DNA of 64,000 nucleotides from Heterodontus francisci. Taxonomy: Eukaryota. The DNA lies in NCBI RefSeq assembly GCF_036365525.1, contig NC_090419.1, forward strand, positions 13,020,001 to 13,084,000. The letters are read 5' to 3'. Positions 1 to 64,000 of the stretch are shown here, piece after piece. The position numbers were made by a program, and so were the translations under genes. Below the pieces are notes generated by a model. The model worked only from the letters and a program-made list of their open reading frames with translations, was not told the origin of the DNA and did not search any database. Positions within the stretch are counted from its first letter, which is position 1, and every line of letters starts with the position of its first letter.

Positions 1-3000
1 ATACAGTCTGGCATTGAATGCAATAGAGACTGGAACTGAATGCAATAGAGACTGGCAATGAATGCAATAGAGTCTGGCAATGAATACAATAGAGTCTGGC
101 ACTGAATGCAATACGGTCTGGCACTGAATGCAATACGGTCTGGCATTGAATGCAATACGGTCTGGCATTGAATGCAATACGGTCTGGCACTGAATGCAAT
201 AGAGACTGGCATTGAATGCAATAGAGGCTGGCTCTGAATGCAATACAGTCTTGCATTTTATACAATAGAGACTGACACTGAATGCAATACAGTCTGGCAT
301 TGAATGCAATAGAGACTGGCTCTGAATGCAATAGAGACTGGCTCTGAATGCAATAGAGACTGGCTCTGAATGCAATACAGTCTTGCATTTTATACAATAG
401 AGACTGACACTGAATGCAATACAGTCTGGCATTGACTGCAATAGAGACTGGTACTGAATACAATACAGTCTGGCACTGAATGCAATAGAGACTGGCACTG
501 AATGCAATAGAGACTGGCACTGAATGCAATACAGTCTGGCACTGAATGCAATAGAGACTGGCATTGAATACAATACAGTCGGGCATTGAATGCAATAGAG
601 ACTGGCATTGAGTGCAATAGAGACTGGCACTGAATACAATACAGTCGGGCATTGAATGCAATAGAGACTGGCACTGTAAACAATACAGTCTGGCAATGAA
701 TACAATAGAGACTGACTTTGAGTGCAATAGAGACTGGCACTGAATACAATACAGTCGGGCATTGAATGCAATAGAGACTGGCACTGTAAACAATACAGTC
801 TGGCAATGAATACAATAGAGACTGACTTTGAGTGCAATAGAGACTGGCACTGAATACAATACAGTCTTGCATTGAATACTATAGAGACTGGCACTGTAAG
901 CAATACAGTCTGGCACTGAATGCAATAGAGACTGGCACTTTCAACAATACAGTCTTGCATTGAATACAATAGAGACTGACTTTGAGTGCAATAGAGACTG
1001 GCACTGAATACAATACAGTCTGGCACTGAATGCAATATAGACTGGCACTGAATGCAATAGAGACGGGCACTGAATGCAATACAGTCTGGCACTGAATACA
1101 ATACAGTCTGGCATTGAATGCAATACAGTCTGGCACTAAATGCAATATAGACTGGCACTGAATGCAATAGAGACTGGCACTGAATACAATACAGTCTGGC
1201 ACTAAATGCAATATAGACTGGCACTGAATGCAATAGAGACTGGCATTGAATACAATACAGTCTGGCATTGAATGCAATACAGTCTGGCACTAAATGCAAT
1301 ATAGACTGGCATTGAATACAATAGAGACTGGCATTGAATACAATAGAGACTGGCACTGAATACAATAGAGACTGGCACTGAATACAATACAGTCTGGCAT
1401 TGAATGCAATACAGTCTGGCATTGAATGCAATACAGTCTGGCATTGAATACAATACAGTCTGGCACTAAATGCAATATAGACTGGCATTGAATACAATAG
1501 AGACTGGCACTGAATACAATACAGTCTGGCATTGAATGCAATACAGTCTGGCATTGAATACAATAGAGACTGGCACTGAATACAATACAGTCTGGCACTG
1601 AATACAATACAGTCTGGCACTGAATACAATACAGTCTGGCATTGAATGCAATACAGTCTGGCACTAAATGCAATATAGACTGGCACTGAATGCAATAGAG
1701 ACTGTCACTGAATGCAATAGAGACTGGCATTGAATGCAATAGAGACTGGCATTGAATACAATACAGTCTTGCATTGAATACAATAGAGACGGGCACTAAA
1801 TGCAATAGAGACTGGCATTGAATACAATAGAGACGGGCACTAAATGCAATATAGACTGGCAATGAATGCAATAGAGACTGGCATTGAATACAATACAGTC
1901 TTGCATTGAATACAATAGAGACTGGCACTGAATACAATACAGTCTGGCACTGAATACAATACAGTCTGGCATTGAATGCAATACAGTCTGGCACTAAATG
2001 CAATATAGACTGGCAATGAATGCAATAGAGACTGGCATTGAATACAATACAGTCTTGCATTGAATACAATAGAGACTGGCATTGAATACAATAGAGACTG
2101 GCATTGAATACAATACAGTCTTGCATTGAATACAATAGAGACGGGCACTAAATGCAATACAGTCTGGCACTGAATACAATACAGTCTGGCACTGAATACA
2201 ATACAGTCTGGCATTGAATGCAATACAGTCTGGCACTAAATGCAATATAGACTGGCACTGAATGCAATAGAGACTGGCATTGAATACAATACAGTCTTGC
2301 ATTGAATACAATAGAGACTGGCACTGAATACAATACAGTCTGGCACTGAATACAATACAGTCTGGCATTGAATGCAATACAGTCTGGCACTAAATGCAAT
2401 ATAGACTGGCACTGAATGCAATAGAGACTGGCATTGAATACAATACAGTCTTGCATTGAATACAATAGAGACTGGCACTGAATACAATACAGTCTGGCAC
2501 TGAATACAATACAGTCTGGCACTGAATACAATACAGTCTGGCATTGAATGCAATACAGTCTGGCACTAAATGCAATATAGACTGGCACTGAATGCAATAG
2601 AGACTGGCATTGAATACAATACAGTCTTGCATTGAATACAATAGAGACTGGCACTGAATACAATACAGTCTGGCACTGAATACAATACAGTCTGGCATTG
2701 AATGCAATACAGTCTGGCACTAAATGCAATATAGACTGGCACTGAATGCAATAGAGACTGGCATTGAATACAATACAGTCTTGCATTGAATACAATAGAG
2801 ACTGGCACTGAATACAATACAGTCTGGCACTGAATACAATACAGTCTGGCACTGAATACAATACAGTCTGGCACTGAATACAATACAGTCTGGCATTGAA
2901 TGCAATACAGTCTGGCACTAAATGCAATATAGACTGGCACTGAATGCAATAGAGACTGGCATTGAATACAATACAGTCTTGCATTGAATACAATAGAGAC

Positions 3001-6000
3001 TGGCACTGAATACAATACAGTCTGGCACTGAATACAATACAGTCTGGCATTGAATGCAATACAGTCTGGCACTAAATGCAATATAGACTGGCACTGAATG
3101 CAATAGAGACTGGCATTGAATACAATACAGTCTTGCATTGAATACAATAGAGACTGGCACTGAATACAATACAGTCTGGCACTGAATACAATACAGTCTG
3201 GCACTGAATGCAATACAGTCTGGCACTGAATGCAATATAGACTGGCACTGAATGCAATAGAGACTGGCATTGAATACAATACAGTCTTGCATTGAATACA
3301 ATAGAGACTGGCACTGAATGCAATACTGACTGGCACTGAATGCAATAGAGACTGGCACTGAATACAATAGAGACTGACACTGAATGCAATACTGACTGGC
3401 ACTGAATACAATAGAGACTGGCACTGAATGCAATACTGACTGGCACTGAATACAATAGAGACTGGCTCTGAATACAATACAGTCTTGCATTGAATACAAT
3501 AGAGACTGGCACTGAATACAATAGAGACTGGCACTGAATACAATAGAGACTGGCACTGAATGCAATAGAGACTGGCACTGAATGCAATAGAGACTGGCAC
3601 TGAATGCAATAGAGACTGGCTCTGAATACAATACAGTCTTGCATTGAATACAATAGAGACTGGCACTGAATACAATAGAGAATGGCTCTGAATACAATAC
3701 AGTCTTGCATTGAATACAATAGAGACTGGCACTGAATACAATACAGTCTGGCACTGAATGCAATACAGTCTGGCACTGAATGCAATATAGACTGGCACTG
3801 AATGCAATAGAGACGGGCACTGAATGCAATACAGTCTGGCATTGAATGCAATACAGTCTGGCACTGAATGCAATAGAGACTGGCACTGAATGCAATAGAG
3901 ACGGGCACTGAATGCAATAGAGACGGGCACTGAATGCAATACAGTCTGGCATTGAATGCAATACAGTCTGGCACTGAATGCAATAGAGACTGGCACTGAA
4001 TACAATAGAGACTGGCACTGAATACAATAGAGACTGGCTCTGAATACAATACAGTCTTGCATTGAATACAATAGAGACTGGCACTGAATACAATAGAGAA
4101 TGGCTCTGAATACAATACAGTCTTGCATTGAATACAATAGAGACTGGCACTGAATACAATACAGTCTGGCACTGAATGCAATACAGTCTGGCACTGAATG
4201 CAATATAGACTGGCACTGAATGCAATAGAGACGGGCACTGAATGCAATACAGTCTGGCATTGAATGCAATACAGTCTGGCACTGAATGCAATAGAGACTG
4301 GCACTGAATGCAATAGAGACGGGCACTGAATGCAATAGAGACGGGCACTGAATGCAATAGAGTCTGGCATTGAATACAATAGAGACTGGAACTGAATACA
4401 ATAGAGACTGGCACTGAATACAATACAGTCTGGCATTGAATGCAATAGAGACTGGCACTGAATGCAATAGAGACTGGCACTGAATACAATAGAGACTGGC
4501 ACTGAATACAATAGAGACTGGCACTAAATGCAATATAGACTGGCACTGAATACAATAGAGACTGGCACTGAATACAATACAGTCTGGCACTGAATACAAT
4601 ACAGTCTGGCATTGAATGCAACACAGTCTGGCACTGAATGCAATATAGTCTGGCACTGAATGCAATAGAGACTGGCACTGAATGCAATACAGTCTGGCAT
4701 TGAATGCAATAGAGACTGGCACTGAATGCAATAGAGACTGGCACTGAATGCAATAGAGTCTTGCATTGAATACAATAGAGACTGGCACTGAATACAGTAG
4801 AGACTGGCACTGAATACAATACAGTCTGGCACTGAATACAATACAGTCTGGCATTGAATGCAATACAGTCTGGCACTAAATGCAATATAGACTGGCACTG
4901 AATGCAATAGAGACTGTCACTGAATGCAATAGAGACGGGCACTGAATGCAATACAGTCTGGCATTGAATGCAATAGAGACTGGATCTGAATGCAATAGAG
5001 ACTGGCATTGAATGCAATACAGTCTTGCATTTTATACAATAGAGACTGACACTGAATGCAATACAGTCTGGTATTGAATGCAATAGAGACTGGTACTGAA
5101 TACAATAGAGACTGGCATTGAATGCAATACAGTCGGGCATTGAATGCAATAGAGACTGGCACTGAATACAATACAGTCGGGCATTGAATGCAATAGAGAT
5201 TGGCACTGTAAACAATACAGTCTGGCAATGAATACAATAGAGACTGACTGAGTGCAATAGAGACTGGCACTGAATGCAATAGACTGGCACTGAATACAAT
5301 ACAGTCTTGCATTGAATACTGTGGAGACTGGCACTGTAAGCAATACAGTCTGGCACTGAATGCAATAGAGACTGGCACTGTAAACAATACAGTCTTGCAT
5401 TGAATACAATCGAGACTGACTTTGAGTGCAATAAAGACTGGCACTGAATGCAATAGAGACTGGCACTGAATACAATACAGTCTTGCATTGAATGCAATAG
5501 AGACTAGCACTGTGAACAATACAGTCTTGCAATGAATACAATACTGACTTTGAGTGCAATAGAGACTGGCTCTGAATACAATACAGTCTGGCATTGAATA
5601 CAATAGAGACTGGCAATTAATACAATACAGTCTGGCATTGAATGCAACAGAGACTGGCATTGAATGCAACAGACTGGCCCTGAATGCAATAGAGACTGGT
5701 AATGAATACAATACAGTCTGGCATTGAATACAATAGAGACTGGCAATTAATACAATACAGTCTGGCATTGAATGCAACAGAGACTGGCATTGAATGCAAC
5801 AGACTGGCCCTGAATGCAATAGAGACTGGCAATGAATACAATACAGTCTGGCATTGAATACAATAGAGACTGGCAATTAATACAATACAGTCTGGCACTG
5901 AATGCAACAGAGACTGGCATTAAATGCAACAGACTGGCCCTGAATGCAATAGAGACTGGCATTGAACACAATACAGTCTTGCATTGAATGCAATAGCGAC

Positions 6001-6220
6001 TGGCACTCTAAGCAATACAGTCTGGCACTGAATGCAACAGAGACTGGCATTAAATGCAACAGACTGGCCCTGAATGCAATAGAGACTGGCATTAAATGCA
6101 ACAGACTGGCCCTGAATGCAATAGAGACTGGCAATGAATACAATACAGTCTGGCACTGAATGCAATAGAGACTGGCCCTGAATGCAATAGAGACTGGCAC
6201 TGAATACAATACAATCTGGC
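1..6220. repeat. 22-bp satellite array (consensus ~ACTGGCACTGAATGCAATAGAG), in intron 1 of the UBE2N-like gene
   Basis: 22-bp periodicity with variant units (ATACAGTC/ATAGAGAC, TGCA/TACA) is visible directly. The array continues past the window start. Confidence 0.97.
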
Positions 6221-6496
6221 ATTATAGGGACTGAGACTGGAATTGAAGATCATAGACTGGCCCTGAAGGTTGTGGGTGGGTTGCAGCCGGCTCTTGTGCA
6301 CTCCTCCCCTGGCTTGGCTGAGACTCCTCGCCCGAGGCTTCAGCTGCTGTGAGGCCCAGCTCAGCCTGGGAAGCTGCCTGCAGGAAGAGGGTGGGGGAGG
6401 CGAGGGGGATCTGCCCCCCCTGCAGCATCCACAGCCACTACCTCTCCCTGCACTGGAGCCCGGGGCCCACCGCCTCTCCCCCTCTCTCCCATTTAC

Positions 6497-6526
6497 CTTC
6501 ACGATGCGCCGCGGCAGCCCAGCCAT
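6497..6526 (-). CDS. UBE2N: UBE2N/Ubc13-like E2 ubiquitin-conjugating enzyme, first coding exon (MAGLPRRIVK)
   Basis: Minus strand reads ATG GCT GGG CTG CCG CGG CGC ATC GTG AAG then donor GTAAAT. This matches the UBE2N N-terminus MAGLPRRIIK and its 30-nt first coding exon, inside a CpG island. The rest of the gene lies outside the window. Confidence 0.8.
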
Positions 6527-6599
6527 GTCCACCCGACTCGCAGCCAGACACATACAGTCTGGGAGCCGCTTCACAGTGGGGTGTGGGGGGGCCGACACA

Positions 6600-7285
6600 G
6601 CGCCATTGGCGGCCTGGAAGACCTGCCGGCGACCAGCGGTGGCACCGCCGCCCTGCCGACCGGAGGACCAGACTGCAGCCGGGAGGACCGCGGTCGCAGC
6701 GCCACCTGCTGATCGGAGGACCAAACTGCGTCTGGGCAGGACCGGCGGTGGCTGCGCCGCCTGCTGCTCGGAGGGCCAAACCGCAGCTGGGAGGACCGCG
6801 AAAGCAGCGCCGCCTGCTGCTCGGAGGGCCGGACTGCAGCTGGGAGGACCGCGGTCGCAGCGCATCCTGCTGCTGGGAGGATCAACTGCCGCTGAGAGGG
6901 CCGGATGTGGCGGCACCCCTCCCCGCTCCACCCCACCCCGGCCCGCTGCTGAGAGGACCGGCGGTGGCCGCACCGCCTGGTGCTTGGAGGACCGCACTGC
7001 ATTTGGGAGGACCGGATTTGGCAGCACCTCTACACCCCCCTCCCCCCCCCACAAAACCCGCTGCTGTGAGGACCGGCGGTGACAGCGCCGCCTGATGCTC
7101 GGTGGACCGCACTGTCGCTGGGAGGACCGGCGGTGCTGAGAGGAGCGAACTCCAAGTGGGAGGACCTACCTGCCACAGGCCGAGGTATCACACCTGCTGG
7201 TGGGAGGACCAAACTGCAGGCGGGAGGACCAAACTGCCTCAGGCAGTGGCATCACTCCTAGGGGTGGGAGGACCAAACTGCTGGG
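6600..7285. repeat. Degenerate ~54-bp GC-rich tandem repeat in the UBE2N-like 5'/CpG-island region
   Basis: Recurring GGGAGGACCGCGGTCGCAGCGCCGCCTGCTG... units start near 6681, 6735, 6789 and 6842. Confidence 0.75.
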
Positions 7286-7289
7286 GAAA

Positions 7290-8935
7290 TCACAATCATA
7301 GAACGGCTGCAGCGCAGGAGGCCATTGGGCCCATCACATCCATGCCAGCTCTCTCCAAGAACAATTCACTTAGTCCCGTTTTCCCCACCCTCTCCCCATA
7401 CCCCTGCAAACTTTTTTTTTCTTCAGATAATCATCCAATTCCCTTTGGAAAGTCACAATTGAATCCGCCGCTCAGACAGTGCATTCCAGATCCTAAGCAC
7501 TTGCCGCGTAAAAAGGTTTTTCATGTTGCTGTTGCTTCTTTTACCCAAACAGCATTTTATACAGTTACATCCTCACTTCCTTATTCTGGTACCACCCCTA
7601 CATCGAAGGAGGATTGGCCAGCGGCTCCGCAATTTCCACCCTTACTTCCTTCAGTATCCTCGGATGCATCCCATCTGGTCCTGGTGACTTATCAACTCTA
7701 AGCACAGCCAGTGTTTCTAATACCTCCTCTTTATCACTTTTTTTAGTCCATCTGGTGTCTCAATTACATCTGCTTTCACTAAGACTTTGGCCAGCATCTT
7801 CTTCCTTGGTAAAGACAGATGCAGATTACCCATCTCTGTCTCCATGCATAAATCCCTTTCTAGGTCCTTAATCAGCCCCACTCCTCCTTTTACTACTTAT
7901 CTGCCTATAGAAGATCCTTTTATTTTAGCTGCCACTCTCTTCTCACACTCTCGCTTTTATGATCCTGTAGTTTTTTTTTCAGGAAGAATGCAATGTGCCT
8001 TTAAGGCTGGAAAAAGAGCCATACTGCATTAAAGCAGCAAGCTCTAAAGACTGTCAAAGAATGCATTCTCATTAGCTTGGATACAGCCACTCGGACTGAG
8101 CATCAAGAGATACATTTGTTACAATTTAATTTTGAGCTGGCTTATAGTGCAAACAGCCTGTTCTAACAGAGGACATAGACAGACAGCTGTGCATTAGCAC
8201 CTGAAAAGAGCTCTCAGCTAATTTAAACTGAAGGAAGGGAAGTTACTGTGACAACCTTTTATCCCTCAAACATTCTGAAGCCAGATTGATTCTACTGAAA
8301 GTGGTTGCGAGTTGTTGATCTACTGTAGTCATCGCTGGAGAAGGAAAGCATCACTTACTGCTGGAATTAAGACTACGGACTGTTCTACTGTTGAAGAAAC
8401 TTCTTTCTCCCCAGCAGATGGCTGAGGACTTCAAGCAATCTTGGACTTTTTTGTCTCCGGCAGGAACGTAAATTTGCAAGGATTCTAATTTTTCTATTTT
8501 AACTGTTGTTTAAATCTTAGGATTGTTTACAAATGTAGTTTTCCTAATTAAAATAGTTAATTTGTTGATTTAAAGACACCTGGTTTGATTAGCCTTATTC
8601 GGGGGTCAATAGATAATACAATTTGGCTGGGTCTTTAATTTGGAAAGTTTAAAATGATATGTTAGGCGATCTGTGAAGGGACGGGACTGAATTAACAGTG
8701 CATTTCTCCCACCACAATCAGAATCGTATATTTTGATTGGGGGCTTTGACTGGAGCGGTCAACCATAACACTTTACTTCTCATGTTTTTTCACTCTGATA
8801 TTCAGCCTGGTTCTCAATTGTATTACCCACCTGACATGTGTCATATGCACCCTGTTTCTGCTTCATCTTACTCTCTACCTCTTTCGCCATCCAGGGAGCT
8901 CTGGATCAGTTCGCCCGACCTTTCCCCCTTGTGAG
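7290..8935 (-). mobile_element. Decayed CR1 LINE fragments, interrupted by an LTR-like insert
   Basis: Reverse-complement CR1 3' end (ATCATAGAA...GGAGGCCATT...CCCATC) and ORF2 remnants (GGATGCATCCCATCTGGTCCTGGTGACTTATC = DKSPGPDGMHP). Confidence 0.7.
7955..8770 (+). mobile_element. Probable solo LTR (Gypsy-like)
   Basis: Ends are T(t)TTATG...CATAACA, a near-perfect TG..CA terminal inverted repeat. It interrupts a CR1 fragment and shares sequence with 22322-23283 in opposite orientation. No clear target-site duplication. Confidence 0.55.
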
Positions 8936-9082
8936 ACATGTGACCAAAAAAAACACTAAATATTCAGTTCTTCCTCACCACTGTGGGAAGCATGTGGCTT
9001 AACAATCAGCATTTACGATTCCTTTAATTCAGAAAGTGTCAGCATTTCACAATTTTGGAGACACTCCCTTAACAGTGCAAGA

Positions 9083-11270
9083 TCATAGAAATAGGAGTAG
9101 GCCATTCAGCCCATCGAGCATGCTCCGCCATTCAATAAGATCATGACTGATATGACAGCGGCCTCGACTCCACTTTCATACCTGCCACCCCCACCCACCG
9201 ATAACCCTCGACTCCAGGGGAAACATCCTCTCAGCATCTACCCTGTCAAGCCCCCTCAGAACCTTGTTTCAATAAAATCACCTCTTTCTTCTAAACTCCG
9301 ATGGGCGTAGGCTCAACCTTTCCTCATAAGACAACCCCTTCATCACAGGAATCGGCCCAGTGAACCTTCTGTGAACTTCCTCCAATGCAAGTATATCCCT
9401 CTTTAAATAAGGAGACCAAAACTGTACATGGTACTCTAGGTGCGGTCTCACCAATGCCTTGTTCAGTTGGAACAAGACTTCCCTACTTTTAAAGTCCATT
9501 CCCTCTTGCAATAAAGGCCAACATTCCATTTGCCTTCCAAATGACTTGCACACTACTTTTTTTGATTCGCGTACAAGGACACACAGGTCCCACAGTTCCA
9601 CAGCATTCTGTAGTTTCTTTCCTGTAAATATTTTGCATTTCTACACTTCCCAAAGTGGATAACGTCATTTTCCCAATTATACTCCATCTGCCAAATTTTC
9701 ACCCACTCACTTACCTATCGATCTCTTTGCAGACTCCTCACAACTTGCTTTCTGACCTATCTTTGTAGCCTCACATTTGGCTACAATACACTCAATCCCT
9801 TCATCCAAGTCATTAATATAGATCATAAAGAGTTGAGGACCCAGCACTGATCCCCATGACAACTTGAAAGTGCTCCATTTACCCCGACTCTTTCCTGTTA
9901 GCTAGCCCATCCTCTATCCATGCAAATGTATCACCCCCAACACCATGAACTCTCATCCTGTGTAGTAATCTTTTGTGTGGCACCTTATCAAACACCTTTT
10001 GGAATCCAAATACGCTACATCTACCAGTTCTCCTTTACCCGCACATTACATCCTCAAAGAACTCCAATAAATTTGTCAAACACGACTTCCCTTTCATAAA
10101 ACCATGGTGGCTCTGCCGGATTAGAAAATCATAATACAAAGGTCCCGCTATTACCTCCTTTTTAGTGGATTCTAACATTTTCCCAATGACAGATGTTGGG
10201 AAACTGTCAGCCAGTTAGCCTCCTTTCTTGAGTAGAGGTGTTACATTTGCAGTTTTCCCAATCCACTGGGACCTTTCGAAGATTACAACCAATGCTTCCA
10301 CTATCGCTGCAGCCACTTCTTTTCAGACCCTAGGATGCAGGCCATCAGGTCCAGGGGGACTGGTCAGCCTTTAGTCCAGTTAGTTTTCCTAGTACTTTTG
10401 CCTCTAGTGATATTTTTAAGTTCCTCCATCCCTTTTGCCTCAAGTTTCACAAAATACTTGTTCAAAGTCTCCGCCATTTCCTTGTTTCCCATTAATACCC
10501 CAGTCACATCCTCTAAAAGACGAACACTTACTTTAGCTACTCTCTTACTTTTCACATACTTGTAAAAGCTCTTAGGGTCTGGATTTATCTTTCTTGCTAG
10601 TTTGCTCTCAATCATCCCCTGCTTGTTTTTAAAACTTTCCCCAATCTTCTGGCCTACCATTAATCTGTGCAGCATTGTACACCTTATCTTTCAGTTTGAT
10701 ACCATCCTTAATTTGTTTACCACGGATGGCACATCTTCAGTCTTTCTTCCTCAATGGAAGATATCTTTAAGTTATGAAATATCTCTTTAAACGTCTGCCA
10801 CTGCTTCTCTACTATCCTACTTTTAAATTTATTTTCCTAGTCCACCTTAGCCAACTTTGTTTTCGTACCCTTGTAACTGCCTTTATTTAGGTTTAAGACA
10901 CTCATTTCAGACACGAACTTCTCACCCTCAAACGGAACGTGAAATTCTATTGTTATGATCACTCTTGCCCAAGAGGATCCTTTACTGAGGTCACTTATTA
11001 ATCTCCTCATTACACATTACCAGGTCTAAAATAGCCTGCTCCTGAGTTGGTTCCAGAATGTATTTGTTTTAAGAACCTGTCCCTAATATGCTATCCTCCA
11101 GGCTATCTCTGCCAATTTGATTAATCCGATCTATATGACTATTAAAATCACCCACTATCACATTTCCTGCAAGCCCCCATTATAACTCGATTTATTTTCA
11201 GTCCTACAGCATAGTTACTGTTAAGGGAGAGTGGGGGGCCCTATAAACTACTCCCACTAGTGCATGCAAT
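9083..11270 (-). mobile_element. Decayed CR1 LINE (ORF2 RT remnants plus 3' end)
   Basis: ORF fragments such as ALVRPHLEYHVQFWSPYLKRD and NPDPKSFYKYVKSKRVAK, plus a CR1 3' tail at ~9083-9160. Confidence 0.9.
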
Positions 11271-11341
11271 GATGTTCGAGAGACAGGTTTGATATGTAAT
11301 GCACACTCCTGTACCCACTGTGGTCAATGTGGAATGCATCA

Positions 11342-11380
11342 TTTATTAATTTGGATATGTTCATTACAAAGACATTTATT
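11342..11380 (-). terminator. Candidate EBP polyadenylation signals (AATAAA x2)
   Basis: TTTATT on the + strand at 11342-11347 and 11375-11380, ~800 bp downstream of the EBP stop. Confidence 0.45.
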
Positions 11381-12173
11381 GAAATACAATCAATCAGAGC
11401 AGCACAGCATCAGTCTGATTCCAGGCCATAATAAGAAGTGTTCAGAACCTCACACCTACCACGCATTTCAAACTGCATGAGGGATACACTGAAACAATCT
11501 AACCCCGTCCCGATTTCTCCTCTTCTGAAGGTTTTGATTCTGGTTGGCGTACGGCCGCATGGGAGCCAACCGAGCCCCCCCCCCCCCCTTCTCGCGCAGG
11601 TCCTCTGGCACCAGCCACCCTCCAGGATGGCACTGGGGCGCAGGCTCAATACAAAAAGGGTCAAGTGGAACCAAGCTCGGGTCAAAGGTTGCAGCAAGGA
11701 GAGGACAGAGACCAACCACAATTGGACTCAATGGCACAGGCCAAGGCTGGAGGGGCCTCCTCCTGCCCCTGGCAGGGAGGAAGTATTTTCGCCCTCTTGG
11801 CCCCAGAAACCCTACAGGCAAAGGCCCCCCCCCGCCCCCGAGAGGAAGCAGTTGCATAGGTGGCTTGTTTGCTTGACCGGTTAAAAATAAAAATAAAAAA
11901 AGTCGAGTTTCAGAGGAGCAAAGACCATGGTGGCACCGTTGAGAGAGACTGGGGCAGTACGAGTCGTGGTAGTTGACCTCAATAAAAGAGAAACGAGCCA
12001 CAGGAATGAGACAGGCACATTGGTGGACGGCCGAGAGGCTCCGAGGCCAACTGTGTCCTGATGGCCAGGGGGCCGCGTGTCGTGTTGCAGATCCCAGGGC
12101 CCCAGCGAGGATTGGGCAGCAGGTGTGAGAGGGCAGGAGGAAAGACAGGACAGTCCCCGCTGCCCGCCTTCCC

Positions 12174-12403
12174 TCATGCAGCCTTGGACTTGCCACTGGC
12201 GCGGGGGCACTCCAGGTCGACCGCTCGCTGTGCCCGGCTGAGGTTGACCCAGGCGTCCAGGATGAGGATGCTCGGGATGACAATCCAGAGCGAATTCATG
12301 AAGATAAAGTAGAACCAGAAATACAAAGGGTGCCCGAGATCACTGTGGCTGAAGCCGTCTCGGTATTCAGTGTAGAAGTAGAGCACATCACCGTAGAGCT
12401 GGC
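12174..12403 (-). CDS. EBP: EBP (3-beta-hydroxysteroid delta8,delta7-isomerase) last coding exon
   Basis: [44 protein letters not shown]...SKAA*, with a CAG acceptor and a C-terminal basic tail. Confidence 0.96.
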
Positions 12404-12641
12404 CTGCGGAGAGAGGACAACAGTGAAACTGAAGGTACAGCATGGGGTCAGATGGAGAGTAAAGCTCCCACTACGCTGCTCAGTCCCAGATCCCAGCAGT
12501 AGTATGGGAGCAAGGTCGCGACTGTGAAACTGCACTGGCACGGAGGACGCAAACTCTCAGTCCGTGCATCAATCAGTGGCCCCAACAATGCTCCTCCAAC
12601 CAGGGAGTCAAAATCGGCAACTGAAACCTCGGGGGTCTTAC

Positions 12642-12772
12642 CCAGGGAGACGATAAGTTGCAGGACAAAACGGTACGGCTTATTCTGCAGGAAAGCCACA
12701 ACAGTCCAGGCACTCAGCGGACCCCAGGTCCACGCGGTAATGGTCTCCATGCACACTGTGAAGTTGTCAGCA
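12642..12772 (-). CDS. EBP: EBP coding exon 3 (131 nt)
   Basis: [44 protein letters not shown], with CAG/GTAAG boundaries. Confidence 0.96.
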
Positions 12773-13040
12773 CTGCAGAGAGTGAAAGATTAAAAAAAAA
12801 AATAGCATAACTAGGAAAGATCTCTCATCATCTTTGTGGTACAATTCTCTGCTATATTTCCTGTCCTTTCAGGGTGGACTCAATCAATTTTTTTTTTTGT
12901 ATATAAACGGTTATGTTCTGATCGCTATTGCCTAGATGCTCCTCTATGCTGACTTTTCTCATCAGCTCTAGTTCGCAGCACCCAACAGCAATTCCTCCCT
13001 TGTTGGGCTTATGTGCTGTCTAAGAAAACAGTTTGAATTG

Positions 13041-13405
13041 TTGCACAGCGGTCACATTACTGGACTGGTAATTCAGAGTCCCGATTAGAGATCTGGAGAC
13101 ACGAGTTCAAATCCCACCACGGCAGCTGGGAGCAATTTAAATTCAATTAAACAAATCTGAAATAAAGTTAGTGACTACAAAAACTACCTGACTGGCATAC
13201 AAAACCCAGCTGGTTCACTCATCCTTTAGGGAAGGAAATCTGCTGTCCTTTCCCGGTCTGGCCAGTGTGTGACTCCTGACCCACAGCAATGCGGTTGACT
13301 CTTAACTACCTTCTGAAATGGTACAGTGTCAAGGACAATTAGAGATGGGCAAGAAAATGCTCGACTTGCCAGCGACACCCAAATCCCAAGAAGGATTTTT
13401 TTTTT
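13041..13405 (+). mobile_element. tRNA-derived SINE in an EBP intron
   Basis: B-box GAGTTCAAATCCCACC. The 3' tail (GATGGGCAA...GCCAGCGACACCCAAATCCC) is shared with the LINE end at 23612-23997. Confidence 0.7.
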
Positions 13406-13536
13406 TTTATACAGTATAAATTTGCCACTTTCCCTTACACAGGCATTCTTGCGGATTGTCCTGATGAGAGCAAGACGGAAATCTTCGCCAGGTCTCCATT
13501 TTCAGCAATACTCACATGCAAGTTTCGTGTACTCAC

Positions 13537-13573
13537 GTGACATATCTGCTGTCGCCCTTGGCGTACTCCTTCC
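13537..13573 (-). CDS. EBP: EBP coding exon 2 (37 nt)
   Basis: (W)KEYAKGDSRYV(T), with CAG/GTGAGT boundaries and phases consistent with flanking exons. Confidence 0.96.
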
Positions 13574-14234
13574 CTGTAGGCAAGCAGAGCAGGAGGCATG
13601 ATTAAAGAGGGACTTCCGAAGCAGCCGGAACAGTGATAACCACTCACCTCACAAAGTCGGGACTCTTCCCTCCTGCCTGCTCCCACCCCACCCTCCATAT
13701 CCCCATTTTTCCCTGTCCCCCCCCCTCCCCCCCCAGTAATGCCATGTCCAAGCCTCAGAGCTGCTCCAACCCCACATTCCTCCTTATTCCCCAACATTCC
13801 CAAACTTTCCAACCCCCCCCACCCTTCCCAATCAGTTTCATTCCCTTACTTCAACTGTTAGCCCCACCCCTCCCTTCCCTTCCCCAGAGACTCGCCCACC
13901 CGCTGTGCCCCACCCCTAGAGCCCCACCCTCTCCCCAAAGCACCGCCCCATTCACTATGCCCTGCCACCTCCCTTTTCCCCAGAGCCCCACCCACTCGCT
14001 GTGCCACACCCCTCCCTTCCCCTTGAGCCCTGCCCACTCGATATGCCCCGCCCCCTCCTTTCCCTCAGGAGCCCGCCCACTCGCTGTGTCCCGCCTCTCC
14101 CCGAAGCTCCGCCCACTCACTATGTCCCGCCCTTTCCCCTTGAGCCCCGCCCACTCTGACCCGCCCCAGAGCCCTGCCCACTCCCCTTCTCCTGGAGCCC
14201 CCGCGCATTCTGACCGGTCCCCTCCCCCACTCAC

Positions 14235-14538
14235 AGAGCTGCGACAGGAATGCCTGGTCCCCGGGGATCTGCCGGTACTTGAGGCTGAACCAGCCCTCGA
14301 TCACGCCGTGGATGAAGGCGCAGACGGCGAACCAGCAGACGGCGAGCCGGCGGGCGGCCCCGAGCCGGCGGCCCCCCCGGCCGCTCAGCAGCCAGGTGGC
14401 GGCCAGCAGCGCGCCGGACACCGCGAACAGGAAGGCCAAGATGCTCCAGACCGACCGCTCATTGCTGCGGTAACCGGGCAGCCGCAGGTCCCGCGGCCAG
14501 TACGGGTGCGTCTCCCTCCCGGACCCCAAGCCTCCCAT
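14235..14538 (-). CDS. EBP: EBP coding exon 1 (304 nt); total CDS 702 nt, 233 aa
   Basis: [20 protein letters not shown]...[17 protein letters not shown]...FLSQL, followed by donor GTGAGT. Confidence 0.95.
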
Positions 14539-14574
14539 TATGGGCGGCGATTGAGCGGCTTGCAGGCTCCGCCC

Positions 14575-14900
14575 GCACCTTTTATACCCCGGCACCAACC
14601 CTCGTCCGATTGGTAACCGGCCCCGGCCAATTAAACCCGCCCGCTTCGCACGACGGACCAATCACTGCGGGAGCCAGCGCGGTGGCCGCCGCCCTCCCCC
14701 CCCCCACCACGTGGCCCCGGTGACCTCAGCGACTGGGCGGATCCCATCCGCGCACCGCACGCGCCACCCTGGTCCGATTGCCCCGATTGGTTCGGAGTCG
14801 TCACATCATCCAGCGATTGGTGAGACCGTGCTGATTGACAAGGCTGCCCAGCGGACCAATCGCGGCCTGGTCCAGCCCTCCCACCTGTCCCGCCCCTCTG
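14575..14900 (-). promoter_or_regulatory. EBP promoter: TATA box, clustered CCAAT boxes, E-box, GC-rich
   Basis: TATAAAA on the - strand at ~14580-14586, six CCAAT/ATTGG motifs between 14608 and 14862, and CACGTG at ~14708. Confidence 0.7.
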
Positions 14901-14924
14901 GTCCATGGACTCTCAGTTGGACTT

Positions 14925-15700
14925 GGTTTGGAGTTCTACACTATCCCCCTCACAGTTTGCAATGTTCCCAAGTCTTGTATCATCCACAAATTTTGAAATT
15001 GTGCCCTGTACGCCGAGGTCTAGGTCATTAATATATTTCAGGAGCAGCAGGGGTGCCAATGCTGATCGTTGGGGAGCTCCACTGGAAACCTTCCGCCAGT
15101 CGGAAAAACATCCATTAATCACTACTTTCTGTTTCCTGTCGCTCGGCCAACTTCGTATCCATGTCCCTTTTATTCCATGATCTATGACTTTGCTCACAAG
15201 TCTGTTATGTGGCGCTTTATCAAATGCTTTTTGAAAGTCTAGGTACACCACATCAACAGCATTACCCTCATCAGTCTTCTCAAAAGACTCCAGCAAGTTA
15301 GGTAAAGACGATTTGCCCTTCACAAATCCGTGCTGGCTTTCTCTGATTAACCCGCGCTTGCCCAAGTGACTATTAATTTTGTCCCGCATTATCCGTTTCC
15401 AGAAGCTTCCCCACCACCGGGCTTCAACTGACTGGCCTGCAGTTGATTGACTTATCTTTACACCCTTTTTTGAACCAGTTGTAATTCTCCAGTCCTTTGG
15501 TACCACCCCAAATCGAAGGAAGACTGGAAAATTATGGCCAATGTCTCTGCAATTTCCACTCTCGCTTCCCTCATTATCCTTGGATGCATCTCATCCGGTC
15601 CTGGTGCCTTATCAACTTTAAGTACTGCCAGCCGATCCAATACCCCCTCCTTCTCAATTTTAAACCTTTCAGGTGTCTGAATTACCTTCTCTGGACTTAA
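14925..15700 (-). mobile_element. CR1 LINE ORF2 (RT) fragment
   Basis: ESQHGFVKGKS...VDVVYLDFQKAFDKAPH...SGAPQRSALAPLL...KFVDDT; also DKAPGPDEMHPR. Confidence 0.92.
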
Positions 15701-15844
15701 CTAGACTAGCTATATAAATTCTGTAGCTACAAGAGCAGGTCAGAGGCTAGGAATTCTGCAGCAAGTAACTCACCTCCTGACCGCCATCTACAAGTCAGGA
15801 GTGTGATGGAATGCTCTCCGTCTGCCTCGATGAGTAAAGCTGAG

Positions 15845-16140
15845 TCAAAGAGGTGGGTTTTAAGGAGTGTCTTAAAGGAGGAGAGAGGGGCGGAGAGGTT
15901 TCGGGAGGGAATTCCAGAGCTTAGGAGCCCCGGGTAGCTGAAGGCACGGCCGCCAATGGTGGAGCGATGGGAATCAGGGGATGGTCAAGAGGCCGGAATT
16001 GGAGGAGCGCAGAGATCTCGGAGGGTTCGTAGGGGCTGGAGGTGGTTACAGTGGTAGGGAGGGAGGACGTGGACAGATCTGAAAAGAAGGATAAAAAATT
16101 TTTATTTGAAGCGTCACTTAAGCTGGAGCCAGTGTAGGTT
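15845..16140 (-). mobile_element. L2-type LINE 3' fragment (related copies at 24425-24560 -, 27740-27862 +, 59715-59900 +)
   Basis: Reverse strand encodes the typical L2 C-terminus GGRAFS...P.LWNSLP..LR....F...LKT. Confidence 0.7.
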
Positions 16141-16590
16141 AACGTTTCTGTGCAGTACGTCTTTATGACTCTACAACTCTAATCCTAGAAAGTTTACAGC
16201 ACAGACAGAGACCACTTGGCCCATCGTGTCTGTGCCAGCCAAAAAATGAGCCACCCAGCCTAATCCCACCCTCCAGCAGGTTACGGCACCTGAGGTGCGT
16301 TTCCATACACCTTTTAAATGAGCTGAGGATTTCTGCCTCTACTACCCTTTCAGGCAGTGAGTTCCAGAACCCCCCACCACCCTCTGGGTGAAAAAATCTT
16401 TCCTCATCTCCCCCCTATCCTACCAATCACTTTAAATCTATGCCCCCTAGTCATTGACCTCTCGGCTAAGGCATATATGTCCTTCACCTCCACTCTATCC
16501 AGGCCCCTCACAATTTTGTACATTTCAATCAGATCTCCCCCTCAGCCTTCTCTGTTCCAAGGAGAACAACCCCAGCCTATCCAGTCTTTC

Positions 16591-19008
16591 ATAAGAACAT
16601 AAGAACTCGGAGCAGGAGTAGGCAATTCAGCCCCTCGAGCCTGCTCCGCCATTCAATACGATCATGGCTGATCTCATCTCGGCCTCAACTCCACTTTACT
16701 GCCCATTCTCCATAATCCTTCAACCCAATACTAATTAAAAATCTGTCTCCTCCTTAAATTTACTCAATGTCCCGGCATCCACCGCACTCTGGGGTAGTGA
16801 ATTCCACAGACTCAGGAACCTTTGAGAGAAGTAATCTCTCCTCATCTCTGTTTTAAATCTGCTACCCCTTATCCTAAAAATATGACCTCTCGTTCTAGAT
16901 TGCCCCACCAGAGGAAACATCCTCTCTACATCTACTTAGTCAATCCCCTTAATTATCTTATATACCTCAATTAGATCTCCTCTCATTCTTCCAAACTCTA
17001 GAGAGTAAAGGCCTAAACTGCTCAATCTCTCTTCATAAGGCAAACCCCTCATCTCTGGAATCAATCTAGTGAACCTCCTCTGAACTGCCTCCAATGCAAC
17101 TACCTCACTCCTCAAGTAAGGGGACCAAAACTGTACACAATACTCCAGGTGCGGTCTCACTAATGCCTTATACAGTTGCAGCAACACTCCCCTACTTTTT
17201 ATACTCCTTTTTATTCCTTTAGCAATAAATGCCAAAATTCCATTTGCCTTCCTTATTACCTGCTGTACCTGCATCCAAGTCATTAATATAGATTGTAAAT
17301 AGTTGGGGCCCGAGGACCAAACCCTGTGGCACCCCACTAGTTACATCTTGCCAACCAGAAAAAGACCCATTTATCCCGACTGTTTTCTGTTGGTGAGCCA
17401 ATCCTCTATCCAAGCTAATAAATTGCCCCTAACCCCATGTGATCTGACCTTTTGTGTGGCACCTTATCAAATGCCTTCTGGAAGTCCAGATATACTACAT
17501 CTACAGGATCCCCATTATTTTTATTTTATTCTATTTAGAGATACAGCACTGAAACAGGCCCTTCGGCTCACCGAGTCTGTGCCAACCAACAACCACCCAT
17601 TTATACTAACCCTACAGTAATCCCATATTCCCTATCACCTCCCTACACTAGGGCCAATTTACAACGGCCAATTTACCTATCACCTGCAAGTCTTTTGGAT
17701 GTGGGAGGAAACCGGAGCACCCGGCGAAAACCCACGCAGACACAGGGAGAACTTGCAAACTCCGCACAGGCAGTACCCAGAATTGAACCCGGGTCGCTGG
17801 AGCTGTGAGGCTGCGGTGCTAACCACTGCGCCACTGTGCGATTCGCCAGGACTCTGGTCCGAGCATGATTCAGGTGGAGCCCGTCCCATCGGAACAGCTC
17901 CCTCCTTCCCCAGTCCTGGTGCCAATGTCCCACGAATTCGAACCCATTTCTCCCACACTAATCTTTGAGCCACGCATTTACCTCTTCAATCTTGTTGACC
18001 CTTTGCCAATTTGCTCGTGGCTCAGGTAGTAATCCGGAGATGATTACCTTTTTGGTTCTGCTTTTTAATTTAGCCCCTAGCTGCTCATATTCCCTCAGCA
18101 GAACCTATTCCCTCGTTCTACCTATATCATTGGTATCTACGTGGACCACGACAACTGGATCTTTCCCCTCTCACTCCAAGTTCCTCTGCAGCCTAGATGA
18201 GATATCCTGAACCCTGACACCAGGTAGGCAACAGAGCCTTTGGGACTCTCAATCCTGTCCACAGAGAACAGTGTCCACGCTCCGAACTATATTATCCCCG
18301 ATTACGACTACATTTCTCTTTTCTCCCCCCACTTGAATGGCTCCCTGTACCACGGTGCTGTGGTCAGTTTGCTCATCCTCCCTACAGTCCCTGCTCTCGT
18401 CCACAAGAATCTCGAACCTGTTGGACAAGGACACCTGCTGAGGCTCCTGCAGCACTATCTCCTGGATCCCTCTACCGGCCTCATTCATAGCCACACCCTC
18501 CTGTCCCTGACCACTGGCCGAATTCAAGGTGGTTAATCTAAGGGGTGTGACTGCCTCCTGAAACACAGCGTCCAGGTAACTCTCCCCCCTCCCTGATGTG
18601 TCGCAGTGTCCGAAGCTCAGACTCCAGCTCATCAACTCTGAGCCGGAGTTCCTCGAGCAGCCAACACTTGCTGCAGATGTGTTCACCAGGAACCACAATG
18701 GGGTCCACCAGCTCCCACATCATGCAGGTACAACACATCGCCTGGCCCTGCATCTCTATTTTATTTCATTAGATTTTAATTTGGTTTAAAATTTCCGAAT
18801 GGTCTAGTTTTTTTAATCCGCTTTAGTTTTTATTTTATATACTAATAAATCGATCAAGTCTTACTCTATATTTGATTTTAATTAAATTTAATCTAAAAGC
18901 TTACCTGTATAGTCACCCCAGCGGCTCGCACTGTTGAATGTGATGTCACTCTGATTTGGTGCGCTTTTTTTTGCACCTCCTCTCCACGGGTTGCTCCTCT
19001 CTCTCTGT
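16591..19008 (-). mobile_element. Inner CR1 element: 3' end and RT tail (16591-17515) plus decayed ORF1 with zinc finger and SGNH esterase (17840-18753) and 5' UTR
   Basis: ATAAGAAC terminal repeats. ORF1 has CCTCMMW...CSKC, a leucine zipper, VVVIGDNIVR, VVVHVDTND and DGLHLN, with frameshifts and stops. Confidence 0.85.
17515..17839 (-). mobile_element. HE1-like V-SINE
   Basis: Minus strand GCACAGTGGCGCAGTGGTTAGCACCGCAGCCTCACAGCTCCAGCGACCCGGGTTCAATT (A/B boxes), V-domain GGTGCTCCGGTTTCCTCCCACA, and an (A4T)-type tail. Confidence 0.9.
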
Positions 19009-20229
19009 GCTGCATTTTTCCAGTCCTCACAACATCCTCATAAATCTCCTCCCCTCTCTAGTGCAATTACATCCTTTCTGTAATGAGGTGACCAGAACTA
19101 CACACAGTACTCAAGTTGTGGCCTAACCAATGAGTTATACAGTTCCAGCATAACCTCCCTGGCTCTTGTATTCTATACCTCAACTAATAAAGGGAAGGAT
19201 TCCATATGCCTTCTTAACCACCTTATCGACCTGTCCTGCTACCTTCAGGGATCTGTGGACATTCACTCCAAGGTCCCTCACTTCCTCTACACCTCTCAGT
19301 ATTTTCCCATTAATCGTGCATTCCTTTGCCTTGTTTGATCTCCCCAAATGCATCACCTCACACTTCTCCAAGTTGAATACCATTTGCCACTTTTCTGCCC
19401 ATCTGACCAGACCATCGATATCTTCCTGCAGCCTACAGCTATCCTCCTCGCTATCTACCACACGGCCAATTTTTGTGTCATCTGCAAACTTCTTGATTAT
19501 GCCCCCAACATTAACGTCCAAATCATTAACATACACCACAAAAAGCAGGAGACCCGGTACTGAGCCCTGCGGAACACCACTGGAAACAGCCCTCCAGTCG
19601 CAAAAACACCCGTCAACAATCACCCTGTTTCCTGCCACTGAGCCAATTTTGTATCCACCTTGCTACATTTCCCTGGATCCCATGGGCTTTTATTTTTTTA
19701 ACCAGTCTGCCATGTGGCACCTTGTCAAGAGCCTTGCTAAAATCCTTGTAGACCACATCAACTGCACTACCCTCATCTATCTTCCTTGTTACTTCTTCAA
19801 AAAAATCCAATCAAATTAGTCAGACAAGATCTCCCCTTTACAAATCCACGCTGACTATCCTTGACTAACCTGTGCCTTTCTAAGTGACAGTTTATCCTGT
19901 CTCTCAGAATCGATTCCAATAATTTGCCCACGACTGAGGTTAGACTGACTGGCCTGTAATTATTCGTTCTATCCCTCGCTCCCTTTTTTAAAGAGAGGTA
20001 CAACGTTCGCAGTCTTCCAATCCTCCGGCACTGCACCCGTATCCAGTGAGGACTGGAAAATGATGGTCAGACCCTCTGCTATTTCCTCCCTGGCTTCTTC
20101 TCACAGCCTGGGGGGTGCATTTCATCCGGCCCTGGTTGATGTATCCACTTTCAAGGATGCTAATCCCATTCGTGCTTCCTTCCTCCCTCCCTATGTTTAT
20201 CCCATTCCAATACTTCACACCCTTTCCCC

Positions 20230-20720
20230 CCTCCCCCCTCTTTCGTCACCGGCACAACTTGTCCAGCGCACACCTGGGCAGGTGTTCCGGCCCGGCGCCT
20301 GCGCAGGAAGCCCGGCGCTGCCGGCGCTCCGGCAGCGCGCCTGCGTCGTAGTAAGCCGCGGGGGCGCCGTCGCTCCGGCCGGACGCATGCGCAGCAAACC
20401 CCCTCCGTCGGCAGAGGGGTGGGGGCGTGGCCTCACTCGACCCCGCCTCCCCCCCAATCCCTCGTCGCATGCGCAGTGGCGAGCGTGGCGTACCCTTTTT
20501 CTGCCTCCCAGCCAAGCGGATAATGTCGGAGGTGGGACTGGGGTGAATTTGAACCGAGGGAGGAAGAGAGAAGTCGACGGTGGCTCTTTTCAAGGAGGTA
20601 TATATATATATACATATAAAAAAAAAAGGTCCGGCTCCCTGCTGGTGTCCGGGAGTGAGGTGAAGCCTGCGGCCTGTAGGACCCGGATTTCCTCCCCCTC
20701 CCAGGACCTGGGGACAAGTG
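20230..20720 (+). promoter_or_regulatory. PORCN CpG-island promoter with NRF1-like sites
   Basis: CpG-rich. GCGCCTGCGCA (20295), CGCATGCGCA (20384, 20466) and GC boxes, ~1.2 kb upstream of the PORCN ATG exon. Confidence 0.6.
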
Positions 20721-21836
20721 TTAAGGTCGTCCGGGCCACTGGGGGAAAAAAATCTCCATAGATTTCAACCAAACCTCGCCTGATGCACCCAGAGCCTTGC
20801 AAATGAGAGAATGCACCAAAAAAAACAGGGGTTACGGGGGTTAAATTGAAGCCAGAGGCCATGTGGATGATGCTGCAGAGAGAAAAATCCCATTTGTCAG
20901 CAGTGCATCGAGGATGCCAAAGACTGCAATGCTTGTGTGCCGTCCCCTACCCACACACAACCCCAGGACTGCACCCTGCTCAATATCAGCCACCCAGCTC
21001 CCTGCAACACAGTTCATGGCAATGTGGCAGCTGCAAGCTCCTGAGCTGTGTGTACGCCTGACGTCTGGGGCAGAGGTTGCCCGGTGGGTGCATTCTGCCC
21101 ACCCCGAGTGCCCGGGTTGGCATGGCAGATCAGCTCCGTCCCCGTGCTGCCGCGCTGACTGCTCCAGTCGGCCTCCATGCCCCAGGGTTGTGGTGGGAGA
21201 GAGAGGGGGAAGTCAGCCAGGGTTCCTAGTCCCGATCATTGTGCGGGGACCACTGGGTTACAAGAGAGGGCGAATCAGTCAGGGTTCCTGCTCCTGATTG
21301 CTGTCCAGTGATCATTTTGCCCCATCCCCCTGGTGGATGAAGGTGGACCCAGTTGTGATGCCTGCTACAGTTCACTTGCCAGCTGCCATTTACCACCCCA
21401 GCCGCTGTCATGAAGAATGGACAGTTGCTGGAGGGCAAGGGGTGTATGAGGAACCCTAATTCAGGCACAGTAAGGGGAGCAACTGTGACAGTACGTTGTC
21501 ACCTCCCACCCTCCACAACCTGACCCCACATATCAATCTTCCTTCTGATGTCAGCCATGGTGCAATGATGGGGGTTTGGGGTGGGGAGGGGGAGGGCCAG
21601 TAGTGCCTCTGAGTCAGACTTTGTGGGTTCGAGACCCGCTGCAGAGTCCATAGTCCGTGCAGATGCACCCAGTGTAGTACTGAGCCTCTGACGGTGCGGA
21701 GCTCCCTCAGTATGGAATCCAGCAAGCATTATCTGACAGGAAGGCTATTCGGGCAGGAGTGCGTGCCCTTGGACAGGAGCTCTGATCGCTCGATGCTTTG
21801 TGTTCCCGCAGGTCCGATGAATCTGGGGGTCTCAGC

Positions 21837-21972
21837 ATGGCAGCATTCACGCGACAGGAGTTCTTCCACCAGCTGTCCAGAGGCTGCCTGCTTCCTACCG
21901 CCCAGCAGGGGATCGAGCAGGTCTGGCAACTTCTCCTCATCTGCCTCGCATGTCGGGTCTTGTGGAGGCTGG
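21837..21972 (+). CDS. PORCN: PORCN (Wnt O-palmitoleoyltransferase, MBOAT) coding exon 1
   Basis: [46 protein letters not shown], 136 nt, donor GTGAGT, upstream acceptor at 21810-21811. Confidence 0.95.
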
Positions 21973-22321
21973 GTGAGTTGGGGGGGCTTCACCGTGTTGT
22001 GCGTGCGTTGGGCCTGTCATACGTGTCATGTTTGGACCTGGCTCCATCGTTTGATAACCCCTTCCTACCCCTTTAAGACATCCAAGGCATATCTCTCTCT
22101 GTCTCCCTCCCTTCCTCCCCCTACCTACCTCCCTCCCCGGAACCCGCTATCTCTCTGTCTCTGTTATTCTCCCTCTCCCATTTCTCACATTTTTCTTTGA
22201 AAAGCGTCTCGAATTAGTCAGGCTATTTGACTGCCGGGGCCATCACCGCCGGGCACGTTGCGTTGCTCATATGGCCAGTTTCTATGCTGTGAAATGCTCC
22301 GGGCTCGCGAGGTTTTGTTGC

Positions 22322-23283
22322 TTTTACGACTGGGGTGGGCGGAGTGCGCTGTTTATTCTAGTCCCACTTCTCCACAGGTCACAACGTATAATTACATTTT
22401 CCCAGTTACCAATACGGTCAATCATAGACTCTCTCTTTCCCAGAATAAAACACACCAACCAGGTTTCTTAAATAAATAACAAAATTATTGGTTTATTATA
22501 AAACGAGGCTTAACCAGTAATGAAGTAAAACCTAGACACCAAGATTGAAATATTAAAGTTCCTTTGTTATGTTAGCCCCTCACGCACACATGCATGGTTA
22601 ACGGGAAAAATAAAAGGGATTTTTGTTTAGAGCTCTGTTACAGACAAAAAAAAAGACACTTGGGGCTGAATACTTGCTCGTTCTTGAAGAAACAGCTGAT
22701 GAGGTATGTTGTGTTCCAAAACTGACATACAGTCTGGCCGCCGAGTACGCGTAGACGGGTCACTGGGATCTTTTAGAACAGATCCTCTCAGGCGGCGTTG
22801 AGAGTTAATTTAGCAGGCTTTTCTTCCAGGACAGGAGACGAGATGAGTTGATACAGTGGACTTCTTAGGGTCTTTGAGAGAGGTGCTGGAAAGCTGAGCT
22901 GGGTTGTGGTCTTCTCTCCTTCCTTGGGAATTCTCTTGCCTCCTTGGAAGTTCTCTTCCTTTTTCTGCAGGCTTTTTAAAGAGATGGAACAGGCTGGGCT
23001 GAGCCGGGGTTCTGTCCTTCAGTTTTATTTTTTAAAACTCCCAACCCCCGTTTAAACAGTTCGTTCCCGACTCCAAACAAGCCGGAAACAGAAAGTCCAC
23101 CTTCTGACCTGTCACTTCTCTGCACACATCTCCCCACCACCCAGTTCCCAGGGTTTCTGTTCTATTTTTAACATGAGGCATGTGGCAACCAGTAAACTTT
23201 GTGTCAAACAGGTCCTTTCAGTGTTCTCTGATGACCCTCTTGGGGGGAGGGGGGAGGATGCGGGAAGAAATCTTCAGTTAACA
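22322..23283 (-). mobile_element. Probable solo LTR in a PORCN intron
   Basis: Ends are T(t)TTACGAC...GTTAACA. Its reverse complement GACCTGTGGAGAAGTGGGACTAGAATAAACAGCGCAC resembles 8669-8712 GATCTGTGAAGGGACGGGACTGAATTAACAGTGCA. Confidence 0.5.
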
Positions 23284-23398
23284 TATTTTTTGAGGAATTT
23301 GTAGTGAAATGCAAACAGAAGCACTTCGTAACATTATGTAGACGGGTTGAGACGACAGGCTGTTGGTGACGGTGTTTTCTATTCTCGTCCTTCCTCAG

Positions 23399-23590
23399 GT
23401 TTTCCGCTGTGGATGAAACATCTGAGCACGGTTGCCGGAGGGTTTTATTGCCTGCACTATTTCTTCCAGCTGCAGATGGTATGGGTGGTTTGCTGAGCCT
23501 CATGTGTTATATCGTCCTCTTCCTGTGCCGCCACTCACAGTATAAAGGTGTCTTCCTGTCGGTGACCATTCTCATCTACTTGCTCATGGG
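23399..23590 (+). CDS. PORCN: PORCN coding exon 2 (1-bp deletion at the T-run 23489-23491)
   Basis: [30 protein letters not shown] / [33 protein letters not shown], with AG/GT boundaries. Confidence 0.92.
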
Positions 23591-23611
23591 GTGAGTGTGC
23601 GTAACCTTAAA

Positions 23612-23997
23612 CGTTCACTCCCGCCACCGTGGCGGCACTGTGTACCATCTACAAGATGCACTGCAGCAACTTGCCAAGGCTCCTGAGGCAGCGCCGCCCA
23701 AACCTGCGCGACTGCTACCACCTCGAAGGGTGAGGTCAGCAGGCGCATGGGGAACACCACCGCCTGCAAGTTCCCCTCCAAGCCACACACCAACCTGACT
23801 TGGAACTATATCGGCCATTCCTTCACTGTCGCTGGGTCATAATCCTGGAACTCCCTCCCTCGCAGCACTGAGGGTGTACCCACCCCACACGGACTGCAGC
23901 GGCTCAAGAAGGCGACTCACCACCACCTTCTCGAGGGATGGGCAACAAATGCTGGTCTTTCTGGCGACGCCCGCATCCCGGGAACGAATAAAAATAA
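23612..23997 (+). mobile_element. 3' end of a non-LTR retrotransposon (abundant shark LINE family); another fragment at 15715-15838
   Basis: Degenerate ORF2 C-terminus (WNSLP motif: TGGAACTCCCTCCCT), 3' tail GATGGGCAACAAATGCTGG...CGCCCGCATCCCGGGAACGAATAAAA. Confidence 0.7.
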
Positions 23998-24281
23998 ACC
24001 TTGCTTCCAGCTGTCAGGATTTCCGCCCCCCCCCCCCCCCCGCCACCCCCCCGCGATCCCGTTTGACTGTCAACATGTGCACTTGTGAATTGCTATGTCA
24101 ACAGTCACGGTGCGGTGGCAGCTTTCGGCCAGTAGGTGGCGCCGTAGAGGCCGGTCCATGAAGAGCAGTGTTCGGTGGAGAAGTGGGGGCTGGCATGGCC
24201 TCCGTTTTGCCGGGGTTGGCTTTGGTCGGGTGTTGCCTTGAGGCCGCAGACTCACTAACTTTGCCTCTCTGCGTTTCACAG

Positions 24282-24325
24282 GGAGATACATATGGTCGAT
24301 ACGGTCAGTTGGCACAAGATGCGAG
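24282..24325 (+). CDS. PORCN: PORCN coding exon 3 (44 nt)
   Basis: EIHMVDTVSWHKMR, with CAG/GTGAGA boundaries. Confidence 0.95.
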
Positions 24326-24826
24326 GTGAGACCGAGTTGGCATCTGATCGTCAGTACCCGTGCGTAGGGCATGAAGATTCTGTGCGTCTGTGTGCGCGTG
24401 GATATATTGGGCACAAGTGACCAATAGCTCGGTTTTAAGCAGCGTCTGAAAGGAGGAGAGAGAGAGGCGGAGAGGTTTAGGGAGGGAATTCCAGAGCTTA
24501 GGGGCCCCGGGCAGCTGAAGGCACAACCGCCAACGGTGGAGCGATGGGAATCGGGGAACGCTCGGTGCGAGTTTGGACACTTGGGGGCAGCCGAGTTTCG
24601 GAGGAACTGAGGTTTGCAGAAGGTCCGCACTCGATTTCTGACCTTGCGACACTCCGAGTGTAGGTGTCCAGCTCTCGATGGTTCGTGGTGACTTTTCAAA
24701 TCTGTGCGTGTCGAGTTGTCAACTTTGGAGGGGGGGCGTGGGGAAGGCGGTGGGGATACCTCTGTGAGCTGACCTGTTGTGTTTCTGTCATCCCGCACCT
24801 GCTCTCCACCCCCGAACCCGCTGCAG

Positions 24827-25007
24827 GAGCACAGATGATTGTCGCGATGAAAGCCATCTCGCTGGGGTTCGACCTCGACCAGGGCTCGGTCGGCGCGATG
24901 CCCTCCCAGTTGAATTTATGGGCTACATTTACTTTGTGGGGACGGTGATCTTTGGGCCCTGGATCAGCTTCAGCAGCTACCTGCAGGCGGTGGAGAGCAG
25001 AAGAATG
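24827..25007 (+). CDS. PORCN: PORCN coding exon 4 (1-bp deletion at the C-run 24905-24907)
   Basis: [26 protein letters not shown] / [33 protein letters not shown]. Confidence 0.92.
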
Positions 25008-25390
25008 GTGAGCGAAGGAAACTCATCTCTTTGAACTCTTTGTATTGTTTCATTTTTGGAACTGTTTTGTTAAGTATTTTTTTTTTTCCAGATTTTTATG
25101 AATAAAGTATGGTTTGGAAATAAAACAAAGGTCTGAGCCAAGGTGACATATCTGCTCCCTCCCTCTCTGCTGTTGCTGCATGGACACCTCTCCCTGTAGT
25201 GTGCTTGGTAATAACAGCGCAGACGGGGGTCCATTGGGCCCGTCTACCTGTGCTAGCCCTTTGGAAAAGCAGCCGAACTCAGTCCCACATTGTCCGACAG
25301 TGCGGAGCTCCCTCAGTAGTTGCACCAGGAATGTCAGTCTGCACGACCTGTCACCGGGCTTCGGAAGCAGTTAACTCCTCCAGGCCCGTA

Positions 25391-25590
25391 NNNNNNNNNN
25401 NNNNNNNNNNNNNNNNNNNNNNNNNNNNNNNNNNNNNNNNNNNNNNNNNNNNNNNNNNNNNNNNNNNNNNNNNNNNNNNNNNNNNNNNNNNNNNNNNNNN
25501 NNNNNNNNNNNNNNNNNNNNNNNNNNNNNNNNNNNNNNNNNNNNNNNNNNNNNNNNNNNNNNNNNNNNNNNNNNNNNNNNNNNNNNNNNN
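25391..25590. other. Assembly gap, probably containing the missing PORCN exon(s)
   Basis: 200 N. The exon equivalent to human SCRWLQKVARSL...GDRLLR is not seen in the flanks. Confidence 0.9.
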
Positions 25591-25835
25591 TGTGAGTCAG
25601 TGCCTGTTTTCGGGATTGTTAAGGGGAGCTGTTTGACATGGGTAATGTCCTCTTGGCCACTTTCTGTGTGGCGCCGTACCGTGCCCCCGGCAAGTTGCTT
25701 GTGCGCGGGAAGGGCAGTGCCGCCCATTTTAGCGGGCACGACAAGCCTCTGCCCTCCCCCCACCGAGCTCGGCTCCGATTGTGCGGGTGTAGTTTGGGCC
25801 TTGCCCAATGACGTCTTGCCCCTCTTTGCCCACAG

Positions 25836-25961
25836 GTGGTTGCGGGCTTACGAGAGCGCCCTCTCCTTTCACTTCAGCAACTACTTTGTGGGCTTCCTGT
25901 CGGAGACCACCGCCACGCTGGCAGGAGGGGGATTCACCGAGCAGAAGGACAATATGAAATG
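25836..25961 (+). CDS. PORCN: PORCN exon (126 nt)
   Basis: [42 protein letters not shown]. Confidence 0.95.
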
Positions 25962-26064
25962 GTAGGTACGCCTCGCAGCGGAGGAAGTGGGGGCAGATTC
26001 TGCCCCTGCTCGCTCTTGTCCGTGGCTGTGACGGGCCGCGCCATCGCCTCTGGGGCGGACGCCC

Positions 26065-26660
26065 ATGGCTCCAAGTCCCATTCTAGAGACTCGAACACAC
26101 AAATCAAGCTGGCGTTGCCCAGGGTGGAGCTGAGGGAGCGCCGCACTGTCGGAGGGTCAGTACTGAGGGAGCGCCGCACTGTCGGAGGGTCAGTACTGAG
26201 GGAGCGCCGCACTGTCGGAGGGTCAGTCCTGAGGGAGCGCCGCACTGTCGGAGGAGCAGTCCTGAGGGAGCGCCGCACTGTCGGAGGAGCAGTCCTGAGG
26301 GAGCGCCGCACAGTCGGAGGGTCAGTACTGAGGGAGGGCCGCACTGTCGGAGGGTCAGTACTGAGGGAGCGCCGCACTGTCGGGAGGGTCAGTACTGAGG
26401 GAGGGCCGCACTGTCGGACGGTCAGTACTGAGGGAGGGCCGCACTGTCGCAGGGTCAGTACTGAGGGAGCGCCGCACTGTCGGAGGGTCAGTACTGAGGG
26501 AGCGCCGCACTGTCGGGATGGTCAGTACTGAGGGAGCGCCGCACTGTCGGGAGGGTCAGTACTGAGGGAGCGCCGCACTGTCGGGAGGGTCAGTACTGAG
26601 AGAGACTGGGTGGTGTTGGAGGTGCTGCCGGAGAAGACAAGGCCGTGTTATAGATGCAAG
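26065..26660 (+). repeat. Deu-domain (SacSINE1-like) SINE remnant with an internal 33-bp minisatellite (GTCAGTACTGAGGGAGCGCCGCACTGTCGGAGG)
   Basis: SINE-head-like CAAGTCCCATTCTAGAGACTCGAACAC precedes ~14 tandem 33-bp units. Confidence 0.8.
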
Positions 26661-26714
26661 CCCTTACAGACGTGCTCCCTCACACAGCCGCTGACCCTTG
26701 CTCTCTGTTTTTAG

Positions 26715-26815
26715 GGATCTTGTGGTGTCGCGGCCCTGGAATGTGGAGCTGCCTCGATCGATGGTGGAAGTCGTGAGCAGCTGGAATGTCCCGATGTCAC
26801 GCTGGCTGAATTCCT
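26715..26815 (+). CDS. PORCN: PORCN exon (101 nt)
   Basis: [33 protein letters not shown](Y). Confidence 0.95.
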
Positions 26816-27280
26816 GTACGTAACACTCAACCCAGTCCCCCACGCCGTCCCTCCCTGTTATCCTACCCCCCCCGCCCCCACCGATTCTGCACACTTGACT
26901 GCTCCCTGTGCTCGCGAGTTCCACCTTCTCCCCACTCCCCAAGGAAAGAAGTTTCTCGTGAATTCCCGATCGGATTCGCCTTAGATTGATGGCACCCCTT
27001 CCCCCCACCCCCCCCCCCCCCCAGTTCTGGTCTCCTGCCACACGTTCATTCACAGATTACTAACAGATGATGATCCGTCCGTTTGGAAACCCGCCTGCAA
27101 CGAGCTCCCCGCGATTCGCGAGCGGATTAAGAGTCACTGAATTAACATCGGGACAGGGAGTGAAGGTGGGGACGACGATTTAAAAGGTCATTCCCAGCCG
27201 CGGTGTTAATTAAAAGGTAACCAATTCTGTTTGCTAACGGCCTTTTTTTTTTTCTTCTTTGCCCCCCCCCTTTCCCCCAG

Positions 27281-27357
27281 ATGTGTTTCAAAGCGCCCTA
27301 ACCTTGGGGACGTTCCCGGCTGTTCTGGTCACATACACCGCCAGTGCATTGCTGCAC
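27281..27357 (+). CDS. PORCN: PORCN exon (77 nt) ending in the catalytic MBOAT His
   Basis: VFQSALTLGTFPAVLVTYTASALLH. Confidence 0.95.
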
Positions 27358-27663
27358 GTGAGTATTGAACCCTTTCGCCTGGGGACAGCGGGTTAAGGGG
27401 TTTCCTGGGACAGTGGAACGTGACTAAGCAATGGCTCCCATTTGGCCGCAGCGCAGTCAGTGCAAGTGGCGCACAGTGTAATGCTCAAGCCTCGTATTTG
27501 CGAACAGACGGAGGGGCGTTCAGCGCTCAGTGCGTGGGATTCCGTCCTTTAAGCTTCCCAGTTGTTCCCTGCTCTCCTGTCTCCACTCCCCCCCCGCCCC
27601 TGCCTCCGGCCACAACTGATGTTGCCCTAGTGGAATTCACTGACTCGTGTCGTTTTCTCTTAG

Positions 27664-27727
27664 GGTCTCAGCTTCCACCTTGGCGCTGTCCTCATCTCAC
27701 TGGGATTTATCACCTACGTGGAGCACG
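27664..27727 (+). CDS. PORCN: PORCN exon (64 nt)
   Basis: GLSFHLGAVLISLGFITYVEH. Confidence 0.95.
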
Positions 27728-27864
27728 GTAAGAACCCAATTCCCATCGCCGTGCCTTCAGCTGCCTGGGGCCCTAAGCTGTGGAATTCCCTCCCTAAACT
27801 TCTCCGCCCCTCTCTCTCTCTCTCTCCCCTCCTTTAAGACGCTCCTTAAAACTGACCTCTTCGA

Positions 27865-28250
27865 CATCCGGGTGAAGAAATTTCTCCCCGTCTCGGGTCT
27901 GAAACGGCCGAGCCCTCACCCCGGGACTGCGAGCCCGGTGTTCTCAACTCTCCAGCCTCTCGGCATCGACCCAGTCAAAACCCCTTTCGAACGTTTCAGT
28001 GAGATCACCGCTCATACTTCTCAACTCCAGGGAACGTAGACCTCATCTACTCGACCTTTCCTCGTAGGACAATCCAGTCACCCCAGGAACCAGTCTAGTG
28101 AACCTTCACTGCACTCCCTGTAGGGAAAGTATATCCTTCCTCAGATAAGGAGACCAAAACTGCCCACAGTACTCCAGGTGTGGTCTCACCACTGCCCTGT
28201 ATGCTTGCAGCAAGACTTCCTTACTCCTGTACTTCACTCCCCTTGTAACA
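27865..28250 (-). mobile_element. CR1 LINE 3' fragment
   Basis: AVVRPHLEYCGQFWSPYLRKDIL. Confidence 0.8.
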
Positions 28251-28336
28251 AACTCCATCTCCTTATACGGCGCGATGTTAAGCTTCATTTCTGGCAGCAC
28301 TGATTGTCGCTATTTAAATGCACGTTTTTGTTTCAG

Positions 28337-28422
28337 TGCTCAGGAAGAGGTTGGCTGCTATATTCAGTGCCTGTATTCTCGCCAGGAGATGTTCAGGGTC
28401 CTGTTCACACTACAATAAATCG
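28337..28422 (+). CDS. PORCN: PORCN exon (86 nt)
   Basis: VLRKRLAAIFSACILARRCSGSCSHYNKS. Confidence 0.95.
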
Positions 28423-28745
28423 GTGAGTGACGTAACCGAGCCCTCCTCCAAATCCGGGCTAAACTCAGTGGTGAGAGTCTGCGTGCGCAGGACCCGTCAC
28501 CCCGCCCAGTGAGAGTCGGCGTGCGCGGGACCCTCCCCCCCCCCCCCAGTGAGAGTCAGCGTGAGTGTTGAGAGTATGTTTAGAATATGTGTTTTTACAG
28601 CTGGGAAGCGGGATTGAAATAACTTCTAAGATTGTGCAGACCTGTGGGACTGGGAATATGCTAGCTGATCCCTTAAACTCTAAAAGTTATCCCTTCTCTC
28701 TCTCTCTCTCTCTCTCTCTTCCCAACTCACCCCGCCCCCCAACAG

Positions 28746-28856
28746 AATCTCATGGTCCGTCTGACGAACCTCCTCTTTGGATTGCTCAGCATCTTCTACC
28801 TCACCTACCTGGGATCGTTTTTTGATATCGATGTGGAGGAAGAGGTGGAGGAGGAG
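28746..28856 (+). CDS. PORCN: PORCN exon (111 nt)
   Basis: NLMVRLTNLLFGLLSIFYLTYLGSFFDIDVEEEVEEE. Confidence 0.95.
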
Positions 28857-29289
28857 GTAATATTCGGAACAGCGGAGAGGGAGGGGACCCCGCTGCGCTG
28901 CGCGCGGGGGGGGCCTTTCGGTCAGAGGTTGACGCCGCGCGCTGCGCTCGGCTCGAGGAGTCGGCTGCGGGCTCCCGCGGAGGCCTTGGCCGGGGATAAT
29001 CTCGCTTGGGTCGGAATCGCTGGCTGGCGCCGAGGGGGGGGGCTCGACCGCTGAGATTCCTGCGGCCCACTCGCCCCAGCCCCAGGTCGAGGAGGAGGCC
29101 CGGCGGGGTGGTGGGTGGGTGTGCGGGCTGCCGAGGTAAACCGGATAAAAGGCTGCTGCTGCCATTGGCCTGCAAAAAAAGGAGCGTCGGGCGGGACCTG
29201 GCCGTGGCGCCCCACCCAGTCGAATAGCTGGCTGCCAGCTAACCCCAACCCCGCCAGACGACTGACTTTTCTGCCTTTTGCCTCCGCAG

Positions 29290-29388
29290 GGATACGGAAT
29301 GTCCTTCATCCAGAAGTGGCAGGAGCTGGGCTGGGCCGGTCACTGGGTGACCTGCGGCCTCTGGGTCTTCTACCGGCTGCTGGGCTGA
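29290..29388 (+). CDS. PORCN: PORCN last coding exon
   Basis: [32 protein letters not shown]. Confidence 0.95.
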
Positions 29389-29709
29389 ATCCCCAGGGCC
29401 CACCCAACACCCCACACCGAGCCCGGCGACCGGACGACATCACACCGCGAGGGTTGGTGGGGTGGGGGGGCTGCCTTCACTCTGACTCTGGGGCCTCCCC
29501 CTTCCGGATCCTGTACGGTCCTTTCTCAAAGAAAACCGGGACTTGCTTCCTGCCGCGATGGCTCCTTTGTCCCCCCCCTCCTGGAACAGAACCCCCCCCC
29601 GGTTAATTTTTGTTATCGGGAATTTCTGTATCTGTGGTGACTTTTCCCTCTCCCAGCCTTTCCCCGTGCTCTCTCTCTACCACTGTTACACACCTTCCAC
29701 CCCAGTCGT

Positions 29710-30012
29710 ACGGATACACAAACAGGAGCTGGAGGAGGCCATTCGGCCCCTCGGGCCTGCTCCGCCATTCAGTAAGATCATGGCTGATCCTCTACCTCAA
29801 CTCCTCCCTTTCCTGCCCCCCTCCCCGTGCCCCTCGATTCCAACAATCTTATCGATCTCGGTCGTGAATATACTCAACGACGGATCATCCACAGCTCTCT
29901 GGAGGGGGGTGGGTAGAGAATTCCAAAGATTCATGACCCTCCGAGTGAAGAAATTTCTCGCCGTCTGAGACTGTGACCCCCCCCCCCCCCGTGTTCGAGA
30001 CTCTCCAGTGGG
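29710..30012 (-). mobile_element. CR1 3'-end fragment downstream of the PORCN stop
   Basis: Reverse strand RNFFTRRVMNLWNSLP, plus a CR1 tail (GGAGGCCATTCGGCCCCTCG...). Confidence 0.8.
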
Positions 30013-30329
30013 CTCTCTGACCTTCTCGCTGTTCCCTCCCTTCACAGTATTCCCGGTCGCACTGGCAGTTGCCTGTACGTAAGACTTTCTTCCTGAGAAA
30101 TTTGGATGAGTTCCATTTCCCCACCGGAAACACTCCTGATCAGATAACCTGTTTGTACTGTCAATTCTGAGCCGCCAAAAGTGGCCAGTGTATTTATACT
30201 GGAATGTAGCAGAACCATTTCGATACCTCCTCGTCTCTCTGTTTCTTGTGAGGTGGGGGGAGGCAGAGGGAAAATGCTTTGAGTACACCCTCCGTGTCGC
30301 TTTCTCGGATTGCAACCTGACCAGTCCCT

Positions 30330-33300
30330 CACCCGTGTCCCATCACCGTGTTGGGGAATCGCAGACACAGACCCACGTCACATCACCGTGTGGGGGAATC
30401 ACAGACACAGACCCACATCCATCACCGTGTGGGGGAATCACAGACACAGACCCACGTCACATCACCGTGTGGGGGAATCACAGACACAGACCCACATCCA
30501 TCACCGTGTGGGGGGAATCACAGACACAGACCCACGTCCCATCACCGTGTGGGGGGAATCACAGACACAGACCCACGTCCATCACCGTGTGGGGGAATCA
30601 CAGACACAGACCCACATCCATCACCGTGTGGGGGAATCACAGACACTGACCCACATCCGTCACCGTGTGGGGGAATCACAGACACAGACCCACATCCATC
30701 ACCGTGTGGGGGAATCACAGACACAGACCCACATCCGTCACCGTGTGGGGGAATCACAGACACAGACCCACATCCATCACCGTGTGGGGGAATCACAGAC
30801 ACAGGACCCACATCCATCACCGTGTGGGGGAATCACAGACACAGACCCACGTCCATCACCGTGTGGGGGAATCACAGACACAGACCCACGTCCATCACCG
30901 TGTGGGGGAATCACAGACACAGACCCACGTCCATCACCGTGTGGGGGAATCACAGACACAGACCCACGTCCATCACCGTGTGGGGGGAATCACAGACACA
31001 GACCCACGTCCATCACCGTGTGGGGGAATCACAGACACAGACCCACGTCCATCACCGTGTGGGGGAATCACAGACACAGACCCACGTCCCATCACCATGC
31101 GGGGGAATCACAGACACTGACCCACGTCCCATCACCATGCGGGGGAATCACAGACACTGACCCACATCCATCACCGTGTGGGGGGAATCACAGACACAGA
31201 CCCACGTCCATCACCGTGTGGGGGAATCACAGACACAGACCCACATCCATCACCGTGTGGGGGAATCACAGACACTGACCCACATCCGTCACCGTGTGGG
31301 GGAATCACAGACACAGACCCACATCCGTCACCGTGTGGGGGAATCACAGACACAGACCCACATCCGTCACCGTGTGGGGGAATCGCAGACACTGACCCCA
31401 CGTCCCATCACCGTGTGGGGGAATCGCAGACACTGACCCACGTCCCATCACCGTGTGGGGGAATCGCAGACACTGACCCACGTCCCATCACCGTGTGGGG
31501 GAATTACAGACACAGACCCACGTCACATCACCGTGTGGGGGAATCACAGACACAGACCCACGTCACATCACCGTGTGGGGGAATCGCAGACACTGACCCG
31601 CATCCATCACCGTGTGGGGGAATCACAGACACAGACCCACGTCACATCACCGTGTGGGGGAATCGCAGACACAGACCCACGTCCCATCACCGTGTGGGGG
31701 AATCACAGACACTGACCCACATCCATCACCGTGTGGGGGAATCGCAGACACTGACCCACGTCCCATCACCGTGTGGGGGAATCGCAGACACTGACCCACG
31801 TCCCATCACCGTGTGGGGGAATCACAGACACAGACCCACGTCACATCACCGTGTGGGGGAATCACAGACACAGACCCACGTCACATCACCGTGTGGGGGA
31901 ATCGCAGACACAGACCCGCATCCATCACCGTGTGGGGGAATCACAGACACAGACCCACATCCATCACCGTGTGGGGGAATCACAGACACAGACCCGCATC
32001 CATCACCGTGGTGGGGGAATCACAGACACAGACCCACATCCATCACCGTGTGGGGGAATCACAGACACAGACCCACATCCATCACTGTGTGGGGGAATCA
32101 CAGACACTGACCCACATCCATCACCGTGTGGGGGAATCACAGACACTGACCCGCTTCCCATCACCGTGTGGGTTAATCACAGACACAGACCCCGCGTCCC
32201 GTCACCGTGTGGGGGAAATCACAGACACAGACCCGCGTCCCATCACCATGTGGGGAATCACAGACACAGACCCGCGTCCCATCACCATGTGGGGAATCAC
32301 AGACGCAGACCCACGTCCATCACTGTGTGGGGGAATCACAGACACTGACCCACATCCATCACCGTGTGGGGGAATCACAGACACTGACCCGCTTCCCATC
32401 ACCGTGTGGGTTAATCACAGACACAGACCCGCGTCCCGTCACCGTGTGGGGGAAATCACAGACACAGACCCGCGTCCCATCACCATGTGGGGAATCACAG
32501 ACACAGACCCGCGTCCCATCACCATGTGGGGAATCACAGACGCAGACCCGCTTCCCATCACCATGTGGGTGAATCACAGACCCGCTTCCTATCACCGTGT
32601 GGGGGAATCACAGACACAGACCCGCTTCCCGTCACCGTGTGGGGAATCACAGACGCAGACTCGCGTCCCGTCACCGTGTGGGGGAATCACAGACACAGAC
32701 CCGTGTCCCATCACCGTCTGGGGAATCACAGACACAGACCCGCTTCCCGTCACCGTGTGGGGAATCACAGACGCAGACTCGCGTCCCGTCACCGTGTGGG
32801 GGAATCACAGACACTGACCCACATCCATCACCATGCTGGTTAATCACAGACACTGACCCACGTCCCATCACCGTGTGGGGGAATCACAGACACAGACCCA
32901 CGTCCCATCACCGTGTGGGGGAATCACAGACACAGACCCACGTCCCATCACCGTGTGGGGGAATCACAGACACAGACCCACGTCCCATCACCGTGTGGGG
33001 GAATCACAGACACAGACCCACGTCCCATCACCGTGTGGGGGAATCACAGACACAGACCCACGTCCCATCACCGTGTGGGGGGAATCACAGACACAGACCC
33101 ACATCCATCACCGTGTGGGGGAATCACAGACACAGACCCACATCCGTCACCGTGTGGGGGAATCACAGACACAGACCCACATCCGTCACCGTGTGGGGGA
33201 ATCACAGACACAGACCCACATCCATCACCGTGTGGGGGAATCACAGACACAGACCCACATCCATCACCGTGTGGGGGAATCACAGACACTGACCCACGTC

Positions 33301-36300
33301 CCATCACCGTGTGGGGGAATCACAGACACAGACCCACATCCGTCACCGTGTGGGGGAATCACAGACACTGACCCACATCCATCACCGTGTGGGGGAATCA
33401 CAGACACAGACCCACATCCGTCACCGTGTGGGAGAATCACAGACACTGACCCACGTCCCATCACCGTGTGGGGGAATCACAGACACAGACCTGCATCTCA
33501 TCACCGTGTGGGGGAATCACAGACACTGACCCACGTCCATCACCGTGTGGGGGAATCACAGACACAGACCCACATCCATCACCGTGTGGGGGAATCACAG
33601 ACACAGACCCACATCCGTCACCGTGTGGGAGAATCACAGACACTGACCCACGTCCCATCACCGTGTGGGGGAATCACAGACACAGACCTGCATCTCATCA
33701 CCGTGTGGGGGAATCACAGACACTGACCCACGTCCATCACCGTGTGGGGGAATCACAGACACAGACCCACATCCATCACCGTGTGGGGGAATCACAGACA
33801 CAGACCCACATCCGTCACCGTGTGGGGGAATCACAGACACAGACCCACATCCATCACCGTGTGGGGGAATCACAGACACTGACCCACGTCCATCACCGTG
33901 TGGGGGAATCACAGACACAGACCCGCATCCCATCACCGTGTGAGGGAATCACAGACACAGACCCACGTCCATCACCATGCGGGGGAATCACAGACACAGA
34001 CCCACGTCCATCACCATGTGGGGGAATCACAGACACTGACCCACGTCCCATCACCGTGTGGGGGAATCGCAGACGCAGACCCGCGTCCCATCACCGTGTG
34101 GGGGAATCACAGACACAGACCCACATCCATCACCGTGTGGGGGAATCACAGACACAGACCCACATCCGTCACCGTGTGGGGGAATCACAGACACAGACCC
34201 ACATCCGTCACCGTGTGGGGGAATCGCAGACACTGACCCACGTCCCATCACCGTGTGGGGGAATCGCAGACACTGACCCACGTCCCATCACCGTGTGGGG
34301 GAATCGCAGACACTGACCCACGTCCCATCACCGTGTGGGGGAATCACAGACACAGACCCACGTCACATCACCGTGTGGGGGAATCACAGACACAGACCCA
34401 CGTCACATCACCGTGTGGGGGAATCGCAGACACTGACCCGCATCCATCACCGTGTGGGGGAATCACAGACACAGACCCACGTCACATCACCGTGTGGGGG
34501 AATCGCAGACACAGACCCACGTCCCATCACCGTGTGGGGGAATCACAGACACTGACCCACATCCATCACCGTGTGGGGGAATCGCAGACACTGACCCACG
34601 TCCCATCACCGTGTGGGGGAATCGCAGACACTGACCCACGTCCCATCACCGTGTGGGGGAATCACAGACACAGACCCACGTCACATCACCGTGTGGGGGA
34701 ATCACAGACACAGACCCACGTCACATCACCGTGTGGGGGAATCGCAGACACAGACCCGCATCCATCACCGTGTGGGGGAATCACAGACACAGACCCACAT
34801 CCATCACCGTGTGGGGGAATCACAGACACAGACCCGCATCCATCACCGTGTGGGGGAATCACAGACACAGACCCACATCCATCACCGTGTGGGGGAATCA
34901 CAGACACAGACCCACATCCATCACTGTGTGGGGGAATCACAGACACTGACCCGCTTCCCATCACCGTGTGGGTTAATCACAGACACAGACCCGCGTCCCG
35001 TCACCGTGTGGGGGAAATCACAGACACAGACCCGCGTCCCATCACCATGTGGGGAATCACAGACACAGACCCGCGTCCCATCACCATGTGGGGAATCACA
35101 GACGCAGACCCACGTCCATCACTGTGTGGGGGAATCACAGACACTGACCCACATCCATCACCGTGTGGGGGAATCACAGACACTGACCCGCTTCCCATCA
35201 CCGTGTGGGTTAATCACAGACACAGACCCGCGTCCCGTCACCGTGTGGGGGAAATCACAGACACAGACCCGCGTCCCATCACCATGTGGGGAATCACAGA
35301 CACAGACCCGCGTCCCATCACCATGTGGGGAATCACAGACGCAGACCCGCTTCCCATCACCATGTGGGTGAATCACAGACCCGCTTCCTATCACCGTGTG
35401 GGGGAATCACAGACACAGACCCGCTTCCCGTCACCGTGTGGGGAATCACAGACGCAGACTCGCGTCCTGTCACCGTGTGGGGGAATCACAGACACAGACC
35501 CGTGTCCCATCACCGTCTGGGGAATCACAGACACAGACCCGCTTCCCGTCACCGTGTGGGGAATCACAGACGCAGACTCGCGTCCCGTCACCGTGTGGGG
35601 GAATCACAGACACAGACCCGTGTCCCATCACCGTCTGGGGAATCACAGACACAGACCCGCGTCCCGTCACCATGTGGGGGAATCACAGACACTGACCCAC
35701 ATCCATCACCATGCTGGGGAATCACAGACACTGACCCACGTCCCATCACTGTGTGGGGGAATCACAGACACAGACCCACGTCCCATCACCGTGTGGGGGA
35801 ATCACAGACACAGACCCACGTCCATCACCGTGTGGGGGAATCACAGACACAGACCCACGTCCCATCACCGTGTGGGGGAATCACAGACACAGACCCACGT
35901 CCCATCACCGTGTGGGGGAATCACAGACACAGACCCACGTCCCATCACCGTGTGGGGGAATCACAGACACAGACCCACGTCCCATCACCGTGTGGGGGAA
36001 TCACAGACACAGACCCACGTCCCATCACCGTGTGGGGGGAATCACAGACACAGACCCACATCCATCACCGTGTGGGGGAATCACAGACACTGACCCGCTT
36101 CCCATCACCGTGTGGGTTAATCACAGACACAGACCCGCGTCCCGTCACCGTGTGGGGGAAATCACAGACACAGACCCGCGTCCCATCACCATGTGGGGAA
36201 TCACAGACACAGACCCGCGTCCCATCACCATGTGGGGAATCACAGACGCAGACCCACGTCCATCACTGTGTGGGGGAATCACAGACACTGACCCACATCC

Positions 36301-39300
36301 ATCACCGTGTGGGGGAATCACAGACACTGACCCGCTTCCCATCACCGTGTGGGTTAATCACAGACACAGACCCGCGTCCCGTCACCGTGTGGGGGAAATC
36401 ACAGACACAGACCCGCGTCCCATCACCATGTGGGGAATCACAGACACAGACCCGCGTCCCATCACCATGTGGGGAATCACAGACGCAGACCCGCTTCCCA
36501 TCACCATGTGGGTGAATCACAGACCCGCTTCCTATCACCGTGTGGGGGAATCACAGACACAGACCCGCTTCCCGTCACCGTGTGGGGAATCACAGACGCA
36601 GACTCGCGTCCCGTCACCGTGTGGGGGAATCACAGACACAGACCCGTGTCCCATCACCGTCTGGGGAATCACAGACACAGACCCGCTTCCCGTCACCGTG
36701 TGGGGAATCACAGACGCAGACTCGCGTCCCGTCACCGTGTGGGGGAATCACAGACACTGACCCACATCCATCACCATGCTGGGGAATCACAGACACTGAC
36801 CCACGTCCCATCACCGTGTGGGGGAATCACAGACACAGACCCACGTCCCATCACCGTGTGGGGGAATCACAGACACAGACCCACGTCCCATCACCGTGTG
36901 GGGGAATCACAGACACAGACCCACGTCCCATCACCGTGTGGGGGAATCACAGACACAGACCCACGTCCCATCACCGTGTGGGGGAATCACAGACACAGAC
37001 CCACGTCCCATCACCGTGTGGGGGGAATCACAGACACAGACCCACATCCATCACCGTGTGGGGGAATCACAGACACAGACCCACATCCGTCACCGTGTGG
37101 GGGAATCACAGACACAGACCCACATCCGTCACCGTGTGGGGGAATCACAGACACAGACCCACATCCATCACCGTGTGGGGGAATCACAGACACAGACCCA
37201 CATCCATCACCGTGTGGGGGAATCACAGACACTGACCCACGTCCCATCACCGTGTGGGGGAATCACAGACACAGACCCACATCCGTCACCGTGTGGGGGA
37301 ATCACAGACACTGACCCACATCCATCACCGTGTGGGGGAATCACAGACACAGACCCACATCCGTCACCGTGTGGGAGAATCACAGACACTGACCCACGTC
37401 CCATCACCGTGTGGGGGAATCACAGACACAGACCTGCATCTCATCACCGTGTGGGGGAATCACAGACACTGACCCACGTCCATCACCGTGTGGGGGAATC
37501 ACAGACACAGACCCACATCCATCACCGTGTGGGGGAATCACAGACACAGACCCACATCCGTCACCGTGTGGGAGAATCACAGACACTGACCCACGTCCCA
37601 TCACCGTGTGGGGGAATCACAGACACAGACCTGCATCTCATCACCGTGTGGGGGAATCACAGACACTGACCCACGTCCATCACCGTGTGGGGGAATCACA
37701 GACACAGACCCACATCCATCACCGTGTGGGGGAATCACAGACACAGACCCACATCCGTCACCGTGTGGGGGAATCACAGACACAGACCCACATCCATCAC
37801 CGTGTGGGGGAATCACAGACACTGACCCACGTCCATCACCGTGTGGGGGAATCACAGACACAGACCCGCATCCCATCACCGTGTGAGGGAATCACAGACA
37901 CAGACCCACGTCCATCACCATGCGGGGGAATCACAGACACAGACCCACGTCCATCACCATGTGGGGGAATCACAGACACTGACCCACGTCCCATCACCGT
38001 GTGGGGGAATCGCAGACGCAGACCCGCGTCCCATCACCGTGTGGGGGAATCACAGACACAGACCCACATCCATCACCGTGTGGGGGAATCACAGACACAG
38101 ACCCACATCCGTCACCGTGTGGGGGAATCACAGACACAGACCCACATCCGTCACCGTGTGGGGGAATCGCAGACACTGACCCACGTCCCATCACCGTGTG
38201 GGGGAATCGCAGACACTGACCCACGTCCCATCACCGTGTGGGGGAATCGCAGACACTGACCCACGTCCCATCACCGTGTGGGGGAATCACAGACACAGAC
38301 CCACGTCACATCACCGTGTGGGGGAATCACAGACACAGACCCACGTCACATCACCGTGTGGGGGAATCGCAGACACTGACCCGCATCCATCACCGTGTGG
38401 GGGAATCACAGACACAGACCCACGTCACATCACCGTGTGGGGGAATCGCAGACACAGACCCACGTCCCATCACCGTGTGGGGGAAATCACAGACACAGAC
38501 CCGCGTCCCATCACCATGTGGGGAATCACAGACACAGACCCGCGTCCCATCACCATGTGGGGAATCACAGACGCAGACCCGCTTCCCATCACCATGTGGG
38601 TGAATCACAGACCCGCTTCCTATCACCGTGTGGGGGAATCACAGACACAGACCCGCTTCCCGTCACCGTGTGGGGAATCACAGACGCAGACTCGCGTCCT
38701 GTCACCGTGTGGGGGAATCACAGACACAGACCCGTGTCCCATCACCGTCTGGGGAATCACAGACACAGACCCGCTTCCCGTCACCGTGTGGGGAATCACA
38801 GACGCAGACTCGCGTCCCGTCACCGTGTGGGGGAATCACAGACACAGACCCGTGTCCCATCACCGTCTGGGGAATCACAGACACAGACCCGCGTCCCGTC
38901 ACCATGTGGGGGAATCACAGACACTGACCCACATCCATCACCATGCTGGGGAATCACAGACACTGACCCACGTCCCATCACTGTGTGGGGGAATCACAGA
39001 CACAGACCCACGTCCCATCACCGTGTGGGGGAATCACAGACACAGACCCACGTCCATCACCGTGTGGGGGAATCACAGACACAGACCCACGTCCCATCAC
39101 CGTGTGGGGGAATCACAGACACAGACCCACGTCCCATCACCGTGTGGGGGAATCACAGACACAGACCCACGTCCCATCACCGTGTGGGGGAATCACAGAC
39201 ACAGACCCACGTCCCATCACCGTGTGGGGGAATCACAGACACAGACCCACGTCCCATCACCGTGTGGGGGGAATCACAGACACAGACCCACATCCATCAC

Positions 39301-42300
39301 CGTGTGGGGGAATCACAGACACAGACCCACATCCGTCACCGTGTGGGGGAATCACAGACACAGACCCACATCCGTCACCGTGTGGGGGAATCACAGACAC
39401 AGACCCACATCCATCACCGTGTGGGGGAATCACAGACACAGACCCACATCCATCACCGTGTGGGGGAATCACAGACACTGACCCACGTCCCATCACCGTG
39501 TGGGGGAATCACAGACACAGACCCACATCCGTCACCGTGTGGGGGAATCACAGACACTGACCCACATCCATCACCGTGTGGGGGAATCACAGACACAGAC
39601 CCACATCCGTCACCGTGTGGGAGAATCACAGACACTGACCCACGTCCCATCACCGTGTGGGGGAATCACAGACACAGACCTGCATCTCATCACCGTGTGG
39701 GGGAATCACAGACACTGACCCACGTCCATCACCGTGTGGGGGAATCACAGACACAGACCCACATCCATCACCGTGTGGGGGAATCACAGACACAGACCCA
39801 CATCCGTCACCGTGTGGGAGAATCACAGACACAGACCCACATCCGTCACCGTGTGGGGGAATCACAGACACAGACCTGCATCTCATCACCGTGTGGGGGA
39901 ATCACAGACACTGACCCACGTCCATCACCGTGTGGGGGAATCACAGACACAGACCCACATCCATCACCGTGTGGGGGAATCACAGACACAGACCCACATC
40001 CGTCACCGTGTGGGGGAATCACAGACACAGACCCACATCCATCACCGTGTGGGGGAATCACAGACACTGACCCACGTCCATCACCGTGTGGGGGAATCAC
40101 AGACACTGACCCGCTTCCCATCACCGTGTGGGTTAATCACAGACACAGACCCGCGTCCCGTCACCGTGTGGGGGAAATCACAGACACAGACCCGCGTCCC
40201 ATCACCATGTGGGGAATCACAGACACAGACCCGCGTCCCATCACCATGTGGGGAATCACAGACGCAGACCCGCTTCCCATCACCATGTGGGTGAATCACA
40301 GACCCGCTTCCTATCACCGTGTGGGGGAATCACAGACACAGACCCGCTTCCCGTCACCGTGTGGGGAATCACAGACGCAGACTCGCGTCCTGTCACCGTG
40401 TGGGGGAATCACAGACACAGACCCGTGTCCCATCACCGTCTGGGGAATCACAGACACAGACCCGCTTCCCGTCACCGTGTGGGGAATCACAGACGCAGAC
40501 TCGCGTCCCGTCACCGTGTGGGGGAATCACAGACACAGACCCGTGTCCCATCACCGTCTGGGGAATCACAGACACAGACCCGCGTCCCGTCACCATGTGG
40601 GGGAATCACAGACACTGACCCACATCCATCACCATGCTGGGGAATCACAGACACTGACCCACGTCCCATCACTGTGTGGGGGAATCACAGACACAGACCC
40701 ACGTCCCATCACCGTGTGGGGGAATCACAGACACAGACCCACGTCCATCACCGTGTGGGGGAATCACAGACACAGACCCACGTCCCATCACCGTGTGGGG
40801 GAATCACAGACACAGACCCACGTCCCATCACCGTGTGGGGGAATCACAGACACAGACCCACGTCCCATCACCGTGTGGGGGAATCACAGACACAGACCCA
40901 CGTCCCATCACCGTGTGGGGGAATCACAGACACAGACCCACGTCCCATCACCGTGTGGGGGGAATCACAGACACAGACCCACATCCATCACCGTGTGGGG
41001 GAATCACAGACACAGACCCACATCCGTCACCGTGTGGGGGAATCACAGACACAGACCCACATCCGTCACCGTGTGGGGGAATCACAGACACAGACCCACA
41101 TCCATCACCGTGTGGGGGAATCACAGACACAGACCCACATCCATCACCGTGTGGGGGAATCACAGACACTGACCCACGTCCCATCACCGTGTGGGGGAAT
41201 CACAGACACAGACCCACATCCGTCACCGTGTGGGGGAATCACAGACACTGACCCACATCCATCACCGTGTGGGGGAATCACAGACACAGACCCACATCCG
41301 TCACCGTGTGGGAGAATCACAGACACTGACCCACGTCCCATCACCGTGTGGGGGAATCACAGACACAGACCTGCATCTCATCACCGTGTGGGGGAATCAC
41401 AGACACTGACCCACGTCCATCACCGTGTGGGGGAATCACAGACACAGACCCACATCCATCACCGTGTGGGGGAATCACAGACACAGACCCACATCCGTCA
41501 CCGTGTGGGAGAATCACAGACACTGACCCACGTCCCATCACCGTGTGGGGGAATCACAGACACAGACCTGCATCTCATCACCGTGTGGGGGAATCACAGA
41601 CACTGACCCACGTCCATCACCGTGTGGGGGAATCACAGACACAGACCCACATCCATCACCGTGTGGGGGAATCACAGACACAGACCCACATCCGTCACCG
41701 TGTGGGGGAATCACAGACACAGACCCACATCCATCACCGTGTGGGGGAATCACAGACACTGACCCACGTCCATCACCGTGTGGGGGAATCACAGACACAG
41801 ACCCGCATCCCATCACCGTGTGAGGGAATCACAGACACAGACCCACGTCCATCACCATGCGGGGGAATCACAGACACAGACCCACGTCCATCACCATGTG
41901 GGGGAATCACAGACACTGACCCACGTCCCATCACCGTGTGGGGGAATCGCAGACGCAGACCCGCGTCCCATCACCGTGTGGGGGAATCACAGACACAGAC
42001 CCACATCCGTCACCGTGTGGGGGAATCACAGACACAGACCCACGTCCATCACCGTGTGGGGGAATCACAGACACTGACCCAATCCCATCACCGTGTGGGG
42101 GAATCACAGACACTGACCCACGTCCATCACCGTGTGGGGGAATCACAGACATAGACCCGCGTCCCATCACCATGCGGGGGGAATCACAGACACTGACTCA
42201 CGTCCCATCACCGTGTGGGGGAATCGCAGACACAGACCCACGTCCATCACTGTGTGGGGGAATCACAGACACTGACCCACATCCATCACCGTGTGGGGGA

Positions 42301-42690
42301 ATCACAGACACTGACCCGCTTCCCATCACCGTGTGGGTTAATCACAGACACAGACCCGCGTCCCGTCACCGTGTGGGGGAAATCACAGACCCAGACCCGT
42401 GTCCCATCACCGTGTGGGGGAATCACAGACCCAGACCCACGTCCATCACCGTGTGAGGGAATCACAGACCCAGACCCGTGTCCCATCACCGTGTGGGGGA
42501 ATCACAGACCCAGACCCATGTCCATCACCGTGTGAGGGAATCACAGACCCAGACCCGTGTCCCATCACCGTGTGGGGGAATCACAGACCCAGACCCGTGT
42601 CCCATCACCGTGTGGGGGAATCACAGACACAGACCCACGTCCCATCACCGTGTGGGGATCACAAATGGAGACCCACATCCCGTGCAATCT
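30330..42690. repeat. 39/40-bp satellite array (~12.3 kb; CACAGACACAGACCCACGTCCCATCACCGTGTGGGGGAAT)
   Basis: Directly visible periodicity, with variant blocks recurring at kilobase scale. Confidence 0.98.
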
Positions 42691-42974
42691 ACTCCGGATC
42701 CAAACCCCACAGCAAATAATTCCTAGGACGGCAGGAGCACAGGCTTTTGTTTGGAAGACTTGTGTTAACTTTATTGGAAGTGCAAACGTTCACAGAGGGG
42801 TGGAGCGGGTTGCCTGGGGCTTAGCGTGAGCACTCACACGCTGTTTGGCTTCTCTTCCGTCTCCGCCTACAGGAGCCCAGCAGCACCTCCAGTGCCATCT
42901 TCAGAAAGCTCTGTAAGCTACCGTTCCGCGGCCTTTGGCTGCCCTGCCCTCAGGAAGAACAAGAAGAGAGTTAT

Positions 42975-45900
42975 ATAACCACCCGGCTCGACGGAGTACG
43001 AGATGTATAACTACCCGGATAGACAGAGTTTGATCTACATAAATACCCGGATACACGGAGCGTGATATATATAAATACCCGGATACACGGAGTGTGATAT
43101 ATATATATAACCACCCGGATACACGGAGCGTGATATATATATATAACTACCCGGATACACGGAGTGTGATATATATATATAACTACCCGGATACACGGAG
43201 TGTGATATGTATATATAACCACCCGGATACACGGAGCATGATATATATATATAACCACCCGGATACACGGAGTGTGATATATATATATATAACCACCCGG
43301 ATACACGGAGTGTGATATATATATATATAACCACCCGGATACACGGAGCATGATATATATATATAACCACCCGGATACACGGAGTGTGATATATATATAT
43401 AACTACCCGGATACACGGAGTGTGATATATATATATATAACCACCCGGATACACGGAGCATGATATATATATATAACCACCCGGATACACGGAGTGTGAT
43501 ATATATATATATAACCACCCGGATACACGGAGTGTGATATATATATATAACCACCCGGATACACGGAGTGTGATATATATATATATAACCACCCGGATAC
43601 ACGGAGCATGATATATATATATAACCACCCGGATACACGGAGTGTGATATATATATATATATAACCACCCGGATACACGGAGTGTGATATATATATATAT
43701 AACCACCCGGATACACGGAGTGTGATATATATATATATAACTACCCGGATACACGGAGTGTGATATATATATATAACCACCCGGATACACGGAGTGTGAT
43801 ATATATATATAACCACCCGGATACACGGAGTGTGATATATATATATATAACCACCCGGATACACGGAGTGTGATATATATATATAACCACCCGGATACAC
43901 GGAGTGTGATATATATATATAACTACCCGGATACACGGAGCGTGATATATATATATAACTACCCGGATACACGGAGTGTGATATATATATATAACCACCC
44001 GGATACACGGAGCGTGATATATATATATATAACCACCCGGATACACGGAGTGTGATATATATATATAACCACCCGGATACACGGCGTGTGATATATATAT
44101 ATATAAAACCACCCGGATACACGGAGCGTGATATATATATATATAACTACCCGGATACACGGAGTGTGATATATATATATAACCACCCGGATACACGGAG
44201 CGTGATATATATATATAACTACCCGGATACACGGAGCGTGATATATATATATAACTACCCGGATACACGGAGTGTGATATATATATATATAACCACCCGG
44301 ATACACGGAGTGTGATATATATATATAACCACCCGGATACACGGAGCGTGATATATATATATATAACTACCCGGATACACGGAGTGTGATATATATATAT
44401 ATAACTACCCGGATACACGGAGTGTGATATATATATATATAACTACCCGGATACACGGAGTGTGATATATATATATATAACCACCCGGATACACGGAGTG
44501 TGATATATATATATATAACCACCCGGATACACGGAGTGTGATATATATATATAACTACCCGGATACACGGAGTGTGATATATATATATATAACCACCCGG
44601 ATACACGGAGTGTGATATATATATATAACCACCCGGATACACGGAGTGTGATATATATATATATATAACCACCCGGATACACGGAGTGTGATATATATAT
44701 ATAACCACCCGGATACACGGAGTGTGATATATATATATAACTACCCGGATACACGGAGCGTGATATATATATATAACTACCCGGATACACGGAGTGTGAT
44801 ATATATATATAACCACCCGGATACACGGAGCGTGATATATATTTCTATAACTACCCGGATACACGGAGTGTGATATATATATATATAACCACCCGGATAC
44901 ACGGAGCGTGATATATATATATAACTACCCGGATACACGGAGCGTGATATATATATATAACCACCCGGATACACGGAGCGTGATATATATATATAACTAC
45001 CCGGATACACGGAGCGTGATATATATATATAACTACCCGGATACACGGAGCGTGATATATATATATAACTACCCGGATACACGGAGCGTGATATATATAT
45101 ATAACTACCCGGATACACGGAGCGTGATATATATATATAACTACCCGGATACACGGAGCGTGATATATATATATATAACTACCCGGATACACGGAGTGTG
45201 ATATATATATATAACCACCCGGATACACGGAGCGTGATATATATATATAACTACCCGGATACACGGAGCGTGATATATATATATAACCACCCGGATACAC
45301 GGAGTGTGATATATATATATATAACCACCCGGATACACGGAGCGTGATATATATATATATAACCACCCGGATACACGGAGCGTGATATATATATATATAA
45401 CCACCCGGATACACGGAGTGTGATATATATATATATATAACCACCCGGATACACGGAGCGTGATATATATATATATAACCACCCGGATACACGGAGTGTG
45501 ATATATATATATATAACCACCCGGATACACGGAGTGTGATATATATATATATAACCACCCGGATACACGGAGTGTGATATATATATATAACCACCCGGAT
45601 ACACGGAGCGTGATATATATATATAACCACCCGGATACACGGAGCGTGATATATATATATAACCACACGGATACACGGAGTGTGATATATATATATAACC
45701 ACCCGGATACACGGAGTGTGATATATATATATAACCACACGGATACACGGAGTGTGATATATATATATAACCACACGGATACACAGAGTGTGATATATAT
45801 ATATAACCACCCGGATACACGGAGTGTGATATATATATATAACCACCCGGATACACGGAGCGTGATATATATATATATAACCACCCAGATACACGGAGCG

Positions 45901-47364
45901 TGATATATATATATAACCACCCGGATACACGGAGCGTGATATATATATATATAACCACACGGATACACGGAGTGTGATATATATATATATAACCACCCGG
46001 ATACACGGAGTGTGATATATATATATAACCACACGGATACACGGAGCGTGATATATATATATATAACCACACGGATACACGGAGCGTGATATATATATAT
46101 ATAACCACACGGATACACGGAGCGTGATATATATATATATAACCACACGGATACACGGAGCGTGATATATATATATAACCACACGGATACACGGAGCATG
46201 ATATATATATATAACCACACGGATACACGGAGTGTGATATATATATATATATATATATATATAACCACACGGACACACGGAGTGTGATATATATATATAT
46301 ATAACCACACGGATACACGGAGCGTGATATATATATATAACCACACGGATACACGGAGCGTGATATATATATATAACCACACGGACACACGGAGTGTGAT
46401 ATATATATATATAACCNNNNNNNNNNNNNNNNNNNNNNNNNNNNNNNNNNNNNNNNNNNNNNNNNNNNNNNNNNNNNNNNNNNNNNNNNNNNNNNNNNNN
46501 NNNNNNNNNNNNNNNNNNNNNNNNNNNNNNNNNNNNNNNNNNNNNNNNNNNNNNNNNNNNNNNNNNNNNNNNNNNNNNNNNNNNNNNNNNNNNNNNNNNN
46601 NNNNNNNNNNNNNNNNNNTGTGATATATATATATATAACCACACGGATACACGGAGCGTGATATATATATATAACCACACGGATACACGGAGCGTGATAT
46701 ATATATATAACCACCCGGATACACGGAGCGTGATATATATATATAACCACCCGGATACACGGAGCGTGATATATATATATATAACCACCCGGATACACAG
46801 AGTGTGATATATATATATATAACCACCCGGATACACAGAGTGTGATATATATATATAACCACCCGGATACACGGAGTGTGATATATATATATAACCACCT
46901 GGATACACGGAGTGTGATATATATATATAACCACCCGGATACACGGAGTGTGATATATATATATAACCACCCGGATACACGGAGTGTGATATATATATAT
47001 ATAACCACCCGGATACACGGCGTGTGATTATATATAACCAGCCAACTACACGGAGCGTACTATATATAACCACACGGATACACGGAGTATGATATATATA
47101 AACTCCCAGATACAGGGAGCACGAGATGTGTAAATACCCAGATACACAGAGCGTGATATATATATATATATATAACCACCCGACTACACAGAGCATGATA
47201 TATATATATATATAACCACACTGATACACGGAGTATGATATATATATATATATATATAACCACACGGATACACGGAGTGTGATATCTATATATATATATA
47301 TATATATATAACCACACGGATACACGGAGCGTGATATATATATAACCACACGGATACACGGAGT

Positions 47365-47401
<37 letters not shown>

Positions 47402-47542
47402 CCACACGGATACACGGAGTGTGATATATATATATATATATAACCACACGGATACACGGAGCGTGATATCTATATATATATATATAACCACACGGATACA
47501 CGGAGCGTGATATATATATATAACCACACGGATACACGGAGT

Positions 47543-47581
<39 letters not shown>

Positions 47582-49065
47582 CCACACGGATACACGGAGT
47601 GTGATATATATATATAACCACACGGATACACGGAGTGTGATATCTATATATATATAACCACACGGATACACGGAGTGTGAGATATATATATATATAACCA
47701 CACGGATACACGGAGTGTGATATATATATATAACCACACGGATACACGGAGTGTGATATATATATATAACCACACGGATACACGGAGTGTGATATATATT
47801 TATATATATAACCACACGGATACACAGAGCATGATATATATATATATAACCACACGGATACACGGAGTGTGATATATATATATATATATATAACCACACG
47901 GATACACGGAGTGTGATATATATATATATAACCACACGGATACACGGAGTGTGATTATATATAACCAGCCAACTACACGGAGCGTACTATATATAACCAC
48001 GCGGATACACGGAGTATGATATATATAAACTCCCAGATACAGGGAGCACGAGATGTGTAAATACCCAGATACACAGAGCGTGATATATATATATAACCAC
48101 CCGACTACACAGAGCATGATATATATATATATAACCACACGGATACACGGAGTATGATATATATATATATATATATAACCACACGGATACACGGAGTGTG
48201 ATATCTATATATATATAACCACACGGATACACGGAGCGTGATATATATATATAACCACACGGATACACGGAGTGTGATATATATATATATATTATATATA
48301 TATATATATATATAACCACACGGATACACGGAGTGTGATATATATATATATATATAACCACACGGATACACGGAGCGTGATATCTATATATATATATAAC
48401 CACACGGATACACGGAGCGTGATATATATATATAACCACACGGATACACGGAGTGTGATATATATATATATATATATATATAACCACACGGATACACGGA
48501 GTGTGATATATATATATATATATATATATATAACCGCACGGATACACGGAGTGTGATATATATATATAACCACACGGATACACGGAGTGTGATATATATA
48601 TATAACCACACGGATACACGGAGTGTGATATATATATATAACCACACGGATACACGGAGTGTGATATATATATATATATATATATATAACCACACGGATA
48701 CACGGAGTGTGATATATATATATAACCACACGGATACACGGAGTGTGATATATATATATATATATATATATATAACCACACGGATACACGGAGTGTGATA
48801 TATATATATATATATATATAACCACACGGATACACAGAGCATGATATATATATATATAACCACACGGATACACGGAGTGTGATATATATATATATATATA
48901 TATATAACCACACGGATACACGGAGTGTGATATATATATATAAATATAACCACACGGATACACGGAGTGTGATATATATATATATATATAACCACACGGA
49001 TACACGGAGTGTGATATATATATATATATATATATATAACCACACGGATACACGGAGTGTGATAT
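42975..49065. repeat. Compound satellite AACCACCCGGATACACGGAGTGTG(AT)n, ~39-60 bp units; contains gap 46417-46618
   Basis: A constant ~24-bp core alternates with a variable-length (AT)n tract. Confidence 0.97.
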
Positions 49066-51210
49066 GTATAAACTCCCGGATACACAGAGCGTGGGTGTAA
49101 ATACCCAGATACACGGAGCGCGAGATGTATAAACACCCAAATACACAGAGCGCAAGATATATAAATACCTGGATACACGGAGCAGGAGATGTGTAAACAC
49201 CCGGGTCTACGGAGTGAGGGCAATATAAACAGCTGGGTATGCAGAGTGGCAGATATATTAAAACCCAGGTACGCGGAGCGGACAATATATAAACACCAGT
49301 GTAAATGGAGCTGGATATATAAACACCCGGGTACTCAGAGCGGGAGATATATAAACACCCAGGTACTCAGAACGGGAGATATATAAACACCTGGGTACAC
49401 AGAATGGGGGATATATAAACCCCTGGGTGCACGGAGCGGGAGATATATAAACCTCTGGGTGCATGGAGCACAAGATATCTCAACACCCGGGTACACTGAG
49501 CAGGAGATATATAAACACCCGGGTACACTGAGCGGGAGATATATAAACACCCGGGTACACTGAGCGGGAGATATATAAACACCCGGTACACTGAGCGCGA
49601 GATAAATAAACCCCTGGGTACACTGAGCCGGAGATATATAAACACCCGGGTACACGGAGCAGGAGATATATAAACCCCTGGGTGCACGAAGCACAAGATA
49701 TATAAACACCCGGGTACACTGAGCGGGAGATATATAAACACCCAGGTATACTGAGTGGGAGATATATAAACACCCGGGTACACTGAGCAGGAGATATATA
49801 AACACCCGAGTACACAGAGCGGGAGATGTATAAACATTGGGTACACTGAGTGGGAGATATATAAACACCCGGGTACACTGAGCGTGAGATATATAAACCC
49901 CTGGGTACACTGAGCCGGAGACATATAAACACCCGGGTACACTGAGCAGGAGATATATAAACACCCAGATACACAGCGCGAAATATATAAACACCCGGGT
50001 ACGCAGAGCGCAAGATATATAAACACCCGGGTACACTGAGCGGGAGATATATAAACACCCGGGTACACTGAGCGGGAGATATATAAATACCCGGGTACAC
50101 TGAGCACGAGATACATAAGCACCTGGGTACACTGAGCGGGAGATATATAAACGCCCGGGTACACTGAGCAGGATATATATAAACACCGGGGTACACTGAG
50201 CAGGATATATATATATAAATACCCGGGTGCACAGAGCGGGAGATATATAAACACCCGGGTACACTGAGCGGGATATATATAAACACCCGGGTACACTGAG
50301 CGTGAGATACATAAACACCTGGGTACACTGAGCGGGAGATATATAAACACCCGGGTACACTGAGCAGGAGATATATAAACACCCGGGTACACTGAGCGGG
50401 AGATATATAAACGCCCGGGTACACTGAGCAGGAGATATATAAACACCTGGGAACACTGAGCAGGATATATATATAAACACCCGGGTACACAGAGCGGGAG
50501 ATATATAAACACCCGGGTACACTGAACGGTAGATATATAAACACCCGGGTACACTGAGCACGAGATACATAAGCACCTGGGTACACTGAGCGGGAGATAT
50601 ATAAACACCCGGGTACACTGAGCACGAGATACATAAGCACCTGGGTACACTGAGCGGGAGATATATAAACGCCCGGGTACACTGAGCAGGATATATATAA
50701 ACACCGGGGTACACTGAGCAGGATATATATATAAATATCCGGGTGCACAGAGCGGGAGATATATAAACACCCGGGTACACTGAGCGGGATATATATAAAC
50801 ACCCGGGTACACTGAGCGTGAGATACATAAACACCTGGGTACACTGAGCGGGAGATATATAAACACCCGGGTACACTGAGCAGGAGATATATAAACACCT
50901 GGGTACACTGAGCGGGAGATATATAAACGCCCGGGTACACTGAGCAGGAGATATATAAACACCTGGGAACACTGAGCAGGATATATATATATATAAACAC
51001 CCGGGTACACAGAGCAGGAGATATATAAACACCCGGGTACACTGAACGGGAGATATATAAACACCCGGGTACACTGAGCGCGAGATACATAAGCACCTGG
51101 GTACACTGAGCGGGAGATATATAAACACCCGGGTACACAGAGCGAGATATATATAAACACCCGGGTACATGGAACGTGAGATACAAAAACACCTGGATAC
51201 ACTGAGCAGA
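49066..51210. repeat. ~32-bp satellite AAACACCCGGGTACACTGAGCGGGAGATATAT, related to the preceding array
   Basis: Visible periodicity. Its core ACCCGG(G/A)TACAC(T/G)GAGCG is shared with the 42975-49065 array. Confidence 0.95.
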
Positions 51211-51388
51211 TTAAATTTAAGCCCTGTTGCATTTTTTATCTGGTCACCTCCTTGCTTCTTCGCTTCCCCCTTTTGGTCTCCTTTCTTTGGCAGCTCCTTC
51301 AGAACTTGCTGCAAAATTGCAAAGAAAAATATTCCATTACAGAGAGTCTGAGTGAACCCAGAATTATTATAAACCGACCCAGAACCCA

Positions 51389-51503
51389 ACACTGTTCCCG
51401 TCCATCAAACACTCCCAGGACAGGTACAGCACAGGGGTTAGATACCGAGTAAAGCTCCCTCTACACTGTCCCACATCAAACACTCCCTGGACAGGTACAG
51501 CAC
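51389..51503 (+). repeat. ~70-bp tandem repeat, left flank (target) of the Tx1 element
   Basis: CCATCAAACACTCCCAGGACAGGTACAGCACAGGGGTTAGATACCGAGTAAAGCTCCCTCTACACTGTC, ~1.6 units ending in ...ACAGGTACAGCAC. Confidence 0.9.
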
Positions 51504-52277
51504 TGGGATTGGCTGGTCAATTTGGAGCACTTCCTGCCAGCAATCAGGGGGAGCAGCTGCACCTGTGTTGCAGCAATTGCAGAGTGGAGATTGGAGACTG
51601 CAGCAACTGGAGAAAGGTGAATACAGAGTGGAGAGTGGAGACTGCAGCAACTGGAGAAAGTTGAATACAGAGTGGAAACTGCAGCAACTGGAGAGAGAGA
51701 TTGGAGAAAGGTGAATACAGAGTGGAGGGAAACCATCAAGGAAGGCTGCAATTTTTCTGGAGAGGTGGGTGTCAGGGCACCTGAAAGACTATTAAGTTTA
51801 AACTGTTTGGGGGAGGGAGAAGAGGCCTGAAGACTCAGGGGTGGGGCAGCCAAATCCAGTAAGGGCCCCTGTGTTTGTATTGGTGTTTGCACACAGGGAG
51901 CTCCCTCCCCACCCCAACTGCCTGCTCGGGACAGCTGGAGTTGCCCGGGTGAAGACTGTCTTGTTAAAATCAGAAGAGGAGAGTACCGAGCGGCTCCAGC
52001 TGTCCCGGGCGAAGAAGCCTCCCCCAACTGGAAGACAACAAACAAGTTTGGACTAATTGTGATAAAGGTGCTCCAACTGGCAGTTGAAACAAACATCCTT
52101 TTCAGCCTTTCTCTCCCTTCCTCCACTCAGTCGCCTCAATCACCTATCCTCCCCTTTTCCTTTACCATCCTACGCCATCCTCCTCTACTCCCACTCCACC
52201 TTGTTTAAAGTTTGCTTTTTTTAAAAATTGTGTAAATTTGTTTTGTTTCTTGGGGGTGGACGTAGCTCTTAGACCCC

Positions 52278-54317
52278 ATGGCAAGCCCCTCTTCGCCGGT
52301 GGCGGGGCCTTCCCGTTCATATGCTGCTGCGGCTGCTGCAGCTGCACCTGTTGCCCTGTCACCGTTTGCTTTTTTAACAACGAAGCATGGGGTCAAGAGC
52401 TACGTCCACCCGAACATGACTATAGAGGCATGCGTGAAAGCAATGGCCGAGGTTGTCGGCCCTTCGGCCATTGTTGCAGCCTCTAAAATGTACGGGAAGG
52501 CAGTGTTTTTCCTGAAGACCGAGCGGGCGGTGTCCCTGGCTCTGAGCAAGGGGCTCACCGTGGGCGGGACCTTTCTGCCAGTGGACCCCCTGGAGGCCAC
52601 TGCGCAAAGGCTCATTTTATCCAATGTCCCACCCTTCATCCCTGGTGAGCTCCTCCTTCCCCACCTGCACCATCTGGGGGAGGTAAAGACGGGGCTCACC
52701 CCAGTCCCGCTCGGTCTTCGGGAGAACAGCCTCCGACACGTCTACTCCTTCCGCCGCCAGTTATTCATGCAGCTGGCGCGGGAGGAGGTGACAGAGGGCC
52801 ACTTCAATGTCGAATTCCAGGGGACGGCCTACCGCGTCTTCTGGACCTTGGACGGGGTGCGGTGCCATGTCTGTAAGGGGGTGGGGCATGTTCGTAAGAA
52901 CTGCCCCAACCTCCCGGCTGCCAACTCCAACTCAGCGGCCCAGGGTGGCGACGCTGCACCTCCTCCCACCCCCACTACACCACCACCAGATACCATTCAG
53001 TCGGTACCGGAGGCTGTGGTTTTCACGGCCTCCGGCAGGGAGGGGGGTGACCGTCCAAGTGGAAGGAAGGCGCGGAGGAGAAATAAACATCGAGAGGCGC
53101 GTCCCCTGGATATCGTGACACTACCCGAGCCTGAGCTCAGCCCAAGGCCCGATCTCGGGAAGTCAACTTGCCCCAGGGCTGGGCTCAGGCCCAGGGTGAA
53201 TAAAAAAAAGGAGAGTGTGGAGGTGGAGGCCTCTGATGATATGGAGGTCTCTGAGCCTCCGCACACAACTGGGAAAAAGAGGAGAAGGCACCCCTCCACA
53301 GAGGTAACAAGGGGCCCTGAGGCGCAGGGCCCATCTGTTGGAGGGGAGCTGTCTCCTGTTTCGGGTCCCCAGGTTTCCCCTACCGCCACCACCAAGGCTG
53401 CAAAGTCCGGGCAGGTGCTCCCAATTCCTCAGGATGGAGGGAAGGGGATGGCCCCGGTACATGAGGCCCCTACTGAAGGAGTAAGTGGGGCCCTGCTTGT
53501 GGTGGGGGAGCCTGGGGAAGCCGCCCATTCTGCCACTGCTACTGGGTCGGGTGTCCTGAATGAAGGGGAGGGCGAGGCCCCAGAGGGTCGGGCCTCCCAG
53601 CCGGAGTCCACCACCAACCAGGAGACACCCGACCCAGTTATAACTGAGAATGCTGCCCCACCTGCTGGGCCTGTGGGTGCTGGCGGAGCGGGAGATAGCC
53701 TCCTCCCTCCGCCTCCAATCTCGGCTCCGGCTGGTTTCCCGGAGTCGGGAACTTCTGTCTCCCCTGGACCACTCATTGCCCTGGGGACGGAGGTGGAGGG
53801 GGGTCCTGAGCCGCTGGTGCCTACAGGCTCCAGTTTCACAATAGAACCCAGAGAGGACTCCTCCGCCATCGATCCTGGGGGTGGGATCGTGACGGAGGCG
53901 GGACCAGCTGGCGCGGCCGGGACGTCCGCCCCACAGTGTGTGGTGGATGTGTTGGCCGCTGGCGGTGACGACCCGGAGGAGGATGGGGATTCGGTGCGGG
54001 GCACGGAGGATGATCTTGATTCCATCGCCAGTGAGGTGGTGGAGTCCCTCGTGCCTCCCACCGAATCTCCTCTCATCCCCACGGCGGAACTCCGGGATTT
54101 CCTCGCGGCTTGCAGGGGTTGCCGCAATAAAGTTCAGCTGGCCCTCGACCGTTGATCGAATCTGGCGCTGATCATCCAGTCCGTCCGTGCCGCCCTTAAG
54201 ATAGCGGGCAAGCGCGCGGACGTGAAACTGGTTGAGAGGCGCCGTTTTAATGTGTTCCTCAATGGGTTGCTGGGGGAGTGGAGGGCCAGGTGCACTTCCA
54301 CTCCCTCCTCACAGTGA
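52278..54317 (+). CDS. Tx1 ORF1 gag-like protein (in-frame TGA at 54153-54155; frame continues 53 aa to TGA 54315-54317)
   Basis: IEACVKAMAEVVGPSAIVAASKMYGKAVFFL, RLILSNVPPFI, HVYSFRRQLFM and CHVCKGVGHVRKNC are typical Tx1 ORF1 motifs. Confidence 0.88.
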
Positions 54318-54349
54318 GGTGTTGGTGACGGGTTTTAAGTACCTTTGAC

Positions 54350-57300
54350 ATGAAGATAACCATAGCCAGCCTCAACATCAACGGCAGCAGAGGGGCTCAC
54401 CGCAGATTTCACAATCTCTCAGTCCTTAGGGAAGGGAGATACGCGGTGAGCTTTCTGCAGGAAACCCACACCGTTCCGGGAGACGAAGCCACCTGGCTCC
54501 TGGAGTGGCAGGGTGGGGTCTACATGAGTCACCTCACCCCTATTTCTAGTGGGGTGGCTATCTTGTTGGCCCCGACTTTTCAGCCGGAGATCTTGGGGGT
54601 CAAGGAGCTAGTGCCGGGCCGCTTGCTCCACCTCGCCGTTCGCCTGGGTAGCGTGCCGCTCCACTTTGTGAACGTGAACGCGCCCAGGCCCGGCGCTTTG
54701 CAAGCGCGCTTCTTTGAAGAAGTGTCCGCTCTCTTGAGCTCCATCGATAGCGGCGAGTGCATCATCCTCGGGGGGGATTTTAACTGCACCCTCGAGGTGG
54801 GGGATCGCTCCGGTCCCCAGCGCGGCCAAGCGTCGGTGGAGAAGTTGAGGGGACTGATCAGCTCCCTTAACTTGGTGGACGTCTGGCGGAATCTCCATCC
54901 CGACTCCAGCGCCTTCACGCGGAGGTCTGGAGGAGGGGGGTCGCGAATCGACCGCCTCTACATTTCGCAGGCGTACGTCTCCCGCGTTTCGGCGGCCTCC
55001 ATGCGGCTGGTGCCGTGCTCGGACCACCGCCTGGTGTGGGCGGAGTTCACTCCGCTCCGCACGCGGGCGGGGTCCGCGTACTGGCACTTTAACAACCGGC
55101 TGCTGGAGGACGTGCGATTTCGGGACTCGTTCTGTCGATTCTGGGCCGACTGGAGAAGGAAGCAGGGGGGCTTCCCCTCCTTGAGGCTATGGTGGGATGT
55201 GGGCAAGACTCACATCCGCGTCTTCTGTCAGGAGTACGCGAAGGGGTCGACCAAAAGGCGGGAAGCCGAGATCGGGCGCCTTGAGAGGGAGGTGCTCGAC
55301 TTGGAATCCCGCCTCGGTCATGCCGTCGCGGACCCGGCCCTGTGGCAGGCGTACAAAGAGAAGAAGGGCGCGCTGAGGAACCTGCAGCTCATAGGGTCCC
55401 GAGGCGCGTACGTGAGGTCGCGGATCCAGATCCTGGAAGATTTGGACCGCGCCTCACCCTTCTTCTACTCGCTGGAAAAATGGCGGGGGGTCCGTAAGCA
55501 GCTCGTTGAGCTGCTGGCCGACGACGGATCCTCCATCACGGATCCGGAGGGAATGGGCCTCCTGGTCCGGACGTATTACAGTGCGTTGTTCTCTCCGGAT
55601 CCGTCCAGTGAGGATGCGCGCAGAGTTTTGTGGGAGGACCTGCCGCAGGTCAGCCCGGAGGGCGCCGAAGGATTGGAGGCTCCGCTCACGTTGGCGGAGC
55701 TGACTGGCGCCCTCCACCAGCTCTCGAGGGGCAAATCCCCAGGGCTGGATGGGTTGACCGTGGAGTTCCTCAGGGCGTTCTGGGATGTCCTGGGGGACGA
55801 TTACGCGGGGGTCCTGGGGGAAAGCCTGGCGACCGGGGAGATGCCCCTCTCGTGGCGCAGGGCGGTCATCGTCCTGCTGCCGAAGAGGGGCGATCTCCGC
55901 CTGCTTAAAAACTGGCGTCCGGTCTCCCTCCTCAGCACGGATTATAAGATCTTTGCCCGGGCTATGTCTACCCGCCTGGGCTCCGTGCTGGCCCACATGA
56001 TCCACCCCGACCAGTCCTACACGGTCCCGGGCCGGTCCATCCAGGACAACATCCACCTGGTCCGGGACCTGATCCATCTTTCCCAGAGGACTGGTCAGTC
56101 GGTCGCCTTTCTCTCCCTCGATCAGGAGAAGGCGTTCGACAGGGTGGATCACGATTACCTTTTCGGGACTCTGCGCGCTTTCGGACTCGGGCCGCATTTC
56201 GTGGCCCGGGTCCGACTTTTATACGCCGCCGCAGAGTGTCTAGTCAAAGTTAACGGGTCCTTGACGGCGCCCCTTCGATTTGGGAGAGGAGTGCGTCAGG
56301 GGTGCCCCATGTCCGGCCAATTGTATACCATCTGCGTGGAGCCCTTCCTGTGCCTGCTTCGCAGGAGGTTGACGGGATTGGCTCTGCGCGAGCCGGCCAT
56401 GCGGGTCGTCCTCTCGGCTTACGCCGACGACGTGCTCCTCGCAATCACAGATCCCGTTGACTTGCGGAGGATGCGCGACTGCCAGCAGACCTTTTCTGCC
56501 GCGTCCTCCGCGAGGATCAATTGGGAGAAATGTTCCGGACTCCTGGTTGGTCAGTGGCGGGTGGACTCCCTGCCGGAGGAGATGACACCTTTTGCGTGGA
56601 GCACCACGCACCTCCTCTATCTGGGAGTCCACCTTAGCCCCGCTGAGGAAGCCTGGCCGGCAAACTGGCAGGAGTTGGAGGCGAAAGTCACCGCTCGGCT
56701 GGGGCGCTGGACAGGACTGCTCCGAGTGCTTTCCTACAGGGGCCGAGCGTTGGTCATAAACCAACTGGTGGCCTCCATGCTGTGGTACCGGTTGGTCACT
56801 TTGGCCCCGCCCCCTGTATTTGCCACCAAGATCCAGAAGAAACTCGTCGATTTCTTCTGGGGCAAGAGGAAACACTGGGTCTCTGCCGCGGTCCTGAGTC
56901 TCCCGATCGAGGAGGGCGGTCAGTCGCTGGTGTGCGTCCGCACCCAGGCTGCGACTCTCCGCCTTCGGACCCTGCAGAGATACCTGTACGTCGAGCGTCC
57001 TCCCAGATGGTGTGCGCTGGCGACGTATTTTTTCCGCCAGTGTCACTGCCTTCAAGACGACACGCAGCTCCCGGTGGAGTCCGTTAGCCGCGCCTCTCTG
57101 AGGGAGTTGCCTGTCTTTTACCGGGATCTTTTCCGAGTCTGGAACATGGTCGCCTCCAGTCAGGGCGCTCCCCCGCCGGCGGAGGAGAGCGCCTCGGCTG
57201 TCCGGGCGGCCGACTCCGGGGACGGTCCGGCGGGCGGAGGAGTAGCCGGAACCCCCGGGACGCCCCTCACTGCGGGTGGCGAGGGGGCTCGGGAGTGCGG

Positions 57301-58087
57301 AGCGCTCCCGGCCGAGCTGACCCCCGCTCGGCCGGAACTGCTCATCGGACCCAGGCCCCGAAACCCTCCTCGGGAGCCGGTCCCGCACAACCCGAGCCGC
57401 CTCTCGGAAATGCCCTCCGTGCCATTCCAATCGGCGCGGAGGGGTTTCCTGTACGGGCTGCTCCTGCACACTCTCCACTTCCTCGCCCTCGTCAGCCGGC
57501 CGGACACGCCCTGGCGGTCCGCGTTGCCATCTGGCGGCGAGGGGAAACCCCGATGGAGGTCTCTCTACGCGGGAGTCTTCCCCCTTTACATCGGGGACCT
57601 GGGGTGGAGGGTGCTGCACAGAGCAGTCCCGTGCAATAGGCTTTTAAGTAGGTTCACGGACTCCCAGGCCAGCTGTACTTTCTGCGGCCTGGACGAGTCC
57701 GTGTTCCACATTTATACGGAGTGTGCGAGGTTGCAGCCCCTATTTGAGTATCTGAAGGGGCTGCTCCTCAAATTCTGGCTGCACTTCAGTCCCACGCTCC
57801 TGATCTTTGGGCACCCGGTGCGGAGGGGCTCAGGCCGGGAGGAGGATCTCCTCGTCGGTCTGCTCCTGGGCCTGGCCAAGGTGGCAATTCACAGGTCCAG
57901 GTTGCGGGCCGTCGGGGGGTCCGTCCTCCCCGATTGCCTGCCCATCTTCCGCGGTTTCGTTCGCGCCCGGGTGTCCCTGGAAAAGGAGCATGCGGTATCA
58001 GCCGGTACGCTTGAGGCCTTCCGCGACCGGTGGGCACCACAGGGACTGGAGTGCATCGTCAACGCCGAGAATGGCATTTTAATTTGA
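54350..58087 (+). CDS. Tx1 ORF2 polyprotein (APE endonuclease, reverse transcriptase, C-terminal zinc finger), 1245 aa
   Basis: SLNING, LQETH, GGDFN, SRIDR, SDH; KSPGLDG, NWRPVSLL, LDQEKAFDRVDH, GVRQGCPMS, YADD; CTFCG...H...C. Confidence 0.97.
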   Translation: MKITIASLNINGSRGAHRRFHNLSVLREGRYAVSFLQETHTVPGDEATWLLEWQGGVYMSHLTPISSGVAILLAPTFQPEILGVKELVPGRLLHLAVRLGSVPLHFVNVNAPRPGALQARFFEEVSALLSSIDSGECIILGGDFNCTLEVGDRSGPQRGQASVEKLRGLISSLNLVDVWRNLHPDSSAFTRRSGGGGSRIDRLYISQAYVSRVSAASMRLVPCSDHRLVWAEFTPLRTRAGSAYWHFNNRLLEDVRFRDSFCRFWADWRRKQGGFPSLRLWWDVGKTHIRVFCQEYAKGSTKRREAEIGRLEREVLDLESRLGHAVADPALWQAYKEKKGALRNLQLIGSRGAYVRSRIQILEDLDRASPFFYSLEKWRGVRKQLVELLADDGSSITDPEGMGLLVRTYYSALFSPDPSSEDARRVLWEDLPQVSPEGAEGLEAPLTLAELTGALHQLSRGKSPGLDGLTVEFLRAFWDVLGDDYAGVLGESLATGEMPLSWRRAVIVLLPKRGDLRLLKNWRPVSLLSTDYKIFARAMSTRLGSVLAHMIHPDQSYTVPGRSIQDNIHLVRDLIHLSQRTGQSVAFLSLDQEKAFDRVDHDYLFGTLRAFGLGPHFVARVRLLYAAAECLVKVNGSLTAPLRFGRGVRQGCPMSGQLYTICVEPFLCLLRRRLTGLALREPAMRVVLSAYADDVLLAITDPVDLRRMRDCQQTFSAASSARINWEKCSGLLVGQWRVDSLPEEMTPFAWSTTHLLYLGVHLSPAEEAWPANWQELEAKVTARLGRWTGLLRVLSYRGRALVINQLVASMLWYRLVTLAPPPVFATKIQKKLVDFFWGKRKHWVSAAVLSLPIEEGGQSLVCVRTQAATLRLRTLQRYLYVERPPRWCALATYFFRQCHCLQDDTQLPVESVSRASLRELPVFYRDLFRVWNMVASSQGAPPPAEESASAVRAADSGDGPAGGGVAGTPGTPLTAGGEGARECGALPAELTPARPELLIGPRPRNPPREPVPHNPSRLSEMPSVPFQSARRGFLYGLLLHTLHFLALVSRPDTPWRSALPSGGEGKPRWRSLYAGVFPLYIGDLGWRVLHRAVPCNRLLSRFTDSQASCTFCGLDESVFHIYTECARLQPLFEYLKGLLLKFWLHFSPTLLIFGHPVRRGSGREEDLLVGLLLGLAKVAIHRSRLRAVGGSVLPDCLPIFRGFVRARVSLEKEHAVSAGTLEAFRDRWAPQGLECIVNAENGILI

Positions 58088-58280
58088 GTTTTTTTGTTTG
58101 TTTATCTGGTTTAATAAAGTTATTTTAAAACTGTAAATATGTACATAAAGGGGGCCTGAGGGATAAAGGCCCCCTCGATGTGAAAAATATAAAAGGGGCC
58201 TGGGGTATAAAGGTCACCTTGTGGAGAAAAAAAAAGGGTGTTTGTTTAAAAAAAAAGAAAAAAAAAAGAAAAAAAAAAAA

Positions 58281-58686
58281 ACGGGGGTTAGATACAGAGT
58301 AAAGCTCCCTCTACACTGTCCCCATCAAACACTCCCAGGACAGGTACAGTACGGGGGTTAGATACAGAGTAAAGCTCCCTCTACACTGTCCCCATCAAAC
58401 ACTCCCCAGGACAGGTACAGCACGGGGGTTAGATACAGAGTAAAGCTCCCTCTACAAAAAAAAAACGGGGGGTTAGATACAGAGTAAAGCTCCCTCTACA
58501 CTGTCCCCATCAAACACTCCCAGGACAGGTACAGTACGGGGGTTAGATACAGAGTAAAGCTCCCTCTACACTGTCCCCATCAAACACTCCCCAGGACAGG
58601 TACAGCACGGGGGTTAGATACAGAGTAAAGCTCCCTCTACAAAAAAAAAACGGGGGGTTAGATACAGAGTAAAGCTCCCTCTACAC
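58281..58686 (+). repeat. ~70-bp tandem repeat, right flank of Tx1, organised as 185-bp blocks separated by A10 tracts
   Basis: Units start ACGGGGGTTAGATACAGAG at 58281, 58351 and 58422. A10 tracts at 58456-58465 and 58641-58650. Confidence 0.92.
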
Positions 58687-60019
58687 TTGTTGAATAGCCG
58701 GCACTCACAGTTCAGACATGTGAGGAGACGCCCACTTGAGCAGAGTATCAAAGGCGCTCCCTTGGGTCCTGTACCCTGGCTTGGAGGGTGGGTGGGTTAT
58801 TGGGAACCCTGCCCCTGCTGCAGAGGTTGCCCGGAGGCCCAGTGGAGGCAGGGTTAGGCCTGGCCATGACGCCTCCCCATGGCTGAATATCCTGGCGGCT
58901 GCGGTCGGGAGAGGGGGAGCTGCACGGCTGCCCCAATCCGTTGGGGTGTGGGGGGGGCGGTGGGTTTTACCTTTTGCCCCTGGCATGTCGAGTGGTCTGT
59001 AGTCCAACTGCCGTCCGGTTCTGACCGTGGTGCGTGCGTGCGTGCGTGCGAGCGAGCGACTGCCTCCCCTGCTGAATTTATCAGGGTTGCGATTTGTAAG
59101 TAGAACTCTCCGGAAAATGAAAGCACGTGAGGCGAAGAGAAATGCCCGAGGCCCCAGTCTGCCTCACAATGGGTTCTGCCGAGTCGGCAGAGGGTGCGGT
59201 GGGGGTGGGGGAGGGGGGGGGGGCGGATGAAGGGCGGTTTCTGATTCCGCACTGGATCCGTGCGAGTTCACTGGATAATCCCACATTTATCCCTTTAATC
59301 CGAGGCTCTAAGCGCATCTGTTTCGGTCAATTGTCCCAGAGGAGAGGGGAACTCTGAGACCCTTGACCGTTGCCCTTTCTCAGCGTTGGCGCAGGTCATG
59401 GGGGCTTGGAGCCGTTCCAACTGGCTGGGGAAGCTGCTTCCCTTTTCAGTCTGGTTCCCTCTCCTGCCCCCAGCCCGGAATTAAACAGACTGGCTGCGTT
59501 TCCCGCACACACAGAGCTACGAGAGCCACCTCTTCCCAGAGCCTCTTAACAGCAGCTACGTCCCTCACTCCACAACCTGCGACCCCTCTCTCCCCACCAC
59601 CCCACTGCCCCAGCACCCCCTCCCCATCTCTGTAACCTCCTCCAGCCCCCTACGACCCCTCCCTACCTCTGTAACATCCTCCAGCCCCCTACAACCCTCC
59701 GAGATCTCTAACCCCGATTCCCATCGCTCCACCATTGGCGGCCGTGCCTTCAGCTGCCTGGGGCCCTGAGCTCTGGAATTCCCTCCCTGAACCTCTCCGC
59801 CTCTCTCTCTCCTCTTTTAAGACGCTCCTTAAAAACCGACCGAGCTTTTGGTCGCCTGTCCCTAATAGCTCCTGATGTGGCTCGGGGTCAAAATTTGTTT
59901 GATTTATGCTCCATGGGGTCTCAACTGGAGCAGCAATTGGGGTTTTGATCGTTGCCCTGGTTTAGGGAGGGGAATTGCAGCAGGGCTCCTGTTCCTGATC
60001 AACAGGCAGTAACCCCTGT

Positions 60020-60370
60020 GAAGTGTGTTTGTGTCAGTCTGGGTGTCTTTATGTCTGTATGTATGTGTCAGTCTGTCTGTGTGTGTGTCTATTTGTCTGT
60101 GCATGTCAGTCTGTGAGTGTGTTTCTGTCTGTGTGTGTGTGCGTCATTCTGTGGGTCTGTGTCTGTCTGTCTGTGCGTGCGTGTCTGTCTCAGTGTGTTT
60201 ATGTCTGCGTGTGTCAATCTGTCTATGCATGTCGATCTTCTGTCTGTGAGTGTCAGCCTGTGAGTGTTTCTGGCTCTGTGTGCCATTCTGTGAGTCTGTG
60301 TCTGTGAGTCTGTGTGTGCGCGTCAGTCTGTGACTCTATGTCAGTCTGTGTGTGTGTGTGTGTGTGTGTG
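60020..60370. repeat. Degenerate (GT/CT)n microsatellite
   Basis: Runs of TGTGTG/TCTGTG. Confidence 0.85.
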
Positions 60371-60838
60371 GACATCGAATAAGACTGCTGAGAAACCTGG
60401 CCACGACACCCTTCATGGTCAAATGGCCTGACGTCATTCACTCTCTGGGTTTGCCCGTGGAAAACCGAGACTCGTGAGAGACACCAGAGAGGAGGTCCAG
60501 CCTGGCGGGAGAGGGAATGCCAAATTTCCACTGCGGCTGGACAGTAATTATGGTTTGCCGGGTTGCTTACCCGAGGGACTTTCCCTTTAAAGATTTCTGT
60601 TCCGCCTCCTGGGCCCAACGCTGGTTACCTGAGACAGTTCAAAGGCCAAGGTGCCTTGCGCGGACTTGAACCTGTTGCCTAGGCAGATACACACCTGAGA
60701 CGAGTCAATCATTGATAAGGGAGAATGGAAAGGAGACGGCCGCCCTCGTTCTCACCAGCGACCGTTTAACTGGGACACAGCCGCCCGCCCGACTCCGTCT
60801 CCGACAGCCTGCCCCCACATCACGCCCACTATCCCGCC

Positions 60839-60908
60839 ATGAACTCGAAACCCTTCAACTGCTCGCTGCCGGACGGAGAAATCCCGCTCTCGGGCGACTT
60901 TTTCAAAG
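60839..60908 (+). CDS. SLC51A: Organic solute transporter alpha-like (SLC51A family) coding exon 1
   Basis: Kozak CCGCCATG, MNSKPFNCSLPDGEIPLSGDFFK, donor GTAAGT. Phase 1 joins in frame to 63263. Confidence 0.75.
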
Positions 60909-60924
60909 GTAAGTGTGGAGGCAG

Positions 60925-61860
60925 GCGAGCATTAAGCTGCAAGATCCAATTCCGGGCCCCGCACTTTCGGGAGGACAGTCGAGGCCTCGGGGAGGGTGCG
61001 GAGGAGATTGACTAGAACGGTTCCAGGGATGAGGGACTTCAGTTAATGTGGAGAGACCGGGAGAAGCTGGGATTGTTCTCCTTAGAGCAGAGAAGGTTAA
61101 GGGGAAATTTAATCGGGGCGTTCAAAATCAGGAAGGGTTTTGACGAGAAATAGTTTCCAGTGGAAGGAGATTCAATAGTGACTTTCAAAAGGAGAATTGG
61201 AGAAATACCCAGCTCTTCCGCTGCAGAAACCCTCACCATCACCTCTGCTGCTTCCAAACTCACTTATTCCGACCCCCCCTCCTGACCACCCTCCCGTCTC
61301 CCACCCTCCGTCAACTTCAGCTCATCCGAAACTCTTCAGCCCCCGTGTCCTACCTCGCACCAGGTCTCGTTCACCTCTCACCTGCCTGTGGGAAGGGAGG
61401 TGGGATCCGGGAGAGATTTGAGAGCGTGAAGATGACAAATTAAAAGAAGACTGTTGCCCTCATTGGGGAGGTTATTCTTCTCGGACTCCCCTGGGCTGGT
61501 TAAAGTGGGTGAAGGCCCGGCTTGGCGTGATACTGAGTCACAAAAGAGCGGAGGAAGAGACAGGAAGTGCTCAGGTGGCTGATCTGGCCCGGGGAATGAG
61601 GGCAGGGATGTTACACCCATGCAGGGATGAAAGCAGATCCTGAAAATCAGAGCCAGGCCGTTGAGGGGTGATGTCAGGAAGTGCTTCTTCACACAAAGGG
61701 GGTGTGGAAATCTGGAACCCTCCTCCCCCCAGAAAGCTGTCGAGGCCGGGGGTCAATTGGGAATTTCAAACCTGAGATTGATACATTTTTTGTTGGTTAA
61801 GGGGGTTGAGGCTTACGGAACCAAGACAGATGAATGGGCCTCCTCCTGTTCCTGTGTAAC
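60925..61860 (+). mobile_element. CR1 3' fragments in SLC51A-like intron 1 (60925-61200, 61635-61860)
   Basis: EKLGLFSLEQRRLRG, RKCFFTQR, and a CR1 tail (GAATGGGCCTCCTCCTGTTCCTG). Confidence 0.75.
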
Positions 61861-61907
61861 TCTCTGCTCCAAAAACTGTTAAAGTACTGGGCCGCTTCAC
61901 TTCTGCC

Positions 61908-63070
61908 GGTCAGTACTGAGGGAGCGCCGCACTGTCGGAAGGTCAGTACCGAGGGAGCGCCGCACTGTCGGAGGGTCAGTACTGAGGGAGCGCCACACTG
62001 TCGGAAGGTCAGTACCGAGGGAGCGCCGCACTGTCGGAGGGTCAGTACTGAGGGAGCGCCACACTGTCGGAAGGTCAGTACCGAGGGAGCGCCGCACTGT
62101 CGGAGGGTCAGTGCTGAGGGAGCGCCGCGCTGTTGGAGGGTCAGTACTGAGGGAGCGCCGCACTGTCGGAGGGTCAGTACTAAGGGAGCGCCACGCTGTC
62201 GGAGTGTCAGTACTGAGGGAGTGCCGCACTGTCGGAGGGTCAGTACCGAGGGAGCGCCGCACTGTCGGAGGGTCAGTACTGAGGGAGCGCCGGACTGTCG
62301 GAGTGTCAGTACTGAGGGAGTGCCGCACTGTCGGAGGGTCAGTACTGAGGGAGTGCCGCACTGTCGGAGGGTCAGTACTGAGGGAGTGCCGCACTGTCGG
62401 AGGGTCAGTACTGAGGGAGCGCCGCACTGTCGGAGGGTCAGTACTGAGGGAGCTCCGCACTGTCGGAGGGTCAGTACTGAGGGAGCGCCGCACTGTCGGA
62501 GGGTCATGACTGAGGGAGCGCCGCACTGTCGGAGGGTCATGACTGAGGGAGCGCCGCACTGTCGGAGGGTCATGACTGAGGGAGCGCCGCACTGTCGGAG
62601 GGTCAATACCGAGGGAGTGCCGCACTGTTGGAGGGTCAGTACCGAGGGAGCGCTGCACTGTCGGAGGGTCAGTACCGAGGGAGCGCCACACTGTTGGAGA
62701 GTCAGTACCGAGGGAGCGCCGCACTGTCGGAGGTGCGGTCTTTCAGGATGAGACATTAAACCAAGTCCATGTCTGCTCTCTCAGGTGGATGTCAGAGATC
62801 CCACGGCCACAACTGGGAGGAGCGGGGTGGGGTTTGGAGGGATGGGTGGGGGAGTGGATGGAGTTCTCTCCGACTTCCTGGGGCCAATTGCCATCCCTGA
62901 ACCAACATCACTAAACAAACCGATGATCTGGGGTCGTTATCACATTGCTGTTTGCGGGATCCTGCTGTGCGCAGAATGGCTGCTGCGCTTCCGACATTAC
63001 AGCAGTGACCGCACTTCAACTGAAAGTTATTCACTGGCACTTTGGAAAGTCTGGAGGTGTTGAGAGGCAC
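61908..63070 (+). repeat. 33-bp minisatellite (~25 units, 61908-62732) embedded in a Deu-domain (SacSINE1-like) SINE
   Basis: The last unit runs into GGAGGTGCGGTCTTTCAGGATGAGACATTAAACC and ...CACATTGCTGTTTGCGGGATCCTGCTGTGCGCAGAATGGCTGC, typical of the Deu-SINE body. Confidence 0.82.
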
Positions 63071-63262
63071 AGGAGAAGTGGAAGATTTAGCATCAGGTAG
63101 TCAGTCGACACGAGTGTGCACTGCAGGTTTAATATTGAGCTCGATCGCTGGCTCAGGTTACTGAGGGATCCAGGGAAAAGGCAGGATCTGATTGTAGAGT
63201 AGAAAAGGATCGAGGGGCTGCAGGAGGGTTTTATTTCTCACCCTGTCTTTGTCCTTCATTAG

Positions 63263-63414
63263 CGATCAAGTCGGAAATCTGGATATTCATCATTCCAGCT
63301 GTCATGACATCAGTGATCCTGATTCTCTTCTTGGAAGAGATCGGATTCTTCTTTCGGAATATCCGGAGTGCCAAACGCAGGCGTCTGAATCTCTGGATCC
63401 TAGGGATCTATCCG
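63263..63414 (+). CDS. SLC51A: SLC51A-like coding exon 2 (152 nt)
   Basis: IKSEIWIFIIPAVMTSVILILFLEEIGFFFRNIRSAKRRRLNLWILGIYP, with TAG/GTGAGA boundaries. Matches the OST-alpha TM1-TM2 pattern. Confidence 0.85.
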
Positions 63415-63601
63415 GTGAGACCCCTTCCTCGTCCTCAGTCTCCCCTCCCTCGGTGTCCGCTCCCTCGGTGTCCCCTCCCTCGGTGTCCCCTCCCTCGGTC
63501 TCCCCTGCAGAGTGTCAGCACATTGCTGATGAAGTAGTAATGGGAAATGATGATGAGCAGGGATGCTGGTGAGTTAACATCTCCTCTTCTGCTTCTGTTA
63601 G

Positions 63602-63675
63602 GTGTTTGCAATGACCTCGCTGATCGGGATGTACATTCCCCGATCGGCCGCCCTCTGCAGCTTCATCGCATCCAT
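63602..63675 (+). CDS. SLC51A: SLC51A-like coding exon 3 (74 nt)
   Basis: VFAMTSLIGMYIPRSAALCSFIAS, with TAG/GTGAGT boundaries. Contains the OST-alpha family 'PR' motif. Confidence 0.85.
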
Positions 63676-63712
63676 GTGAGTATTCACGGCAAATAAAGCT
63701 CTCCCTCGGAGT

Positions 63713-64000
63713 GAATCCAATGGACCCAAACCCCTTCCCGTTCACTCCCACTGTACACAATCCCAATGGACCCAAACGCCTTCCCGTTCATTCCCACTGT
63801 ACACAATCCCAATGGACCCAAACGCCTTCCCGTTCATTCCCACTGTACACAATCCCAATGGACCCAAACCCCTTCCCATTCACTCCCATTGTACACAATC
63901 CTAATGGACCCAAACCCCTTCCCGTTCACTCCCATTGTACACAATCCCAATGGACCCAAACGCCTTCCCGTTCATTCCCACTGTACACAATCCCAATGGA
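63713..64000. repeat. 46-bp tandem repeat (AATCCCAATGGACCCAAACGCCTTCCCGTTCATTCCCACTGTACAC)
   Basis: TGGACCCAAA recurs every 46 bp (63721, 63767...). Confidence 0.93.

Follow-up and report, generated by a model that had tools for sequence, protein, structure and literature searches.

A Tx1-clade LINE with a strong preference for one phase of a 70-bp minisatellite in the shark Heterodontus francisci

The stretch of 64,000 nucleotides analysed here (the window) contains a full-length LINE of the Tx1 clade (51504-58226) situated within a minisatellite with a unit of about 70 bp. The family to which this copy belongs targets one phase of the minisatellite far above the abundance of the repeat, which occupies about 0.03% of the genome (a lower bound). 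The targeting is a strong preference rather than strict specificity. The sequences point with good probability to a young LINE family residing mostly at this one position, where its endonuclease likely cuts, and having an RNA that likely starts, and often ends, within the repeat. Such an RNA would account for the pieces of repeat found at unrelated sites.

Structure of the element

The copy in the window and its flanks can be segmented as follows.

51389..51503, forward strand: left array of the 70-bp minisatellite, 1.6 units, more divergent than the right blocks, stopping at the insertion phase
51476..51510, forward strand: putative, likely repeat-derived 5' leader, about 28 nt of upstream repeat plus target-like TGGGATT; limits approximate
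51504..52277, forward strand: 5' UTR, compared with sister subfamilies
52278..54155, forward strand: ORF1, 625 aa, CCHC knuckle CHVCKGVGHVRKNC read in the translation
54350..58087, forward strand: ORF2, 1245 aa, APE-type endonuclease and reverse transcriptase (PF03372, PF00078)
58088..58226, forward strand: 3' UTR, with AATAAA and two copies of a 44-bp tandem repeat
58227..58281, forward strand: A-rich tail, two A tracts flanking a 12-nt non-repeat piece (58236-58247)
58282..58650, forward strand: two near-identical repeat blocks, each with 2.5 units between the insertion phase and a closing poly(A)
58651..58687, forward strand: terminal repeat block, the only right-flank block adjoining unique DNA

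The left array (51389-51503) terminates in CCTGGACAGGTACAGCAC, and the identical ending precedes 30/30 copies checked. The earlier note had placed this end correctly at 51503, but its CAGG reads CTGG in the window. After the A-rich tail the repeat restarts at 58282, where CGGGGGTTAG continues the left array in register. The element itself begins with target-like bases (TGGGATT, 51504-51510). The 5' UTRs differ between sister subfamilies, and nearly all of them start with N-GGGATTGGCT or a close variant; the 3' ends differ from copy to copy within the family. ORF1, which had no match in a Pfam search, is shorter than the 678-679 aa found in 10/20 sister loci. Residue 110 of ORF2 is Asn, as opposed to Tyr in all 16 motif-holding sister copies and in Tx1L. 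The window copy is probably defective.

The 12-nt piece in the tail is likely carried flank. It follows the poly(A) only in the window copy and in one C44 copy. The latter was rejected as parent or source, and no parent was found for the window copy, because the C44 copy has a different 5' UTR and lacks all of the leading private variants. The right flank is made up of three blocks (58282-58455, 58466-58640 and 58651-58687), each led by poly(A). The first two are a 185-bp duplication, 99% identical, and likely represent one carried piece and its local tandem duplication, while the third likely stems from the right half of the array as it stood before insertion.

The reverse transcriptase clusters with Xenopus Tx1L, together with ray, sturgeon and turtle proteins, with a support of 100/100 in a tree of 21 rows that has no outgroup and no labelled Keno, Mutsu, Dewa or Kibi rows. 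Tx1L (YTX2_XENLA, P0014) is the nearest named relative, its ORF2 being 55% identical across 948 aa, in agreement with the earlier assignment of the element to Tx1. As in other members of the clade, ORF2 has an N-terminal APE endonuclease (PF03372) followed by a reverse transcriptase (PF00078). An upstream ORF1 with a CCHC knuckle is a further feature of the Tx1 clade, and is present in the window copy. The poly(A) tail and target-site duplication expected of the clade are also found, the duplication being hidden in the window copy. The family is young and has 3,231 exact 3' motifs genome-wide. At least 150 copies carry an identical 200-aa piece of the reverse transcriptase, most of them within open reading frames of about 1,250 codons, making this a vertebrate site-preferring LINE amenable to in vitro work.

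Position of the insertions

The 5' ends of the 30 best-scoring copies all lie at one phase of the repeat, as do those of 30/30 copies taken in genome order (27 after repeat and 3 after poly(A) at that phase). Among the fetched loci, 195/205 poly(A)-to-repeat joints fall at phase 0-2 of about 70, phase values being good to about 1 with a reference unit that was one base short. The in-register insertion proposed from the window alone extends to the family and is much more regular than chance would produce. Poly(A) at the insertion phase is matched 10,909 times genome-wide with overlaps counted, corresponding to about 4,300 sites, compared with 1 match at one control phase. The 3' joints lie between the A and the C of ACG4/5TTAG, and the same joint was seen in a second organism in two studies, with 38 letters on the short side.

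Copies cluster near chromosome ends, where 28/30 3' ends are at the insertion phase. In contrast, 35/40 mid-arm copies finish at unrelated sites. The earlier note's sequence-specific family therefore stands as regards phase and repeat abundance, but not as regards strictness. The on-target fraction overall extrapolates to about 80% after weighting. A Tx1 family has been considered target-specific if a single sequence type occurs in more than 20% of its flanks (accessible text of PMC4494074). In the present family the target is found at 30/66 informative 3' ends in genome order, a sample weighted to mid-arm copies, and the exact target 10-mer precedes 345/510 exact 5' motifs, both above that value. 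Tabulation of flanks, suggested earlier with unrelated flanks or random phases as the contrary outcome, gave a uniform phase for on-target copies and unrelated flanks for most mid-arm ones. What immediately follows the poly(A) proved a poor measure, overcounting on-target copies since the element can bring pieces of repeat along, and flank tables made in this way inflate specificity.

All full-length copies seen are on-target, and the off-target copies are truncated. Off-target sites have little in common with the target apart from an A preceding the cut (22/29), and a simple endonuclease motif therefore does not account for the preference. A target of the Keno, Mutsu or Dewa type (snRNA, 5S or tRNA gene) was rejected, since no near-threshold Rfam match was found in 51300-58800, spacers being invisible to Rfam.

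Target-site duplications and the 5' junction

Target duplications of 10-17 bp flank 26/40 mid-arm copies; duplications of at least 10 bp were found in 1/200 mismatched pairs. Of 24 truncated on-target joints, 5 are near blunt, whereas 19 still have 5-16 bases of target to their left. These observations contradict the earlier description of a 1-2 bp overlap with no long duplication. No truncated joints were found at another phase of the repeat, and truncated copies do occur in variant repeat units. The 5-16 nt by which truncated joints overshoot the insertion point agree with the length of the off-target duplications, which places the first nick at the insertion phase. Full-length copies likely hide their duplications because they bring a repeat-derived leader of about 28 nt.

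The leader, whose limits are approximate, was assessed by comparing 5' junctions with intact array joints and with two loci (L222 and L224). Local variants in the last 28 nt before the 5' end are lost in 13/13 cases (10 loci), against 1/4 in the preceding unit (p=0.006). Among the first 100 junctions, 75 have a T after CAC; among the first 100 intact joints, 7 do. Counter to a leader, local variation persists as far as the G run at four junctions (L183, L185, L186 and L190), and variants are also somewhat scarcer in the far half of the last unit (25/930 versus 41/930, p=0.06). These junction sequences suggest that an RNA-borne copy likely replaces the upstream target bases, resembling R2 in its working and not by membership. 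No HDV-like ribozyme was matched in nine 5' ends with a crude descriptor lacking a positive control, and an Rfam ribozyme search of 51300-58800 gave nothing near threshold.

Insertion might then proceed by a first nick between A and C of the repeat, a second nick about 13 nt downstream, and target-primed reverse transcription from the poly(A). The RNA, with its 28 or so nucleotides of upstream repeat and target-like first 7 nt, would pair with the target, and the paired leader would overwrite the target and hide the duplication.

Pairing could instead be the main targeting device, with a loose endonuclease nicking widely, the repeats at the RNA ends annealing to the array, and the phase of the junction inherited from the RNA. 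The scant likeness of off-target sites to the target and the confinement of full-length copies to it agree with this, and flanking target sequence in the RNA raises the efficiency of R2Ol (accessible text of PMC6795142). It is nevertheless quite improbable: truncated on-target copies without a leader still end within one duplication length of the same point, and carried pieces terminate in poly(A), so that priming was at the poly(A).

Carried repeat and the origin of arrays

Pieces of the repeat accompany 13/35 off-target copies, 11 of the 13 lying inside a duplication of at least 10 bp; in 4/13 the carried piece is only 6-11 nt long. Poly(A)-bounded repeat pieces sit within off-target duplications with or without an element, and inserts that are element-free or hold only a 5' fragment (L090, L219/220) also have poly(A) and a duplication. 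The element therefore likely seeds target arrays. The pieces would arise by read-through (3' transduction) and turn into new targets. Piece ends fall 9-23 nt after AGTAAA of the repeat in 52/106 cases; many end earlier, and one locus (L062) inflates the count. AGTAAA as a poly(A) signal was accordingly set aside as weak.

The repeat might be thought a mere tail of the element, or a repeat internal to some parent DNA transposon, comparable to Tx1L in Tx1D, with no targeting involved. Repeat does follow the poly(A) even off-target, head-to-tail stacks are frequent and Tx1L is the nearest named relative, but 22/35 off-target copies have no repeat. Moreover, the left arrays are extended and free of poly(A), some having local variants in common with the right side, and the flanks of 60 left and 54 right arrays have no adjoining sequence in common. 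This explanation is largely refuted and retains very little probability; a parent transposon of the Tx1L or Tx1-Mar type was rejected on the same flanks and on array ends at all phases. Those ends also show that circular insertion of whole units, suggested by the CACT at both ends of the window array, is not general. Local variants common to left and right arrays were found in only 5/15 loci (p about 0.035).

The 5' end of the element itself serves as target, resulting in head-to-tail stacks. Some poly(A) chains and stacks were made by local duplication and not by insertion (the 185-bp unit of the window, L062 and the four-copy C23 stack), so their counts are not independent events. Five of six mid-arm arrays begin or end in poly(A), four of them with a duplication. 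Many arrays begin or end at any phase without poly(A), and two (L077 and L089) have neither poly(A) nor element.

If the element were instead an ordinary, strictly site-specific Tx1, its endonuclease would by itself select a repeat already present in the host, the carried pieces would be incidental, and the clean upstream unit would mean that perfect targets are chosen. The on-target majority and the two element-free arrays without poly(A) accord with this, and the Tx1L endonuclease reportedly recognises about 10 bp (accessible text of PMC1919474). It is unlikely given the 35/40 mid-arm copies that are off-target, the T after CAC that is frequent at junctions and scarce in arrays, the entry of truncated copies into variant units, and the poly(A) and duplications bounding mid-arm arrays.

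The preferred reading, a LINE that prefers its target and carries it, can tentatively be taken further, though on present evidence the odds are somewhat against this extension. LINE and minisatellite would form a self-feeding pair, the element building most of its landing sites, homogenising them through the leader and being the main author of the repeat's spread. Carrying repeat at both ends of its RNA and building its own sites, it would have a target made by the parasite and not borrowed from the host. If seeded arrays are later used, this explains how a site-specific element keeps from exhausting its sites, and may help account for repeat-rich shark chromosome ends. No empty allele was visible in assembled contigs. 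The depth of repeat relative to 5' UTR was higher in a run guessed to be RNA than in a DNA run, contig depth being unable to rank the parts, and a near-identical 5' contig of depth 8 in organism C may be contamination; both were set aside.

Relation to known elements

No description of this target was found among papers open to search, outside Repbase, Repbase Reports and subscription journals; to that extent the candidate novelty noted earlier holds. The Tx1 clade gains a further class of target, with copies in the thousands that can be dated. In the accessible parts of PMC4494074, transposons, snRNA genes and microsatellites are named in the text as Tx1 targets, and satellites in a figure legend. 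Like Xenopus Tx1L, the shark family has two ORFs, an APE endonuclease, a specific target and the same reverse transcriptase clade. Tx1L inserts into the DNA transposon Tx1D (accessible text of PMC4494074, PMC1919474), whereas the shark target is a free minisatellite without shared flanks. For Tx1-Mar, SINEU-3 and other Tx1 families with a target preference, a duplication of 16 nt and insertions stacked in tandem at a single site are reported (PMC4494074, accessible text). The shark family likewise prefers its target without strict specificity, but also carries it and likely seeds it, neither of which is reported for Tx1-Mar or SINEU-3 in the accessible text of that paper.

R2 RNA includes 9-36 nt of upstream target (28 nt in R2Ol), tied to the 5' junction (accessible text of PMC6795142), comparable to the putative leader of about 28 nt. 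A restriction-like endonuclease and a ribozyme set R2 apart: the shark family encodes an APE endonuclease, and the searches described above gave no ribozyme. The leader suggests an R2-like trick in an APE-type element for clean full-length 5' joints.

In L1 3' and orphan transduction, downstream flank lies between two poly(A) tracts within a duplication, and element-free inserts occur. The shark family shows the same arrangement, including the element-free inserts, but the flank that it carries is the very target the element prefers. A dispersed minisatellite can thus spread by retrotransposition of the element that targets it.

Tx1-1_ACar is a telomere-specific Tx1 (accessible text of PMC10088271). 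Telomere specificity was rejected for the shark family, which has no poly(A)-to-telomere-repeat joints genome-wide in an assembly whose chromosome ends may be incomplete. It does resemble Tx1-1_ACar in clade, in the location of its copies near chromosome ends and in the telomere-like GGGTTAG that follows the cut site.

Organization of the window copy

The 6.7-kb element is flanked on both sides by parts of the 70-bp minisatellite. The left array, which has GGTACAGCAC as its last bases, stops at 51503; the repeat starts again at 58282 in the same register, in agreement with the earlier note, which placed the element in exact register within the minisatellite. Both ORF1 (625 aa) and ORF2 (1245 aa) are open frames, the latter carrying an endonuclease (PF03372) and a reverse transcriptase (RT; PF00078) domain. 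ORF1 is 678-679 aa long at 10 of 20 sister loci, and ORF2 residue 110, Asn in the window copy, is Tyr in all 16 sister copies that have the motif. Because of the shortened ORF1 and this substitution, the window copy is probably defective. The features of the window are as follows:

51504-58226, forward strand: full-length element
57140-57330: low-complexity linker of ORF2 (residues ~945-995), where the alignment with Tx1L, the nearest named relative, breaks and several copies have deletions
25391-25590 and 46417-46618: N stretches, distant from the element
1-6211, 26130-26604, 30337-42657, 43006-51207, 61908-62733 and 63717-64000: other minisatellites (22, 33, 39, 32-36 and 46 bp), about half of the window

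Clade placement and target

By its domains, tree position, tail and duplication the element is a member of the Tx1 clade. Its ORF2 is 55% identical to that of Xenopus Tx1L over 948 aa, and in an RT tree of 21 rows with a midpoint root it falls into a single clade with Tx1L and proteins from ray, sturgeon and turtle (support 100/100). Database matches to ORF2 include a Heterodontus francisci piece (93% identical) and a stingray piece (74%), which makes a horn or bullhead shark the likely host.

The family is a real, strongly phase-specific Tx1 family whose target was not found described in the searched literature on Tx1 elements; Repbase and the supplements, outside the search, may hold a description. 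The available text of PMC3747384, PMC10088271, PMC4640811, PMC1919474, PMC4494074 and PMC6795142 does not describe the 70-bp target, and the tree legend of PMC4494074, in its wording, lists satellites among Tx1 targets. Comparison of array flanks gave no shared parent element around the target, the target matches no Rfam RNA in a scan around the element (51300-58800), and there are no joints of poly(A) to telomere repeat in the surveyed assembly, G000.

Junctions and strength of the preference

CAGGTACAGCAC directly precedes the element in all 30 best-scoring copies. Taken in genome order, 27 of 30 5' ends follow the repeat at the same phase and three follow poly(A) plus C, the latter being another copy inserted into the target-like start of an element. 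Genome-wide in G000, the exact target 10-mer precedes 345 of 510 5' ends.

At the 3' side, 25 of the 30 best-scoring copies run into the repeat, three into the 5' end of another element and two into a GGGTGTTTG piece. For an unbiased look, 70 of 100 listed places of the ORF2-end motif were examined, with 3' ends classed by eye. The first 30 places (chromosome C1, 5.8-16.2 Mb) include 28 ending in the repeat or an element 5' end, one interrupted and one ambiguous. The mid-arm sample (40 of 42 places; C1, 33-272 Mb and C2, 8-175 Mb) includes 35 copies at unrelated sites, two in the repeat and three interrupted. With 42 places in 472 Mb, mid-arm sites would account for ~17% of copies, so that the on-target share is roughly 80% overall, as extrapolated from two chromosomes. 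The target-specificity criterion for Tx1 is 20% in the available text of PMC4494074, which this share exceeds.

The earlier note had proposed that the family targets the repeat, to be checked by tabulating flanks. Phase-specific 5' and 3' ends bear this out, all 30 tabulated 5' ends lying at the insertion phase (the A|C point of the unit) or after poly(A) plus C, but specificity is not strict, the mid-arm 3' flanks being mostly unrelated. The targeting is thus a preference.

G000 contains 20,012 exact intact unit joints and ~4,300 poly(A)-led repeat starts (10,909 overlapping matches at ~2.5 per site), giving a lower bound of at least 24,000 units, ~0.03% of the genome. Close to the C1 end the density is ~0.06% (the first 100 joints cover 12 Mb). 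Poly(A) ahead of one other phase gave a single match as a control. The fetched loci contain 205 joints of poly(A) to repeat, 195 of which lie at phase 0-2.

In contigs of a second organism, from two studies, the 3' UTR runs via A-rich letters into the repeat at the same phase; this joint is seen in assembled contigs only, with 38 letters on the short side. Contigs of a third organism contain the repeat and related ORF2 pieces but showed no such joint.

Putative upstream leader

Variant loss was followed at 62 junctions, 30 with two units and 19 with three. The local variant of the preceding two units is gone from the last 28 nt before the full-length element in all 13 cases, from 10 loci, versus one of four in the unit before that (p=0.006), the respective mismatch rates being 13/840 and 32/840. 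T follows CAC 75 times in the first 100 junctions and 7 times in the first 100 intact joints, and at loci L222 and L224 diverged arrays become standard ~30 nt ahead of the element. Four junctions retain local letters to the array end, so the crossover point varies. The element RNA would thus begin in the upstream repeat and overwrite the target, a putative leader resembling those of R2, whose RNA carries upstream target sequence that overwrites the target (available text of PMC6795142). No ribozyme was found in the Rfam scan of 51300-58800, nor in nine 5' ends with a crude descriptor lacking a positive control.

Target duplication

The absence of a long target duplication, reported earlier, is true of the window copy but not of the family, which has duplications of 10-17 bp (mode 13) in 26 of 40 mid-arm copies versus 1 of 200 mismatched pairs. 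Among 24 truncated on-target joints, with six rows away from the repeat left out, 19 retain 5-16 target bases past A|C and five are near blunt. As these copies lack the element 5' end, they place the first nick at the insertion phase independently of an RNA leader.

Carried target and proposed seeding of arrays

Repeat pieces of 6-291 nt (9 of 13 at least 18 nt) are carried by 13 of 35 off-target copies. They begin at the insertion phase, are preceded by the poly(A) of the element and followed by a final poly(A), and in 11 of the 13 copies lie within a duplication of at least 10 bp. L018 is an additional such copy. The pieces are what would be left by read-through and 3' transduction, a process familiar from L1; the cargo here is the element's own target. 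At L219/220, 1.6 units and 90 nt of the element 5' end are enclosed by a 14-bp duplication. There is good DNA evidence that the element carries its target at both ends.

An element-free array of 285 bp at L090 has both poly(A) and a duplication. The intact-target pattern picked out six mid-arm arrays, of which five have poly(A) and four a duplication. Seeded arrays may later serve as insertion sites. We lean against the element being the main author of the repeat's spread. Ragged ends lacking poly(A) are seen in many arrays near chromosome ends, so the repeat has also spread earlier or by other means, and some poly(A)/repeat chains have been multiplied by local duplication. At L062:1444-2340 a 46-bp poly(A)-containing derivative of the repeat is amplified into its own tandem array.

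Four full-length copies stand head to tail at L214-L216 (C23:59.79-59.81 Mb) with 6.74-kb spacing, likely a tandem duplication given the near-identical spacers. L221 and L223, 18 Mb apart on C21, have flank, array and insertion in common; they are a segmental duplication and hence not independent. L102 contains an inverted 3' half of the element, and at L065/L072 a short inverted repeat block adjoins the 5' end, possibly through twin priming.

Family size and subfamilies

The family is a young one. The ORF2-end motif has 3,231 exact matches in G000 (6.0 Gb), the window subfamily's 5' motif has 510, and a 200-aa RT piece occurs at 100% identity in at least 150 copies. Listed places cluster on small chromosomes and, elsewhere, within ~20 Mb of a chromosome end. 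ORF2 is common to several subfamilies, which differ in 5' UTR and ORF1: at L003, L011, L014, L022, L213 and others these regions are 75-89% identical and ORF2 96-99%, which suggests repeated 5' replacement.

GATTGGCT is kept at the very start in most subfamilies (window 51504-51530 and sister 5' ends). It has the form of an inverted CCAAT box and is a candidate internal promoter, which two changes would derive from the target. An identical internally deleted derivative, possibly a non-autonomous element, occurs at L098:7749 and as the second element of L126, with the same 5' break after the target-like start.

Follow-up and report, generated by a model that had tools for sequence, protein, structure and literature searches.

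A Tx1-clade retrotransposon in a 70-bp repeat of Heterodontus francisci, with a probable 3′ transduction and local duplication at its 3′ junction

A Tx1-clade non-LTR retrotransposon of Heterodontus francisci, at 51504–58247 on the forward strand of the window (the whole stretch of DNA analysed, 64,000 nucleotides in length), is inserted at one phase of a 70-bp host repeat and is followed downstream by its own A-rich tail and by two nearly identical blocks of that repeat, each of which ends in a pure A10 tract. This arrangement is best explained by a single 3′ transduction that was inserted at the target site of the family and was followed by a 185-bp tandem duplication, either in the animal or in the assembly, a reading to which we give a probability of about one half. 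The targeting of the 70-bp repeat by this Tx1 family is real, and the junction pattern, taken as sequence, lies far beyond chance.

The Tx1 element and its 70-bp target

The element appears to be full length, and it was covered as multi-copy sequence in 4/4 of the public sequencing runs compared (X1, X5, X8, and X10, all as assembled contigs, with X8 and X1 coming from the same sample). Sequence of the stretch was present in 20 of 24 rows of public runs, the best of which may have supplied the assembly. ORF1 (52278–54317, forward strand) contains a CCHC zinc knuckle motif at residues 196–209 and matches PF00098 with an E value of 0.007 and 16.8 bits, which is below the cut-off of 20.8; it also carries an in-frame stop at 54153–54155 that is private to this copy, with 63,072 of 63,082 in depth in run X1 differing from the window at this codon. 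ORF2 (54350–58087, forward strand, 1245 aa) is open and contains an N-terminal APE endonuclease (PF03372, E 7e-16), a reverse transcriptase (RT; PF00078, E 3e-38), and a C-terminal CCHC motif. Aligned over 948 aa, ORF2 is 55% identical to Xenopus Tx1; a Heterodontus fragment reaches 93% (350 aa) and a Hemitrygon protein 74% (435 aa). The RT tree, whose 22 rows remained from 30 proteins picked by hand out of 121 after eight with short RT cover had been dropped and which has no named L1 outgroup, groups the element with Xenopus Tx1, one sturgeon protein, and three turtle proteins with support 100/100. The two CCHC-bearing ORFs, the APE and RT domains of ORF2, and the RT grouping place the element in the Tx1 clade of LINEs. 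This copy is young but not fresh, differing from the contigs of run X5 at 36 of 5292 letters (0.7%). In run X10 (organism B), the element was found in long contigs covering 53748–57741 with a difference of 0.6% (23/3993 in the two longest contigs), and among the pieces listed its flanks had no cover; this may reflect a close relative, recent shared activity, transfer, or contamination.

The 3′ UTR (58088–58247, forward strand) contains two related 44-bp hairpin units, and its only AATAAA lies 135 nt before the tail and a TATAAA 42 nt before it, with no closer signal. Other copies of the element in the public contigs end at 58093, 58108, 58175, and 58220, indicating that 3′ end formation in this Tx1 family is loose and layered. 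The 5′ UTR also contains tandem repeats of 44 bp at 51580–51727 (about three copies), and joints in run X8 that leave out 74 and 112 bp point to variation in their number.

On the left side, the remnant of the host array (51389–51503, forward strand) consists of a partial unit, a full diverged unit (51432–51502), and the C at the insertion site, and it ends at that C. The downstream unit takes up directly from there, which would make the target duplication of this copy 1–2 bp. A target duplication of 71 bp for the full element was rejected, since the four variants of the left unit are absent downstream. The same preference for one phase could be seen in the public contigs: seven joints between element and repeat, or between element and the A tract that precedes the repeat, were present among the 27 joints listed (15 of 376 plus 12 of 178 with letters between, both sides being required to lie on the stretch), and 7/7 of these fall at unit phase 0–7. 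Five of them are element 3′ ends and two are 5′-truncated ends at phases 0 and 4; six came from run X8 and one from X1. This indicates that the family homes to one phase of the repeat. Of the three 5′ junctions available, two fall at phase 0 (this copy, and 51432 to 57932 in X8) and one at phase 4 (58427 to 58138 in X8); they imply target duplications of about 1–5 bp, not 33 bp.

Several observations concern the repeat itself. The outer edges of the array (51389–51395 and 58680–58690) both lie at about unit phase 33–37, where the A10 break falls as well; an empty array would then comprise a whole number of units plus a short terminal overlap, and the shared edge phase may hint at how such arrays are laid down. 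In run X8, 27 contigs at 58392 and 21 at 58577 leave the unit at one common phase and continue in a shared recurring sequence (with an agreement of 0.6 and 0.71, respectively), so that the 70-bp unit may elsewhere sit within a larger dispersed element. With regard to 58282–58686 in runs X8 and X1, 5627 of the 7825 contigs placed from the run guessed to be of RNA matched two places of the stretch, as compared with 10116 of 42871 from the DNA run. This hints weakly, the run type being a guess, that the repeat is widely transcribed. A diverged solo unit (83%) lies at 12433–12478, just upstream of an exon of an EBP-family gene (12240–12403, reverse strand). Other tandem arrays dominate the window, at 1–6211, 26130–26604, 30337–42657, 43006–51207, 61908–62733, and 63717–64000, with units of 22, 33, 39, 36/32, 33, and 46 bp, one unit being common to both 33-bp arrays.

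Searches for relatives of the repeat were negative within their scope. Rfam gave no match in the 64-kb window, the 70-bp repeat included, and the repeat had no match as text in the literature searched; no 7-mer derived from it occurred in the 121 proteins compared. A protein search with a junction-spanning reading frame returned four candidates, none of them significant. Repeat or junction patterns had no match in viral contigs, metagenome contigs, or prokaryote genomes, as expected for animal DNA, and these blanks speak for neither side.

The 185-bp period of the junction region

The initial annotation described the region downstream of the element as an A tract, about 174 bp of target, A10, the same block, A10, and then target, and this layout is borne out by splitting 58248–58686 (forward strand throughout): the element's own tail A9GA10GA12 (34 nt, 58248–58281), block 1 (174 bp, 58282–58455), a first A10 (58456–58465), block 2 (175 bp, 58466–58640), a second A10 (58641–58650), and the right host-array remnant (36 bp, 58651–58686), after which the unique flank begins. 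The periodicity that it named was likewise recovered by Tandem Repeats Finder (period 185, 2.3 copies, 99% match), and C-G5/6-TTAG indeed stands directly after all three A tracts, at 58282, 58466, and 58651, the G runs being G5, G6, and G6 in order. The old tail of the element is interrupted by G, whereas the new tail is pure A. Each block is made of units of 70 and 71 bp plus the first 33 bp of a third unit, and the two blocks have no substitution between them, the sole difference being one G in the first G run; their two variants stand in identical order, with the same cut point and the same A10 length. No further A6+CGGGG junction was found in the window on either strand.

A single local duplication accounts for this period. 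The right remnant (with G6) and the start of block 1 share 34 bp of homology, and when a starting string of tail, block 1, A10, 36-bp remnant, and flank was modelled, a crossover at 35/35 positions in this homology rebuilt the observed string exactly, including G5/G6/G6 and the equal A10 tracts. When re-priming on one RNA was modelled with A lengths from 5 to 14, none of them reproduced the string exactly. Crossover within the A tracts was rejected, having failed in 11/11 cases. Because one crossover reproduces the string exactly, one A10 junction, and not two, needs to be explained. The part of this argument that depends on G5 and G6 rests on one homopolymer base, where a sequencing error is possible. 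If the duplication is as old as the insertion, the probability of finding no substitution in 174 bp is 0.09–0.35, and the age of the duplication is therefore uninformative. There is about one chance in six that the 185-bp duplication is an assembly error with the same signature as a real one.

The initial annotation had offered serial 3′ transduction or template jumps beside tandem duplication, and had taken the near-identity of the blocks to fit either duplication or re-use of a template. Transduction and duplication need not compete, since duplication is what explains the period (35/35). If one RNA had been used again, block 2 should carry G5, yet its run is G6. A second round of read-through, or reverse transcription of the same 3′ piece twice in one insertion, would explain why the insertion phase of the family follows each A tract, and concatenated reverse-transcribed pieces are known for L1 (PMC11702581). 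Serial transduction is nevertheless unlikely: it would call for another array that holds both variants in the order seen here and for a renewed cut at the third AGTAAA, and blocks drawn from different sites should differ, yet 0 substitutions in 174 bp, an equal cut, and an equal A10 were found. The copy in the window is, moreover, no fresh source, given the private stop in ORF1 and the distance of 0.7% from the contigs of run X5. For R1, Stage and Eickbush took junction blocks that were identical to reflect the amplification of one event (PMC2718515). Both forms together appear quite improbable, and a single transduction best explains the A10 junction.

Origin of the A10 junction

The proposed route to this junction begins with a Tx1 LINE that would nick the 70-bp repeat at one phase, the phase being shown by the junctions. 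Transcription of a source copy would have run past its genomic A tail and on into the repeat beyond, a read-through that could be attributed to the lack of a close poly(A) signal at the element's own 3′ end. The read-through RNA would have been cut and polyadenylated at a C followed by A, 17 nt after the start of the third AGTAAA, and the whole RNA, comprising the element, the old tail, 174 bp of target, and the new poly(A), would have served as template for reverse transcription at that phase of a small array at this locus. If the first unit of the 174-bp piece later mispaired with the 36-bp remnant, 185 bp might have been duplicated, through unequal crossover or slippage or through an assembly error of the same signature.

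The features expected of such a transduction, namely the element tail, downstream DNA, and, at the endonuclease site, a second tail of pure A, are all present. AGUAAA is the third most frequent human poly(A) signal and typically lies 10–30 nt upstream of the cut (PMC12421377), and a candidate signal, the AGTAAA of the third unit at 58439–58444 (forward strand), precedes the first A10. This motif, named in the initial annotation as a known variant poly(A) signal, begins 17 nt before each A10 and ends 11 nt upstream of it, but it is not specific to that place: it occurs in 7/7 repeat units, while A10 follows only the third unit of each block. The presence of a putative signal 10–30 nt before the second tail is thus weak evidence, since every unit carries one. 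The A10 break falls at a C followed by A, and only 3/70 unit positions are of this kind within an interval of 15–30 nt, which was chosen after the data had been seen.

Block 1, the putative transduced piece, differs from the majority unit by 2 edits in 174 positions, as compared with 8 edits in 113 columns for the left remnant (Fisher p 0.016), a contrast that weakens to p 0.062 when the ragged left edge is set aside, the full unit alone having 4/72. Block 1 has none of the variants of the left flank and looks as if it came from another array. No source copy followed by such a block was found in the public contigs, which break within the repeat. A target duplication bracketing the transduced insert would be 1–2 bp, which is too short to discriminate between the readings.

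The position of the break also bears on the idea of a slip in DNA replication, in which synthesis would have jumped from the final part of the native array back to the ten A that close the element tail, through 1-bp microhomology and with further homology steps. Such a jump is consistent with a break at an A, with the A10 and A12 runs held in the tail, and with a break lying only 2–3 bp from the natural right edge of the array, and small tandem duplications have been reported at L1 insertion sites (PMC11702581). A single jump, however, yields 428 of 473 bases and leaves 45 over, so that two more homology jumps are required, giving three steps versus two for transduction plus duplication, and it does not predict a C followed by A at poly(A)-signal distance. 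This last point favours transduction about fourfold and no more, because 5/21 A positions of the unit fall in the same interval. We consider the DNA jump unlikely.

The 33 bp preceding A10 equal the 33 bp following it, barring one G, which raises a further possibility: the element would lie in a native array of four units, and a separate abortive insertion of poly(A) only, with a target duplication of 33–34 bp, would have been followed by the 185-bp duplication. This model rebuilds the string as it would have stood before the duplication, again barring one G. A target duplication of 23 bp has reportedly been seen for Xenopus Tx1L. Tandem insertions "sandwiching a TSD" are described for the Tx1-mobilised SINEU-3 (PMC4494074) and for R1 (PMC2718515). 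On the other hand, the three 5′ junctions imply duplications of 1–5 bp, APE LINEs generally give 10–20 bp (PMC6895275), and two insertions in one short array would be required; no statement on A-only insertions was found in the literature searched, including the available parts of PMC11702581 and PMC7058536. An insertion of this type therefore seems rather unlikely. A second element that was later deleted and left A10 as its stump was also dismissed, since 5′ junctions lie at phase 0–4 and not at 33.

The remaining doubt concerns the assembly, where the collapse of a repeat might have produced the A10 junction itself; satellite makes up most of the window, and no listed contig spans an A10 junction. 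Against this, contig 7 of run X1 matches 58660–58948 with 0 differences at depth 6.09, its start lying 10 nt past the last A10, and confirms the right edge and flank, and contig 1 of the same run covers 51215–51429 with 3/215 letters different at depth 3.27. Both flanks are single-copy and real, and single-copy flanks in X1 would anchor long reads; an assembler also has no simple source for a pure A10 between CTCTAC and CG6. An artefact of this kind is very improbable. The depth of the left contig is about half that of the right flank, and it is possibly the second allele and a place to look for the empty site. No CTCTAC-A(n) joint, empty site, or 185-bp skip was present among those listed (15 of 376 joints, 12 of 178, and 24 of 1570 loose ends), and since the comparison used contigs, which drop rare variants, and skipped 58239–58290 as repeat, this absence is no evidence.

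Relation to known systems and meaning

Members of the Tx1 clade are known to target a DNA transposon, U2 genes, microsatellites, and satellites (PMC4494074, PMC1950540, PMC1919474), and a family is regarded as target-specific when more than 20% of its copies are flanked by one target type (PMC4494074). The family described here resembles Tx1L of Xenopus laevis and the target-specific part of the clade in its two ORFs, its APE and RT domains, and its use of one phase of a multicopy target; that part of the clade includes Keno, Kibi, Koshi, Tx1-Mar, and satellite-targeting families (PMC4494074). Unlike the known Tx1 systems, its target is a 70-bp repeat and its apparent target duplication is only 1–5 bp. 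The literature searched, which extended neither to Repbase nor to subscription journals and supplements, gave in the parts available no account of the 70-bp repeat, of this Tx1 family, or of transduction by Tx1.

3′ transduction has been described for L1, R7Ag, and R1Bm (PMC7265360), and roughly one in four L1 insertions includes such a piece, which is often short and has poly(A) on both sides (PMC13009371). The locus in the window shares with these cases the order of element, old A tail, downstream DNA, and new A tail, and a variant poly(A) signal that would set the end. Unlike them, the DNA carried here is the element's own target repeat, and it is observed as one copy in the germ line rather than in a tumour or a cell assay. 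Drosophila R1 offers another parallel, with transcripts that include downstream target and identical junction blocks attributed to one amplified event, but R1 carries no more than 14 nt of target and no second A tail, as compared with 174 nt and a second A tail here (PMC2718515).

Taken as a whole, the locus shows a real pattern and a real target specificity, and its history probably comprises a single transduction followed by a local duplication. It is a neat example and not a new principle, because both steps are known in other jumping genes. Its contribution is a further Tx1 family, one whose target is a minisatellite, together with what is probably a natural instance of 3′ transduction by a LINE of the site-specific kind, a process known earlier mainly from L1 and, in assays, from R1-clade elements. 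The suggestion in the initial annotation that the element copies and expands its own target could apply at most to this one event, with 2.5 units added. It is distinctly unlikely that the family habitually reads through, that the AGTAAA of the unit serves as a real poly(A) signal, and that each such insertion brings new units to the target phase, so that the LINE spreads and enlarges the minisatellite on which it depends; if true, an abundant elasmobranch repeat would be amplified in a loop driven by a retrotransposon. If such junctions were common genome-wide, they would offer a testable route for the spread of dispersed minisatellites in shark genomes.
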